DNA of 64,000 bases from Stramenopiles sp. TOSAG23-3 (taxonomy: Eukaryota): assembly GCA_900128585.1 (NCBI GenBank), contig LT642151.1, positions 1 through 64,000 of the forward strand. The letters run 5' to 3'. How positions within the stretch are numbered: the stretch's first letter is position 1; the number at the start of each line of letters is the position of its first letter. Made by a program: the position numbers and the translations under genes. This document shows, one piece after another, positions 1 through 64,000 of this stretch. The notes beneath the pieces are model-generated. The model ran no database searches, was not told the origin of the DNA, and saw only the letters and a list, made by a program, of their open reading frames with translations.

Positions 1-1
1 G

Positions 2-745
2 CGAGCGAGTCGGTGCTGCAAGAGCTGTAACGCGGACATCGCTGATCACCCGCCTTCGCACAAAATGTGCAGCCGGTGCCTTGCCAAACCGAAAACCAAC
101 GTCGTTCTTTGTTTGAAAATGAGCTCTTCAAACCTAACAGCAGAACAAAGAGAACGAATGCGCATCAACAAAGAACGAGCACTGGCAAAAGTTGCGGAGA
201 GAAGGGAAAAAATAGCAGCACAGCAAAGGCTGCAACAGCAACAACAACGTCGAACCACTCAAACACATGATCAGCCCACGTCAACCACCACAACAGCAGA
301 ACAAAGAGAACGAATGCGCATCAACAAAGAACGAGCACTGGCAAAAGTCGCGGAGAGAAGGGAAAAAATAGCAGCACAGCAAAGGCTGCAACAGCAACAA
401 CATAAAAGACCAAGGACTCAACAACACCAACCGCAACAACAACGTCGAACCACTCAAACACATGATCAGCCCACGTCAACCACCACCGCTGCCTCGCCCG
501 CGTACTGCCCCGCAGCGCCACCCCTGAGGCCTGGTTCTACCACGCAAGTCGTAGCACATGTTGTCCCTCACCCACGTGCCTCGCCCAGACCTGTCGCTGT
601 ACCCTGCCCACCAATACCCACCCTACAAGCGAATACGAAAACCACTTTGACGGCGGAGCAAATGGATCGCATGAAAAAAAGTCGGGAAAGAGCATTGGCC
701 TATTGGTCTAGTCTATACTATTGCCAAGGGTATGATATTAAATAA
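2..745 (+). CDS. Probably 5'-truncated protein with a CxxC-x13-CxxC zinc-ribbon-like motif and three RPA32C-binding-like helices
   Basis: The frame is open from base 2 (RASRCCKSCNADIADHPPSHKMCSRC) into the 65..745 ORF. It has TAEQRERMRINKERALAK twice and LTAEQMDRMKKSRERALAY once. Alternative start at ATG 119. Confidence 0.65.
   Translation, partial: RASRCCKSCNADIADHPPSHKMCSRCLAKPKTNVVLCLKMSSSNLTAEQRERMRINKERALAKVAERREKIAAQQRLQQQQQRRTTQTHDQPTSTTTTAEQRERMRINKERALAKVAERREKIAAQQRLQQQQHKRPRTQQHQPQQQRRTTQTHDQPTSTTTAASPAYCPAAPPLRPGSTTQVVAHVVPHPRASPRPVAVPCPPIPTLQANTKTTLTAEQMDRMKKSRERALAYWSSLYYCQGYDIK
136..486 (+). repeat. Intragenic tandem duplication, 156-bp period
   Basis: AACAGCAGAACAAAGAGAACGAATGCGC starts at 136 and 292. 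CAACAACGTCGAACCACTCAAACACATGATCAGCCCACGTCAACCACCAC occurs at ~242 and ~437. Confidence 0.9.
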
Positions 746-1192
746 AAACCAATAATATTATCATCAATGATGATGATGATGTCGGAAAAAAAATATTTAT
801 ATTTAAAACAACAACAGCAGCACAGCATCAAGTAAAATCAATTCACACTAATTTTTTATATTATAATAAAAAAATAATATTTAATAATAATAATATAACT
901 AATAATAATAGTATTTACTTATTATAATATTTTAATAATAATACCAGGTCGGTAGTAGATACTATTAATACTAATAATAAAATAATAGTATAGGTCATTA
1001 TAATAATATAAAATATAAGGAAGAAGAAAAAATATTTACAATTTAAATTACGTCTGGAAAGGAATCATGGGAGATCATCTTCAAGAGGAGCAAAGGTCAA
1101 CCTTCTGTACCCATGTTCTACCATAGGAATTGTGGAAGAGAAACTTGTAATCGCCATCAAAGACAGGAACCCAAAACGTTGTTAGAAAAACG

Positions 1193-1816
1193 ATGCAATG
1201 CGTTTTGGCGAAATTAAAGTGCGGGTCGGACAGAACAAATCAATTTGAGCAGGCCTTCTTGAATGGGGCTGCTACCGTGCACGCGAATGAGCCTGGGTGC
1301 TTGGCTTATCAGTTGGCAAAAGATACAAAGAGGAAAGGTGAATATTACGTTTTAGAAGTCTACCAAAGCAAGGAATCTCTAAAAACGCATATGGTAAATT
1401 TGAAGAAAAATCCAAACAAAGCCCTGGTCTCCACATTAGCTGGACGGCCCGAGTTGAAAGTAATGAGCGTTATTGGGAACCCAGGAATAAAGGTTGGGTC
1501 CCCGTCGATTGCAATAGTTGCAGAAATTCCATGCAAAGACATGGATGGCATGAAAAACGCAATATTGCCTGCATTGAACCAGGTTCACACCAAGGAGCCT
1601 GGAAATTTAATGTACTGTGCAGCTCGAGACGAGAGCAACCAAAACATATTTTTTCTTGAGTTGTACACTGGCATGGAAGCCATTAAGACGCACGGCAAAA
1701 CGGAGTACTTTAAAGCCATGGGCAAACGCCAAGCACCACACATGGGCGGAAAAATTAAACTATCTATACTGCACACTGTTGGGCCTAGTGGGGCAAAGGC
1801 CAGTGCACGGTTGTGA
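1193..1816 (+). CDS. Tandem ABM-domain (antibiotic biosynthesis/quinol monooxygenase-like) protein with C-terminal PTS1
   Basis: Two EPG-x-L-x-Y...LE-x-Y...KTH units (EPGCLAYQ..VLEVYQSKESLKTH; EPGNLMYC..FLELYTGMEAIKTH). Ends in -ARL. Confidence 0.8.
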   Translation: MQCVLAKLKCGSDRTNQFEQAFLNGAATVHANEPGCLAYQLAKDTKRKGEYYVLEVYQSKESLKTHMVNLKKNPNKALVSTLAGRPELKVMSVIGNPGIKVGSPSIAIVAEIPCKDMDGMKNAILPALNQVHTKEPGNLMYCAARDESNQNIFFLELYTGMEAIKTHGKTEYFKAMGKRQAPHMGGKIKLSILHTVGPSGAKASARL

Positions 1817-2336
1817 ACGCGGCCTGGAGTCACATTAAACAACAGGTTATAGTACACGTTAGTTTTGTAAAAATTTAAACAAAATAAACTTATCATTAAT
1901 TTAAGACACAACCTCTCGTACGAAGCAACATACTTCGTATTGTTAACATACCTCTCTCTGATATCGAATGTGAGCATAAGAGAGTATTCCTCAAAAGGCG
2001 CTTTAAAAACATACTTCTCTGAACGGGACAACTGTTAGAGTCAATCGGCGAGAAGTCCAAAATGGGCAGAAAAAGAACGAAGAGCAAAAATGTGGCACCG
2101 CAAGTTAAGATCATCGTGGTATGGCATTCAAAAACTAGTCTTGACGTATACCAGTGTCCAATTTGGCAATGCGAAAAATATGGGATTATTTTTCTGCTAT
2201 TTGTTGTTGCAGACTCTTCGTGACCCATAGATGGTGCGGATTCTCTCTATGGAATTACCGAGTCTGCTTAAGGAATGCATTCAAAACGAGCGTGGAAGAA
2301 GAATTCAGGGCCTTACTTACTTGTTCTCCGTTTGGG

Positions 2337-3059
2337 CTACATAATTTTCTGGATCCTGTACATTTCCACTATTTTATTTAAGGCACCGACGCTTCCTTCG
2401 GTGGGCGCCCTGCCCACATCTACCGCCTCAACACAAAACCCGCACTCCTTTGGAGCATAAATGCTCTCTGGCAACAACATCTGGAGGCGCATGTTCAAAA
2501 AATCGGCGTGTGTGACAACTACGTTATTCTTAGCCTCCGTGCCATCACAGTACTGCCCCAAGGTCGTATGTACGTGCTTGACCCTGTCCGCAAACGCGCC
2601 AACCGTTTCATCGACCCCAGGCTGATTTTCTTCCCTGTTCCAAACAACGCGATCAAAGCCAAAACTCTTCGCTAAATCTTTCACTTCCTGTTCAGAGCAG
2701 TAGCACCAATCTTTTTCGAGCATATTGCTTTTGGAAAGGGCGCTTTTCACTTGTGTCATAACCTCGCCAAGTGAGTTGTCAATTATCAGCGTCGTAACTC
2801 CAAGACTTTGTCCCAGAATACACGCAGTTTGGAAACACCTCCTGAAGGGCGACGAAAATATTTTGTCTATATTGTACTGTTGAAGGTTTAAAGCGGCATT
2901 TTCTACCAGCTTTACATTGACTATCGGGGGATCATAAGGCCGAGAAGCCCGGTCTTCCCACGGACGGAGCGGCGTATTAGAGGACATGTCAGCACGGACG
3001 GAGTGCCTGAGAAGGCATACATACCTCCCCCGTGTCGTCCCTTCACTTGAAGCTGCCAT
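2337..3059 (-). CDS. Histidine phosphatase superfamily (phosphoglycerate mutase-like) protein
   Basis: LLRHSVRAD (RHG-type motif), FSSPFRRCFQTA, VVVTHAD. Confidence 0.85.
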   Translation of the reverse strand: MAASSEGTTRGRYVCLLRHSVRADMSSNTPLRPWEDRASRPYDPPIVNVKLVENAALNLQQYNIDKIFSSPFRRCFQTACILGQSLGVTTLIIDNSLGEVMTQVKSALSKSNMLEKDWCYCSEQEVKDLAKSFGFDRVVWNREENQPGVDETVGAFADRVKHVHTTLGQYCDGTEAKNNVVVTHADFLNMRLQMLLPESIYAPKECGFCVEAVDVGRAPTEGSVGALNKIVEMYRIQKIM

Positions 3060-3353
3060 ATAAACGCAAACAGCAGGAACCGGCCAACAGAAGAAAAAAA
3101 TCTAATTGACTCGCCAAACTTGATAATCTCAAATTTAATAAAGTAATAATTTCACCTTGCAGCTATTCGACCACCACCAACGTATGTTATTATTATCGAG
3201 GAGGGATCTCTACTTCGTATAAATTTGAAATTATTTTTATTTTTTTCTCATCATTGTTGTTGTTGTTGTTGCAAAATAATTATAATATTATTCTAGAAGA
3301 GAGAGAGGAACGATATAATATAATAATCGTATTATTGTAGTAGTAAACATTTA

Positions 3354-6300
3354 TTATGGAGACCTGCCTGCTCCCAGCCCGTCGCCTCCGCCACCTTCCA
3401 ACATGGTTTCGTACAAATTTGTGACTTCTCTAAGACTTTGTGCAGCGACAAGTTTTTGTTTTTTAATCTTTTCTTGCAGTGCCCCCAGATTCCGCCGTGA
3501 TAGACTTGCATCTTTAGAAGCCCTCGCTTCGCTCTCGGTAAGGCGGTCGACAGCACACCGAAGATCAAAGATGGTTTTGTCTTTTTTCTCAGCCTCGGCC
3601 TTTGCAGTCGTCAGCAAGCTGTCCACCCGAGACCGGTCGGAACCGGCCGCCTTCGCTTGGGCGGACAAAGTTTCGTTTAGCACTTTGAGTTTCTTCACGG
3701 CGTCCTTTTCTTTTTTCAACTCGTTTTTGAAGGTGGACATATGCGACCTAATGGAATCCATTTCGGACTCAATTTTTTGCAGGGTGCGCTCTTTTTTGCG
3801 AAGCTCACCTCGCATTCCATCCACATTATCGGCATCCAGTTCGCTTCTAAGGTTCTCTACGATCGACTCCAATTCTTCGCGAATTTGCAGAGACGAACTC
3901 AATTGGTCTTGGGCGACGGCAAGATCTTCTTCGTTCTCTTCCAAGCGGTCGCGACAATTCGATGCATCGTTCTCTGCACGTTTTAACGTGGACTTTAAGT
4001 CCTTGATGGTATCGTCTTTGTCGGCGAGCATGGCATCTTTGACACGCACGATGGTGCTTTTTTCATCCTCCATGCACTTGATGATTTCCTCCGACTTGGA
4101 CAGGCGCCCGTGAAGCGCACGGGTTTTTGCCTGTGCTTCTTTCATATCTTCCTCAAATTTTGTAAATGATTGGATCCGTTCCATCAAAACGTGCTTTTCT
4201 GCATTCAACTTCTTAATCTGACCGACCTGCTTCTGGAAATCGCTCTGTGCACTTTCTAGTTTCTTTTGAAATTCTGCCGCCGTCTCATCGCGTCGCTCTT
4301 TCCCCTTCAACGCGGCCGTCGCAATGGCGCTGTCGCTTTCCTTTTTCAGAATCATTTTTTCTTCTTTTAGCCTACGTATGGAGGTTCTCTGGTCTTCCAA
4401 CACTTGCTTCAAATCCTTAACAAGCGATTTTGCCTGCTCATCGTTCTGCTGCAAGGCAGTTACCGAGCGTCTCAACGTGGCATTCTCTTTCATGGAACCT
4501 TCGTACGCCGACTGAACCTTTTGCAACGCTGCTTTCAACCGGCCATTTTTTCCCGCGAAGCCTTCGTAAGTCTTTGTGGCCTCCGCCTTTGCATGTACAA
4601 GGCCTTCGTTGATGGACATGATCATTTGTTTTCGGACATCCAACTCCCCCTTTAAATTCTCAATGGCGGCATTCATTCTCTCAGCATCTGTGCCCCTGTC
4701 GCGCTTGCTTTGCTCTAACGATTGCAGCAGCCCTGTGTTCTGACGCTCCAACGCCCCGATCTTTTCGCCAAGGGAGTCTTTCACTCGGCCCAACTCTGCG
4801 TTCAGACTAATTAAGCGCTCCGACAGCGCCCCCTCTTGCTTTGCCATGCTTTGTTTCAACCCGAAGGACGTCTGCAATGCAGCTTCCTGGTGTTCCTTTA
4901 GCGCCGCCTCGGCGGTGTCTGCCCGCTGCGTTTCCAGGGTCAAACGCTGCAGGATTTTCACTTTCTCCACCTCCAGCTCCGAGCGCAGCATTGCTTTTTC
5001 ACGCTTTGCTTCTGTTTGCAGGTCGACCAGCATCGACTCTCGCTCTGCTTCGCACCGCTTCAATTTAAGCTTCAGGTCCGATTCTGCCATTTCCTTGTCC
5101 ACGAACATCTCTTGCTCTTGCGACTCGCATTTCATTTTCCACGAGCGGAGGTCACTGGTTACACGAAACATCTCATCGGCGTGCAGGGCCGCGTTCGCCC
5201 GCAGCTCGGCTTCGGCTTCCCTCCGTTGGGTTTCGACTTTCACGTGCATCTCATTGACCTGCTTGCGGCAGTTTTCCTCGAAATTTGCAGCTTGAGATTT
5301 CAGCTTGGATTCCCATTCGTTTGCCTTGTCTTGCAGGCCACCTTCAGCCTTCTTCAATTTTCCGGCGAACTCGTCGCGTTCCAGTTCCAACTTTCGTATC
5401 GTCTTTTCCAGCCCAGCAATCTTTTCTCCCACGGAAGAATCAACGACCACAGTGGCAGCCGCCTGGACCGTGGCGAGGTCTACCGTATCGGCGTCGAGCT
5501 TCCCGCCCCCTTCGGGTTGTTGCTCGCTCCCCTGTTGTTTGGGGTTTGTATCTAGCTCGACTTTGTGCCCTTGGACGCTCATTCCGGCATCGCTTTTGGA
5601 TGATCGACTGTTCCCCGAGTCTTCGCGCACATCCTGCACAGGTATTTGCCGCTGAACCCCAACAGCCGACGGTCCGTCGGCGTACTTTGAACGTTTCCCA
5701 GGCACCTTTGGGTTTCTAGTTTTCTTGTCTTTCCGCCATGGATTACTTTTGGTGCCCGACGCAGGCACGACGGCAGACTCCTTGTCTTCCACATCCGGGG
5801 CGACGCGCCCTTCTTGAGCCAGTTGCTCACGTTTCGCCTTTTCTTCTTTTGCTTTCCTTCTCATGTGGCGATGGCGGGCTTTTGTCGATTGAATTATCGC
5901 CAGGCGAGTTTCCAGTCGACGCAGTCGAAGATCGTTCTGCCCGTACGACGCGTCCTCGCCAGAGGGAAGCGGCGGCCTTTGGTTCCCATTCCGTTTGGGA
6001 GATTTCCCTAGTCGTTTTCGTGCAATCATTGTCGCTCTCTCTATTGCAGGGGTGCTGATTTCCTTAACACGTAATGGTTTCCCGTCCTCATCCACGAACG
6101 TCCTGGCCGTCTCGGCGCTGGGTGTTGTCTCCACCACGTTCGACTCGGGGCCAGAGTCTTGCGGGGATGTTCTAGGGACGACGTCCCTGCCGTCTGCCTC
6201 GGGGACCGCATCGCTTTTCTCTTGCAAGCATCTCGCTTTCTCTTCCTCGGCCTTCATTCTTCTAACAAACCTCAACAAATCGGACGCTTCATCCCCGGGC

Positions 6301-6983
6301 TTTCCGTTTCCAAGGGTCCCGTTTCCAGCTGTTCGAAGAGTCTCCGCAAATGGCTGCTCGTCCAGGACGGCAAGGCGAGGAAGACACTTTTGGACGACAT
6401 GAAGGTATCCCCTTTTCTGCGCCACCGAGTTCATCCGGTGCGCCCCGCGTCCGCTTCGCTGCTTTGTAGCGAAGACCAGACGCTCCAGCGTCGGGCATCT
6501 GTTCAAGTCCAGCAACTCCTCCAGGTCCCCAACGAAGTTTTCCCGAAGGTCCAATTCTCTGAGCTTGTGCTCCGGAGAGCACTGCTTCAAGCCTTCCAGC
6601 GACCGAATCCTGTTGTAGGCAAGATTCATGTATTCTAACTGCCGCAAGCTCGACAAGCCGTCGATTTCTGCGATGCGATTACACGCCAAGTCTACCCGTT
6701 GAAGACGAGAACAGGTCCACAACTCCGACGCGTCCATTACTTCAATCAAATTGGAGGACAGGTTCAAATTGACCAGCAGGGTCAAAGCACCAATGCCTTC
6801 CATAGAAGTAAGGGAGTTGCAGTGCAGGTTCAAATCAATAACGGTGCTGCTAAAGAGCGAATAGTTCGGCAACTGAACGATAGACCCCAACCCAGCGTCT
6901 ATTTCCGAGACTATTCGTGGCCCCGATTCCACCACATCATCGGCTTCAAATTCCCTGCCCACAGTGTGATACGTTGAAGCCAT
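3354..6983 (-). CDS. LRRCC1: Leucine-rich repeat and coiled-coil centriolar protein, LRRCC1/VFL1-like
   Basis: N-terminal SDS22-type LRRs (LNLHCNSL, LNLSSNLI, VDLACNRI, MNLAYNRI, HKLRELDLREN) follow the LRRCC1 pattern, then a long coiled coil. First ATG at 6983. Confidence 0.75.
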   Translation of the reverse strand: MASTYHTVGREFEADDVVESGPRIVSEIDAGLGSIVQLPNYSLFSSTVIDLNLHCNSLTSMEGIGALTLLVNLNLSSNLIEVMDASELWTCSRLQRVDLACNRIAEIDGLSSLRQLEYMNLAYNRIRSLEGLKQCSPEHKLRELDLRENFVGDLEELLDLNRCPTLERLVFATKQRSGRGAHRMNSVAQKRGYLHVVQKCLPRLAVLDEQPFAETLRTAGNGTLGNGKPGDEASDLLRFVRRMKAEEEKARCLQEKSDAVPEADGRDVVPRTSPQDSGPESNVVETTPSAETARTFVDEDGKPLRVKEISTPAIERATMIARKRLGKSPKRNGNQRPPLPSGEDASYGQNDLRLRRLETRLAIIQSTKARHRHMRRKAKEEKAKREQLAQEGRVAPDVEDKESAVVPASGTKSNPWRKDKKTRNPKVPGKRSKYADGPSAVGVQRQIPVQDVREDSGNSRSSKSDAGMSVQGHKVELDTNPKQQGSEQQPEGGGKLDADTVDLATVQAAATVVVDSSVGEKIAGLEKTIRKLELERDEFAGKLKKAEGGLQDKANEWESKLKSQAANFEENCRKQVNEMHVKVETQRREAEAELRANAALHADEMFRVTSDLRSWKMKCESQEQEMFVDKEMAESDLKLKLKRCEAERESMLVDLQTEAKREKAMLRSELEVEKVKILQRLTLETQRADTAEAALKEHQEAALQTSFGLKQSMAKQEGALSERLISLNAELGRVKDSLGEKIGALERQNTGLLQSLEQSKRDRGTDAERMNAAIENLKGELDVRKQMIMSINEGLVHAKAEATKTYEGFAGKNGRLKAALQKVQSAYEGSMKENATLRRSVTALQQNDEQAKSLVKDLKQVLEDQRTSIRRLKEEKMILKKESDSAIATAALKGKERRDETAAEFQKKLESAQSDFQKQVGQIKKLNAEKHVLMERIQSFTKFEEDMKEAQAKTRALHGRLSKSEEIIKCMEDEKSTIVRVKDAMLADKDDTIKDLKSTLKRAENDASNCRDRLEENEEDLAVAQDQLSSSLQIREELESIVENLRSELDADNVDGMRGELRKKERTLQKIESEMDSIRSHMSTFKNELKKEKDAVKKLKVLNETLSAQAKAAGSDRSRVDSLLTTAKAEAEKKDKTIFDLRCAVDRLTESEARASKDASLSRRNLGALQEKIKKQKLVAAQSLREVTNLYETMLEGGGGDGLGAGRSP

Positions 6984-7529
6984 CTTTTGCCGCCAACAGT
7001 CAGCCCACGAGCGTAGTTGGTGTACCAAAGGTCCCTTGCCGACTCGGCTTACTTGCCTCCCCTTACGCAATCGAACGAACGCCGTGGAATAGATATATTA
7101 ATCGAACGCTTGAACCGAAACGGGACTAACTATGATTCAAAACCCCAAACCACAACGTAGATGCAAGATTTCTTCCTCAAACATCTTATCTTTTCATCGA
7201 AGTTTGAAAATGAACATCTGATATCGTTTATTATACGATCCTTTTTTGATCCTTTTCTTTTTCTTTCTTCTTCCTACTAGTTTCTAACAACTACTAATAA
7301 AAATAATAATAATTTCAATTTTTTCAAATTAATTGTTGTTGTTATATTTTAATTATTTTTATTTTATTTCTATATTATAATTTTGTTGTAGTACGAAAGA
7401 AGAAGTTACAATATTTATTAGCAGCACCATCATCATTTTATTATTAAATTAAATTTGAATTTATTATTGTACTTAATAAGTGTTATTACCAATGTATAGG
7501 ATACAAATGATATTGAATCCCTATTGTTA

Positions 7530-9110
7530 TTATCGTTTTCGTTTCCGTTTTTTCTTTTCTAACAATGCTTGTGTTACTTTTTTTTGATGGCTAACTTTAT
7601 CGTTTTTTGGAGGTGCATAGGATAGTATGTAATCACTAAGTGAGGTATGGCCTTTGCTAAGTGCACTGTGGTGCGGCGCTTCCCCCCAACTGTTTTCTGC
7701 ATGCTTGTTTGCCCCGTACTCCAATAATAGTTCGACCACTCGAAAGTGCCCATTGTACGCTGCACTGTGGAGGGGGGTCCCCTTCTTGATGTTGGCTGCA
7801 CTTGGGTTGGCGTTGAAGTGGTCTATGAGTACGCGCACGATGTCCGCGTTGCCATTTTCCGCGGCATACATGAGAAGGGATTTGTGGTTCTCATCGAAGT
7901 GTTCCAAGTGATTCCTCGCACCATAGCACGTCCCGCCTTGGCGAAGACTGTATTTGAACATTTCGGCCGAGCCGTTTTGGGCGCTGGCCAACTTCTGTAA
8001 ATTCTTAAATTGCTTCTTGATGTAGTCCTGCTCCACGTCCTTGAGCAGTTGTATCTTTAAAACTTTCCGTTTGTGAATCGGGGTATACGTCCACACCTGG
8101 TTGGAATCCAAATAGACTGGCATCCCGTACTTCATTGACACCTCTTTCACCGCACGTTTTGTGCCCTTGTGCTCGAACCCCGCCCCTACTATGGTGTACT
8201 TCATTTCCCCCGTATCCGGGTCCAGCGGGACTCCCCACAGGTCGATGATCGTGTCCAAGTCCTGCCTCACACGTTCGTACTCGCGGTCGGCGTCCACGAA
8301 AATGACGTCGGGCACTACGCCTGCGGCATGCAAAAATTTCATGGAATCGCAAGTGTCTCCTTGGATCGCCGTCACCCCAGACACGCAATCGTCCCCCTTC
8401 ATGCCTTTGTTCAACCGCTCCCGGCAGCCCCATGTGTTTTGTAAAAAGCAATCTTTCAACGAGTGACGACTCACGTTCACGAGTTCGTTTTTGTCGTACT
8501 GGTTGCGATGGTTCTGCAGCAGGTACGAGCTGCTCCAAAGGTCAACGGCAAACACTTGCGCCCTGGGGGCCAACTCGGCCAAACGCTGTGTGCTCTTTCC
8601 GTAAAAGGCCCCCAATTCAACGATGCAGCGCACGTTTGTCTTCGAAAGAAGCTGGTCAAAAATGTATTTGTGGGACTCGTAGAACCAGCCCAGTACGTAC
8701 GCCCGGTGCTGCGGCCTGGCCGCGGGGTACGGAAGGACCTTGACCGACGCCGCAAGTTCGTCCTGCACTTTATCCCCTGGTTTCGTTGCCTCTGTCGCCT
8801 GGATTGGTGCCCCAGGGATCGACGTTGGCGCTTGAGGTGGTCCCCCGCGCGCGGCCGGGGCCGACCGCGCAGACGCGGCCGGCTGCCCCTGTGCCTTCCT
8901 TTGCGCCAACTCCTTTATCGCTTGGACCGAGTCTGCCTTCTCGTTTGTGTACACGTTAAAATAACGCTTTATATTGTTCTTCGTGTCTTTCCATTCGAAG
9001 ACCCACCCATCCGGCAAACCCTTCTCACTGTAAAAACTTTTCTTCAACGCACTGTTAAAGTAGTAAGGGACACCAGTAGACCGGGAGACGGCTCTTTGCC
9101 AACCGCTCAT
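7530..9110 (-). CDS. WW-WW / class I SAM-dependent methyltransferase (Methyltransf_24-like) / ankyrin-repeat protein
   Basis: WW: GWQRAVSRSTGVPYYFN and LPDGWVFEW..RYFNVYTNE. MTase: IVELGAFYGKST, FAVDLW, DVIFVDAD. Ankyrin: SLLMYAAENG, GTPLHSAAYNGH, GEAPHHSA. Basic tail KKKRKRKR. First ATG at 9110. Confidence 0.8.
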   Translation of the reverse strand: MSGWQRAVSRSTGVPYYFNSALKKSFYSEKGLPDGWVFEWKDTKNNIKRYFNVYTNEKADSVQAIKELAQRKAQGQPAASARSAPAARGGPPQAPTSIPGAPIQATEATKPGDKVQDELAASVKVLPYPAARPQHRAYVLGWFYESHKYIFDQLLSKTNVRCIVELGAFYGKSTQRLAELAPRAQVFAVDLWSSSYLLQNHRNQYDKNELVNVSRHSLKDCFLQNTWGCRERLNKGMKGDDCVSGVTAIQGDTCDSMKFLHAAGVVPDVIFVDADREYERVRQDLDTIIDLWGVPLDPDTGEMKYTIVGAGFEHKGTKRAVKEVSMKYGMPVYLDSNQVWTYTPIHKRKVLKIQLLKDVEQDYIKKQFKNLQKLASAQNGSAEMFKYSLRQGGTCYGARNHLEHFDENHKSLLMYAAENGNADIVRVLIDHFNANPSAANIKKGTPLHSAAYNGHFRVVELLLEYGANKHAENSWGEAPHHSALSKGHTSLSDYILSYAPPKNDKVSHQKKVTQALLEKKKRKRKR

Positions 9111-9394
9111 GCCTTCAACGTGGGCTTGGGTACAGGTAGGCCCGGGAAAACACACGCAATCGATTACTGACCTCACTTCACAAAACGACGAAACACAAAC
9201 CACAAACACACGCGCGAGAACACTGTCTTCCTTTCATAGAATAACACACGCAGATATTATCTGAAGAGAAGAAAAACAGATAGATGGTAAGAAAAGAAAG
9301 TAAACATTCATTCCAAAATTTAACAAGCTGCTGCTCCATAATAATAATAATAATAAATCTAATAATAACAAAAAACAATATAATATTAATACCA

Positions 9395-9925
9395 AGAAGA
9401 AGTAAGAAGAAGAAAAAAAAAAGAAAAAATAATAATATATTATAAGAAGAAGAAGAGATTGGTATATAATAGACTAATAGACAGAGTAAAAGAAAAAAGA
9501 AGAAGAAGAGAAAAGTAAAAGAAAAAAGAAGAAGAAGAAGAAGAAGAAGAAGAAAAGAAGAAAAAGAAAAGAAGAAGAGAAAAGAAAAAGAAAAGAAGAA
9601 GAGAAAAGAAGAAGAGAAAAGAAAAGAAGAAGAAAAAAAGAAGAGAAAAGAAAAAGAAGAAGAAGAAAAGAAGAGAAAAGAAAAAGAAAAGAAGAAGAGA
9701 AAAGAAAAAGAAGAAGAAAAAAAGAAGAAGAAAAGAAAAAGAAAAAGAGAAAAGAAAAAGAAGAAGAAAAGAAGAAGAGAAAAGAAAAAGAAAAAGAAAA
9801 GAAGAAGAGAAAAGAAAAGAAGAAGAAAAGAAGAAGAGAAAAGAAAAGAAGAAGAAAAAAAGAAGAGAAAAGAAAAAGAAAAGAAGAAGAGAAAAGAAAA
9901 AGAAGAACGAAGAAGAATAGAAGAA
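9395..9925. repeat. ~530-bp polypurine (GAA/AAAAG) low-complexity tract
   Basis: Almost only A/G on the + strand from ~9490 to 9920, with recurring AAGAAGAGAAAAGAAAAAG units. Confidence 0.95.
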
Positions 9926-10425
9926 TAATGGAGTGGAGTGGAAGATTGATAGATATAATATAAGAATAGTATTATAATTATTAATAATCATTTCTAGACT
10001 CCTCGTACTCATACTAGTCTAAGAAGACCCTTTCTCCTGTTTCAGAAGACCGACCGACCGACCCTACTCCCTACTCCTCGTATTTATTTATTATATTGAT
10101 TTTAAATTACTACCAGGTATTAATACCACCCTGTACCTACCTGGAATAATACTTCTGAAGAAGAAGAAGAGAGAGAAGAAGAAGAGAAAGAAGAGGAGTA
10201 TTTATTATTATTAAATTACAATATAATAAATAATAATAATAAAATTGTTTCTTTTGTTTTGTTTCTTCTTTTTCGGTTGTTTCTTAATATTAGTGTATGT
10301 GTGTGCGCGTAATTTGCATTGATACAATTTGTCATCAATGGAGAAACGTTTGATATTGATTGCATTGAAGTTTTGAAGAAACGTTTATCCCTCCTTCCTC
10401 CCTCAAAACTGAAGAACGAAACATA

Positions 10426-11652
10426 ATGGCGGCCTTGGCGATTCTGGAAGAGTACGTGGAGAAGAAAGGGACGCTGGACAACCTGTCGGTGGACGTGGCC
10501 CAAGAGAAGAAGAAGACCTCGTACTTTGTGCCAGTCCCGAACGGGAACTTTTCCGATTTCAAGGATGGCACAAAGATCAAGAAGAAGGTTCAACACTTCA
10601 GAGACGTCGCAGGCTGGATCCCAAGCACTCTCGAGCCCAACAAGATTGGAGTGGAGTCGGGTGTAAAACCTAGAAATAAAGAAATGGCCTGTTACTTCGG
10701 TGCCGGGGTTTCGATCGAGCAGGAGATCCCGGTGGACGTCATCCCAGGTGCGTACTACACGCTAATCATCCACGCCATCAAGTCCGCGGAATCTGCGGAC
10801 TACATCAAGTTGGAAATGGAAATGAAAGGGAAAGTCGTCGCCACGGGGAAAACGCCCAAGCTGAACAAGAAGTGGTGCGAGGGGAGCCTTCAGTACCAGG
10901 TCCCGGGCGGCACGAAGGACGGCCTGAAGCTCACCATCCGCCTGACGGCAAAGAACGCCTGGTCCCAGGTGTGCGCGATTCAGCTGCACGTCGGCGACAG
11001 CCCTGGCGCGTACAAGCGAAACTCCAAGGCGAAGGCAGAGATTAGCGAGCTGGACAAGCGGGAAGTGACGACCTACCCGAAGGAAAACCGCCTGAACACG
11101 GGGTGGTCCATATGGGAGCACAGGAAGCAGCAAGGCCGGTTCATCTCCGACGCGTACTTGGACTCCCTTGTCCGCGTCGCCGATTTCCGCACCGTCGAGC
11201 GGTTCTGGCAGCACTGGCAGCAGCTCCCATTGCCGAGCGAGTTTTTCAACGACGGAAACGGGGTGCGGCAGTTCACCAACCGCCAGATCGAAGGGTTTAG
11301 TGTGTTCCGGGAAGGGGTCGAGCCGAAGTGGGAAGACCCCATGAACGAGAACGGCGGAGAGTGGTACTTTAGAAGAGGCATGCAATTGGACAAATTCGAC
11401 GAGTTCTGGGAGGAGATCGTCTTAGCAATGATAGGAGAGGTGTTAGACCCGGGAACGGAAGAGATTTGTGGGGTCCGTATTGTAGATAAATCGCGCGATA
11501 ACCGCAGAGCGTACCGGTTGGAGGTATGGTTTCGCAATGCCCCCGGGGGGAAACCAGGGCCAGCCGGGGACGAAATCAAGCGAAGGATCGAAGAGGTCCT
11601 TGCCGAACGGGGCGGAAAGTTTACCTTTGATTTCAGGCACCACAAAGGTTAA
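10426..11652 (+). CDS. eIF4E-family cap-binding protein with ~200-aa N-terminal extra domain
   Basis: LNTGWSIWE, FRTVERFW, FSVFREGVEPKWEDPMNENGGEW, FWEEIVLAMIGE, ICGVRIVDK, RLEVW. Confidence 0.9.
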   Translation: MAALAILEEYVEKKGTLDNLSVDVAQEKKKTSYFVPVPNGNFSDFKDGTKIKKKVQHFRDVAGWIPSTLEPNKIGVESGVKPRNKEMACYFGAGVSIEQEIPVDVIPGAYYTLIIHAIKSAESADYIKLEMEMKGKVVATGKTPKLNKKWCEGSLQYQVPGGTKDGLKLTIRLTAKNAWSQVCAIQLHVGDSPGAYKRNSKAKAEISELDKREVTTYPKENRLNTGWSIWEHRKQQGRFISDAYLDSLVRVADFRTVERFWQHWQQLPLPSEFFNDGNGVRQFTNRQIEGFSVFREGVEPKWEDPMNENGGEWYFRRGMQLDKFDEFWEEIVLAMIGEVLDPGTEEICGVRIVDKSRDNRRAYRLEVWFRNAPGGKPGPAGDEIKRRIEEVLAERGGKFTFDFRHHKG

Positions 11653-12555
11653 AGTAGGACGGACGGAAGGAAAACGCAGTCTCTTTCTTTCTACACCCTT
11701 ATGACAATCGATCTCTACCGTGTTGTAAACTTTTGGAAGTGAAACAGAGGAGTATATAAGATATATATTATGTTTGTTAAGTATAACGTATAGCTATGAT
11801 ATAATAAATAAATGAAGAAAACATCATAAAAAACAATCTCACTCTTCTCTTTTTCTTTCCATCATCGTTTTCTTTAAAAGCAATCCAATATGATGTACAA
11901 TACTTAATCGACACAATAATATATAAATATCAATAATTAGAGATTTATGGATGTATAATATATTAAACATTATTAAAACAATAGTCAGGAGAATCTATTG
12001 GGTGGTGCTTAGCCACCCAAAGGAGCGGAGCAAATGCTGTAGTAATATTGTAGTCTAATTAAAGAAAGCCCTATTATAACTAGCCCATTCCGAACGAGGA
12101 AGGAAGGGAAAAAAATGAACCCTATAGTAGTCTTATATATTAATATATTATAATAAAAATTACTATTTGAAGAAATACTTCATCAAGAAGAAGAAGAATA
12201 GAAGAATAAAGAACACATCCTAATAAAATCAATCGCTTTATTCTTCTTCCTCCTCCTCCATCATCATCAATCAATCATCAATCACAAGAACACAACAACA
12301 AAGAAGAGAAGAAGAAGAAAAAAAAGAAGAAGAAGAAGAGGAGCTAACCCATCATTCGAAGAAAAATATTATTCCTGTACTCGTTATATAGCTATTATTA
12401 ATTTATATGATAATTTATAGACTTGAATTGAATTGGGATTGGAATTTGAATGCTCCTCGTCAGCTTCATACAATAGATTTTAAACAATTTCGAATCTTCA
12501 TTTTGTTTTTTCCTTTTTTGGTTTGGTTTGTGTTCTATTTTTGTATAGTGTTGCG

Positions 12556-14250
12556 ATGGAAACGTCGTCGTACGTGGCTCCGGCAACGGAGGAACCGGGA
12601 GGTGGTGCAAATGCCGTGCACGATGACGATGAGCGTCCAGGAAAGTATGCCTCCAAGTTCTTCCTTGGGCATAGCAGGCGTTTATCATTCAATACAAATG
12701 TGTTTGTGCGTTACTACGTCGTTGACATGCTCTCGAACGGGCTTGGTCCGCTGTCCTGGATCGTCGCTGTTCCTGTGTTCGGCAGAAATGGGGCAATAAA
12801 CATGACGTACTTGCCGAACAACTCCTTGAAAAGTTGGGTGGTTCTAACGCTCATGTCGCTGTTGTTCCAGTTTTTCTCTCTCGTCCCTCTGATCGAAACC
12901 GTACTAATTCTGACGGGCGTGCGCACAGAGAGCAACTACAACATTTTCAGCGAAGGCCTCATGGTCTTGGTAGGCATGTTGATCCAGCCCATCCCAAGCG
13001 GCGTTAAGTACGCGTTTATGCAGGAACAGCGTTTCAAAACGGAAGTGCTCGGGCCAAAAGTAACCGCGCGTATAGTGATGAACAGCGACTCGGACACCAC
13101 GACGGACGCCATCGGTCAATGGGTCCGGCCATTGCCAGAAGGCGTTCTCCGGAGCGAAGTGATACGGTCGTTATGGCGCAGTGGAGACCCAGAGGACGGG
13201 CAACGGTTGGGACTAACCTTGGACAAGAGGCGGCCGATTGACCGGGAAACCGGGGGCGGTGCGGAGAAAAGTTCGTTCCGACTGGGGGAACGGATCAGTT
13301 TGGAGAGAATTATGCTCGGGGTGATCCGGCGACAGAGCGGGAAAATGCAATGGCAGTTCAACCGTAAATTCCACCCTTACATATACTTTTGCGCCATCGC
13401 AATAATTGTTTCGGTCAACCCACTGTACAAGCGGTTCATCCTTGGACTCCCCCCGTTCGGGAGCGACACGCTTGAGGTTTTGGCGAGCGTTGCAACGATG
13501 TTCAATCTGTGCCTGATCTTGATGGCGGGAACTGTACTTCGGCCATTGATATGTGCGAGTGGTCATCTATCTCGAAATCGGCGAATTTTGAAAGACTACA
13601 CCCGGCTGCTGCTGCCCTCGCTCGACATAGGAAAGGGTTGGGCGACGCGGATGAAGGGTGGGGTGGACGGGATGGGGGAGTGCGATGAACTGGGCCTCCT
13701 TTCAAGGCCCGTCCCAACGGTTGAGATAACGAAACGAAGCATCAAGGTTTGGGCACGGGGACGGGAGGCGCTTCTCGAGTTTGGCAAAGTCTACTGGCTT
13801 CGCCTGTCTATTTTTGTTGGCTGCCTCCTGATCGAGGTCGGGTTTCTGGTGCTGGTGCTGTTCACGCAGTTGATACTTTCCCTTCTTCTCGGAACCCGCA
13901 TGCAAATAAGCGCGTTCGTTTTTATCGTCGCAGCACTTCTCGTCATATTTGTCCTGCTCTTTGGCCTGGTGGTTCTGGAAGGTATGCACACGACCCGGTC
14001 GAAGAAAATTTTGCGAACAGCGTTGCTGAGAACGGCGCGACATTTCTCTCTCTCCAAGGCGGGCGCCAACGACGACGCCGAGGGGGTTGAGAGTGAGCTC
14101 CGGAAAGTTGCCATGGAAATTGAAAGCGAACTGGTCTCCCACCCTGTTAAGCTTTTGGGCATGCCCTTGAACTTTACAATGCTGGAATCATTGGTTGGTG
14201 CGATCGTTGGAATGGGATTGGTTTTTTACCAAGTTACAATTAATAATTAA
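12556..14250 (+). CDS. Multi-pass (~7 TM) membrane protein, candidate gustatory-receptor-like/7TMIC family
   Basis: About seven hydrophobic segments. C-terminal PVKLLGMPLNFTMLESLVGAIVGMGLVFYQ resembles GR/GRL TM7. The membrane-protein call is solid; the family call is tentative. Confidence 0.6.
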   Translation: METSSYVAPATEEPGGGANAVHDDDERPGKYASKFFLGHSRRLSFNTNVFVRYYVVDMLSNGLGPLSWIVAVPVFGRNGAINMTYLPNNSLKSWVVLTLMSLLFQFFSLVPLIETVLILTGVRTESNYNIFSEGLMVLVGMLIQPIPSGVKYAFMQEQRFKTEVLGPKVTARIVMNSDSDTTTDAIGQWVRPLPEGVLRSEVIRSLWRSGDPEDGQRLGLTLDKRRPIDRETGGGAEKSSFRLGERISLERIMLGVIRRQSGKMQWQFNRKFHPYIYFCAIAIIVSVNPLYKRFILGLPPFGSDTLEVLASVATMFNLCLILMAGTVLRPLICASGHLSRNRRILKDYTRLLLPSLDIGKGWATRMKGGVDGMGECDELGLLSRPVPTVEITKRSIKVWARGREALLEFGKVYWLRLSIFVGCLLIEVGFLVLVLFTQLILSLLLGTRMQISAFVFIVAALLVIFVLLFGLVVLEGMHTTRSKKILRTALLRTARHFSLSKAGANDDAEGVESELRKVAMEIESELVSHPVKLLGMPLNFTMLESLVGAIVGMGLVFYQVTINN

Positions 14251-14731
14251 ATAAATTCGAAAAAAGTACGATAATAATCAAAATACTGGGGTACGCGGTT
14301 AGAAAACAATATTACGAAAAATATAGAATTAAGTCGAAGTGTTGAATCTTCATTTTGTTTTTTCCTTTTTTGGTTGTTGTTTATATATACCCTATTTGTA
14401 TCACTATAAAGAGAGATACCCTGTGCCCAAACTTATGCCTACACTTGTGCCCCGCCCTCCTCATTTCTTCCTCTCCAGATTATTTTTTTTTGTGTGTGTG
14501 TGTGTTGTTGTTGGTGGTGTGTTGTGTGTTTATTATTATTTTTTGACCCACCCACGATATTATATTTTCGATTAGACCTTTTTTTCGTGGTTTACAATTC
14601 ACAAACACTTTCGTTCAAACAATAAATATGGTTCAGTTCAATAATAACAATAAAGAAAAGCGCGTGCATATTATAGTATAGGAACATTACGTATATGTAA
14701 GAAATAAAACACCGCAAACGCAGTTTTCAAC

Positions 14732-16963
14732 ATGTTGACAACAGCACCGAGCGGGGAAGAGATTGCAACAGCGCCGAATGTGAAAGAAATAACGAGGGAA
14801 ATTTCGTTAACAGAAGTGTCTGTGGAAGTAACAAGCAGATCGGATGGGTATATGCCTCCTACGTTAGCACATGCAATGTCTAAGCATCAACTTGTTCTTC
14901 ATAAATCAGAACATATGGTGTCTGTACATGGTCAAACTGGAGGGTTAAAGGAGACATTTAAGTTGTTGGATACAGATGGTGACGGGGAAATTGACAAGTC
15001 TGAACTCTGTGAGTTAATAAACGCTGCGCAGCATAAATGTAATTTTCATTTGGATGAAATTACAATTCAAAAAATTGCAGATGCTTTGTTATCGGATGTT
15101 GATAAAGACGATTCTGGCACAATTGATGTGGATGAATTTGTTGGCATGTTCACCAAAAACAAGAAATTAATGGCCTTGTTTACCAAGCAGCCGGCTACCA
15201 CTGCAGAAAAAAATAACACTGGTGGTGGTAATGACAAAAATCACGATAATATGGGTCATAATAACAGTAGGAAAGGCAAACGTCCAACTTTACACCATGC
15301 GGATACGTACGCAGAACCGCGAATTTCGGTATGCGGCTCATGGGCGGAATCAAAACGGCATCAGTTAGTAGCCCTTCGAAATAAACGATTATATGGTTGG
15401 ATTACGTTTTACGGAATTGTTAATCTTGCATTTTTTGTGTACAAATATATAGAGTATTACAATCGGCCGGAAGCACAGGCGGTTATGGGGCATTGCATTT
15501 GCATTGCAAGGGGATCAGCACAAGCGATCAATTTCAATTCTTTTCTAATCTTGCTGCCAATGTGCAAGCACGTTATGACTTACATTAGGCAGTCAAGGTT
15601 ACGTTTTATTCTGCCGTTGGATTTATACCTTGAGACGCACATGATGATTGGCACGGCGCTTGTGATGTTTGCTATTGCACATGTATTTGCACATATCTGT
15701 GACTTTGTATTGATTGCAGATACTGAAAACGCGAGCGACAAAGAGCTCGAAGCCCTTTTCGGGGGCGGTGTGTCTTTTCCATCTACCTCGGGGGAGCGTT
15801 GGGGGGTATTATTAAGCAGTCGTGCTGCCATAACTGGGTTCTTAATGTGCCTGTGTTTTGCTGTTGCATACCCACTTTCGTTGACGCCTGGCTTTTTTCC
15901 TCGCATAAAAAAGGCGATACGTATGAAATCTGGTACTTTTTTCAACGCGTTTTGGTACGCGCACCATTTGTTTGTTCTAGCATTGGCGTTGCTGTGCGTT
16001 CACGGGACTCAAAATTTGTTGGAACATTTCCAAACTTTGTTTTGGGTTGGGGTGCCCCTTTTGTGTTATGTTCTTTCGAAAATACTCCGCGCCATTCAGC
16101 GACCAGTGAAGGTGATCTCGGCGACAGCAAAAAGTGGGGATGTGCTGGAATTACGGCTCGAAAAACCAGCGTCATGGAAGAAGTGGCCTTTATGCTTTGG
16201 GAAAGATCGTCTTCAACCAGGAATGTACGCCTTTCTTAATATCCCATCTATATCCTCAACAGAATGGCACCCGTTTTCTTTAACATCAGCCCCAGGGGAT
16301 GACTTTATCGAGTTTCATATCAGGTCCGTCGGGGATTGGACCAATGCGTTGCTGAAGACTTTTCAAAACGGGGGCGAGAAAGCCATGGAGACGACAAAGG
16401 TTTTTGTAGACGGACCGTTGGGGGCTAGCTCCGAAGGTTATCTAGACTATGATATTGTGGTATTAATTGGGGCTGGGATTGGCATCACACCAATGGCTAG
16501 CATAGTTCGGCACTTAATTTCAGAACGCGATGGTTTAAAGAAGGCTTACTTTTTTTGGGCAACTCGTGATCGAAGCGCATTTGGTTGGTTTAAAACAGTA
16601 ATGGAGGACTTGTATGAACACGACAAGCAAGGGGTCGCTGAGTTGCACAATTTTCTTACCCGGGCAAAAGAAGATTCAAGTGATTTAGGGACTGCTTTGT
16701 TAGAGTATGCTCGGGAAATCAAGTTTAAAAGCGCAGGGGAAGATCTTGTGCTTGGAATGCATTCAACAAGAATGCTCGAGCTTGGTCGGCCTAAATGGGA
16801 TAGTGAATTCAAGTTAATCCGGGACAAGGCTTTAGAGTTAGGGGTAAAAAAGGTTGGAGTTTTCTTTTGTGGACCCTTGCGAATGGGATCAGCGATCTCA
16901 AAATCTTGCGAAATCAAAGGCAAAAGCGGCGTCGAGTTTGTCTTTACGAAGGAGACATTTTGA
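14732..16963 (+). CDS. EF-hand NADPH oxidase (NOX5/RBOH-like)
   Basis: EF-hands DTDGDGEIDKSE and DKDDSGTIDVDE. Heme His pairs in HMMIG..AHVFAH and FWYAHHL..HG. FAD motif HPFSLTSAP, NADPH motif GAGIGITP, VFFCGP, terminal KETF. Confidence 0.95.
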   Translation: MLTTAPSGEEIATAPNVKEITREISLTEVSVEVTSRSDGYMPPTLAHAMSKHQLVLHKSEHMVSVHGQTGGLKETFKLLDTDGDGEIDKSELCELINAAQHKCNFHLDEITIQKIADALLSDVDKDDSGTIDVDEFVGMFTKNKKLMALFTKQPATTAEKNNTGGGNDKNHDNMGHNNSRKGKRPTLHHADTYAEPRISVCGSWAESKRHQLVALRNKRLYGWITFYGIVNLAFFVYKYIEYYNRPEAQAVMGHCICIARGSAQAINFNSFLILLPMCKHVMTYIRQSRLRFILPLDLYLETHMMIGTALVMFAIAHVFAHICDFVLIADTENASDKELEALFGGGVSFPSTSGERWGVLLSSRAAITGFLMCLCFAVAYPLSLTPGFFPRIKKAIRMKSGTFFNAFWYAHHLFVLALALLCVHGTQNLLEHFQTLFWVGVPLLCYVLSKILRAIQRPVKVISATAKSGDVLELRLEKPASWKKWPLCFGKDRLQPGMYAFLNIPSISSTEWHPFSLTSAPGDDFIEFHIRSVGDWTNALLKTFQNGGEKAMETTKVFVDGPLGASSEGYLDYDIVVLIGAGIGITPMASIVRHLISERDGLKKAYFFWATRDRSAFGWFKTVMEDLYEHDKQGVAELHNFLTRAKEDSSDLGTALLEYAREIKFKSAGEDLVLGMHSTRMLELGRPKWDSEFKLIRDKALELGVKKVGVFFCGPLRMGSAISKSCEIKGKSGVEFVFTKETF

Positions 16964-17152
16964 GTTTAAAACTTACCCCGACTGTGACCTTTTTGTATTT
17001 TCTCCCAGAAATTGATTTAATAAACTGCGACAGATAAAACTGACTTCCAAGTTAGTTAGACATCGTCTCAACATTTAAAATTTTAATTAATATAGACAAC
17101 GAGCCCCTTTAAAACATTTATGCCGCTGTGTACTTTTAAGACCAATCAATTG

Positions 17153-17263
17153 GAATCTTGACCAGAACTTGATAATTAAATTTAGCTTCGTCGTCTTGTT
17201 TTAAATATAAAAAAAATCTTAAGATTCAGCCAATTTTCTTGTTTTTAAAACAAGAAAATTGGC
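17153..17263. repeat. Copy of modular intergenic repeat, including a perfect 17-bp-arm palindrome
   Basis: GAATCTTGACCAGAACTTG (identical to 34895-34913), then ATAATTAAATTTAGCTTC, then GCCAATTTTCTTGTTTT-T-AAAACAAGAAAATTGGC (17229-17263). Confidence 0.85.
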
Positions 17264-17458
17264 CAATTATTTAAAAAAATAATAAAAAGAAAGTTAAGAA
17301 GAACTTCACACTCCAGAACCATCTTGATTCTTAAGAATGATTTTCGTAATAATAACAAGCAAGAACCACTTCGTAGATATTATAATCTTCTTTCCTTTTC
17401 TGGAAGTAAATTCACGCGCCTGAGTTTCAGTAAAACTCATTCCTTTCACAACGCAAAG

Positions 17459-18151
17459 ATGGGCATAGCTGGATCGCGTGATGAGCTCCGTACACGGTTT
17501 GAATACTTGGCAGTAGGTGTTGCTCTCCCCTACGTCGGTAGGGCGTTGGGAGATTTAGTGTTGAAAAAACTNNNNNNNNNNNNNNNNNNNNNNNNNNNNN
17601 NNNNNNNNNNNNNNNNNNNNNNNNNNNNNNNNNNNNNNNNCGGCACCCAACAATGGCTCGGATGCGCCGTGGCAGCACGAGAAGGCATCTACTTTCTGTT
17701 GACAGTTTTAGGGTGTTGTACAAACCCAGCCTACTTGCTGACTGATATCAAGGCGGAATGGAAGGACGACAAGGGTTTTGTACTCCTTTATATATTTGCA
17801 CCCGAAAAGTATGTGATGGCAGTCATAGCGGAAGGTTGTTATATCGGATGCGGGGACTTCTCCTGGAAGTTTCTCACTTTCCTCGACTTGTTCGGCATTG
17901 CCGCATTGGTCGCCGCCATTGTCAACGATCATATGTATCCCGCAATGATGATTGGGTACTCTGTGACGACGCTGGGTGGATTTGTGCTTTTAGGTCGGTA
18001 TGTGTATGTTCGGTGTGTATGGGAACTCCGTTCACCTTTCGACCTTTTACGCATACACATACCATGGACCGCCAGGGATGAAGAAAGAGCAGCTGAGGAA
18101 ACTTGGCGCAAAGTGCAAGAGTACAACCGACGAGCAAAATACCAGGGGTAA
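17459..18151 (+). CDS. Uncharacterised multi-pass membrane protein spanning an assembly gap
   Basis: Hydrophobic segments (GIYFLLTVLG, VLLYIFAPEKYV, LFGIAALVAAIV, MIGYSVTTLGGFVLL). N run at 17572-17640, so frame continuity across the gap is unverified. Confidence 0.55.
   Translation: MGIAGSRDELRTRFEYLAVGVALPYVGRALGDLVLKKXXXXXXXXXXXXXXXXXXXXXXXXGTQQWLGCAVAAREGIYFLLTVLGCCTNPAYLLTDIKAEWKDDKGFVLLYIFAPEKYVMAVIAEGCYIGCGDFSWKFLTFLDLFGIAALVAAIVNDHMYPAMMIGYSVTTLGGFVLLGRYVYVRCVWELRSPFDLLRIHIPWTARDEERAAEETWRKVQEYNRRAKYQG
17572..17640. other. Assembly gap (N run)
   Basis: 69 N bases. Confidence 1.
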
Positions 18152-18270
18152 CTATTATAATCTTTCATTGTGATTTTAATTAGTGGGTCCGCATACCACA
18201 TTTGGTAAATCCCTCATAAATTATTCCACATGGTCCATCGGAAAAAAAAAACAAAAAAAAAACTCAATCT

Positions 18271-18366
18271 CTAGAATTGCGAACCGGACGACCTGTCGCT
18301 CGTTGCATTGCCATTCTCTGAGATAACGCTTCCCGCCGCGCAATCTGTCATACGTGTGCAGGCGTG
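18271..18366 (-). pseudogene. Fragment of a TNFR-like cysteine-rich repeat abutting an assembly gap
   Basis: The minus strand reads HACTRMTDCAAGSVISENGNATSDRSSGSQF*. It is a GC-rich island between AT-rich DNA and the Ns. Confidence 0.4.
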
Positions 18367-18381
18367 NNNNNNNNNNNNNNN
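18367..18381. other. Assembly gap (N run)
   Basis: 15 N bases. Confidence 1.
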
Positions 18382-18430
18382 GTATCATAATTAAATTTTA
18401 GCTTCCTCATACCCTAATTCTTGTTTTTAG
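18382..18430. repeat. Copy of modular intergenic repeat (module B)
   Basis: ATAATTAAATTTTAGCTTCCTCATACCCTAAT nearly matches the reverse complement of 54134-54166. Confidence 0.75.
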
Positions 18431-18560
18431 ATTCAATAAAGGTGGACTTAATTTTTTTCTTCCTTTTTTCATTTCAATACTACTACTCGCTCTTAAAAAA
18501 TATTCCTTGTACTTTAAAATTAAAAAACTTTTGGTGTATCTGCTAAAATATATTGCCTTT

Positions 18561-21500
18561 TTATTTTCTTAGAAAGGCCGTTTGTTTTTTCAATCTTTGG
18601 CGTAGAGAGTACGCTCGAGCCCCAACTGACTGCTGGCCCGAATAGGGCGACGATTGACTATTCACAAGGTTTTCGTTATTCAAATGGTGTGTAGGGGTTG
18701 GCCTTCCGCCGACAGTAGAATTCTGTTTCCCATACGCGCGACTTCTGTGGACGGCTGGGGTAACGTATGCACGGTTTTTCTCCCGTGAGCTGGACTGCTG
18801 CGACTCCTGATACCTTCGAATCGAATCAAGTTGCATTGAAATTTCGACCGAACCTGAACGGTGAAGGCGAACCATAGGCTCTCCCTCTCCTTTTCCGTGG
18901 GCCTTAGAATTGGTGCTTCTCGCGCTCCATTTGTTGTTGTCTCTGTTGATAATCCAACCCACTGCTTTATTATCAGAAAAGACAGGGGTCAGAATTTGGT
19001 CCCTCTCCTTCAATTGTTTTGACCGGTGCCGGCGTTGAGCAGGATGAACAGCAGGCTTGCTCTGTTTCGCTAGCAGCGATGCATCCTTCACTCTTACCCG
19101 TTCCTCGTTCTTTCTTTCCGTCTCCCTAAGCTTGAGGAGTTCCTTACGCGAAGCACTGGCGGTCGCAATTTTGTCGTCCGCTTTCCGCAGCAATTCCAGG
19201 TGTTCTCGTATCCTCTTTGCAGCCGAAACGGCATCCTCTGCCGACACATGTTTTAATCCCTCACTTGACTCTCGTTTAACACTAGCATCTACATTATCGC
19301 GGTCGATCGTGATACTTTCATCTTCATGACTGCCTTCATAAAATTGAAGTTCCTTGAGCATAGCGTCTTTTTCATTATCGTACGCATCCTTCGTTTCTAC
19401 CGAAGCAGCCGCTTTTCGTGCCGCAGATTTTAATTTTTCAGTTTCTGACGCCATTCGCTGGATTTGAATCATCGTCTCCTGCGTATTACTTGCTGCTTTG
19501 TCAATGTCTGATATGACCATGGGTGGGTCGTGCGGTTCTTTATGTGCATCTGCAAAAGTGCCGTCAACACTGGCATCGCTCTCTGTGCATACAGAGACGG
19601 TATTAGTGTCTGCGGTTACGCTCACACCAACATCAGCCGTGAGATTGAACGGCGCAGCTGCAGTCGTTGTACTAGATGTGCTTAGCTCCACGTTTGCAAT
19701 TGTGCCAACATCTGCCGACTTGTTTTCAGTCTGCAGCCCCACGTCAGCCCGCTCTGCCGGTTTAATGCGCGTTACCGTCGCGCTCGTGCCGGCATCTACC
19801 AACGCGGCATCGGTTTGTAACCCCACATCTTCCTGTGGTGTCGGTGGGAACTCCGCCAAGCTCGCACTCGTGCCAACATCTGACGAGTTATATTCGGTTT
19901 GCAGTCCCGTATCGACCTGTTCTACTGCGCAGAGGGACATGTCGGTGAGCGTTCCAATGCTTACATGGTCTATAGAATAGCGTGTTACAACCTCAGCGGC
20001 GACCGAACTCTGCGCAATCTTTTCCAATTCTGATATGTGTGCTGTCGCCTGCCGCAACCGTTCTTCCACCCCAACGCGAGCTTGAAACTCTTCCCCGAGA
20101 GCTTCTTCTGCAGCTTCTGCGCGTTCTTCTAGAGCAAGGCGCTTGGTTTCGTATTCTGCGCATTCCACGCTGTCTTTCTCCTTATGACCGTCTGCAGACG
20201 CCGTTGGCCCGTCTGACTGGACAGGCGAACAGAGCCCCACAGCATTGTTTTCGAACAAGTGCTCCGTTTGAAGTTTAAAAAACTCTTGCTGGATGGCTTC
20301 GCAACGCTCGTTAGCAGATTTTAAGGCATCTTCTGCGCATTTTCGGGCCACTATTTCTTTTGAAACGTTGGCTTCGGCCCCCATAGCTCGAATTTTCATT
20401 GCAGACAATTCATCCAAAACTTGGTCGTTCACTATTTCTAGATTTTCTGATGACAGGAGCAGAATATCATCGGTATTTACTGCAGCAGAGACCGTTTCGA
20501 CTGAGGCTGTTGTTCCCACTTCAACGTCAGGGCGCGCTAGCGTGTTGGTGGAGCTCGAAGCGGTCGAGCATGACGCCAATGTCCCTACGTCTGTTACTTT
20601 CTTTTCAGCTTTTCCCCCTTCTTCAAAACATGGCGACGTACCTACAGATTCAGTGTTTAACAGAATATCATCAGTATTTACTGCAGCAGAGACCGTTTCG
20701 ACTGAGGCTGTTGTTCCCACTTCAACGTCAGGGCGCACTTGCGTGTTGGTGGAGCTCGAAACGGTCGAGCATGACGCCAATGTCCCTACGTCTGTTACTT
20801 TCTTTTTAGCTTTTTCCCCTTCTTCAAAACATGGCGACGTACCTACAGATTTAGTGTTGCTTAACGCACTTCCACGAGCATTTGGGGCACTATAACGCTC
20901 GACGTAAGAATTTTCTGAATCTGCCTGAGTTTCTGCGTCCACGCCGCGACGACTTTCAGTGAGTGTACTTTTTGACACATTTGCTGTCGAAACAATGATT
21001 CCAATATGTGCCTTAGACACGACCTCGTCCTTCTCCACGGTGGTCATTGTGCCGGAAGATACCACTTGTGCCGGCTCTGCATCGGCATCGACTTGCGAAA
21101 AATTAGCGGTGCTTGACGTATTTTTAGTCTCGATTGTGGGTGTCATGGTTGCCTTGGTTTTCGACTCGAACATTTTAACAAGTGCTGGCACGCTTCTAGG
21201 TTTTGACAATTGGGACTGGTGTTGTCCACAGAAACCATTGTCATACGCTGCCGAAGAATTGACACACTGCTGTCCTTTATTTTCCCCGCTGGCAAGGATC
21301 CCCAAACAGCGCGTGGGGCGTTCGCTTCTGTCGTCATATGGAACATCGGGCTGTGTCATTGTCGAGGAATCGACAAGTAAAGCAGCGAAATCGATTGTAC
21401 CAGTCGCAGCGTTCGATTGGGAGAGACGAGCGGTCTGCGTGTCTTTGCATTCGTTTGCACAGGTAGCTTGGACAAGTTTGGCTTCGGCGCCTGTGCCAAT

Positions 21501-24500
21501 AGTTGTTTCCGTCGCAGCGTGTGCGATATCGGGCGGTACTGTTTGGATAGCTTTGGATTCGCTTGAGCTAGTCGTGGTTTGGATAATTTTTGAGTCGACA
21601 AGAGCCCCAATTTTAGCCTCAGCGCGTTCGGAATATTTTTTCAAGTGCTGAAGTTCTTCGTTCAGCTTGAATACGTTCTTTTTTTCTTCGTTGTACGCGG
21701 CTTTTAGTTTCGTTACTTCTCCAGTCTCTTGGCGCAGCTTCACTTCTAAGTCAACCATTTTCTTGTTCAACGTGTCCCATTCGCTTTTGCCTACCATATT
21801 TTCCAGGCCACCAGACTCTTTCTTCGCCAATCCGATTTCCTTAATGTCCTGTTTCAAGCCATCGATCTCCATGGAATAGGTATTCCTTGCCTCAAAAAAA
21901 CCTTCCTGGGCAGACTTTAGTTCAGATTCACGTTCTTTCAGTTTGTCCGTCGCAACCGCTAGCTTCGTAGAAACGTCGTTCTTCTCCCTAATCGCGGATT
22001 CCAACTCTGCCTCAGCCCTCCTCTTTTGACTCTCTTCCTCCGCCAATTCTTGTTTGTGGTCTTTTACAGAAGCCTCTAATTTCGACTCTAGCGATTCGAT
22101 TGTAGACTTGAACGACAGGGCAGACGCAGCGTGTGTCTCCTTTAAAAGCAACAACTGTTGCTCGGCCAACATGGATTTATCAGAAGATTGTAAATTTACA
22201 ATTCTTTTTTCCATTGCCTTCATATCGACTTCGTTTTTGGAAGCCAACAAGCTTTTCTCTTTTTGCAATAGCACGGTTTCATTTTGCAAGCGGGCAATGT
22301 CATCTTCATTTGCGTCCCGTGCCTCTCGTAGCTTTTCGTTCTCTACGAGTGCATCGGAAAGTTTTCCTTCGTACTTAAAAACTAGAGATTGGCTTTCGCT
22401 CAATTGCAGCGAAATGTTGGAGCATTTGTTCTCTAGGTTCTCAATAATGGTGCCATGTGTGAATGCAGTTGTAGTAATGCGCTCTAGTTTGCTTTCTAGC
22501 TCTTCGTTCTTTCCTTTTTCAATGGCCAGCGCACTTTCTGCTATCTCAAAACTTTGCTTCAGATTTTCGCACATACGCTTCTGCTCTTCGTTACTAGATG
22601 ATCGATCTTCCTTAAGTCGCTGGAACGCAGCTTGAAACTCTATCTTTTCTAAAGTGACCTGCTCCATTCTCGCTTCTAGCTCACTTTTTCCCCTAACAAA
22701 TAATTTGTGTGCTTTCTCAAGTGTCAAAACTTTACCATTCAGCTCTCCCACTTCTTCCGCAAACATCGCATTCGCGGACTCCAAGTTGTCTTGAATTTCT
22801 TCTTTATCCGCTCTGGCACTTTTCAGCTTTGCCGTTGCGGCATTCACCCTATCTTCTAAAGACGCACACGTTTCCTTTAATTCTGCCACTCTGCTATCGG
22901 ACGCTTTCAGGTCCAATCGGCATCGATCAACATCTCTTTGTAATTTCTCTTTTGTTGCAGTCATGGCATTTAAAAGCTCCTCCCGGTCTATCAATTGTTT
23001 TTGCAGATTGGCCTTAATATTTTGAAGGTTTTCAATTCTCATCTTGTTTTCCTCGCGTTCACCACTTAAAGCATCTTCGGAGGCAGACAGTTTTTCTTGA
23101 AGGTTTACTAAGCCCAATTCAAACGATTTCTGTTTTCCGGCAAACGACTGCTGCAATGTGTCATAATTTTCTTTTTTGGTTTTCGACATCAATTCGGAAT
23201 TGACCTTAAAACTCTGAACGACTTCTTGCAATTGGTTATCTCTCTCTTCCAACCTGCGATCAAAATCTTCCCGGGAACTTTTTAACTCAGACTTTAAGCT
23301 GTTTATTTTCGACACAAAAGCTTGCTTTTCGGCATTCCTTTCTTCCAATTCTGCAGCAACGTTTTCTATCGGCTTGGCGACAGCATCAGAAACTGGACCA
23401 ATTGCCATGTCTTCTTTTGCGGCCCGTTGTTCAATTTCAAACGTCGCTACTTGCGAAGACAGGGTCATGTTCTCTCGGACGAGCGTGTCACAAGAGGCTT
23501 GGAGTTCTTCAATCTTCTGCTTTTGTGATTTAACGATCGCTGAAATTTCTGTCGAAGATATTTGTTTGAAGTCTTTCAAATCACCAAGCTCTTCAATAGC
23601 TTTGGATTGGGCCGAATCTAACTCTGCCACTCCTTCTTGAAGTTGACCCAGAATGCGTCCGTGGGTTTTCGTGGAATCCAGTAACTGAAGCGACTGATTC
23701 TTTAGTTCCTGAATGAAAACATGTTCGCCTCTGCCTTTGCTTTGCAACATAGCGTTTTCTTGCCCGAGTTTCTGAAATTGCATGTTCATCTCCAATAGGG
23801 ATTTAGTCAGCTCTTTTTCTGTTTCTTTGCCCTGCTTTATTTGGTTCTCATAGACGCTCTTGAAAGCCCTTGTTTCTGCATTTTCAATCGCAAGGATCTT
23901 GTTTGATTCTTCTAGGGCTTTTACTCGGCTCAACAGTTCCTTATCCCCACGTTCGACCATCTTGCTCTTCAGATCTTGCATTCGTCGCCGCAGCTCCTCT
24001 GACGCATCGCTGGCATGCTGCAAATTGTTCTCCGCTATAATTCTCTTTTTTCTCTCCTTGTCAAGATCAGATCGCAGGCCATCCAAAGTCTCTTCAAACG
24101 TTTGGATAATTTCTGTCACCGATGAGACGGCGGTTGACTGAGTCGCGTGTTTATCCTCCAACGACGATAAATGTTTCTTCAGGACCAAAATTTTGTCATT
24201 TGCTAGTTCTAACGACTTAGTCATGATGTGAAGTTCTTCTTCCTTATCAACGTACTTTGACCGCATTGCATGAATCTCGAGCTTATCGTTACTGGCCTTG
24301 GCTCTTAAGCCATGGACCTCTTCGTCATTTTGGGATGCGATAAATATCTTTTCTTTCCCCAACGACTCGTTTTCGATTTTTAGAGTAGAAATAATTTGCC
24401 TCAGTTCATCTAAGCTTGTTTTCAATTCTGTTATGCTCAACACCTTTGCGTTCAATTCTTCTTTAAGACGATCCTCGGCCACAGATCTCGCCATATCGCG

Positions 24501-27500
24501 CTTCTCGTTGGTGGTAACCAAAGCAAATTTCTCTGCTTCGTGCAATTTTTGTCTGTTTTCGAAATCTTCCTTGCTTTTGGAAATGTGGTCTTCTAACTTT
24601 TGTCGATATACCTCTATCTCACTGTTCTTTCCCGCAATTTCTGTTTCATTTTTTGATCGGCTGGACTGCAACTCGGACTCTACCTTTGACAATTTTGTGA
24701 CCGCATTCATGTGATCCATCTGGGCGGCTTCCAAAGCCTTTTTCAAATGTTGTATTCTAGATATCAAAACAGTGCTGTCAAATTCATCGTGCGTGTTGGG
24801 ATTTGAAACGTCGGCCACCGCGGGTGTTTCTTCCTGGGCGATCGTGGACGCAGGCCTGAATGCAACTTCCTTGTTGCCTGAGTCAAGACTTTCGCCGATC
24901 GGTTCCTGGGGCAATTGTGTGTTCGTCAGTGCCGGTGCCCCATCAAGAGTGGACAAGCCAGTCTGTTTTCGATCGCGGATTCTTTCAAGCTCATAAGCCG
25001 ATTTGGACAGCTTTTCGTTCAGCTCAGCGATCGTGCATTTGAAGGCGTTATTCTCTAATGTACAAAATTCTAGCTCTTCTTTGTTCCTTTGAGCCTCAAC
25101 GCGCAATCGCCCATTTTCTTGGTTCGTTTCATTCAAAGAGTTTTGCAACTCACTCACGTGTTTCTGAAAATACTGCATTTCGAAGTTGGGGACTGGTTCC
25201 TTCGTAGCCAAAGCACTTTCCCCTTCTTCCTTTATCTCGTTCAATTGGTTTCGAAAGAATTCGGCTTCTTGCCGAGACGCTGCAAGTGCTGTTCTCAGTG
25301 TGTCCACCTCCGCCTCGTTGCGATTGTTTTTCGTTTCAGGTACGGCCTCTGTTTCCGTCGATACGGTTGCCTGTGGGTTTGCACTCTTACGTAAATCTGC
25401 AAGCTCTTTCTGGGAGGCTGCCAAAGCCGCTTTTAGGGCAATCACATCGTATTTGTTTCGTTTTGGTTCCAATTTCCGTTCACCCCCAGCGTCTGTGGCA
25501 GTAGAAGCATTGGAACGTTGCGTTCCCTTGTCTACTCGGTTACGGTTCTGGTTCTGCACAGCTTCCAATTCAAGAAGCAGCGCAGCAATTTTATTTGCAT
25601 TTTCTAGTTGCAATTGTTCGTGGGTTTCCTTCAGAAGGATTACGGCATGCACATGCCTGTCATTCAAATCATTTAATTTTCTTGCCATTTCCTTCTCTTG
25701 AATTTCCTGGTCTTCTCTTACTTTCTTCAAAACTTCCTCCGGAACAGATTTTGTAGCCATATCTAGCTTTTGCTGGTAGGAATCCTGAGTGGAGGCCACC
25801 TGGGCTTTTAAACAGGAAGCAAGCTCTTCTGCACTTGCGAGTCTCTCTTTCAAAGTACTGTTTGACGCTCTCAAACCCGTTGCGGTGGTTTCTAATTTGG
25901 TTAGCAGCTCGCTCTTCGCAACATTGTCGTCCGCCATACGTCCCGATTGGTGCTTGAACACTTCTATTTCTTTTTGCATCCGTTTCCGTTCTTCCTCACG
26001 CTGTTGATCGATGGCCAAAATGTTGCTTTTAAGATCTTCGATTTGCGTCTTCAGCACCAACTCTCTACGTTCCATTTCACGGTGTTTTTTCTCTGCCTCA
26101 ATTATCTCTGAAGCCGCACTCTCTTGGGTGGTGCTAATAACGTCCTTTTGAAACGCAACCTTCTCCTCGAAATCTTCGCGCTGGGAAATTAGCGTTTTTT
26201 CCAAAGTCTCGGTCATTAGCTCAGCCCTAGCAGCTCTGGCGTCGGCATTTTTGCACGCTGCTTTAGTGTTTTCCAGTATTTTAAATACGTCCGCTTCGTC
26301 AACTGTAACACCAGTCTCGCTTCGCTCCCTTTTGGGTTCTTTCAAACCTCCATCTTTTCGTCGCTGAAACTGTCTGGCCAACGATTCTGCCCTCGATGCC
26401 CTGGCCTCTGCATCAGCAGCTATCATCTCGGCCCTTTGTAACATTTTTGCGACTCTGTCGTTTTCGTACATTAGCCTTTCATTTGTTTTTTGGAGCTGGT
26501 CGGATTCCATTTCGACGAACGCCTGGGTTCCGCTGTTGTTCGTAGTGGGAGAACTGGTCTGCGTGCCGGTAGACGGGTCGTCTTTGGACCTCCTGCTTTC
26601 TGGGACCAAGTCAGATTGAGTCCCGTGGGTTTTTCTACTCGGCGGTGGAGTCTGGGTGCCGCTAGATGAACCACTCGACAGATCGCTTTGAAGGCCTATA
26701 GAAAACGACGGGGATTTGGGCAGAGCGATTGCATCGACCCCTCTGTCCTCTGTTCCCATGATTGTGATCGGTCTATCCTCCGTTGTCGTCATCACGCCGG
26801 AACTAACTGTACGCGCTCTGGGGGACTGCGTGCTTGAATCCTTGGAAACAGCGGCTCCCCGACGTGGCGTTTGCGTCTCTATGCTTGCTATTTGGCCGTC
26901 CTTCAAATTACTCTGAAGCCCGACAGAATGCGTTGAAACTCTTGACGGGGTGCTCATGCTCTGGATAGGATGGTCGCCCCCCGCCGACGAATCGATCAGA
27001 AGTGGCCCGCCCGCCAGTTCGGATCTCGGAGACGACCATCGAACCATCATGGGTATATCTTCGTCTAGAATAGAGCTTGTAATCTCAGCACCGGCACTTG
27101 AGGGTCTCTTTTTAACAGGGGTTGACTCCGGGGTTTGCGTTCCCATGTTTTGCATAGCACATTTCAAATCTGTAAAGAACGCCAAGTCGCTTTGCAATCC
27201 AACCGAGGACGGCGATGCCTGGCTCATGGCACTCACTCTGCACGTTTCGCGCTGCGATTGCTTCAATTTACTGTCCTTGTCTGCTGTTTCTTGCATCGCC
27301 GAGACGTCTTCTAACATTTCCAAGTACGACTCCGAGCGCTGCTCGGCTTCACGAGCCCTTTTCAGGGCCAGATTCTTTTCTTCGATGGATAGGTCAAGCT
27401 TAACAGAAAAATCATCTAATTTCTGCTGCAGCGCCTTTTCGTTTTCTTCTTTCCACTTCATTTCCATTAACGTTTTCTCCGCCTCCTGCAGCTCGCTAAC

Positions 27501-29222
27501 AACCGCCGCATACATGGCTTCGCACGTGGATAAGGCTTCTCTTACTTGCAACTGTTCGCAGCTCTGCTTGGTCTCCGTACCACCGACCGCGGAGGTGCTT
27601 TGTGGCGCATCTCCGATTTTGCACATCTTTTTGAGGCGTACCTGGCTCTCCGAAAGCTGGAGGGCGTTCTCGTTCAGGAACGAAATGTAGCGTTCCAGGG
27701 CCGACTGTGACCTCTGCTTTTTCTTCCCCGCAACGATTTCTTTGAAAAACGAGAGCAGGTCTACTGGCTTGTAACCCCCAACATCGGCGAGGCTTTTGTG
27801 TGACGTTTGAATTTGGAGTTCTTTCCATAGCTCATCGCACCGCATGCGAAACATCCTATTTTGTTCCCGTTCTTTGTTCAAATCGTCCTCCACATGCGCC
27901 AATGCGCCGTGGTGATTCCTTCCCCCGTACAATTCTGCAGCGCCGACCACGTGCAGTTCGGACAGGTGGTTCTTTGTCAATTCCAAATCGTCTGGGCGCA
28001 GGGACCTATCGTACACCCGCTTTTTTCGGCCTTGAATCTCATCGTTTAGCACGGCAGATGTCTTTAGTATGCCCATTTTCCCGCTGGTGGACTGCGCTGG
28101 AAAGCGATCTTGGCGAACGGTCGTCCCCGTCTCGTCGACGGCACTCGAAAGGTGGGACACTGAAGCCGACTCTTTTGTGCGGTCCACCAAAATGCTCCCA
28201 GGGACGGATTCTATCGGGCCGATGGTCGAGTAGAAAGGGTCGTCGATGCGCGTAAACGCCAGCTGCTGCTCTAGCCCGGACACAACCTCCCCGGCCTTGA
28301 CAAGAGCGTGGGCCTTTTTGTCCAACAAAAGGGTCTTGGTCTCGAGCTCCAACGCGACCTTTTCCTCCCGTACCGACAGTCCCGCCAACGTGCCCCGGGC
28401 GGCATTCTTCACCTCGTCCATTTCCTGCGTCACCCTATGGGCGACCTCTTCCGCCAATTGTGACCGCTTTTTCTCCTCGCTCAGTGCCCCCTTCAAGTAG
28501 TCGATCTCGTCGTTTTGAAAGACCCTCCTGGCTTCTTCCTTGTCCTGTATCGTCACGGCGGTGCCGTCGAGGGTATCTAAAAACTGCAATTTGTACACGA
28601 TGAATATCCTGGCGTGAGGCGCCATGACACACGGGTTTCCACGGATGCTCAACGACTGCAGGTTGTTCATCTCCTGCAGCTTCTTTAGCTCTCCTATATT
28701 TTTTATCTTATTCCTGCATATTCTCAAACTGTACAGCCGGGGCAAAGCGGCCCCGAAGGCAGGCGGCAGGCTTTCGATACAGTTCCCGCTCAGGTTCAGG
28801 CGTTCCAAAAATTTCAAACACTCATAGTTTTCAATTCTCTTTATCCTATTGTCGGACAGGTTAAGCTCCTTCAAGCTGGCCAAAGCCGCGAAATTTTCCA
28901 TTCTCTCGACTAGGTTGTCGCTCAAGTCTAACAGCTCTAGGCGTGGGACAAAGCGGAGGTTTTCGATCTTGTAGACCCGCCGGTTGTCTTTCCGGTTGGG
29001 GCGAACGACCAACTCCGTGACACCCCCTAGTGGGCCTCTCACGACGCCAGTCCTTCTTCTAATCAGGGCTTCTGTCATGTATTCGGGAGACGGCCGGCCA
29101 CGTTCAGCAGCATTTTCAGCACTCTCAGCCTTAGCCCCCTCCTCCCCCTTCTTCTTTGTGTTCGTGCGCGCGTATGCACGCCCAAGAGACTCGTCAAACT
29201 CTCGCTGAAGTCGAATCTCCAT
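18561..29222 (-). CDS. CNTRL: Centriolin/CEP110-like LRR plus giant coiled-coil protein (~3,550 aa)
   Basis: YMTEALIRR, KIENL, LRRs, GNPC..IFIVYKLQFLDTLDGTAVTIQDKEEA, TKTLLLDKK and LEQQLAFTRID parallel the centriolin N-terminus. First ATG at 29222. Confidence 0.75.
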   Translation of the reverse strand: MEIRLQREFDESLGRAYARTNTKKKGEEGAKAESAENAAERGRPSPEYMTEALIRRRTGVVRGPLGGVTELVVRPNRKDNRRVYKIENLRFVPRLELLDLSDNLVERMENFAALASLKELNLSDNRIKRIENYECLKFLERLNLSGNCIESLPPAFGAALPRLYSLRICRNKIKNIGELKKLQEMNNLQSLSIRGNPCVMAPHARIFIVYKLQFLDTLDGTAVTIQDKEEARRVFQNDEIDYLKGALSEEKKRSQLAEEVAHRVTQEMDEVKNAARGTLAGLSVREEKVALELETKTLLLDKKAHALVKAGEVVSGLEQQLAFTRIDDPFYSTIGPIESVPGSILVDRTKESASVSHLSSAVDETGTTVRQDRFPAQSTSGKMGILKTSAVLNDEIQGRKKRVYDRSLRPDDLELTKNHLSELHVVGAAELYGGRNHHGALAHVEDDLNKEREQNRMFRMRCDELWKELQIQTSHKSLADVGGYKPVDLLSFFKEIVAGKKKQRSQSALERYISFLNENALQLSESQVRLKKMCKIGDAPQSTSAVGGTETKQSCEQLQVREALSTCEAMYAAVVSELQEAEKTLMEMKWKEENEKALQQKLDDFSVKLDLSIEEKNLALKRAREAEQRSESYLEMLEDVSAMQETADKDSKLKQSQRETCRVSAMSQASPSSVGLQSDLAFFTDLKCAMQNMGTQTPESTPVKKRPSSAGAEITSSILDEDIPMMVRWSSPRSELAGGPLLIDSSAGGDHPIQSMSTPSRVSTHSVGLQSNLKDGQIASIETQTPRRGAAVSKDSSTQSPRARTVSSGVMTTTEDRPITIMGTEDRGVDAIALPKSPSFSIGLQSDLSSGSSSGTQTPPPSRKTHGTQSDLVPESRRSKDDPSTGTQTSSPTTNNSGTQAFVEMESDQLQKTNERLMYENDRVAKMLQRAEMIAADAEARASRAESLARQFQRRKDGGLKEPKRERSETGVTVDEADVFKILENTKAACKNADARAARAELMTETLEKTLISQREDFEEKVAFQKDVISTTQESAASEIIEAEKKHREMERRELVLKTQIEDLKSNILAIDQQREEERKRMQKEIEVFKHQSGRMADDNVAKSELLTKLETTATGLRASNSTLKERLASAEELASCLKAQVASTQDSYQQKLDMATKSVPEEVLKKVREDQEIQEKEMARKLNDLNDRHVHAVILLKETHEQLQLENANKIAALLLELEAVQNQNRNRVDKGTQRSNASTATDAGGERKLEPKRNKYDVIALKAALAASQKELADLRKSANPQATVSTETEAVPETKNNRNEAEVDTLRTALAASRQEAEFFRNQLNEIKEEGESALATKEPVPNFEMQYFQKHVSELQNSLNETNQENGRLRVEAQRNKEELEFCTLENNAFKCTIAELNEKLSKSAYELERIRDRKQTGLSTLDGAPALTNTQLPQEPIGESLDSGNKEVAFRPASTIAQEETPAVADVSNPNTHDEFDSTVLISRIQHLKKALEAAQMDHMNAVTKLSKVESELQSSRSKNETEIAGKNSEIEVYRQKLEDHISKSKEDFENRQKLHEAEKFALVTTNEKRDMARSVAEDRLKEELNAKVLSITELKTSLDELRQIISTLKIENESLGKEKIFIASQNDEEVHGLRAKASNDKLEIHAMRSKYVDKEEELHIMTKSLELANDKILVLKKHLSSLEDKHATQSTAVSSVTEIIQTFEETLDGLRSDLDKERKKRIIAENNLQHASDASEELRRRMQDLKSKMVERGDKELLSRVKALEESNKILAIENAETRAFKSVYENQIKQGKETEKELTKSLLEMNMQFQKLGQENAMLQSKGRGEHVFIQELKNQSLQLLDSTKTHGRILGQLQEGVAELDSAQSKAIEELGDLKDFKQISSTEISAIVKSQKQKIEELQASCDTLVRENMTLSSQVATFEIEQRAAKEDMAIGPVSDAVAKPIENVAAELEERNAEKQAFVSKINSLKSELKSSREDFDRRLEERDNQLQEVVQSFKVNSELMSKTKKENYDTLQQSFAGKQKSFELGLVNLQEKLSASEDALSGEREENKMRIENLQNIKANLQKQLIDREELLNAMTATKEKLQRDVDRCRLDLKASDSRVAELKETCASLEDRVNAATAKLKSARADKEEIQDNLESANAMFAEEVGELNGKVLTLEKAHKLFVRGKSELEARMEQVTLEKIEFQAAFQRLKEDRSSSNEEQKRMCENLKQSFEIAESALAIEKGKNEELESKLERITTTAFTHGTIIENLENKCSNISLQLSESQSLVFKYEGKLSDALVENEKLREARDANEDDIARLQNETVLLQKEKSLLASKNEVDMKAMEKRIVNLQSSDKSMLAEQQLLLLKETHAASALSFKSTIESLESKLEASVKDHKQELAEEESQKRRAEAELESAIREKNDVSTKLAVATDKLKERESELKSAQEGFFEARNTYSMEIDGLKQDIKEIGLAKKESGGLENMVGKSEWDTLNKKMVDLEVKLRQETGEVTKLKAAYNEEKKNVFKLNEELQHLKKYSERAEAKIGALVDSKIIQTTTSSSESKAIQTVPPDIAHAATETTIGTGAEAKLVQATCANECKDTQTARLSQSNAATGTIDFAALLVDSSTMTQPDVPYDDRSERPTRCLGILASGENKGQQCVNSSAAYDNGFCGQHQSQLSKPRSVPALVKMFESKTKATMTPTIETKNTSSTANFSQVDADAEPAQVVSSGTMTTVEKDEVVSKAHIGIIVSTANVSKSTLTESRRGVDAETQADSENSYVERYSAPNARGSALSNTKSVGTSPCFEEGEKAKKKVTDVGTLASCSTVSSSTNTQVRPDVEVGTTASVETVSAAVNTDDILLNTESVGTSPCFEEGGKAEKKVTDVGTLASCSTASSSTNTLARPDVEVGTTASVETVSAAVNTDDILLLSSENLEIVNDQVLDELSAMKIRAMGAEANVSKEIVARKCAEDALKSANERCEAIQQEFFKLQTEHLFENNAVGLCSPVQSDGPTASADGHKEKDSVECAEYETKRLALEERAEAAEEALGEEFQARVGVEERLRQATAHISELEKIAQSSVAAEVVTRYSIDHVSIGTLTDMSLCAVEQVDTGLQTEYNSSDVGTSASLAEFPPTPQEDVGLQTDAALVDAGTSATVTRIKPAERADVGLQTENKSADVGTIANVELSTSSTTTAAAPFNLTADVGVSVTADTNTVSVCTESDASVDGTFADAHKEPHDPPMVISDIDKAASNTQETMIQIQRMASETEKLKSAARKAAASVETKDAYDNEKDAMLKELQFYEGSHEDESITIDRDNVDASVKRESSEGLKHVSAEDAVSAAKRIREHLELLRKADDKIATASASRKELLKLRETERKNEERVRVKDASLLAKQSKPAVHPAQRRHRSKQLKERDQILTPVFSDNKAVGWIINRDNNKWSARSTNSKAHGKGEGEPMVRLHRSGSVEISMQLDSIRRYQESQQSSSREKNRAYVTPAVHRSRAYGKQNSTVGGRPTPTHHLNNENLVNSQSSPYSGQQSVGARAYSLRQRLKKQTAFLRK
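20461..20858 (-). repeat. Intragenic tandem duplication, 201-bp (67-aa) period
   Basis: AGAATATCATC(G/A)GTATTTACTGCAGCAGAGACC at 20461 and 20662. The protein repeat SVGTSPCFEEG...SAAVNTDDILL occurs twice. Confidence 0.95.
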
Positions 29223-30580
29223 CGCCCACCCGCCTTTTTTACCACCCCTCGTACGCTGCGTATGAACAACAAAAGGAGAACTCACTGACAAGGTGACCCC
29301 ACAGTTTTCAATCGAGGTATTGTGTGCACACACCTTTCAAACCCTTGGAAGATGTAAAGAACAAAAAATGGAAATATGTAAAGGGGTTAAAAGTTCTCCA
29401 CACACTTTCACTTGGTTTTAATACAAAAAAATATTATTATTATTATTATATTTATGATATATTTTTTTATTAAAAAAAAAAAAAGAGTAGTTGTTGTTGG
29501 TTTGTTTTTTTCTTCTCTTGAAAATAATATAATAATAATAAAAAAATAAATAATAATAACATAATAATAACAAGGAGGAAGGAGGTAAATATTTTCTTTT
29601 AAATAATATTTTTTTTTTCCTTCTTCTTCTCTTTCTTCTTCTTCTTCTTCTTCTTTCTTCTTCATTTTCAAATCTATTATTTATTTAAAGGAACAAACAC
29701 TATACATATATATACTTAAAGCAATTCCTATTTAAAAAAATCAAATTTTAAAATGGCGCCAACCTCAATCCTAACATAAAAACATAAAACTCTGAAAATC
29801 GATTTATTTATTCCAGTTATGTGGCTTGTATAAAAAATACGATTGATGACCATGATGGGAGTAGATAGGAAACAATCCAGGATAATTTTTTCTATTAAAA
29901 TATGCATGCTGTATATATATATTGATTCAATGACGTAAGTGAGGAGCGATCGTACTTAATTTGTATTCTATTAAATATGAGGTCTGTAGTCCTTCGTTTT
30001 ATTATTAATCCTTTGTATTTTAAATTAGATATTACCTATTGTGGTTCCCAATACGGTAATACCGGTAGAACTGGAAGAATGCATTTTTAGTTATTATTAG
30101 TTATAAAGTAAAGAGAAGTATAAAATATAAGAATTAATAGTCTGTTCTAATATATTATTATTTTGACTACTATATATAGGAATACAATAGAGATATATTA
30201 AATATGGGGACCGCACATTTTTTTTTATTCGTTACTGGTTTGTATACGTTAATACCTGTAATGTAGTAACCATGATGTTCGATTATAATAATTGTTTAGA
30301 TAGAGTTGTTTACCTATACTCGTATAGCTTTTAATAATTAATATTTTTATAAGAGAGAAGACAGACTGGCGGCGGCGAGACATGACATATAGATACATAT
30401 CCATTCACTCATTCCACCGATGGCACATTTGTTTTACATAATCGTTCGAATTCTATTGTGAATCCCATGGGCCTGTGTTTGCATTTGCGGGAACACTTCG
30501 TAGGTATTGTCATTCAAAACACGAAGTTAACGTTTCCACGTTTGAACAACGTAGTTCTGTCCAACCGATCGTATACAATC

Positions 30581-31969
30581 ATGGCCCACCGTTCTCGCAA
30601 CAAATCGTTTTACCAAGGATCCAATATAACGGAAGTGCGCGACCAGTACGGCCGCGCACTCATGGGCAGCTCCATAGGGCACGAACAGAAGAATTGGTCC
30701 CCGAACACTTCGCCAACAAAGGCGCTGATACGATTGCCTGAAGACGCTTCCGTGAACCACGCAAAAATTGAGCGGTACCGAAAGTGGAAGAGCGAGCAGG
30801 ACAAACAGTCCCAAAGGCCCGACGACGGGGTGGTGTCCGTGATCGGCACGAACAATGTTATTCTGCGGCGAGAGATAGACGATTTAAAGAAACAAATGAG
30901 GCTGCTTGAAGAAACGAACCGGGGCCAGAGCGACCGTTTGTTGAGAATGACGAAGGCAAATGGGAAATTGGTCACTGAGGTCGAGACTAATAGAAAAGAC
31001 TTGCACCGAATGGCTTCGCTTAAAGATGGAGTGTCCACGCTAATAGAAAAGCACACCGAAACCAGGAACGAAGCAAAGACACTTCGTCGCCAACTAAACT
31101 ACGCGACGACTGAAAAGGTTAAGTTGGAGGAAGAGCACAAGCGAGTTTTGCAAGATTTCGGGGATTTAATGGCAAAGGCAGAAGCAAACCTACAACACAA
31201 TGCGCACTTGGAGGAACAGAATCGTAACCTGAAAGATAGGAATGCCGCCTTGGAAGGCCTGGTGGAAGAACTGCGGACAACTGCCCATGAAAATTTGAGG
31301 TTGGTACTGGAAGGAAAGGCTGAAATAGCAAAGTCTGACGGGGCACTCATGAAAGTCAAGAAAGAAGCCCAAGCCCTGACCAACCTGACAGTGGAACTGT
31401 CTACCAAGCTGCAAACGGCAGGCATCAATTTCAAGCTGTCCGAAGCGAGCGGCAGCACTCTCCAACTAGAACAAATAGAGATGGTGCCCGTCGAAGAGGT
31501 CGAAGAGGACGCAGATACAGTGAGCGTGAGGAGTCTGGGAACGGAAGAAAGCGACAACACGTACACCACAGAACAGATGCAAGTGATGGACACGGACTCG
31601 TCTTCGGTGGTAAGAATGTTAGAAAATCATGTGAATAGCATTCACGATTTTGACAGACGCTTAGGGAGCTTCAAGGCCTCCTCAGGCGCGACACGGCGAA
31701 AGAAAATCCCAGTAGTATCTGGGGAGAAGTTACTGTCATCACTTGGTGCAACCAGAAAACAGCCGAGCAACCGATCGACAGCAAGCCCAAACCTCGAGCA
31801 AGACGAAAAGTTGAGGCGTGAGGTGGAGTCTTTAGAGGTTTTGTTGAAGCACGCGGAGCAGATTCACGAGAGTGGCCACGACGACGAAGTTCGGTTACAA
31901 GAATATAGAGACTTGGCAAAGCAGCACTCAGGGGTAGGCAAGTTTCACGGTTTGGAGTTAGATGATTAA
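30581..31969 (+). CDS. Uncharacterised coiled-coil protein
   Basis: Long ORF with a heptad-rich centre. Likely start MAHRSRN at 30581; an upstream in-frame ATG also exists. Confidence 0.75.
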   Translation: MAHRSRNKSFYQGSNITEVRDQYGRALMGSSIGHEQKNWSPNTSPTKALIRLPEDASVNHAKIERYRKWKSEQDKQSQRPDDGVVSVIGTNNVILRREIDDLKKQMRLLEETNRGQSDRLLRMTKANGKLVTEVETNRKDLHRMASLKDGVSTLIEKHTETRNEAKTLRRQLNYATTEKVKLEEEHKRVLQDFGDLMAKAEANLQHNAHLEEQNRNLKDRNAALEGLVEELRTTAHENLRLVLEGKAEIAKSDGALMKVKKEAQALTNLTVELSTKLQTAGINFKLSEASGSTLQLEQIEMVPVEEVEEDADTVSVRSLGTEESDNTYTTEQMQVMDTDSSSVVRMLENHVNSIHDFDRRLGSFKASSGATRRKKIPVVSGEKLLSSLGATRKQPSNRSTASPNLEQDEKLRREVESLEVLLKHAEQIHESGHDDEVRLQEYRDLAKQHSGVGKFHGLELDD

Positions 31970-32054
31970 ACATGACCTTTTGATGGGCGTGAGGATTGAG
32001 CACTCTCTGTGTGTTTAATTGGTTTAAAAGAAAAAACCTTATTCAGTTTATCTA

Positions 32055-32248
32055 AATTATAAATTAAAAAAAAAATAAAACAAGAAAAATTGGCTGTTAT
32101 TTTTATAGTAATTAAAATTAAAGAAAATAACAGCCAATTTTCTTGTTTTTAATATATAATTTGTTTTGAAATTAAAGAAAAAAGAAGGTGTCAGTTCAAG
32201 AACAATATCTCCTCCTATTGCAGATCCTCCCCAAGTTCTGGTCAAGAT
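32055..32248 (+). repeat. Modular intergenic repeat; left arm of an inverted pair with 34897-35080
   Basis: 32174-32248 is the reverse complement of 34897-34971 at 72/75 positions. It also holds an internal inverted pair, AAAACAAGAAAAATTGGCTGTTATTTT / AAAATAACAGCCAATTTTCTTGTTTT. Confidence 0.9.
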
Positions 32249-32674
32249 GTTAAACCACTCAAGGTTAATTTGATGTTAAACCATTCAACGCTGTTCGTCT
32301 GATATGGAACCGACGCCAGACTCCTGAGGACCTTGTCTTGAAAAAAGTTCAGGTGAAGATAGTAGGGTCAACATTTCTTCGTCCGACGGCGAGCTGTCTA
32401 TCTCGGTTGAGGACTATTTTTTTTAAAAAGCTCTTTTAAAGTAAATTTTAATATTTTTATGCGCCATAAAACATTTAAAATACACACTCTCTACGAATGA
32501 ATTGCGAGTAAGAAGCGAAAAGCACGAACTCTATGTACCTCTCTCTCTATAATTTCGAAGAGGTGTCACAGATCCTCTACATAGTATGATATGATACACA
32601 CTCTATCTGCGTCCGTCCCAAAATTTACATGATTTCCAGGCGACCCAGCCTGTGCTTCTTTTCTTTAAGAATTT

Positions 32675-34429
32675 TTACACGAGACGAAATTTCCGTTTTT
32701 TGGAAGGACGAATATTAAGAATGTTGGGTTCAGCATCCTTGCACTCTCTATCATTCGCCCCTGATGGCTTCGTGAGCAACGTTTGCATGTGAACATTTTT
32801 CTTGGGGTGTGTCGTTTCCATTTCAGCGATTTTTCTCGCCAATTTCACATTCTGGGTTGGGGTTAACCCAATCGTTTCAAGAAAGGACCTTAGCTCATTC
32901 GAATACTCCAAAATCTGTTTTTGCTTTTTTGCCAATGCTTTATCCTTGGCAGCCAAGGAATTGTCCATCTCTGTTTGGATTTTTTTCTTGGATTCAAGTT
33001 CCTCCCGGAGCCTATGAGCGAAGCTGGAATTTTCGCTCTCAACTTTCTCCAAACGCTTCTCCAAAACGGCCTTATCCTCTCTTAAATCGTCCAGTAGGTC
33101 CTCAAGAGCGGCCTTTGAGTTTTCCATGTCACTTATAATTTTTTTCTTGGACGTTAATTGAAACATACACGCCGAAACATCCTGCTTGTACCTGTCATTT
33201 TCGATTTGTGCACTGTTTAGTTCGGTCCGCATCTTTTGCACATCTTGGCTTATATTTTTCTTTTCGTGAAGAAGTTGGCTTTCCAACTCTTCAATGCGCC
33301 CTTTGAGTGTTTTAATCGTTCTTCTACTATTTCGCCTTTCTATGGAGCTCGACGATGACAGCTCCTTCGCCTCCTTTTTAAACTTTGAAGACATTTGTTC
33401 AAGATCTTTTTTACTCTTTTTCACACTCTGTTTGCTTGAGGATAACTGCAATTGGAGCGTCTCCAAACGCTTGTATAAGTATTCATTTTTCTTATCTAAG
33501 GTTTCTTGACTTTGATTCTGGAGCAACAACATTTTTCGTTCGATCTCCACCTGGCTCAATAAGTCTGCAATGCGCTGATTTTTCCTTCCGATTGTTTTCA
33601 AATTATTATGTTTGGCTTTAGTCAATTCCTCGTTTTTTCCTTGGAGTACGCTCAGCATTTTCAGTTGGGTTTCTACATTTTTTTGCTCCTTTAGCTGCTT
33701 TGAGAGGATTTTGGCTTCTTCCTTCAGCTGGCTGATTCGTTTCTTTGACTTTGCCTCGTCCGTTTGAAGCCTTTTGACGGCATCACGTTCTATTCTGAGC
33801 TTCGCTACGTTTTTTCCCGCTGCTATTTTAAGATTATGAATGGCTCTTTTCAATTCCTCGTTTTTGTTCCTTGTTACGTGTTTCTGGTCGGTTCGTTCCT
33901 TTGACTTTGCCTCGTCCGCTTGAAACCTTTTGACGGCATCATCACGTTCTATTCTCAGCTTCGCTAATAAGTCTTCTACGCGCTGTCTTTTCCTTCTAAT
34001 TGTTTGTTCATGATTACAAATAGCTCTTTTTAGTTCCTCATTTTTTCTTTTTTCCTGTTCGCTCAAGTCTTGGAAGAACCGAGACTGAGCCTTCATACTC
34101 GACGCATACGCCTCTTTCACATTCAACCTATCTTTTGCTTTTTCTAGTTGCATTGAGAAGAGAATGCTTTCGCAATTCAACTCGTTTATTCGTTCCTTTG
34201 ACTTTGCCTCGTCCGCTTGAAGCTTTTTGACGGCGTCCCTTTCTTTCCCCAACTTTACCACCAAAAGTTTCTTCTCTTCTACTTCAATTTCTAACCGGCG
34301 CTCTGCGCTCTCTAAAAGCTCTGACAAAACTTTCGCTTCATCGTCAGAATTTCTGGAAATACGCCTGGGAGGAGCAATTGCCCTTTTCCGACTGCTTTGT
34401 TTTGGCCGTTCACAGGCGTGCTCGGCCAT
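32675..34429 (-). CDS. Uncharacterised basic coiled-coil protein with three internal repeats and a C-terminal NLS-like motif
   Basis: RDAVKKLQADEAKSKER, RDDAVKRFQADEAKSKER, RDAVKRLQTDEAKSKKR; KNEELKRAI repeats; ends RPSKKRKFRLV. Confidence 0.75.
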   Translation of the reverse strand: MAEHACERPKQSSRKRAIAPPRRISRNSDDEAKVLSELLESAERRLEIEVEEKKLLVVKLGKERDAVKKLQADEAKSKERINELNCESILFSMQLEKAKDRLNVKEAYASSMKAQSRFFQDLSEQEKRKNEELKRAICNHEQTIRRKRQRVEDLLAKLRIERDDAVKRFQADEAKSKERTDQKHVTRNKNEELKRAIHNLKIAAGKNVAKLRIERDAVKRLQTDEAKSKKRISQLKEEAKILSKQLKEQKNVETQLKMLSVLQGKNEELTKAKHNNLKTIGRKNQRIADLLSQVEIERKMLLLQNQSQETLDKKNEYLYKRLETLQLQLSSSKQSVKKSKKDLEQMSSKFKKEAKELSSSSSIERRNSRRTIKTLKGRIEELESQLLHEKKNISQDVQKMRTELNSAQIENDRYKQDVSACMFQLTSKKKIISDMENSKAALEDLLDDLREDKAVLEKRLEKVESENSSFAHRLREELESKKKIQTEMDNSLAAKDKALAKKQKQILEYSNELRSFLETIGLTPTQNVKLARKIAEMETTHPKKNVHMQTLLTKPSGANDRECKDAEPNILNIRPSKKRKFRLV

Positions 34430-34894
34430 TTGAGGGCTTATATTTGAGGTGTTCCCTTGTTGTAACCAGGTTTTTGTAAAGAAAAAATACTTTATCGCAA
34501 AGAGATAAATAAACTATGGTCGTTCCTTTACGGTATTGTTCAAAGGACTATATATTCGTCCGTTCGATTGAACACTCACACAATGATGTACTTTCCCATT
34601 TCAAAAAATACAATCTCGAAATCCGATTATAATATAATTAAAATGATGCCCCCTTCGCTTCTTCTTTTTTGTTTTTTGTTTTTTTGTTGTTGTTGTGTTG
34701 AGAAGATGAGAATATTATAATAGTTATAATATTATTATTATTTATTGCGTCTCTCGTTGTTGTGTATTACATATATTAATAATATTAATATTAAGACTCT
34801 TCTACTATCTTACGTAATAATCCTAACTTGATTTTTTAATTTTGTTTCGTTGATTGTCGAATGCCACACGCTTTTCGGAGCTGCTTTGCATGGT

Positions 34895-35080
34895 GAATCT
34901 TGACCAGAACTTGGGGAGGATCTGCAAAAGGAAGAGATGTTGTTCTTGAACTGACACCTTCTTTTTTCTTTTTTATATAATTTGTTTTTTAATTCTTCGC
35001 TATAAAATAACAGCCAAGAACATACTATAAAATTTGTTTTTTCAAAATAACAGCCAATTTTCTTGTTTTTAATATAATTT
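34895..35080 (-). repeat. Modular intergenic repeat; right arm of the inverted pair, abutting the MFS stop codon
   Basis: ATCTTGACCAGAACTTGGGGAGGATCTGCAAAAGGAAGAGATGTTGTTCTTGAACTGACACCTTCTTTTTTCTTT plus two AAAATAACAGCCAA motifs. Confidence 0.9.
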
Positions 35081-36927
35081 CAATACGCAGGCGCGAGCTC
35101 GAGGCTCTTCTCAGGTTCCCCCCCCTGGTCCCCTGCTTTGTCGTTGTCGACAACTTGGTGATGTCTGCCTTGCGTCTTGTACAGACGCTTCAGCCGGTCT
35201 CCTTTGATTGGGTGATAAAACACAATTGCAAGTACGACCAATTTCATAATTGGTAGCCCGAGCAAGTACGTGTACCAAACAAAGTAAATGCAATCTTCTG
35301 ACATGTCCTTTGCAGCCAAGCGCGTGTCGCAGATTGGGTTATTTCCTACCAGAACGACACTTATTACGATAACTGAAACGGTAGAGCCTATTGCAATGCC
35401 AAAATTTAGCAGGCCCACAATGACGCCTTCGCGACGCTTTTTCCCAATACCAAATTTGTGGCAATCTTCATCGATTTGCCATCCTCTCACGCTGTTCCAC
35501 CAATAGTCATACGGAGAGTGCAGCATCCGTGTCAAAGCATATGCGATCAAAAGGCCGTGGTAACTTCCAACTTCGTCCCGCTTCGTCGGTTGGTCGACAA
35601 GTATTGCAACAAAATTGCACACTGCACACAAAGCGCAGCCGAGAATTTGCATGTTTCGTGGGTTCCTCGAAAGTTCCCGTCCCTTTGGGTTGACTTTTCC
35701 GTATATGTAACCAAACAGACCCGCTGCGATGATTTGAGTGAATAAACCACACAAAACTGTCAAAATGTACCCTGTTCCCGCATCTTTCGCTGGCACAAGT
35801 TTCACAATGTTTAAGTAATAAATAATTAGACCGGCTTGCAATCCCTGCCAAATCTGGGAAACAATAACATTTGCAAAGTTCCACCTCATTGCATCGTGAG
35901 TCCGCAGCAGTTCGTACCACTCAAACATGAAGAAGCGAGGCTTCTCTGACGACGGCTGCCGTGCATCTTTCAATGGAAAAACTGCCCCGATGCCCAAGTA
36001 GGTGCTCAGGAATCCGATCACGCCCGCCATCCACCGCGCCCTGAGGGCGCCATCGCCAGAAGGGTTAGTCCCAAATTCGCTACTGTTCTGAACGATCCCC
36101 GAAGTAATGACGGGAACGCTCACTCCTAAAATGGCAACCACAACACCTAAAGATGTTAGCTGGAGCCTCTCCTCCTTCCAAGGGTAAATTTCTATGCTAC
36201 CGCTGATATAAGAGGCATTGATGTTTTCAAAGCACCACATCCCAACAACAAAACAAAGGAACCAGTGGACCGCTATTCCTGGGTCCGAATACGCACATTT
36301 CCGAACGCCATCCTTAAAAGGCCAACAAAAACTCTGCTCCGACACCAACCCTTCGCATATACCTATGATTTCTTTTGCACCGTGCACCTCCCGGTCCCCC
36401 GATAGGGCAATAGTTTCGTTGAAAAAGTAAAGGGATTCTCCAGCCACGACAATGGGGCTCGAGCACACCAAACCATTTTTGTTGTCCAACGTGAAGTTGG
36501 AAGGGGAGAGCTTGGCGGTGTCGTCTACTTTCAATGCCATGTTCGCCCAGTTCGGAGGCAGCCATACCAGCAATAGTGGGAGGCTCATTAACGGTATGTA
36601 TACAAGCATGTGGGGGGCCCGTCGTCCCCACGTTTTTCTGGGGCACTTGGCCTTTTCAAAAACACTCTGACAGCACCCCGAGTCTTGAAAGTATCCAGCA
36701 AAAGCCGCAAAGAGGAGTGCTAAAAAGCCTGCTACCAACTGTAAAGTTCCAAATAGATTTCCATCTGCACGAAACGTATTCACCATAATCCCGGCAACTA
36801 TGGGAAGCCCAATCTGGCCAGAAAACGCAGACCACAACAACGTGGCAAATAGAAGTTTGTAGCCGCATACTTTGTGCCCACTATCTTCGTCCATCCCAAT
36901 CGCCCTTGTTTTCACAGGAGGTTCCAT
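35080..36927 (-). CDS. MFS_2 / glycoside-pentoside-hexuronide (MelB/MFSD2-like) transporter
   Basis: About 12 TM segments; WGRRAPHML, EIYPWKEERLQL, IDED...RREG. Confidence 0.8.
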   Translation of the reverse strand: MEPPVKTRAIGMDEDSGHKVCGYKLLFATLLWSAFSGQIGLPIVAGIMVNTFRADGNLFGTLQLVAGFLALLFAAFAGYFQDSGCCQSVFEKAKCPRKTWGRRAPHMLVYIPLMSLPLLLVWLPPNWANMALKVDDTAKLSPSNFTLDNKNGLVCSSPIVVAGESLYFFNETIALSGDREVHGAKEIIGICEGLVSEQSFCWPFKDGVRKCAYSDPGIAVHWFLCFVVGMWCFENINASYISGSIEIYPWKEERLQLTSLGVVVAILGVSVPVITSGIVQNSSEFGTNPSGDGALRARWMAGVIGFLSTYLGIGAVFPLKDARQPSSEKPRFFMFEWYELLRTHDAMRWNFANVIVSQIWQGLQAGLIIYYLNIVKLVPAKDAGTGYILTVLCGLFTQIIAAGLFGYIYGKVNPKGRELSRNPRNMQILGCALCAVCNFVAILVDQPTKRDEVGSYHGLLIAYALTRMLHSPYDYWWNSVRGWQIDEDCHKFGIGKKRREGVIVGLLNFGIAIGSTVSVIVISVVLVGNNPICDTRLAAKDMSEDCIYFVWYTYLLGLPIMKLVVLAIVFYHPIKGDRLKRLYKTQGRHHQVVDNDKAGDQGGEPEKSLELAPAY

Positions 36928-37468
36928 GGTCCCACAACGTGCGAACTAAGTCACTTTCAAGGGAAAATCTAAATGAACATGACCAAGCTTTTAAAGTAAG
37001 GGGCAGGGGGGTGGCGAATACACTTATCTTGATTCGAGTTTTCTACAATTAATTCTTCAAACTTGTAATTATAAACAGACAGCGAGCCGGTATTTCAATT
37101 TTTGTTTATATTTTTTGTTTATATTTGTTGTTGGTGTTGTGGTGTTGTGTATGGTGTGGTGATGAATAATGATGATGCTCTTTTCTTCTTCTTCTTCTTC
37201 TTTCTCTTTTTCTTCTTCTTCTTCTTTCTTCTTCTAAATAATTATTATAATACCTGGTATCTTCTTCTTCTTATTATTAATAATTTTTATTATTGGATTC
37301 AAATTTGAAAATTGTAGTGTGTGATGGACTCTCCACTTTCTTCCAAGAAGAAAAGAAATCATGTTTTTCCTTGGTCATTTAGTATACATGTATACACCAA
37401 TTCAGTTTCATAAACGACGCAACCAATATTAACCTGCCTTTCACTAAATAAGTTTGGTGCGTGTGGCA

Positions 37469-38371
37469 ATGGCAAGCCTTTCTGGTGATCCCAACACGCC
37501 ATTTCTCGTTAGTGAACACTCTATTCAAGGACGCCGTCCTCACCAGGAAGACCGCGTGTTTTCTTCTTATCTTTCCAAAACAAGGGGCGAAGCCTTTGCA
37601 TCAACCGCATTTGGGAAAAGAGGGTACAGTAGGTGTTCAATTTTTGTAGTGTGCGATGGGCATGCTGGCGACAAGTGTGCTAAGTTTATCGTTAGTCACA
37701 TAGAAGACTACGTGTGGCAAGCCCTTCAGCTAGCCAAGTTCCCGACTACGGATGAGCAAGAAAGTGAAACCTTAAAAGTGGCAATGAAAAGTATATTAAT
37801 GGGCATCCCAAAGCGGTTGGACGAAGAGTATTTAGCGGTAGCGCGCAAAAGTCGGGAAAAGGATGGCTCCTGCTTGCTTGTCTGCTTAATGTTGGACGAC
37901 AATTTGTTTTTTATAAATGTTGGTGATTGTAGAGCAGTGCGAATAAATGGCGGAAACAGCGTGTCCCAAATCACGAGAGACCACCGCCCAGGGTTAAATA
38001 AAGAGGAAGATCAGCGGATCAAGGACGCGGGGGGTGGTATATCAGACGGAAGAGGGGAAAAAAGGGTCTTGGCGAGGGGTATGAGGATGGCGATTAGTAG
38101 GGCCATAGGCGACCGCCTGCTGAAAGGTGTCAACAATAAGCATGATATTATTTCGAATGAGCCCGACTTGTTTTATGTTAAAATAACTGGGGATCTCAAA
38201 TACGTTTGCCTGGTGTCGGACGGGGTAACGAGCAGGTGTAGCAACAAGAAAATATTGGAAGTGCTAAGGAAGAGAGCAGGCTCCAACCCTGCGAAAGCTC
38301 TCGTGGAATGGGCGTACAACAATGGTTCAATGGACAATATCAGTGCCCTTGTACTGCAGTTTAAGAAGTGA
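37469..38371 (+). CDS. Protein phosphatase 2C (PPM family)
   Basis: QGRRPHQED, VCDGHAG, NVGDCRAV, DHRP, SRAIGD, LVSDGV, GSMDNIS. Confidence 0.95.
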   Translation: MASLSGDPNTPFLVSEHSIQGRRPHQEDRVFSSYLSKTRGEAFASTAFGKRGYSRCSIFVVCDGHAGDKCAKFIVSHIEDYVWQALQLAKFPTTDEQESETLKVAMKSILMGIPKRLDEEYLAVARKSREKDGSCLLVCLMLDDNLFFINVGDCRAVRINGGNSVSQITRDHRPGLNKEEDQRIKDAGGGISDGRGEKRVLARGMRMAISRAIGDRLLKGVNNKHDIISNEPDLFYVKITGDLKYVCLVSDGVTSRCSNKKILEVLRKRAGSNPAKALVEWAYNNGSMDNISALVLQFKK

Positions 38372-38583
38372 GATTTTTATCACTCGCACGCCCGGCAGCT
38401 TTATTTTATTGCTGCTACCGCCGTACCGTGAAGCTGCTGCGCGGTGTTGTGGTATCGGCTAATGCATTTTGTACTTGTAGTAATATTTACGTACATAAGT
38501 TGGTATTCCCGTACAGTAAAACCTTCTTCCTATAATAATATAGTTTTAACGAACGCCCCTCATCATCCAGACAGATAGATAGA

Positions 38584-39207
38584 TCAGAGCACATTGCAAA
38601 AGGTAGACTTCTTTTTCTGTTCCCTCTTTACAGTAGCAATCTCATGCCACTCACCTACCGCCGTTAAAAGGTGAAGCCGCGGGATCCCACTTACGTTACT
38701 ATCCCCACACGAATCTAGAACATACTGTACGTCCTCTTCTGTTACTTCCACTTCCATGCTCATTCCAGCCGCCCCTCTGGCTTTGTCTTTCATTAAAAGT
38801 TCCAGTTCGTCGGCAGTGAGAAACCCCGATTTGTCCTTATCGTATTTTTCAAACAATTCATCTAGATATACCTTCTGCTTTAGGTAATGCCGGTACTTGC
38901 TGACAACACGAGCCAAGTTTTCTGGACTCACTTGAAGGTCTTCGCCTTGTGGGTGGTCAAGGTCTTTAAACGCACGCTGGAGCAAAAACTCTCCAATGGT
39001 ATCGTCAACTTCACAGTCTGGTTCTATATGGCGGAACAGTTTTGCGAGTTCATATTTATCTAACGAGTTGCTATTGTCTATGTCGAACATCTTGAACCAC
39101 CCCTCTACCTGTTTGCGTTCTTTTACCAGTTTTTCCTCCCTCTCTCTCTTCTGCCTTTCTTGCTTGGCTTTTCGACGCTTGGCGGCTAGGGCCGCTGACG
39201 CCGCCAT
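38584..39207 (-). CDS. EF-hand calcium-binding protein with polybasic CaaX tail
   Basis: DIDNSNSLDKYE, DKDKSGFLTADE; ends KKKSTFCNVL. Confidence 0.85.
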   Translation of the reverse strand: MAASAALAAKRRKAKQERQKREREEKLVKERKQVEGWFKMFDIDNSNSLDKYELAKLFRHIEPDCEVDDTIGEFLLQRAFKDLDHPQGEDLQVSPENLARVVSKYRHYLKQKVYLDELFEKYDKDKSGFLTADELELLMKDKARGAAGMSMEVEVTEEDVQYVLDSCGDSNVSGIPRLHLLTAVGEWHEIATVKREQKKKSTFCNVL

Positions 39208-40425
39208 TGTTCTTCAAACACAAATAATAAGTGTGACGGCGCAGCCTAGAGAGGAAAAAGAGCTTTGCAAGTCTTTAAATCCTCTGTTACGGTTGGTTCC
39301 CACAGAAGCAATTAGTCTTGATAGTTCATAAATTGTTCCCCTCTCGATTATTATTTGTATTATATTATATATTCATACAGAAGAAGAAGTGGTGTATTAT
39401 TAATTAATATTACCTTGGTAATATAATAATAATAGACGACTAGTCGTTCTATTATGAGCAGAAGATGATGATATAATAATAATATTATTTACGGGGGGGG
39501 GGTAAGGAGGATGGTTAGCAGGGAAAACCCTAAACAACAAAAAGGAGTTTGAGTTTGAGTTTGAGTTAGAGAGTTTGAGTAAAGAGAACAAGTGAAAAAA
39601 AAAGCTCTTCTTCTTCTTCTCAACGAACATATTTTTTTTTATATTTTTATTTGACAGGAGGATATATATAATACTGTAACGTTATAATATAAATAAATAA
39701 TAATAGTCCAACAACACAATCTTGTATTATAACTCTGTATAATAATAAAATATTAATACTAACCTCTTACCTCGCACTTGGTTCCCGCAAGAGGTGCAGT
39801 TTCTTGAGCATTTCGTTCTTTCGTATAGTTGTAGTAGTTCGATAGACGATTCTGGGGGAACCGTTTCTAAACTGCGAGCCTGTTGTTGATTTGTACATAG
39901 GCTATCGTATCAGATAGAAATTCTAATAATTTAATTAGGACTAAATAATAATATAATACCTCCTGTGCATGTTGCTACCCACCATCAAAAACCGTTCTTC
40001 CAGGGCCGCGGGGTAAAATTAATTAATTATTATTATTAGACTATAAAAAAAAATATTATTATTATGTTGTTATAATATTATTTTTTGATGAGAAGAGAGG
40101 AGTAAGAATACGAAGAAGAATAGAAGCAGTAGTCGTCATCTTTCTACTACTACTATTTTTTTTGTGCTCTGGTTTCTACATTACGTTACTACATTCCTGA
40201 CAGTTAGCAAGAAAGAAATGCATAGTAACAAACCTGGTGCAGCCAAACATAGACTTGTCGATTTGTAAAGCAACGTTAAGATTTTCTAAATAAAGATTTG
40301 GTCTGGGGGCGAAACTAGAGTTGTGCGGAGGGGACACAGACCGTGTATATACTTTGGGGGGCGCGTACTCCATTTTTGACAGCCGGTAGTGGCGGCGCTG
40401 GTTTTTGTTGTTTGCTTTTAAAACC

Positions 40426-42201
40426 ATGTTTTGGAATGAGTCTATGAAAGGAACAAGGCTTGCACCAGATTTTCGTGGCTCGAGCACTTTACGTTCAAAT
40501 GTAAAGCACACTTATGCCGTAGAAGAGCATGGAGATTTTTTCGGTAAACTGCCCGGTGGAAGGGAGCCTTTGCACCCCAACGCGAGGTTTCATAGGAGAA
40601 AGTTGGAAATACGAGCTTTTGCACCAATGCAAAAGCCAGACCATGTTGATTACGACCACTTTAAAACCCTCCAGGGCCAAGTGGAGGGGCGAAAAGGTGG
40701 TCGATTTTTGCTGGGCGAACGCTTTAGCAGCCAATCAAAATTAACAAATGGCACGCCAGGTCCAAAATATAATATTGTAGAGCAGAGAGGTGGTTATTCG
40801 GGGTACGTCGCTATGTCACGGCCGAGGGATTTGGCCCAAAACGACAGTGTTCCTGGCCCTGGTCAGTACGACGTATCGTCTAAGCAGACGACTTGGACAA
40901 GCGGAGAATTTGGAAAGGGGCTTGGACGGGACGATGACCCGTCTCTGAAGAACAAATGGGCTGCGGAAACACCTGGACCAGCCGACTACTCCGCGCGGCC
41001 ACAGCGTGTTTTCAAGTCTGGGAAATTCGAAAAATCGGACCGAGGAGGGAATGAAAGAGAGCTGAGGAACAGTGCATCCCTGCCCGGCCCTTTGCACTAC
41101 TACGGGTACGAAAAATTTGAAGAACACGATAACATTAAAGGTGGAATAATCACCAAAGGCTTTGTGCCGACTAGCCATGATCTTAAGGTCATAAACGCCG
41201 CGAAAGAGCCTGCACCGCACGATTATGGAAGGGCCTCCATGCCAGAATGCACCCCTGGAGGGTTTATACCCAAGGATCAACAGAGTGATTGGGACCGCAA
41301 GTTGGCACATAGTGCATCGGAGCCTGGACCTCTCGACTATCAGCCATTTTCCGATAAAACCAATGAAACATTCCGCGGTGGCGCTTTTGACAAATCCGAT
41401 AGAATGAAAGCAGACGAGGCTGAAGTTCACATCACCCCTGGGCCGAGCGATTACAAGGTGCAGGAAATTAGGCCGAGTCCCCATGGTGCCCCATTCGGAA
41501 AATATTCAGAGCAGCGAAACGTAGACCCCCTGGCAAAAAATGCGGCTGAGATACCAGGACCGCAAGACTATACATTGCCGAGCACAACATCGAGCATTAA
41601 AGCGCCAATGCTGAGTCGCGCAGCAGACTACGACGAAATCAGACGTTGGAACGATCGAAACCAGCCCTTATACTATGATACCCGCTCTTCACACAAGTAT
41701 TTGGAACCGAAAAACAGCTATAAAATGTCTGCACCTTCAACTTGGGAGCCGACCCCATTTGTTACCCCAGCGCCAGACCGGTACAAACCAACAGCGACAA
41801 CAGTTGGAAGCTTTGGGGCCATGCGAATCGGGGTAGGAAATGGCTCGTTTGCCGTTCACTTTAATGCCCCAGCTGCGAGGATACGATCACGCCTGGAGCC
41901 ACCCTCTACAGACCAAGGCGGTGGGGGGCCCGGCGTTTGTCGGTCAGATGGGGCGTTCGGAAAACGCGCGCACGCATTCCCCCCCTTGCCTTCGCCAGAC
42001 AAAATTATAATGAAAGGGTCTCCCCCACAGAGCCCTGGGCCTACGAGCTATGATGTAAATTGGCACAGCATAGAGACAAAATTGAAGCAACTAATGTGGA
42101 AAGAATCTGCTCAGAAGAAAGCAAAAATTTCAAAAGCAAGGGTAAATACGTGGAAGTGGAGACAGAAAAATAGCGGGAGTGAGATCATTTATAAGTTTTA
42201 G
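40426..42201 (+). CDS. SHIPPO / sperm-tail PG-rich repeat (ODF3/STPG-like) ciliary protein
   Basis: At least ten PGP-x-x-Y-type repeats (TPGPKY, VPGPGQY, TPGPADY, LPGPLHY, EPGPLDY, TPGPSDY, IPGPQDY, SPGPTSY). Confidence 0.85.
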   Translation: MFWNESMKGTRLAPDFRGSSTLRSNVKHTYAVEEHGDFFGKLPGGREPLHPNARFHRRKLEIRAFAPMQKPDHVDYDHFKTLQGQVEGRKGGRFLLGERFSSQSKLTNGTPGPKYNIVEQRGGYSGYVAMSRPRDLAQNDSVPGPGQYDVSSKQTTWTSGEFGKGLGRDDDPSLKNKWAAETPGPADYSARPQRVFKSGKFEKSDRGGNERELRNSASLPGPLHYYGYEKFEEHDNIKGGIITKGFVPTSHDLKVINAAKEPAPHDYGRASMPECTPGGFIPKDQQSDWDRKLAHSASEPGPLDYQPFSDKTNETFRGGAFDKSDRMKADEAEVHITPGPSDYKVQEIRPSPHGAPFGKYSEQRNVDPLAKNAAEIPGPQDYTLPSTTSSIKAPMLSRAADYDEIRRWNDRNQPLYYDTRSSHKYLEPKNSYKMSAPSTWEPTPFVTPAPDRYKPTATTVGSFGAMRIGVGNGSFAVHFNAPAARIRSRLEPPSTDQGGGGPGVCRSDGAFGKRAHAFPPLPSPDKIIMKGSPPQSPGPTSYDVNWHSIETKLKQLMWKESAQKKAKISKARVNTWKWRQKNSGSEIIYKF

Positions 42202-42456
42202 CTGAAGTAAAGACTGAGAGGAATAAATAGAAAAGAAAGAGAGTGTACAAGAGACGTCGTTGTTTAGTTTTCATTATTGTCTAACTATTTCCTTCCTATG
42301 TAAATAATACAAACCCATTATATATATACATATCTTCATTACTTCAAACGTATTTGTAATAAATAAAAATATACATTTATATACGTAGTTTAGAAAATAT
42401 CATTTGACTTGAAGTTGTGAAAAAATCATCAAAAAACAAAAACCAACAAAATATTA

Positions 42457-42655
42457 TAAGAAAAGAAGAAGAAGAAAGAAGAAGCAGAAGAAGAAAGAAG
42501 AAGAAAGAAGATAGAAGAAGAAGAAGATAGAAGAAGAAGAAGAAAGAAGAAGAAGAAGAAAGAAGAAAGAAGAAAGAAGAAGAAGAAGAAAGAAGAAGAA
42601 GAAAGAAGAAGAAAGAAGAAGAAGAAGAAGAAGAAAGAAGAAGAAAGAAGAAGAA
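42457..42655. repeat. (GAA)n/GAAA microsatellite tract
   Basis: About 200 bp of imperfect GAA repeats. Confidence 0.95.
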
Positions 42656-42977
42656 TGCCTCTTCTTCTTCTACTACCTCCGTATTAAATATAATAGTAAT
42701 ATTATACGGTAGTAGTATATAAAAATAGAGAGTAGTGGAAAATTAGAGAGAGAAAAAAAATCTAGATAAAGAAGAAGGAAAACTTCTGTTAGAATTGAAT
42801 GCAGTTAAAAAAACAGGTGTACAATCAGAATCCACTATATCAACCCCGTTTGTTTTTCAAGAAACGAATAAGAAAACGCTGCCTGCTTGCTCCATAGTAT
42901 ACATATATTTGCCTAGTGAGTGTGAGTGTGCGTCGTGTTTCTTTGTTTCTTCATAATACACCATACAATACCTTGGG

Positions 42978-45155
42978 ATGTTAACCTTCCAGAACGTTGC
43001 CAGGACGATCCGTTCTACTAAACAGCAACTGCGGCATTATAATTTTGCATCTACAAAATACAAAGAATGTTTCGGTGGTTTACCAATAGCCGACGGTGTT
43101 AAGCTGCGGCAGGACACTATCGCGTACTTGGATACGTTTGATCCTCAGTCGTGGTATACCGATCCAGTTACCTCGATTGTGAACGGGGAATACCTAACCG
43201 ACGGGACCCCCACCGCCACCCAGGATGCTTTCAACAACGACAATGGGGTTATCAACTTGGCGACAGAGGCCGAGGTGGACAAAATTATTGCTCACATGAA
43301 GAGCTTCGCTCCTGGCCGTGATTACCGCGAAAAGGTAAGGCTGGTCGAAGAGGAGATATTTGAAAAATTCCCTGCGCAACTTATCGGCAACCAGGCCGTG
43401 GACTTTCGCAAGCAGGACGGCGTGACGGAAATCGAAGAGAGTGTGCAGGCTAACCTTGTTGAACGCCGCCTGAATGATCTGCTACTGGCGGATGAATCCG
43501 CCGGGCGAATCAAGATATCCCGTGCTCCAGCGTACGTTGGTTGCGTATCTAACTTTTCGAACTTTTTAGACCTATCGAGAAAAGTATTACGAAATATTGA
43601 GCTTGGCGTCCCTGCAGTCGTTCTGTCCAGGAGTAATACGACCCAACATATGTTTCGATGGACCCAAATGTTGCTCCCCTTGATGGAAAAGCATGGAGTG
43701 AACAAGGGGCTTCTTACGTACGCTGCGTGTTCAATTGAAGATATCCACAAAATGTTTGAAAATTGTAAGGATGGTGCCATGTACGTCACATGCAGCCGAG
43801 AAATCGCTGCGTCCATACGGGAGTCTCACAGCAATGTGTTGTCCTCGACCGGCGGCCCGAACACGCTAGTGGCAGCGTCTATGACTGACGAAATTCGCGA
43901 TGCCATACAGCTGAGTGCGATGATTGAGAATTCTGGCCAATGCACCGCTTTGCGACATGCATGCATAGGCGGTGCAAGTGAGGAAGACATGGAAGCGATG
44001 TTCAACGACGCGCCAGTTGTCACTACGCCCCAAGATGCCCTTCGCAATGGTGCGTTTGCCGGCATATACGATGGCGATTACTCGGCCCCATTCGACTTGG
44101 CGGAAGGATATAAGACCCACCCGTCCCATAGCAACATTGCATATCGGGTAAGCGAAGACCTGCCCTCCGATGGAATAAATGAGCAGTGGAGGCAAGTGTA
44201 CGTGGACATGACTTCCCCTTCCCCAGACGATTTTGGCAGCGACAAGCAGTTGCAGGACCTGGCTGGGTGGTTGGTGCGGAACCAACCAATCACGTTGGCA
44301 ATGAATACCGTCAACAGTGAAATGGCTTACGCCCGAAAACTGTTTGAGTTGACTGGACAAGTTGTTTACACAGTAGGTTTCGAAGGGAATGTAGCCTTAA
44401 CGTGCCAAGCCCGACCACAAGAGGGTGAGGTTTTTGGGGAATTCCCCGTCAGGCGAGACCTTGCCAAATATACAAGGTACCCAGTAATTATTCCAAGTCC
44501 CACTCCAGCCTACAACTCCAACTATGAAATCAGCTACTTGGAAAGTGTGGGAGAAGGCACTTGTGATGACCAAGGCTTGAAAGAAATATTATCTGGCATC
44601 AATTCGATAGCTGTGCGGGGGTTCTGCATTTTACTGAAAGAATACCTGGCGGACGCGTGTGGTGCAAATCGTGGGGACGGAAAAAACACAGGTGGGCCAG
44701 ATCGCTCCATTTTGTACGGTTTGCAAAGGCCACCCCTAAATGGGCAAGCTACCGTGATTCGTTGCGATGCTGAATCTACGTGGGACGAACTGGCGCCAAC
44801 GCTGATTCCGTTTTACGCGACGAACGCATTCTCTGGCATGTATGTATCTTGCGACCCGCAAAACAAAATTATGCTCGAGCAATTGCAAAAGCTGGATGAG
44901 ATGAGCAGCAAAGTGCATTTGGAGACTGATGAAGAATTTGAAACTTGTTGCGAATCAAATGAGTTTTACAACGTCGTGACCCCAGGTGCGCTAGCCGATA
45001 ACAACAATACATCTTCTACGGAAGAATTTCCCATGGTCGGTCAATTTGTCTCGTTATATTTTCCCATGGGGCACATCAAGAGCACCCGCCAAGACGATGA
45101 GGAGTTCATCAAATATTTTTCAGAGAGCGAGAAATGGCTTCAAATGCGCAATTAA
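42978..45155 (+). CDS. Divergent aldehyde dehydrogenase-fold protein, probable mitochondrial presequence
   Basis: VSNFSNF, SSTGGPNTLV (cf. ExGGxN), NSGQCTA (catalytic Cys), GEVFG. Arg/Thr-rich, acid-free N-terminus. Confidence 0.65.
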   Translation: MLTFQNVARTIRSTKQQLRHYNFASTKYKECFGGLPIADGVKLRQDTIAYLDTFDPQSWYTDPVTSIVNGEYLTDGTPTATQDAFNNDNGVINLATEAEVDKIIAHMKSFAPGRDYREKVRLVEEEIFEKFPAQLIGNQAVDFRKQDGVTEIEESVQANLVERRLNDLLLADESAGRIKISRAPAYVGCVSNFSNFLDLSRKVLRNIELGVPAVVLSRSNTTQHMFRWTQMLLPLMEKHGVNKGLLTYAACSIEDIHKMFENCKDGAMYVTCSREIAASIRESHSNVLSSTGGPNTLVAASMTDEIRDAIQLSAMIENSGQCTALRHACIGGASEEDMEAMFNDAPVVTTPQDALRNGAFAGIYDGDYSAPFDLAEGYKTHPSHSNIAYRVSEDLPSDGINEQWRQVYVDMTSPSPDDFGSDKQLQDLAGWLVRNQPITLAMNTVNSEMAYARKLFELTGQVVYTVGFEGNVALTCQARPQEGEVFGEFPVRRDLAKYTRYPVIIPSPTPAYNSNYEISYLESVGEGTCDDQGLKEILSGINSIAVRGFCILLKEYLADACGANRGDGKNTGGPDRSILYGLQRPPLNGQATVIRCDAESTWDELAPTLIPFYATNAFSGMYVSCDPQNKIMLEQLQKLDEMSSKVHLETDEEFETCCESNEFYNVVTPGALADNNNTSSTEEFPMVGQFVSLYFPMGHIKSTRQDDEEFIKYFSESEKWLQMRN

Positions 45156-45204
45156 AAATTAAGTTTAGCGCTTATATAAAAACGAAATATAATCTTTATG
45201 AATT

Positions 45205-45229
45205 AATAACAGCCATAATTTTGTTTTTA
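45205..45229 (-). repeat. Short copy of repeat module C overlapping the TPR gene stop
   Basis: The minus strand reads TAAAAACAAAATTATGGCTGTTATT. Confidence 0.65.
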
Positions 45230-48200
45230 ATCTTCATGATTAAATGAAGTTGTACTCTTTCCGTTGTGCCCCATAACTGTTGAAGACACCCTGGCTAAAT
45301 CCCAACGCGGGCCGTTTGGGGTAATTTGTTGTAAAGCAAGCTTCGCTTCTAAGTGGTCAGGGTTTGCTACGAGGGCCTTCTTAAACCACTCCATCGCCCC
45401 CTTGAAGTCTTGCTCTCGGTATGCTACTACCCCCAAATTATTGAATACAGTTGGGTGGTGTGGTGCGCCTTTCAGAACGATTTCGTATTGATTTCTTGCT
45501 TCGCGAAGATGGCCGGCGCGCAACAACGAATTGCCATAATCAATTCTGGCTTGCAAACGGGTCTCGTTGTCTTGGGACGTGCGCAACTCCATGGACTCGT
45601 ACATAAATTCTATCGATTCAGTGTGCCGCTCTAACTCGGACAGCAAACTGCCTAGTTCGCTCAAGGTGTTAGCAATAGCATTGGTATTTGAGGCAGAGCG
45701 AAAATGACGCAACGCATCTTTATATAACGCTACAGCCGCATCATAGTTACCGTGGGGGTCCTTTACTATAGTTTTAGCAAGCCGAAGCTGTATTTCTACC
45801 TCCGCGATAGCTTCCAGGTCACCATCTTTTCTAGCTTTTCGGCACATACGGATCGCATGGCGAAAATGCCTTGCTGCAGCCCGAACTTCACCGCATTCGT
45901 CCAAGAAGGCACCCAAGTTGAACCGTGAGTGACAGCCGTCGTCTATCTTTATCGACCTTTCTATCAATTTCTGGGCTTCGTCTTTCCGCCCCAGTTGGTA
46001 CAGGGCGACCCCTAAATTATTGTTTATGTGTGAATCGTCGGGTTGCAGGGCGAGGGCTTGAGCAAGCACTTGCGATGCTTCCAGCACCGTGCCATTTTTT
46101 AGCAAAGACGACCCTAGCATGTAATACAATTTTCCGTCCACCTTTGCCGTGGTCGCATTTATTGCTTTTCGGTACGCGCCAATGGCCATGTGGTAAAAGT
46201 CTTGTTCTCCCGAATCTGCGCGTTGCTTGTAAACATCACCAAGCAAACGTAGACCTCTAAAAGTCAACTTTCGTTTTATGTGGCCATTTCCCGTTTCACG
46301 GTAAAAAAATTCAAGCAAAATCTTCTCCGCCTTCTCCAAGTCGCCTTGCAAAAAGTACGCGTGGGCTTCTAGCTCAGACGAACGCACATAAACTTCGTGG
46401 TTTTCAACCCCAGCCCTGCTGGCCATCGAACGAGCCAAGTGCAACGACTCGATTCCGCGCTCGTACATCTGGGCGTTGATATCGCTTGTCCCAACATCAA
46501 GAGCAACCTGCAAAAGAGTATCAATGTCAGATTTTACAAGGGCATTGGACACCATATCCTGTCCCATTAGTTGCTCGGTTGCTTTCTGAAGGTATCCTAC
46601 AGCCGTGTGCATTGAATTTTTGATGCCCTTCATGTAAATTTCTATCAGAGAAGACAGTGCTACAATATCTTGAGGGCTCTCATTCAGCCAGATTTCACAT
46701 TGCTTCTTTGCCTCTTCCCAGTTTCCAAGGAAAGCCAATACGCGCACAATCCGTTGCCATGCAAGTTTTCGGGAGGTTCCTACTTTGTTGCGGACAAGAC
46801 CCAATTGCTTGAACACGGGAATCGATGAATTGGTCGGCAAATCGTCGGTAACAATTGGTGTAGTCTTGAGTACTGATTCGCTTAGTCGCACGAGTTCTGT
46901 CAGTTGGTCAATGTCCAATGCTGCAATATTGCTTCCTTCTACTTGTTCCGCCAGCTCCAGAAGGGACCTCGTTGTCGGTCGTAGAGCTATTGATTGGCGC
47001 AGGTAAAGTTCGGCCTTGTCCGAGTACCCGTGAAATGCGTACACGGACGCGATCTCGTTCATAAACGCCCATTTTCTGTTTTCCGGAGCAATGTTTATTG
47101 CGACTTCTGCACCATCCACTAAACCTTTGTTTTCCATCGCACTATTGACATGTTTTTGAGCGTCGTCGATAGCGGCTTGCTCTTTGATTAGCGACGACAG
47201 CAATTTGACGTATTTAAGTTTGTCAATGTCTTCTTTGCCTTGCGAGACTGAGCGGATAAAATCGATGGCTTCGCTAACCTCGCCACATTCTACCAAGTTG
47301 CTTGCTAAACGGTCGGCTTTCAAAAATGAAACACGTTTTTCTATGCTTCGGAGTTCTCTGTAGAAAAGTACGGCTTCCGCGCAACGATTGGAACTAAACA
47401 GTTTGTTCATGAGCAAGGTGAGGGCGCGCGAAGTAAAACCGCCTCCGGCCGCCTGCGCCTTCAAAAGCCTGTAATAAATGGTAATGGCCATTTCGGGTTG
47501 TTTATCCTTTGCCAACAGTTGCGCTAGGCGGTAGTAAGCATCAAACCCAGACGGGTCCGCGTCGATAGCTGCCACATACAAATTTGCAGCCCTCTGCAGA
47601 TTGCCTTGGTCCGCGTGAACAATTCCAGCATCAGCAAGAAGACTCGCAGTTTCCTGGGGAGTCAACGAGGGGGAAGACGTTTTCGTAGCTTCGTCCACTA
47701 AATAAATTGCTTCGTCAAAAAGGGCCACTGCCTTTGCTGTGTCGCCACTTAAGTGCGCGGTTCGCCCAAACGCGTGATACACTGCAGCGGACACGTCGTT
47801 CATGCCGCGTTTGCGTCCAAGAACGGCATTTTCGTATGCTGCAGCTGCGCGCGCCCATTCTCCTCTCTCTTCCATCCCTTTGGCGCGCTGGATGATGGAG
47901 AAATACTCACCATCAGACATCGACGCCTGGGGAGGAGCACCGTTGCTCGCAATTCCCCCCTCGATATTGAGGGCGGCTAGCCCAGGTTCAATTTTACTAT
48001 TGCTCTCCTGCCCTGGAACAACCATTGCTGGCATGTTAACAAAACTTTGCGAGTCAATGCCAGCGATGCTGGGACCGTTCCCTCCGATTGGCTGCTGTAT
48101 GCTGTTTTTGGCTTTTGGTTTGGTAACATTTTTTGGCTTCTTTTGCCCCACAATGGAATGTACCATGCCCGTCATCCAGCTCATCCAGCTCCCGGAAGAT

Positions 48201-50302
48201 TGTTTCTGCGACATCAAGATTCCATTTATATTCTTCATGACGGAGGAACCGATTTTTCCGGGGTTCAGGCGCAAGACCAGTGGCACAAAAGGGCCCAAAT
48301 CGCCAGTTGAACCGGAGTACTTGCGAGAACAAACCCAAAACCCGAAGGCGTTACGAAGTTGAACCGTAGAAGCTCTGTCCACGGCTTCGATGCCTTCGTT
48401 TCCCTCTTCTAGGTGAACTATGCCAAGGTTATTTTTGATCGAGTACTCAGGTTCTTCGCACCCTTTGGGCACCATATGAAAGGACACGTTAAGTCCGGTG
48501 CGAACCTTTACCATCGTCTCGTCCACATTGGGCCCCGGGGTATGGACGCGCACAACGGCAAGGTTGTTCAGGCATATCCCCTGTACTAAATCGTGGATCT
48601 CTGAAGGAAAATAACCCTTGCTGCCACTACCGTCGCTGATGCAAGCCTTGAAGGAATCGATCGCTTGGCTCCACTGCCTTAAGGCAGCATGAATACTCCC
48701 TTTCAACAGATGAAGTTCTCGCGATTTCAAAAGGTCGGGGCTTGGAGAGCTGTGCAAAAATTGCTCCGCGGTGCTCAAGGTGTCTAGGACTTTCTTCACT
48801 GCGAAACTGCCCTCTTCAACTTGGACCATGGCCAGGGTTGCGTAGCATTCCCAGCAGCGATCGTCAATCCATACAGAGCGTTGGGCGACTTCGATGGCTT
48901 CGTCTACCTTTCCAGCAAACAAAAGAAATCGTGCAAACTTACTATACGTTCGAGCGTCCTGATTCTTCACGCGGATGACGGAGCGCATGTGGAGAGCGGC
49001 GGCCACGGGGCTATTTCTCCTGGACAACACGTCCGCCAATTTCTCCTCCACGGTTGCAACGCTGCCTGGTTCTATTTGGGCGTTCGCGCCCTCCGAGTAC
49101 AGTTCAAGGAGCTGGATCAGGTACACCTTTGCAGCTTTGTCGTTGCCCTGTTGCACCAGGACGTCGGCCATCAGCGCAAGTGATTGCTTCCTGGCCCCCA
49201 GGTCGCTTTGCTCGGACGACAAGAGAACCGCCTTTTGCGAGTGGGAGTGGGCTTCCTTGTACCGCTGCTCCTTCGCAAACAGCACGCCCAGTTTCAAATG
49301 CGCTTTCAGCAGTTTATCATTAAGCCACGTGGCCTGCTGATAGTGCGATATTGCCCGCGAGATAATTCGAAAAATTTCGGACGTGTCGGCCTGTTGGCTG
49401 TACTGCGACAGCAGTTGCGCGTGCTTGTCGTGGCAGTCCCCGAGCGAGAGCTGTATCGTCGCCGACTTGGGCGCCATCCGGGTGGCCTTTTCTAAATTTT
49501 TCGTCCCCTCTTCCCAATTTTCTGCAAAGCACAAGAGGTTTCCGAGGCGGACGTACATGGTCACGTCGACTGCGCTGGGCGCCATGCTCCCAATGCCATT
49601 TTTAAGGATCGACGTCGCCAAACCGACGTTGTTGTCGTTTACTGCGCACTCCGCCAGGCCCAAGACCGATACGCCCAGCAGCCCCTCCTCGACCTTCCCG
49701 TCCTTGGTTTCGGCAGACTTGTAATATTTGCACGCCTCGGTCTTCTCCCCCATGAGCGACAGGGTATGGCCTGTTAAAACATCAAGACTGCTCAGCCTAT
49801 CGTTTTTGCTGACAGCTTTCAGAAACGCGTCCCGGGCTTTCCCCAGCGTTTCTGTGTGCTTCTGGGTGACGTTGGCCGGCAGAGCCTTTAGGTACGAGAA
49901 GCCTAGCTTGCAGTGCCCCTCTGCCATATTCGGCACCAACAGGGACACCACCTTGAAATACTTGACTGCACTATGGTACTCGGACGACGCCAATGACTGG
50001 GCCCCCTTCTCCCAATTTTCCAACGCGCGTTCGAGGCGGCCCTCTTCCTCCACTATTCGACGAGCCTGCTCGTAGGAATGTGTTTGGCTATTCGCCACGT
50101 TGACCCCGCTGGGCACACTGGAGAGTTTGGCCATTTGTTCTTTGATATACAGCCCGCCACCGTCGCACGCACGCAAAACGTGCGTGCCTACAAGACTCTG
50201 AGGTGCAACATGCCCCGATAGAAAGGCGAGAACAATCGCGCCAAATGCAGCACGGAGCCCAAACAACCCCCTACCACCAAAAAAGACCTGCCGTGTCGCC
50301 AT
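45227..50302 (-). CDS. Large TPR-repeat protein with N-terminal signal peptide/anchor
   Basis: Many TPR units (HINNNLGVALYQLGRKDEA, VFNNLGVVAYREQDFKGAMEWFKKAL..P). Hydrophobic AFGAIVLAFLSG near the first ATG (50302). Confidence 0.85.
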   Translation of the reverse strand: MATRQVFFGGRGLFGLRAAFGAIVLAFLSGHVAPQSLVGTHVLRACDGGGLYIKEQMAKLSSVPSGVNVANSQTHSYEQARRIVEEEGRLERALENWEKGAQSLASSEYHSAVKYFKVVSLLVPNMAEGHCKLGFSYLKALPANVTQKHTETLGKARDAFLKAVSKNDRLSSLDVLTGHTLSLMGEKTEACKYYKSAETKDGKVEEGLLGVSVLGLAECAVNDNNVGLATSILKNGIGSMAPSAVDVTMYVRLGNLLCFAENWEEGTKNLEKATRMAPKSATIQLSLGDCHDKHAQLLSQYSQQADTSEIFRIISRAISHYQQATWLNDKLLKAHLKLGVLFAKEQRYKEAHSHSQKAVLLSSEQSDLGARKQSLALMADVLVQQGNDKAAKVYLIQLLELYSEGANAQIEPGSVATVEEKLADVLSRRNSPVAAALHMRSVIRVKNQDARTYSKFARFLLFAGKVDEAIEVAQRSVWIDDRCWECYATLAMVQVEEGSFAVKKVLDTLSTAEQFLHSSPSPDLLKSRELHLLKGSIHAALRQWSQAIDSFKACISDGSGSKGYFPSEIHDLVQGICLNNLAVVRVHTPGPNVDETMVKVRTGLNVSFHMVPKGCEEPEYSIKNNLGIVHLEEGNEGIEAVDRASTVQLRNAFGFWVCSRKYSGSTGDLGPFVPLVLRLNPGKIGSSVMKNINGILMSQKQSSGSWMSWMTGMVHSIVGQKKPKNVTKPKAKNSIQQPIGGNGPSIAGIDSQSFVNMPAMVVPGQESNSKIEPGLAALNIEGGIASNGAPPQASMSDGEYFSIIQRAKGMEERGEWARAAAAYENAVLGRKRGMNDVSAAVYHAFGRTAHLSGDTAKAVALFDEAIYLVDEATKTSSPSLTPQETASLLADAGIVHADQGNLQRAANLYVAAIDADPSGFDAYYRLAQLLAKDKQPEMAITIYYRLLKAQAAGGGFTSRALTLLMNKLFSSNRCAEAVLFYRELRSIEKRVSFLKADRLASNLVECGEVSEAIDFIRSVSQGKEDIDKLKYVKLLSSLIKEQAAIDDAQKHVNSAMENKGLVDGAEVAINIAPENRKWAFMNEIASVYAFHGYSDKAELYLRQSIALRPTTRSLLELAEQVEGSNIAALDIDQLTELVRLSESVLKTTPIVTDDLPTNSSIPVFKQLGLVRNKVGTSRKLAWQRIVRVLAFLGNWEEAKKQCEIWLNESPQDIVALSSLIEIYMKGIKNSMHTAVGYLQKATEQLMGQDMVSNALVKSDIDTLLQVALDVGTSDINAQMYERGIESLHLARSMASRAGVENHEVYVRSSELEAHAYFLQGDLEKAEKILLEFFYRETGNGHIKRKLTFRGLRLLGDVYKQRADSGEQDFYHMAIGAYRKAINATTAKVDGKLYYMLGSSLLKNGTVLEASQVLAQALALQPDDSHINNNLGVALYQLGRKDEAQKLIERSIKIDDGCHSRFNLGAFLDECGEVRAAARHFRHAIRMCRKARKDGDLEAIAEVEIQLRLAKTIVKDPHGNYDAAVALYKDALRHFRSASNTNAIANTLSELGSLLSELERHTESIEFMYESMELRTSQDNETRLQARIDYGNSLLRAGHLREARNQYEIVLKGAPHHPTVFNNLGVVAYREQDFKGAMEWFKKALVANPDHLEAKLALQQITPNGPRWDLARVSSTVMGHNGKSTTSFNHED

Positions 50303-52022
50303 AGTTACGCACGAACTTGTTTGCGCGCTTTCCCCCGTGCTTGGCCGTGCACTCACCACTGCACTGCTTCTCGTTTGACACACTTGGTACCCGTAAGGAG
50401 CGAATATGTTACAACTAAAACCACTCTCTTGTATTCCGATGCGTACGCAACCGGCTTTGTTGGCGTTGATTAAACTATTCGTCTTTCTACACTCTACATT
50501 ATCTTTTTAATTATTTACGTTTGCTTGTACCTAAAACTATTGCAAACATAAACATCAAATTTTCCTCACAATCCATCCATCTTCTAATTTTTTTATTTTT
50601 TTAGACCGACGACCATTGGTGGTACTTGGTACAGTAGTATAATAATAACTAATAATAACTGACCTTATAATCATCATCTATCTCCTGACGTATTTAACAA
50701 CTAATAGAAGAAGAAAGAAAGAAGAAAGAAAGAAAGAGAAGAAAGAAAGAAAGAGAAGAAAGAAAGAAAATTATGATGATCATCGATCATTAAATTATAT
50801 ATCTTTCTTTTCTTTTAAAGTATATTATAGATAGGGTTATTATAAATGAAAGTATATTTATTTGTTATGTTTATGTGTATTATTAATTCTTTATTTATAA
50901 TGTAAATATGTTTTAATTATAAATTATATAGGTAATGTTTATGTTTTCAAATCGTTCTTTTTCTTTTTTATGATGATGGACTCTCCAAGCTGGTTGATAG
51001 GGAGGGTATTAACCCAATGGTATTCATATGTACTTAGAAAGAGATAAGTTAAATCAGAAAAAATCCGCATCGCTTTTGTACCACATATATTGTACATATA
51101 CTTGTACAGCATCAACTAAAAAAAGGGCCAATCAAACCAAGTAAAAGAACAAGCACAAATTACTGTATTCAAAAAAACTCATACCTATCTAATTTTAGCC
51201 ACGTAAAAATAAACAAGAGAGCCAAAGCTCTTCTTTGCGAATTTCTTCAATAGAATCTTATGTACGCTGTGTATATGTATTAATATACCATGAATTCGTT
51301 TTCTACTATTTTATTTAGAATATTATTTTGTGACGACAAGCTAACTCTCCTAAATTATTATTTTTAAATTATTATCTTGGACGAGTGTGTCATCTATTTT
51401 CTTCGCAATTTATTTGATTGGTTCGTGCGAAAGAAGAAAGTTTTACGAAGTACGGTAAGCACTAAGGATTGTGTTGTGGATTTTCATATTTTGTTTTTGT
51501 TATAGGTTTTACATATATTTTTAGATTATTATATACAGTGTACGTATATATATTAAATTATTATAAATGGAATCTTAAAGATGCGGATTCTCATATCCTC
51601 CTCACTGCCTTAAAATTCTTGTTTGTATTTTTGCTTAGCTGAGTCGAGACGTGTAACGTAACGGCGTTTCTTTTGCTGAAATCGAAGGAGGAGTTTATTT
51701 TTTATAATAATATTTATACGTGGGGGCAGCAGAGGAGGAAGTATAAAGTTTAGTTGAAGTCTAGAGCTGTACTACTGGTACAGTACATGAAGTAGTAATT
51801 ATACGACTATATCGATGACAATAATATGGTGGGGAAGGCGGGCGGCGGGGGGGTTAAAAAAAGATTAATATAAAAATAACAAATATATTTTAAGTTTTAA
51901 GTTATTAACAATCCAAGAAGATAACATTTTGTAAGGGAAAAATAGTTTTGCCATAATTGTTAGCAAACGTTACATGGGAGGTTTCCACGGCAAGGTAAGA
52001 AGAATTTTAGTTTGAGGCAAAC

Positions 52023-53900
52023 ATGTGGACAAAACAATCGCCGACGAGGAAACGGGGAAGGCGACGGTCCACGAAAACAATTCCAAAGGTGCGGACGGAT
52101 GCATCAAACGTACTTGGTGAAAGGACATTGAGCTGCAAAAAAATACCTCGGTCGCCATCGTGTACAACTTCACCAACCATCTCTCCTCCTCCCCTAAAAC
52201 TGTCCCCTTCCCATTCGGTTAGTACATCGTTCTGGACGTCTCCAAGGTTGCAAAACTCGCCGCGTCGACCCGAAGTCAACCATGTAGACGGGGACAATGC
52301 GCCGAGCAACAAGTCGCCATTAAAGGCCCGAAGGGTCGTCTCGGTGAAGAAACTGTTGGCACAAGATCAACCCAACAACCAGCAAGAGCAGGGCAGTGAG
52401 CCTGGACAAAAGGCAACTTTGGGCAACGAGAAACGCAACGAGCAACGCAACGAGAAACGCCGGTCGTCCATTCACCTATTGCAGGCAGGCGCAGACGGCG
52501 CCCACAAGGAAGGAAATTCCCATGTTCACGTTCTGAAGGAGAAATTAATGCATAAAATGGCCACCCTGGCGATGGATGACGACGAAGCAGTTCACACTGC
52601 AAATGTAGAATTGAGCATGCTAGACGTGCACGACCTGATCTCTACGCTAGCAGAGTTTGAGTCTATGCTGTCCATGGGGAACGTTCATGTGGACGACTTC
52701 GACGATGTCAGCACAAAAGAAATTATTGGAGAGTACTCCCCTAGTACTAAATCAAACAAGACGTTCGCGATGCGGAAATGGGGAAAAGCGTTAAAGAGCA
52801 TTTCAAACAAAATACACCCCGACAAGAGAAAAGACCACGTTCAGTTTTTCAAATCGCTAAAAGTCCTCAAGGTGCCGGCCAGCACCATCAAAACTGCCCT
52901 AGGCCTTTTGCAAGATTTTGGAAAATGGCATTTAGACATTCTAGAACTTGGCGAAATATGCGGTAAAGAGACGTTTGCTTTCTTGGCACATTTGGTCTGT
53001 CAGAGCCTCCCGTTGGATCTAGACTCCATCAATGTAGACCCAGAGGTCCTGCACAACTACATGGAGGCGATTGCAAGGCATTACCGTGAAGACAACCCGT
53101 ACCACAATGCGCTGCATGGCGCAGACGTTGGGCATGCCGTGTTTCATTTTTTGACAGTCGAACATTGGGACGAATTCATGAAGCCCCTCGAGGTGTTTAG
53201 CTGTGTTATGGCCGGGTTCTTGCACGACTGTGGTCACCCAGGCGTGAACAACGCTTACCTCGTCAACACATCTCACATGCTGGCACTGCGGTACCATGAT
53301 CGCTCGCCATTAGAAAACATGCATGCGGCGATAGCAATGGAGACTTTGAAAGAGGATGGGTGCAATTTTATGGCCACCATGACGCGGGGGAGCAGGAAAA
53401 CGTTTCGTAGTATTCTAATTGAAACCATCCTTGGGACCGACAACGCGCTGCACTTCGACCACATCATGAGACTGCAAGATAACTTGATGAAAGGCCATCA
53501 GAAAGACAACCCCTTTACAGTGGGCGACGAGGGCAGTCGAATGTTTATTCTGCAGCTGCTCCTGCATTTGTGCGATTTGTCCAACCCTGCGAAACCATTG
53601 TCAACTTATTTGCAGTGGTGCGACCTCGTAATGGCAGAATTTCACATGCTTGGAGACAAAGAGAAAGAAGCCGGGTTGCCCGTGGGACATATTTTTAAAA
53701 GGGAGACCCCTTTGCACGATGTGCAAATTGGGTTTGTAAAGTATTTGGTGAATCCGTTCTACTTAGAGATGAACAAAATTGGCGGCGTTGACCTGAAAAC
53801 ACAACTTTCGTGTATAGACATTAACCTTAAGTACTTTCAGGACATCAAGAAGCTAAAGGAGGAAGAGGAAAAGAAGGAGAACGACGCAAAGAAGGAGTAA
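52023..53900 (+). CDS. Class I 3',5'-cyclic nucleotide phosphodiesterase
   Basis: NPYHNALHGADV, HDCGHPGVNNAYL, SPLENMH, ILGTD, HLCDLSNPAK, EFHMLGDKEK, QIGF. Confidence 0.95.
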   Translation: MWTKQSPTRKRGRRRSTKTIPKVRTDASNVLGERTLSCKKIPRSPSCTTSPTISPPPLKLSPSHSVSTSFWTSPRLQNSPRRPEVNHVDGDNAPSNKSPLKARRVVSVKKLLAQDQPNNQQEQGSEPGQKATLGNEKRNEQRNEKRRSSIHLLQAGADGAHKEGNSHVHVLKEKLMHKMATLAMDDDEAVHTANVELSMLDVHDLISTLAEFESMLSMGNVHVDDFDDVSTKEIIGEYSPSTKSNKTFAMRKWGKALKSISNKIHPDKRKDHVQFFKSLKVLKVPASTIKTALGLLQDFGKWHLDILELGEICGKETFAFLAHLVCQSLPLDLDSINVDPEVLHNYMEAIARHYREDNPYHNALHGADVGHAVFHFLTVEHWDEFMKPLEVFSCVMAGFLHDCGHPGVNNAYLVNTSHMLALRYHDRSPLENMHAAIAMETLKEDGCNFMATMTRGSRKTFRSILIETILGTDNALHFDHIMRLQDNLMKGHQKDNPFTVGDEGSRMFILQLLLHLCDLSNPAKPLSTYLQWCDLVMAEFHMLGDKEKEAGLPVGHIFKRETPLHDVQIGFVKYLVNPFYLEMNKIGGVDLKTQLSCIDINLKYFQDIKKLKEEEEKKENDAKKE

Positions 53901-53960
53901 GAGAAGGATAATATGCATACACGAAAGCACAAACTAACATAGTGTGCACAAACAGTATCA

Positions 53961-54228
53961 TAGCCACAATTTTCTTGTTTTAATGTAAAACAGCCAATTT
54001 TTTGTTTTTAAACGTAACCTCTAATTGGACAAAAGCTGAGTAGATTCATTTTCGCGGTATTATAAAATGAGGAAAAGCTAAATTTTAATTTCTGTGTCTA
54101 AATAAAAAAAAAACAAGAAAATTGGCTGTTAGGATTAGGGTATATGAGGAAGCTAAATTTAATTATACTTAAATAACAGCCAATTATTTTTGTTTTTATA
54201 AGTTTTTTCGTCATTTTAGCCTGTTATT
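53961..54228. repeat. Cluster of modular intergenic repeat copies between convergent genes
   Basis: AACAGCCAATTTTTTGTTTT, AAACAAGAAAATTGGCTGTT, ATTAGGGTATATGAGGAAGCTAAATTTAATTAT, AATAACAGCCAATTATTTTTGTTTT. Confidence 0.85.
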
Positions 54229-54276
54229 AATAATATTTCATGTAAAATATCATTGGTAAAGAAAACAGTGTAATCT

Positions 54277-57200
54277 TTATTCAATCATCGGCATGTACGG
54301 CTGGGCATACAATGCAGCGTCCGCTTCGTCTTTCAGCCCTTTCAACCACTCCTTTCGCTCAAAATGATCCTGTATAATGCCCTCATCGTCGCTTTCTGTG
54401 CCTGGAAGCGCTTCCACACCAAGCCCTGAAACTGCTTCCCCCGCCGCCAATGCCTCTTCTCGGATGCAATGGTTGTACACTTTTTCGTACGTGACTTGAT
54501 CTTTCTGCACCTTATTCACCAATTTTCCGACGAGTTCTGCACTTTTCTGTGGGTGAAGCAAGTCATGAAGGCCAGGAGAAGACAACTTAACCGCAGACTG
54601 GTACATGTTTTCGCTTTGTATGGATTTCAATGCCGATGCATCGATGTGCCCACGGCCATCTCTGTCGAAAACCTGAACAAAAAGGCGCACCGACCGTGCA
54701 ATGAGATTTGGAAGCTCAATGTGTGCACACTCGCGGACGCCCTCCCACGGGCTTTCAATAGTTTCGATCCCTTTTCGAGTACGCTTCAACTTGCATGCAT
54801 CGTACAGCGTAAACATAGCGGCGAACAAACGTTTTTGCAAAGCATTCGCAAGCGATTCAAAGCGATTGATAAGGTTTCTGATTCCAAGCGCTATGTTATC
54901 TTTATGCACAGCATCTTTTTTTCGTAAGACGACGACCTTTTCGAAATCGACCAACAAGCAGCGGATATTAGGCTTAAAATCGTCTGCATCATATGCTATT
55001 AACAAGCTCGACCCAAAAAAGTCCATGTTGTTATGTTTTGATTGTAGTGATTCAAGCCGCGTCTTTAACGTTGAAACGATTTCTCTCAGCAGATCTATGC
55101 GAACGATTGTTTTGCTGGAACCTAGCGTCAGGAAATGCTCAAAAGAGCAGTCAGTCTCGTCGTCTGCGCCAATATCAACAAACTGCTCAAAGTCAGGGTT
55201 CCACATGCGCATGCCTACCAGTTCGTATGCATCACCCAGTCCTAATTTTTTTCCTTGCTTGTCAGAGCCTATCTTTACGTCCATTATACAAGGGCTCGAG
55301 AAACCTTTTGAAATATTTTCTATACTAACGTACTTGACAGCGTGATGATAGCAAATGCCACCAAATCTTGGAATAATCCTTCTAATAGCAGTGTTTGTTG
55401 CCGCCATGTGCTCGTAAAACGCTTCCTCCACCTCGGTTGTGTGCTTGCCGATGAATCGATCGGTCTTGTTCGGCCAAACAAAGCGCACACTCCCGTCCAC
55501 CGTCTTTTCCTTACCCCCAATGCGATCAATGTACTCCCGGCTGACGTTATCATTTCGCGATACCTTCCCGCTTCCTTGCTTCTGTCTAACCAGGTACTTT
55601 TCGTTCAAGCCGCATAAAAATACTCGAAGTTCGTCCTGGCTGATTTCGTCCATGGAAGCGGTGCACTTTACGGGCAATATGGTCAAAGTTGACCAGTACC
55701 ATTCGGGCTCCAGAAGAACCCTAGCCGTTGCACAGAGTTCAAGCTTTTCCTTAACAATGGGATCGGTTACGTAATGGATTATGTTCACCTTCTTTGTGGG
55801 CGCATACTTGTGCAAATCCAACTTTTCAACACGCATGATGGTGTACAAATTGTTCAGTGCCTGATTCAAATCGTACTCTGGGCTTGCTCTTGGGTATTGT
55901 TTCACGTCCGTTCGAAGCTTGACGTGCCCCCATCCCGCGCACAGACCGGCACAATAAATGACCATTTCGTCGTAGGTAATTTTGATTTCTATCGCATCTA
56001 GTGCTTCCTCCAGCGTTTGGCCCTCTGGCAGTACGTAGGAATGTGACGCGAGTTTCTTTGATTCCAAGGCCAGCAGAGTCTGCTTCAAACAAAGGAAAAG
56101 ATCACGGTCCTGCTCCCGCAGCTGAAGAATAGGCGTTAAGGTTGCAATTTCAGACAAAGCATAAGGCTCGTCCAGCTTGTCAATTATTGATTGCAAGGGT
56201 ACAGGCGCATCTTTTGAAAACCCAGAAATATCATAAAATGCGTCCAAAGTAGCAGAAATTTCTTTCAGCATTTTCATCGCTTCCTTCACGTTCAAAACTA
56301 CTGAATTCTGGGCTGCCACGACACCGCTGCAAAACCCACGAACTTCTTCGAACGTGACAAAGCCATCGTTGTCGGTATCGATAGCCATTAACGTTGCCCA
56401 GAATGCGCGGGGTTTTAGCAGAGGTTGTAGTGGGGCGCATTTGCGAATTATGTCTCGAATATTGTCTTTGTGCAAACCATGCATCAAATCAACTTTTGTT
56501 ATTTTACGCTCTGCCCCGTGGCCCATGGCCTCGAACAATTCCATCAGTATGGACTTTAAATCGTTGTGCACGTCTTTTTGAGCTTCCCTGTTCTCTAAAT
56601 CAAAATCAGATTCTTCCAGGGCGCTCATAGCCAAATCGCTCTTGACGGCAATGTCTTTGCTCGCGTCCATTGAGTACATGCCTGTACAGAACATACGCAA
56701 CTCCTGAAAATCTACGCTTCCGTCATGGTTTGTGTCCATTGCATTAAAAGTTTCCTTGTAAGTCCGGGGGTGCAAAAGGGGTTTGAGAGGGGGGCACTCA
56801 TTTATCATTTCGCTCACGGCGGGTTTACCTAGCGACATCATGATGTCTTTTTTTGAGATTTTCCCTTGCCCATGCTTGTCAATTGTGTCGAACAACTCCT
56901 GCAGCGAATTTTCCAATTCCCGAACGTCGCTGTAAACATTTGCAAAGTGCTTCTTGCGCTCCTGGGTCCGCTTAACAGCAATCGCCCGCTCTTGACGACC
57001 GCGGGCTATGTGCTGGATTTTGGCCGCCGCGTTCTTTTGTTTTACTAGCATTTGTCGGTCTGCCTTGCCACGTTGGAGTTTTTGGATCTTCGTCGCAGCA
57101 AGGGCTCGCTGCTCTTCTTCAAGTGCTTCCGTGTCGTCCTGATCAGTTTCCATAATGTCGTTGATGTGGCTCAAAACATCGTCGTCTCCAGGTTTAATTT

Positions 57201-60200
57201 CCGAGGCATCTGTAATTGAAACTTGCACACGGCGAAGCGATTTTTCTCTTCGCTTTTCAAGTAGCAGTTCCCGCCTCGTCATTTGACTAACGGGCTTGTT
57301 GCGCTTTGCAACCTTTTCCTCCATCTCAAGCCGGTCGCTGTCCTTGAGCGCTTTCAAAGCTTGTTGGTGGGCCATTTCGGCCTCGATCCTCATTTCCTCC
57401 TCTCGCTCCTTCAGTTTTGCCACCTTTGCTTCCTCAATACGCCGCTCCTCTTCTAAAGCCTTGTCCCGAGCTTCCTGTATCTGCCGTTCTTCCTCTTCTT
57501 TTTCGGCCAATAACTTTTCTGCAGCCATTTTTGCATCGTGCTCCTCTTTCCTACGATTTTCTTCAAATTCACGCTGCGCGCGAGCCTCGTCATCAGCGAC
57601 TTCTTTGGCTTCCTTAACCTTTAACTGAGCCCGTCGCTTCGCAATTTCCGCTTCCTGTGCTTCAAGCTTTGCAGCGTGTGCTTCTTCATCCGCTAGTTTT
57701 TCCATGGCGCGTGCTTCCTCCTCTTCTTTGTGGTACAGGTCCAGCGCATTCTCTGCGTCTCTCTCCGCCTTCTCCGCGTTCTTCAACGACTCGTGAGCAC
57801 GCTGCCTCGACAACCGGGCTTCCCGCTCCTCTTTCTCTAAAATTGCTCGCGCGTACTCACTAGTGTCACCGCGCCTTTCCATGTCCTCCCGGGCACGGGT
57901 GGCCTCTTCTTCCTCCGCAGCGGCTTCTTTGAGCGCCACCTCAGCTTCCCGGCGTGCTATTCCTGCAAACCGAGCTTTTTCTTGGGCTATCTTTTTTGCC
58001 CTGTCGGCTTCGATTCTCTCCTTAAGGGCAAGGGCGGCATCTTTTTCTGCAAGGGCAATGGCAGCCTCAGCTTCCTTCTGTTCTTTCAGGGCCTCCGCGG
58101 TGGCTTCATCTAGTTCATCGTTGCCTTCTCCGAACGATCCAGTGGGGGCCGCCATTCCTATAGACGCCCATTTTTCACGAAAGTGTTCGTCCGATGCCGT
58201 AACGGCTTCTAGGACCCAGTCGCAGAGGGGGGCAAATGCGCAGTATTTTTCATCTTCCACCAATGTCTCGGGAGAAAAACGAGGGTGGTGGGTCACACGC
58301 TGCAACCGATGAAGGGTTTCCTCGGTGACGCTGGTAGCGTTAAACTTTCGTAAGCGATCACGAAATTCGGGCTCATTCACAATACGTTGCGCCACCAACC
58401 ACGTAGGGTTTTCTCCGACAAGCATGCACACCGACCCCAATATTCGCATTATCAACGGCGGGGGCTTTGGCCCATCCGCCGTGCACAGGGCAGCGATGGC
58501 CCGCTCGTCGAGTTGATCGAACGTCGCGCTTTTCACGGGAACCGCCCGGCCAGGGACGCCAATATCTGAGCTTGGAGTCTTTACCATTGCCCGAAGTCGC
58601 CTTGCCTGCTCCGCTTGCTGCCGTTGCTTTGCTCTCATCAGCCATGGCTGAGGCCCGGTGGACTTTTCGGGAGACGGGACGGGAATGGACGGCGTGCTGA
58701 TTTCTTTCTGAGGGGCCTTCGGCGATTTTTTCTTGAGAATTTGTACTGCCCCTGGCTTGTCCAATTCCAATTTTAACGTTTTGTCCAGGGACGGGACCGG
58801 TGATAACTTCTGTTTTAACGGCGACTTGCCGGTCTTCTTCTTCTTCTTTGCTGAACCGGCCTGCAACTTCTTCGCGTGTCGTCCCTTTTGCTTTTCCCTC
58901 TCTATCCTCTCTTTCTCGATGACCGCAAGCTCTTGGTATTTGATGTACCCTGATGAGCGGTGGTCAAGCTCTTGAAGCAGCACGTTTCGCTCGTTTTCGG
59001 ACCCTGAGAACCCTACTGCCACGAGCGCGTCAGAAAAGTCGTCCCTACTGACAACACCGCGCTTTTCACCGTCCCGTTTCATGCACTCGGCCAGCAGTCC
59101 CGTGATTTTGGAGTCTACAATTTTGCCCAGCTCTTTGAACCCAGCCTCTGCCTCCAACGCTTCCCGGCTCTTCACCGCCCCGCTTCGGACGGCGGCGTTG
59201 ACGGCGACACGGGCACGCTGGGCGTCGAGCGTGTCGGGCTTTTCGAACCCACCCCCAGTGCGCTTGACGGAGGTGTCGTTTTTTTTCTTTTTTGGTGCTC
59301 CAACGTACGTGCCATCGTCCCCTTCGCTATTTAAATCTTGCCGGGGCCTCATCTCGTACTCGTTGCCGTTCCACGGCGGCCGCTCCCTCAAAACGTCCTT
59401 TTTCTTTTTTCTCCTTGAACGCTTCTTGCGCTGGGTGCCGTTCGAAAAAGTACTATTTTCTTTCAGCGTTGGCAACGGGCCGGACGACGGGAGGACAATA
59501 CTGCGCTCTGCCAATTCTCCCGGCGATATGGACGTGCTCGGCGGGGGGCTCCCGCCGACTTTAGGGCTGTTGCTTCCCGAGCTGCTCGTGGGCGAAAATT
59601 GGCGGCGGCTGTTGTTCGGGTTTTCAATCTCTTCTTTCCACCCCATGTTCTGCGCGACGTTTGGGGGCACCAGCCACTTCGGAACGCTTTGCTTTTCATC
59701 TTTCTTCTTTCCCCAAACTTCGTAGTGGGCATCGTCGCTTTTGATCATCTGTTGCGTGTACGGTGTCTTCATCAGCTTCTTGAGCTTTTTCGTAACCGCC
59801 CTCCTCTTCCTCCTCCTGTGCCTGCTTTCCCCAAAAGACGCAGTGGACATTCCTGCGGAGCTGGCGATACTGGATAAACTATCCGGGGCGTCTATCCCCC
59901 CCGCGCCCAGGGCGAGCAGGCTGGCCCCTTGGCGAGCCCTCGCTTTGTTCTGCAATAGGACAGCCCGCTCTTCCAAAAGTTTTGATTTTTCCGTCTCGAT
60001 GGACGACAGCAAGTGTGCCTTTCGTTCCATCTCTTTCACCAGGGCGCGGTTCTTCCTTATCTTCTCGCGCTGCCACTCATTAAACGCGTTCACGGCCGCT
60101 TGTCGCTTGGCTTCCTTCTCGGCCAAGTCCTGCTTCGACGTGTCCGGCTTCTTCCCTTTTTTTTTCTGCAGCACTTGCTTCTCCTTGTTCCATACCTTCC

Positions 60201-60507
60201 AGCGCTCTTCTGCGTCCTTCTTCCGGTTTGCCCGTTTCCGGGCCTTCGCGGCCCTCTCCTCCTCGGTCTCCGGGACGGTCGTCATGGACATTGGCAAACG
60301 GCCGGTGCTGGACCGTGATATCTTCGATTTCTTCAGCTTTGCGTTCCATGTCTTTGCCATTTCCTTTGTGACTGTATTGTTCTTGATTTTCTGTTTCAGC
60401 GATAGATCTGTCTTTATCTTTCCACGCTTTCTTCGCGGGACGAGCAGCCGCTCTGCCCACTTGTCGTTTGGCTTTAACGACTTTTCAACTAACCCGAGGT
60501 ACGCCAT
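54277..60507 (-). CDS. Multidomain protein: EF-hand-like, dynein stalk MTBD-like, charged helix, 2x IQ, EF-hands, inositol polyphosphate kinase (IPK) domain
   Basis: MTBD-like KPPPLIMRILGSVCMLVGENPTWLVAQRIVNEPEF..LCDWV. IQ motifs IQKLQRGK and IQHIARGR. EF-hands DTNHDGSVDFQE and DTDNDGFVTFEE. IPK motifs EEAFYE, IPRFGG, PCIMDVKIG, SSLL, LVDF. First ATG at 60507. Confidence 0.8.
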   Translation of the reverse strand: MAYLGLVEKSLKPNDKWAERLLVPRRKRGKIKTDLSLKQKIKNNTVTKEMAKTWNAKLKKSKISRSSTGRLPMSMTTVPETEEERAAKARKRANRKKDAEERWKVWNKEKQVLQKKKGKKPDTSKQDLAEKEAKRQAAVNAFNEWQREKIRKNRALVKEMERKAHLLSSIETEKSKLLEERAVLLQNKARARQGASLLALGAGGIDAPDSLSSIASSAGMSTASFGESRHRRRKRRAVTKKLKKLMKTPYTQQMIKSDDAHYEVWGKKKDEKQSVPKWLVPPNVAQNMGWKEEIENPNNSRRQFSPTSSSGSNSPKVGGSPPPSTSISPGELAERSIVLPSSGPLPTLKENSTFSNGTQRKKRSRRKKKKDVLRERPPWNGNEYEMRPRQDLNSEGDDGTYVGAPKKKKNDTSVKRTGGGFEKPDTLDAQRARVAVNAAVRSGAVKSREALEAEAGFKELGKIVDSKITGLLAECMKRDGEKRGVVSRDDFSDALVAVGFSGSENERNVLLQELDHRSSGYIKYQELAVIEKERIEREKQKGRHAKKLQAGSAKKKKKTGKSPLKQKLSPVPSLDKTLKLELDKPGAVQILKKKSPKAPQKEISTPSIPVPSPEKSTGPQPWLMRAKQRQQAEQARRLRAMVKTPSSDIGVPGRAVPVKSATFDQLDERAIAALCTADGPKPPPLIMRILGSVCMLVGENPTWLVAQRIVNEPEFRDRLRKFNATSVTEETLHRLQRVTHHPRFSPETLVEDEKYCAFAPLCDWVLEAVTASDEHFREKWASIGMAAPTGSFGEGNDELDEATAEALKEQKEAEAAIALAEKDAALALKERIEADRAKKIAQEKARFAGIARREAEVALKEAAAEEEEATRAREDMERRGDTSEYARAILEKEEREARLSRQRAHESLKNAEKAERDAENALDLYHKEEEEARAMEKLADEEAHAAKLEAQEAEIAKRRAQLKVKEAKEVADDEARAQREFEENRRKEEHDAKMAAEKLLAEKEEEERQIQEARDKALEEERRIEEAKVAKLKEREEEMRIEAEMAHQQALKALKDSDRLEMEEKVAKRNKPVSQMTRRELLLEKRREKSLRRVQVSITDASEIKPGDDDVLSHINDIMETDQDDTEALEEEQRALAATKIQKLQRGKADRQMLVKQKNAAAKIQHIARGRQERAIAVKRTQERKKHFANVYSDVRELENSLQELFDTIDKHGQGKISKKDIMMSLGKPAVSEMINECPPLKPLLHPRTYKETFNAMDTNHDGSVDFQELRMFCTGMYSMDASKDIAVKSDLAMSALEESDFDLENREAQKDVHNDLKSILMELFEAMGHGAERKITKVDLMHGLHKDNIRDIIRKCAPLQPLLKPRAFWATLMAIDTDNDGFVTFEEVRGFCSGVVAAQNSVVLNVKEAMKMLKEISATLDAFYDISGFSKDAPVPLQSIIDKLDEPYALSEIATLTPILQLREQDRDLFLCLKQTLLALESKKLASHSYVLPEGQTLEEALDAIEIKITYDEMVIYCAGLCAGWGHVKLRTDVKQYPRASPEYDLNQALNNLYTIMRVEKLDLHKYAPTKKVNIIHYVTDPIVKEKLELCATARVLLEPEWYWSTLTILPVKCTASMDEISQDELRVFLCGLNEKYLVRQKQGSGKVSRNDNVSREYIDRIGGKEKTVDGSVRFVWPNKTDRFIGKHTTEVEEAFYEHMAATNTAIRRIIPRFGGICYHHAVKYVSIENISKGFSSPCIMDVKIGSDKQGKKLGLGDAYELVGMRMWNPDFEQFVDIGADDETDCSFEHFLTLGSSKTIVRIDLLREIVSTLKTRLESLQSKHNNMDFFGSSLLIAYDADDFKPNIRCLLVDFEKVVVLRKKDAVHKDNIALGIRNLINRFESLANALQKRLFAAMFTLYDACKLKRTRKGIETIESPWEGVRECAHIELPNLIARSVRLFVQVFDRDGRGHIDASALKSIQSENMYQSAVKLSSPGLHDLLHPQKSAELVGKLVNKVQKDQVTYEKVYNHCIREEALAAGEAVSGLGVEALPGTESDDEGIIQDHFERKEWLKGLKDEADAALYAQPYMPMIE

Positions 60508-61789
60508 TATTCCTGACCCGATGTACCCACTGCGTGCGACGCACAATGTCGGAGGAGATAGAATTCAAAGGCAAGAGGGAACAACAAAGACGGGATTGTT
60601 CCGGTTTGTACAAAACAATATGGTGTCTATAAAATGTGTACCTCTTTTTACTAAAATAGTCTTTGGTTGATCAATAATTCTTGTGGGGGAGCATATTTGT
60701 AGTCAATATGTTTCAGCGGATAAAATAGTTCTCGTACTTCTTCTTCTTCGCTAAAAATTATTATTATTATTATAATAAAAAAAAATAATAAAAAAAGAAA
60801 GATGATGATGATGTTGCCATGTTATGTGTAAAGCTTTATGATGAAATATTTTATAACGGTGGGATTGGATTGTTGTTGGAGGGGGAAGGAAGGAAGGGAA
60901 GGAAGGGGGTGATTTGTTTTTGTTTTGGGATTTCATTCTTCTCAGATTTCACAGGAAGAATAGTGTGTATAAATTTATGTTAATAAAATAGATAGGGTTA
61001 ATAATGTATTATAAGTATATTTTCATGTATACTATTCATTTTATAAATATGGGAATCGGGGGGGGGGGGGGTAATAATATTTTCTTTTTCTCTTCTATCG
61101 CTCTCTGTCCTTATTCACCTGTAGAATGCACATAATTAAACCGATGCTATGCAATGTATATTTGGGTATTTACATAGTATTACATAGAAATATCATGAAA
61201 TAATATCGAGATAGCAAGCGTACATTTCAAAATACCCGTCATATCATTGAATGCTATGATGACCTATTTTAAAAATGGGACCAACGGCTTTCCTTTTTTC
61301 CTTTCCTTTCCCACACAAACAAAAACAAAAACAAAAACAAAAACAAAAACAAATATCAATACAAGTATATTAATACTACTTATATATGTATTCTTATTAT
61401 ATATTAAAACCTATTTATTTATCTTTAAAAGAAGGAAAGATGATTTTCTCTTTCTATAAAATTAAAACTAGAAGTGGGGGGGAGGGCTGGTGTTGTTTTT
61501 GTTTGTTTGTAATAATACAGGCTTGTATTATGGTATAATATAATACGTACGTCAGAAACAGAGAATAGGTAGGAAGAGAATAATGGAAGTAAATAGGATT
61601 GAGAAATTTTTAAATGGATGAAGAAACTAATTGCAAGATTGGTCAATTAATCGATTCAGATATGTACTACGTGAACATGGTTATAAAGGTGAAAAGTTAT
61701 CCGTGCGTTTACGTGCCATTTGAAACGAAACCAGTCAGTAGACAAATTAAGAAAGTTTAATTGCTATAAATTACTTTAAATTGTTTAAG

Positions 61790-62128
61790 ATGAAGTTCAC
61801 TCTTTTCATTGCGTTAGTATTTGCCTTAGTTGCCGCCGCCCTCGGTGCAGACGTCCGAACGGAAGAACCAGCAGCAACTGGTGGTGCCACCGGCGGCGCC
61901 ACTGGTTTTGATGGATCGATCTTGGAACCAACCGAACGATCCAAAGAGATCGAGCGTAAACGAGGAGGTAGTACTATCAAGCCAAAGCCCACTTGCAATG
62001 GCCAATACGGAAAACCATGCACCCGCAACACCGAGTGCCCATGCACAAACTTCTGCTACTTCGCCACTGAAACCACTATTGGCCAAGGTAAATGCGAGAT
62101 GTACGACCGCAAGAAACACAGTGCCTAA
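61790..62128 (+). CDS. Secreted six-cysteine prepropeptide (knottin/toxin-like architecture)
   Basis: Signal MKFTLFIALVFALVAAALG, acidic/Gly pro-region, RKR site, mature part C-x7-C-x5-C-x-C-x3-C-x12-C. Confidence 0.75.
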   Translation: MKFTLFIALVFALVAAALGADVRTEEPAATGGATGGATGFDGSILEPTERSKEIERKRGGSTIKPKPTCNGQYGKPCTRNTECPCTNFCYFATETTIGQGKCEMYDRKKHSA

Positions 62129-62931
62129 TTGTGCGATGAATGTGGAATGCACAGTTACGTAGAAGCAATCAGACCGAAAAATGCTTAAGCATAGTCACAA
62201 CGGATAGGATTCAGGTTTGCTAGAATAGACACCCTTGTTTTACTTGTACACTAAATATGTTTGCAATAAGTATTTTCTTGTCACCAACAAACGCAACACA
62301 CTTTTAGATAAAAAAATCCCCCTCTACGCATACCTGGGCAACGAACCGTTTCGTGCACATGAACCACTCCGTTGTGCCACGTCAAACTCGAACCCTCCCT
62401 GGCATAGCATCACCATCGTCCTCGCCTTTTCTTTCCATCAACATTCTTTCGGAGCATTTCAATTGTTCCTTCGGTCCCAAGAGCAAGAATAGTGTAATTT
62501 TTTCTTCTCAAAAAGGGGACGATGGTCCTCCCGAAAGTGAACGTATTGTGTTTCATTACAAGTACAAATATTTATTAAATACCTATTAAAACAAACATTG
62601 TATAGAATAATTAAATAGTATTGAATTATAATAGATAAGTTTATGTTATATACAAATATTATCTATCGAAAGTATACTGCATCTGTTATAATAAGAATCT
62701 TAAATTCTGAAGAGAAGAGTGCAAGAGCTGAACCCCGTGTTCCAATTAAATGTTTTTTTTTTTCATTTGCTTTCTTAGTTGTGGTATATAAAATTCATGA
62801 ATTAATTTCCTTTTTACCGAGTGTTAAAGGAATGCGCGAACATCATTTCAACAGGTTCTTTCCTGCTAAATTGAACGAACTGGGATTTTACACTTTTCTT
62901 TCTCTGCGTTACAGATCGTGTCGTCATCATA

Positions 62932-64000
62932 ATGTCTGGAAATGGCGACTTCGAGGAGGAGTCTTATGGCACCCCCCTTCAAATTATATCCATCGATGAG
63001 GAAAATAGCAAATTCAAATTAAACGAGGTAGAACTTGAGCAGGTCATGGCGCGGGTGCCGAAGGGTATGAAGCTCTCTGTTGTCAGTATTGTAGGCGCTT
63101 TCCGCACCGGGAAGTCTTTCTTGCTAGATTTTTTCCTCAAGTACTTGCGCCTGCCGCAAACGAAGATTGGCCGCGAGGCTTGGAGCAACCTGTTTACCTC
63201 AAAATCTTCAAAGTTGGAAGGGAACTCCAACGAGAAGGTGTCCGAGGGTGACAAGAACAATGACAGCGGGTTTTCGTGGAGGAGTGGCACGGAGCGGAAC
63301 ACCATGGGAATATGGCTTTGGAGCAAACCGTTTGTCCGCAAGGTGAAAGAGACAGGGGAGTCCGTGGCAGTCCTGTTGGTAGACACCCAAGGAATCTTTG
63401 ACAGTCGCCTGACCCAGATGATGGCGGCATCCATTTTTGGGCTAAGCACGCTGCTTTCGTCGTACCAGATATACAACGTGCAGAACAGGCTGCAAGAAGA
63501 TCACTTGCAGCACTTGGCCCTGTTCACCGAGTACGGCCGGGTGACGTTGCGGGCCCAAGAGTCAAGCGGGGACAACAACAACAAGGCCAAGAAGGCGGGG
63601 ACGGACGAGCAACCGTTCCAGGTCTTGCAATTTCTCGTGCGCGATTTTCAGTTCGAAAGCAAAGACCGGAGCGAGGACAAGATGACCGAGTACTTGCAAA
63701 ATTTCTTGTCGGTCGAAGACCGGCAACAGAAAGACCTTCGCGAAATTCGTGAGCACATTCGCGATTCGTTCGAAAAGGTGAGCATTTTTCTCCTCCCTCA
63801 CCCTGGCTTTGACGTCCCGGACCCAGAGTACGACGGCGAAGTCAGCAAAATTCGCGACGTGTTTCGAGAGATGCTCGAGCAGTACGTGCCGCTGGTGTTT
63901 AACAGGGAACTGCGGCCGAAGACGATCAACGGTAACTTTATTACGTCAATGGAGTTCAAACATTTCATTCGCGCCTTCGTTAAGATTTTCGCTGATGGAA
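62932..64000 (+). CDS. ATL: Atlastin (GBP-family ER fusion GTPase), 3'-truncated by the window end; absent from the ORF track
   Basis: Manual translation gives VVSIVGAFRTGKSFLLDF, GFSWRSGTERNTMGIWLW, LLVDTQGIFD, SSYQIYN, LQHLALFTEYGR, FLVRDF, LLPHPG. Confidence 0.92.
   Translation, partial: MSGNGDFEEESYGTPLQIISIDEENSKFKLNEVELEQVMARVPKGMKLSVVSIVGAFRTGKSFLLDFFLKYLRLPQTKIGREAWSNLFTSKSSKLEGNSNEKVSEGDKNNDSGFSWRSGTERNTMGIWLWSKPFVRKVKETGESVAVLLVDTQGIFDSRLTQMMAASIFGLSTLLSSYQIYNVQNRLQEDHLQHLALFTEYGRVTLRAQESSGDNNNKAKKAGTDEQPFQVLQFLVRDFQFESKDRSEDKMTEYLQNFLSVEDRQQKDLREIREHIRDSFEKVSIFLLPHPGFDVPDPEYDGEVSKIRDVFREMLEQYVPLVFNRELRPKTINGNFITSMEFKHFIRAFVKIFADG

Follow-up and report, generated by a model that had tools for sequence, protein, structure and literature searches.

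A gene joining a motor-less dynein-type microtubule-binding domain to EF-hands and an inositol polyphosphate kinase domain in a marine protist

Gene, reading frame and orthologues

The window (the whole 64,000-nt stretch analysed here) carries on its reverse strand an intron-free coding sequence of 2,076 codons (54277..60507, −) with a stop codon at 54277–54279, delimited from the ORF list, its translation and database protein P0002. The ORF list and translation give an open frame of 2,089 codons counted from a TTG (54277..60546, −); residue numbers below follow this frame, and all features lie on the same strand. The ATG at 60507 is most likely the start codon, since P0002, an identical protein in the database, is 2,076 aa long and the first residues of three orthologues align there. 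This is a genuine, conserved gene without introns from a marine protist, and its 2,076-aa product is not a motor protein.

The searches yielded no more than four near-full-length relatives. Identity to three collinear orthologues is 54, 46 and 46% across 97–98% of aa 600–2089, and all three keep the order of parts: microtubule-binding domain (MTBD), charged helix, IQ motifs, EF-hands and inositol polyphosphate kinase (IPK) domain. By region, identity to the three is 85/76/75% for the MTBD and 52/47/49% for the IPK domain, compared with 55/48/48% overall; the MTBD is the best-conserved part of the protein, judged from these alignments.

The earlier note had allowed that the ORF could be a misassembled chimera, and an assembly or gene-model artefact that joins a dynein fragment to an unrelated kinase gene has some points in its favour. 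Contigs from four marine RNA libraries cover the ORF stretch in 26, 29, 18 and 24 of 30 bins, yet no single one reaches from the MTBD to the IPK domain (pieces are 1,428 nt long at most, and RNA libraries can contain DNA), and GC content shifts between 0.44 and 0.56 along the gene in 2-kb windows. Against this, the frame runs for 2,089 codons without interruption, no joint falls inside the ORF among the RNA-library contigs (the sole joint listed lies outside it), and dynein motor families are absent from the entire protein. The 2,076-aa protein recurs in several assemblies, with full-length copies in separate ENA, JGI/IMG and EukProt assemblies; its sequence clusters hold 12, 8, 3 and 29 members, drawn altogether from ENA, JGI/IMG, Logan, NCBI and EukProt, several full-length copies included. 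Given this recurrence, the three collinear orthologues (46–54% identity) and a single ORF of 2,299 codons on a separate orthologue contig, L001, a chimera is very unlikely. The architecture proposed in that note is supported: one gene encodes a motor-less dynein MTBD, a charged helix, IQ motifs, EF-hands and an IPK domain.

A dynein-type microtubule-binding domain without a motor

The N-terminal region (aa 14–450; 59197..60507) has a net charge of +52 and is partly low-complexity, with conserved motifs; it gave no Pfam match and no PDB sequence match. It is followed by a degenerate EF-hand pair (aa 451–548; 58903..59196), which matches Pfam EF-hand_8 at aa 496–540 (E 7.6e-11) and contains no canonical EF loop by regular-expression search. 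A basic linker (aa 549–670; 58537..58902; net +22), delimited by charge count, conserved columns and the structural model, ends in a conserved Arg-rich helix (aa 634–656, corresponding to model helix 35–57, pLDDT 82–87) and then a low-confidence loop. This helix did not align with dynein CC1 in superpositions, and the loop parts it from H1.

Residues 671–800 (58147..58536), comprising helices H1–H6 and a short CC2-like extension, are a dynein-type MTBD that lacks the CC1 stalk arm and the AAA+ ring. The earlier note had placed a dynein stalk head at about 58200–58520 (aa 676–783), and both its presence and the missing ring hold up. The best five of 23 phmmer matches among PDB sequences are dynein heavy-chain MTBDs (DNAH6, E 1.7e-7; dynein-c 2RR7, 4.1e-6), and a representative-sequence search with the MTBD gave 325 relatives at E <= 1e-3, bona fide dyneins included. 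The Pfam MT score is marginal: 25.1 bits, the cut-off being 24, with aa 600–850 scanned alone, and no report with the whole protein or in orthologues P0003 and P0005. No AAA+ or dynein motor family occurs among the eight Pfam families at E <= 1 across the whole protein.

The predicted structure agrees with this assignment. The AF2 model of the domain (pLDDT 84.1; core at least 95) folds like a dynein MTBD: each of the 35 Foldseek rows listed is either a dynein entry (MTBD, stalk or motor) or a very long chain from a dynein or axoneme complex. VIA-align placed 11 dynein entries at Z 11.0–14.9, with the following rows at 8.0 or below; Z was 14.9 for the microtubule-bound DNAH7 MTBD and 14.7 for the mouse dynein-1 MTBD, at rmsd 2.0–3.1 Å over 120–125 residues. 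A search independent of Foldseek across 48,161 chains likewise returned dynein MTBD/stalk entries as its top five (Z 12.0–14.7). Across these comparisons, unrelated structures lie at Z 5.2–5.7 or below.

One alternative holds that the MTBD-derived domain has been re-used and binds, in place of the microtubule lattice, for example a membrane protein, a different cytoskeletal protein or its own polypeptide, which would leave a Ca2+-regulated inositol phosphate kinase that is not tethered to microtubules. The absence of CC1 and of the registry switch would fit this, as would the slightly acidic core (net −2 to −6 across the four orthologues), a sequence identity to dynein MTBDs of only 15–25% in the superpositions, and the marginal Pfam score. 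However, the match to MTBD structures is specific and lies far above that to other helical bundles, and the domain's top conservation would suit a highly conserved partner, for instance tubulin. The long basic flanks (+52 and +22) are moreover of the type that binds tubulin tails, and in other non-dynein proteins the MTBD unit occurs in tandem, an arrangement that fits binding along a periodic lattice. We consider re-use for another partner unlikely.

Those other proteins also bear on how unusual the domain is. MTBD-bearing proteins without a dynein AAA family are widespread and carry one to five MTBD units each, in tandem in 21 of 76 scanned matches; their partner domains include WD40 (P0048), EF-hands (P0078) and TPR/DUF4062 (P0109, labelled Cyanophora paradoxa in EukProt), and P0050 bears a complete-ORF mark in an MMETSP transcriptome. 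Their best single-domain scores to the present MTBD reach 66.9 bits at most (P0045), little above true dyneins at 43–56 bits. By these searches the stand-alone MTBD is not unique to the present gene; no IPK domain was found in the scanned non-dynein MTBD proteins.

Downstream of the MTBD, the E/K/R/A-rich helix that had been noted spans about 280 residues (aa 806–1085; 57292..58131), as delimited by composition, periodicity and the model, and contains 24% E, 21% A, 11% K and 10.5% R. Opposite-charge pairs at i,i+3/4 are in excess (z 3.0), the model helix starting at aa 806 has pLDDT 94–97, and an invariant motif, RGDTSEYA, lies within it at aa 892–899. An ordinary coiled coil was rejected for this segment, as the 3.5-residue hydrophobic (heptad) periodicity is absent. 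From its sequence, the segment is probably a single alpha-helix spacer.

Calcium-sensing modules and the kinase domain

A basic stretch (56947..57105; net +13) holds two IQ-consensus motifs, at aa 1154–1167 and 1177–1190, identified by regular expression, shuffling and conservation. Strict consensus matches start at aa 1154 and 1177, 23 residues apart, and two matches occurred in none of 5,000 shuffles; a 23-residue spacing is usual in myosin lever arms. The motifs are kept in the orthologues, with the second motif of P0003 missing the strict consensus. The earlier claim of two IQ motifs at about 56995–57100 stands by consensus matching, but not by Pfam, whose IQ score (13.8 bits) falls under the 20.3 cut-off.

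The EF-hands that had been noted at about 56345–56880 were recovered (Pfam EF-hand_7, E 2.2e-18), and such modules outnumber those first recognized. Pair module R1 (aa 1206–1291; 56674..56931) contains the canonical loop DTNHDGSVDFQE at residue 1271, and pair module R2 (aa 1326–1410; 56317..56571) contains DTDNDGFVTFEE at residue 1390. An HMM built on R1 and R2 from the four orthologues detected a further, degenerate copy immediately ahead of the kinase (aa 1559–1647; 55606..55872; i-E 3.9e-9) and a weak EF-like C-terminal module (aa 1959–2027; 54466..54672; i-E 0.11; Pfam EF-hand_6, E 0.13), the latter scoring i-E 5.9e-5 in orthologue P0004. Separately, a relative, P0191, is recorded as a 632-aa protein that begins within R2 and is without the MTBD; this may reflect either a gene call that was split or a shorter version of the protein.

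This arrangement admits two ways of sensing calcium. In one, close to the calmodulin-regulated kinase of the earlier note, the protein would be a microtubule-bound scaffold with calmodulin or a light chain on its IQ motifs and with mostly structural EF-hands, and control would come from free calmodulin, not from an internal sensor. The two consensus motifs at 23-residue spacing and the mostly degenerate EF modules speak for this reading, whereas the conservation of two canonical 12-residue loops in 4/4 orthologues, the sub-threshold Pfam IQ score and the non-consensus motif of P0003 speak against it; we regard it as possible but doubtful. In the other, the protein's own EF-hands would act as sensors, and because the protein has these sensors, calmodulin may be dispensable.

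The IPK catalytic domain (approximately aa 1696–1908; 54823..55461) was delimited by PF03770, PDB matches and motifs. It had been predicted at about 54860–55440 with PxxxDxKxG, SLL and VDF motifs, and it passes the profile, scoring 55.8 bits where 22.2 suffice (E 7.3e-15). The motifs are PCIMDVKIG (aa 1752–1760), GSSLLIAYD (1845–1853) and VDF (1866–1868), within which P1752, D1756, K1758, G1760, S1846, S1847, L1849, D1853, D1867 and F1868 are invariant in 5/5 aligned sequences; judged by sequence, every catalytic motif is intact. PDB sequence matches are to EhIP6KA (2e-6), IP3K-A (9e-4, N-lobe), IPMK (2e-3) and a Terrestrivirus kinase (3.5e-3, or 0.024 with the central part alone), so that the nearest solved relatives by sequence appear, on these weak E-values (2e-6 to 0.024), to be compact IP6K-type kinases. 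A low-confidence model of the domain (pLDDT 52.0) has IPK-family entries at all of its first 47 Foldseek ranks.

We also considered whether the domain phosphorylates something else, for instance a lipid or a phosphate carried on a protein, or is a regulatory pseudo-enzyme within a structural microtubule-associated protein. The stretch from DxKxG to GMR, which would bind the inositol phosphate, is short and divergent, with nothing matching it well; a search with the domain among proteins of 30–1,147 aa gave one match, its close relatives being its own orthologues alone; and the structural model is of low confidence. Yet the ATP, Mg and catalytic motifs are all invariant in the five sequences, the Pfam score is well above its cut-off, and the domain is collinear with the solved EhIP6KA and Terrestrivirus kinases, which are of similar length and whose PDB entry titles describe complexes with inositol phosphates. 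A different substrate or a pseudo-enzyme is, in our assessment, quite improbable.

Proposed mechanism and comparison with known systems

We propose, with a probability of roughly 0.55, that the protein keeps an inositol phosphate kinase, gated by calcium, on microtubules. The MTBD and the very basic segments preceding it would dock the protein on the microtubule lattice. Binding would be constitutive, not cycled, because the CC1 arm, which moves H1 to switch affinity in dynein, is missing here. As a single alpha-helix, the charged segment would serve as a semi-rigid spacer about 40 nm long (280 residues, 0.15 nm per residue), setting the catalytic end apart from the microtubule. At that end, Ca2+ bound by both canonical loops would, jointly with the IQ segment, switch the adjacent kinase; what grips the IQ segment may be calmodulin or a light chain or, by analogy with CDPKs, the protein's own EF modules. 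The kinase is predicted to phosphorylate a soluble inositol phosphate. That the microtubules concerned are axonemal, as opposed to cortical or cytoplasmic, has about one chance in three; the sequence analysis yielded no tie between the protein and the axoneme in particular. If the proposal is true, calcium-controlled inositol phosphate signalling would be sited on microtubules.

Literature searches located no description of this architecture or of non-dynein MTBDs; the stand-alone MTBD is itself widespread, as outlined above. The uncharacterised non-dynein MTBD proteins have the MTBD unit in common with the present gene; the IPK domain was absent from those scanned.

The dynein heavy-chain MTBDs (PF12777; 6RZA from DNAH7, 3ERR/6RZB from dynein-1, 2RR7 from dynein-c and 6L4P from outer-arm gamma) have the same H1–H6 bundle, superposing on the present model at Z 12–14.9 and rmsd 2.0–3.2 Å over 115–125 residues. 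In dynein, as described in PMC6629372, H1, H3 and H6 form the microtubule contact, affinity is set by movement of H1 and CC1, and the flap comprises 13 residues. The flap insert is absent here: the alignment sets 114 query residues against 127 residues of the flap-bearing dynein-c chain. The dynein MTBD tips a CC1/CC2 stalk, whereas here the CC1 arm, AAA+ ring, linker and tail are missing and the domain leads into a long charged helix that lacks a heptad signal.

For the regulatory segment, the likeness to CDPKs and myosin lever arms is functional only. In a CDPK, EF-hand sensors are fused to the kinase and can grip a helix next to them, and in some myosins a charged single alpha-helix beside IQ motifs forms a stiff spacer; the present protein, by Pfam scan, has neither the protein-kinase domain of the former nor the motor domain of the latter.

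Among solved kinases, EhIP6KA (4O4B, 8OMI) and the Terrestrivirus kinase (8T8V) are the best PDB relatives, with a collinear alignment and a similarly small domain. Each of the two is a stand-alone enzyme some 250 aa long, whereas here the domain ends a 2,076-aa protein, and VDFEK here replaces IDFAH in EhIP6KA. The animal IP3 3-kinases (ITPKA/B/C) likewise combine an IPK catalytic domain with a cytoskeleton-targeting part and Ca2+/calmodulin control; ITPKA is described as acting in Ca2+/calmodulin signalling and binding F-actin (PMC10500224, PMC5884490, PMC13364712). The analogy is loose, since the best sequence match here is to compact IP6K-type enzymes, not to IP3K. Unlike the ITPKs, the present protein has EF-hands built in and a much shorter inositol-phosphate-binding region, and where the ITPKs reach F-actin through a short linear motif, it is proposed to reach microtubules through a folded dynein domain.

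Gene structure and genomic setting

The open reading frame at 54277..60546 on the reverse strand comprises 2,089 codons when read from its initial TTG, and its first ATG lies at 60507. Because an identical database protein of 2,076 aa (P0002) exists and three orthologues (P0003, P0004 and P0005) begin at the aligned position, the coding sequence was taken to run from 60507 to the stop codon at 54277–54279; residue numbers are counted along the 2,089-codon frame. The protein belongs to a cluster with 12 members, among them full-length copies (2,076 aa) found in ENA, JGI/IMG and EukProt. The three orthologue clusters share its Pfam content and align with it collinearly from end to end, with identities over aa 600–2089 of 54% (P0003), 46% (P0004) and 46% (P0005) at 97–98% coverage. 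A metagenome scan returned one related locus, contig L001, which carries a single ORF of 2,299 codons. The stretch, or part of it, is present in 20 of the 24 listed public sequencing runs, from 12 studies, one of them possibly its source, and nearly all runs containing it are labelled marine or seawater; 16 contain at least half of its words. On these four lines (protein cluster, orthologue clusters, the L001 frame and the public runs), this is one gene and very probably not a chimera. The architecture described in the earlier note, in which a motor-less dynein-type microtubule-binding domain (MTBD), a charged helix, IQ motifs, EF-hands and an inositol polyphosphate kinase (IPK) domain share one chain, is real and conserved across the three orthologues; the misassembly that the note had allowed for is contradicted by the full-length copies in several sources, the collinear orthologues and the single L001 frame.

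Contigs from four RNA-library runs cover 26, 29, 18 and 24 of 30 bins, in most cases with at least 99% identity, in libraries that may include DNA. Some bins are uncovered in some runs, cover ends near both ends of the ORF, and the only contig joint listed falls in the 3′ flank, outside the ORF. The longest contig piece measures 1,428 nt, and none in the four runs bridges the MTBD and the kinase; the contigs support expression without splicing, and a single transcript is not proven by them.

The window as a whole, with long ORFs on both strands, resembles the DNA of an intron-poor eukaryote; scans of it for Rfam families and tRNAs returned nothing. Among the neighbouring genes are those for a class I phosphodiesterase, a PP2C, an eIF4E, an EF-hand NADPH-oxidase-like reductase and a GBP-type GTPase. 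The phosphodiesterase, a 625-aa class I cyclic-nucleotide enzyme (52023–53900, forward strand), lies tail-to-tail with the kinase gene, its ORF ending 376 bp from the kinase gene's stop. The 743-aa NADPH-oxidase-like protein (14732–16963, forward strand) combines an N-terminal EF-hand pair with FAD- and NAD-binding ferric reductase domains. A single ORF of 3,590 codons at 18561–29333 on the reverse strand encodes an N-terminal LRR_9/LRR_4 region, with no further Pfam match at E ≤ 1e-5. On the strand opposite the kinase gene, ORFs as long as 309 aa, among them 59741–60670 on the forward strand, run across its K/R/E-rich stretch of low complexity; they seem to arise from that composition and not to be genes.

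A predicted dynein-type head

The segment at 58200–58520, previously likened to the head of the dynein stalk, folds like a dynein MTBD in an AF2 model built from a 29-row alignment (mean pLDDT 84.1, core at least 95). All 35 rows listed by Foldseek against the PDB were either MTBD, stalk or motor entries of dynein or chains longer than 2,700 residues that belong to complexes of dynein or the axoneme. VIA-align returned Z scores of 14.9 for the microtubule-bound DNAH7 MTBD, 14.7 for the mouse dynein-1 MTBD and 14.1 for an outer-arm MTBD, with rmsd values of 3.1, 2.0 and 2.0 Å over 125, 120 and 115 residues, respectively; eleven dynein entries scored at least 11, and the next rows scored 8.0, 7.5 and then 5.2 or less. 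A Foldseek-independent search of 48,161 representative chains placed dynein MTBD or stalk entries in the top five positions (Z 12.0–14.7). The predicted model superposes on solved MTBDs as the six-helix bundle H1–H6 and, because the three structure comparisons agree, the fold assignment is solid for a predicted model.

Three other microtubule-associated chains aligned with the model over about 120–166 residues: 9ya2_L (Toxoplasma intraconoidal microtubule 1, Z 8.0), 9fqr_Xl (bovine sperm doublet, Z 8.2) and 9e5c_2e (T. brucei doublet, Z 6.9). For a helical bundle, these scores are too low to indicate homology to the MTBD; the chains may perhaps be microtubule-surface binders with a similar bundle. 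The Toxoplasma paper mentions dynein nowhere except in its reference list.

The remainder of a dynein heavy chain is absent. In the superpositions, the aligned part begins at model residue 72, corresponding to aa 671, the first residue of the MTBD (aa 671–800). A conserved Arg-rich helix at aa 634–656, followed by a loop of low confidence, does not take the position of the stalk arm CC1 in them. There is no CC1/CC2 stalk leading to AAA4/AAA5, and no AAA+ ring, linker or tail. A degenerate dynein remnant was rejected for lack of any motor family: the 8 Pfam families found at E ≤ 1 include neither AAA nor dynein motor families. The flap is missing too, the alignment to the flap-bearing dynein-c comprising 114 query residues and 127 chain residues. 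Excerpts of one paper give the flap as 13 residues, place tubulin contact in H1, H3 and H6, and attribute affinity to movement of H1 and CC1 (PMC6629372).

At the sequence level, the Pfam MT profile (PF12777), proposed earlier as a check on this segment, was matched marginally when aa 600–850 were scanned alone (25.1 bits, cut-off 24, E 1.1e-5). The match spans only profile positions 153–208 of 344, and the family was unreported when the full-length window protein, P0003 or P0005 was scanned. Comparison of the whole protein with PDB sequences by phmmer gave 23 matches at E ≤ 0.1, the top five being dynein heavy chains aligned at the MTBD: three DNAH6 entries (1.7e-7 to 4.1e-7), a Chlamydomonas chain (4.6e-7) and the dynein-c MTBD 2RR7 (4.1e-6). 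A HMMER search of 1.84 billion representatives recovered 325 MTBD relatives at E ≤ 1e-3, and an MTBD query of the protein atlas led to MT-family clusters, all below 0.9. No relatives of the MTBD segment were found among longer proteins (441–2,000 aa), which is weak evidence.

Identity to the three orthologues is 85, 76 and 75% in the MTBD, 60, 58 and 59% in the charged helix, 65, 55 and 53% in the EF-hand pair modules R1–R2, 52, 47 and 49% in the IPK domain, and 31, 24 and 22% in the C-terminus, for overall values of 55, 48 and 48%. Judged by these alignments, constraint within the protein is strongest in the MTBD, which we read as indicating a very conserved binding partner. Its core carries a net charge of −2 to −6, the preceding linker +22 and the N-terminal region +52.

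Charged helix, EF-hand modules and kinase domain

Residues 806–1085, which follow the MTBD, consist of 24% E, 21% A, 11% K and 10.5% R, with hardly any P or G; E, K and R together make up 42–58% per 50 residues. The 3.5-residue hydrophobic periodicity in this segment does not rise above shuffles, and opposite-charge pairs at i,i+3/4 are enriched (z 3.0). Because the heptad signal is absent and these charge pairs are enriched, a single α-helix is favoured over a coiled coil, and a dimeric coiled coil appears less likely from the residue pattern. ER/K single α-helices are long and E/K/R-rich, have salt bridges at i,i+4 and lack a hydrophobic seam; alanine at 21% is atypical of the class. The motif RGDTSEYA at aa 892–899 is invariant in the orthologue alignment and may form a hinge within the putative single α-helix.

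The strict IQ consensus [FILV]Qxxx[RK]Gxxx[RK] is matched at aa 1154 and aa 1177, and two matches were never reached in 5,000 shuffles; both are retained in P0004 and P0005, and one in P0003. The two IQ motifs claimed earlier therefore stand by consensus, but not by the Pfam IQ profile (PF00612), which scored below its cut-off of 20.3 bits in the window protein (13.8), P0005 (16.3) and P0003 (14.3). The EF-hands are well supported, with 66.8 bits for Pfam EF-hand_7 (cut-off 30) and canonical 12-residue loops at aa 1271 and 1390 that are kept in four of four orthologues. An HMM derived from the two unambiguous EF-hand pairs recovers R1 (aa 1206–1291) and R2 (aa 1326–1410), a degenerate copy at aa 1559–1647 (i-E 3.9e-9) and a weak copy near the C-terminus; modules other than R1 and R2 are degenerate. 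P0004 (aa 344–421) and P0005 (aa 334–411), unlike P0003 and the window protein, have an extra N-terminal EF-hand pair module with a canonical loop. When the IQ segment (aa 1138–1200) was modelled in complex with R1–R2 (aa 1201–1415), the score was 0.00 against a mark of 0.34, a result that is neutral on binding, the fold of the partner itself being uncertain. Apart from a weak EF-hand_6, no Pfam family was matched at E ≤ 5 in the first 457 aa, the middle region (aa 1416–1660) or the C-terminus, and the N-terminal 457 aa have no match among PDB sequences.

The IPK domain (approximately aa 1696–1908) scored 55.8 bits against Pfam PF03770 (cut-off 22.2, E 7.3e-15), and P0003 and P0005 match profile positions 1–189 of 190. 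PCIMDVKIG, GSSLLIAYD and VDF are present, with motif residues invariant in all five aligned sequences; they correspond to the IPK-family motifs PxxxDxKxG, SSLL(x)YD and (I/V)DF, the last bearing the metal-binding Asp. With a profile score above the cut-off and the three motifs intact, the IPK domain reported in the earlier note is upheld. IP3 3-kinases possess a large helical InsP3-binding lobe; in the window kinase, the spacer from DxKxG to GMR is only 17 residues. Its best PDB sequence match is of the IP6K type, Entamoeba EhIP6KA (2e-6), with weaker matches to IP3K-A (9e-4), IPMK (about 2e-3) and a Terrestrivirus kinase (3.5e-3); the central part of the domain is collinear with the Terrestrivirus enzyme (E 0.024). 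The AF2 model of the domain, built from five sequences, was poor (pLDDT 52.0); Foldseek ranks 1–47 were all IPMK, IP3K, IP6K or Terrestrivirus kinases, at TM scores of about 0.4, and this ranking is weak support for the fold. The sole relative of the IPK region found among shorter proteins was P0191 (632 aa, 45% identical over that region), which begins inside EF module R2, contains the kinase and lacks the MTBD; it represents either a gene split during annotation or a shorter version of the protein.

Dynein heads outside dynein and a proposed role

Pfam scanning covered 76 of 150 listed MTBD matches, of which 21 contain two to five stretches of the MT profile (profile positions about 55–260) but lack dynein AAA families; AAA_7, AAA_8 or AAA_9 is seen in those matches that are fragments of true dyneins. 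The tandem proteins (P0044–P0052, P0057, P0060, P0066–P0072, P0077, P0087, P0097, P0102 and P0113) are 300–1,150 aa long, with 2–5 MTBD units and no AAA, and P0050 is marked as a complete ORF in an MMETSP (marine protist) transcriptome. P0048 joins a WD40 propeller to two MTBD units, P0078 (EukProt) combines EF-hands with an MTBD, and P0109 (1,945 aa, EukProt label Cyanophora paradoxa) carries DUF4062, TPR and an MTBD. Compared as single domains with the window MTBD, the non-dynein units score 43–67 bits, approximately the true-dynein range, and such scores point to no particular dynein class as the origin of the MTBD. The dynein head thus appears to have been re-used as a free-standing domain.

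Full-text literature searches, covering main texts with few subscription journals, returned no dynein MTBD outside dynein heavy chains, none fused to an inositol phosphate kinase, and no description of the tandem non-dynein class. Papers using the name of the Pfam MT family apparently concern, in the excerpts returned, dynein genes or general surveys. A survey published in 2024 on how IP3 3-kinases evolved uses none of the terms EF-hand, dynein, microtubule, protist, stramenopil and domain architecture (PMC11000326).

Turning to function, the MTBD would dock the protein on microtubules constitutively, the charged helix would act as a stiff spacer, and the internal calcium sensor adjoining the IQ segment would switch the kinase at the catalytic end, presumably an active inositol phosphate kinase. 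Since CC1 is absent, a regulated on-off cycle on the microtubule is unlikely. The functional reading of the earlier note is plausible. We propose, with a probability of roughly one in three, that the dynein head is an autonomous docking domain of many non-motor protist proteins, occurring alone, in tandem, or fused to WD40, TPR, EF-hand or kinase domains, and that here it would tether an inositol phosphate or pyrophosphate kinase gated by Ca2+, with a single α-helix setting a distance of about 40 nm from the lattice, so that calcium would elicit local inositol phosphate signals along axonemal or cortical microtubules.

Dynein MTBDs are treated as part of the motor, with affinity set through the stalk. 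A conserved MTBD lacking CC1 and the motor suggests that the head is usable as a free-standing docking module, and the non-dynein MTBDs, of one to five units, would be natural constructs for studying head function without registry control. ITPKA on F-actin is the known example of a cytoskeleton-targeted, calcium-controlled IPK. The window protein, from a marine protist, would be the equivalent of ITPKA on microtubules, assembled independently and equipped with calcium sensors of its own, and it allows a direct test of whether inositol phosphate synthesis is confined in space.
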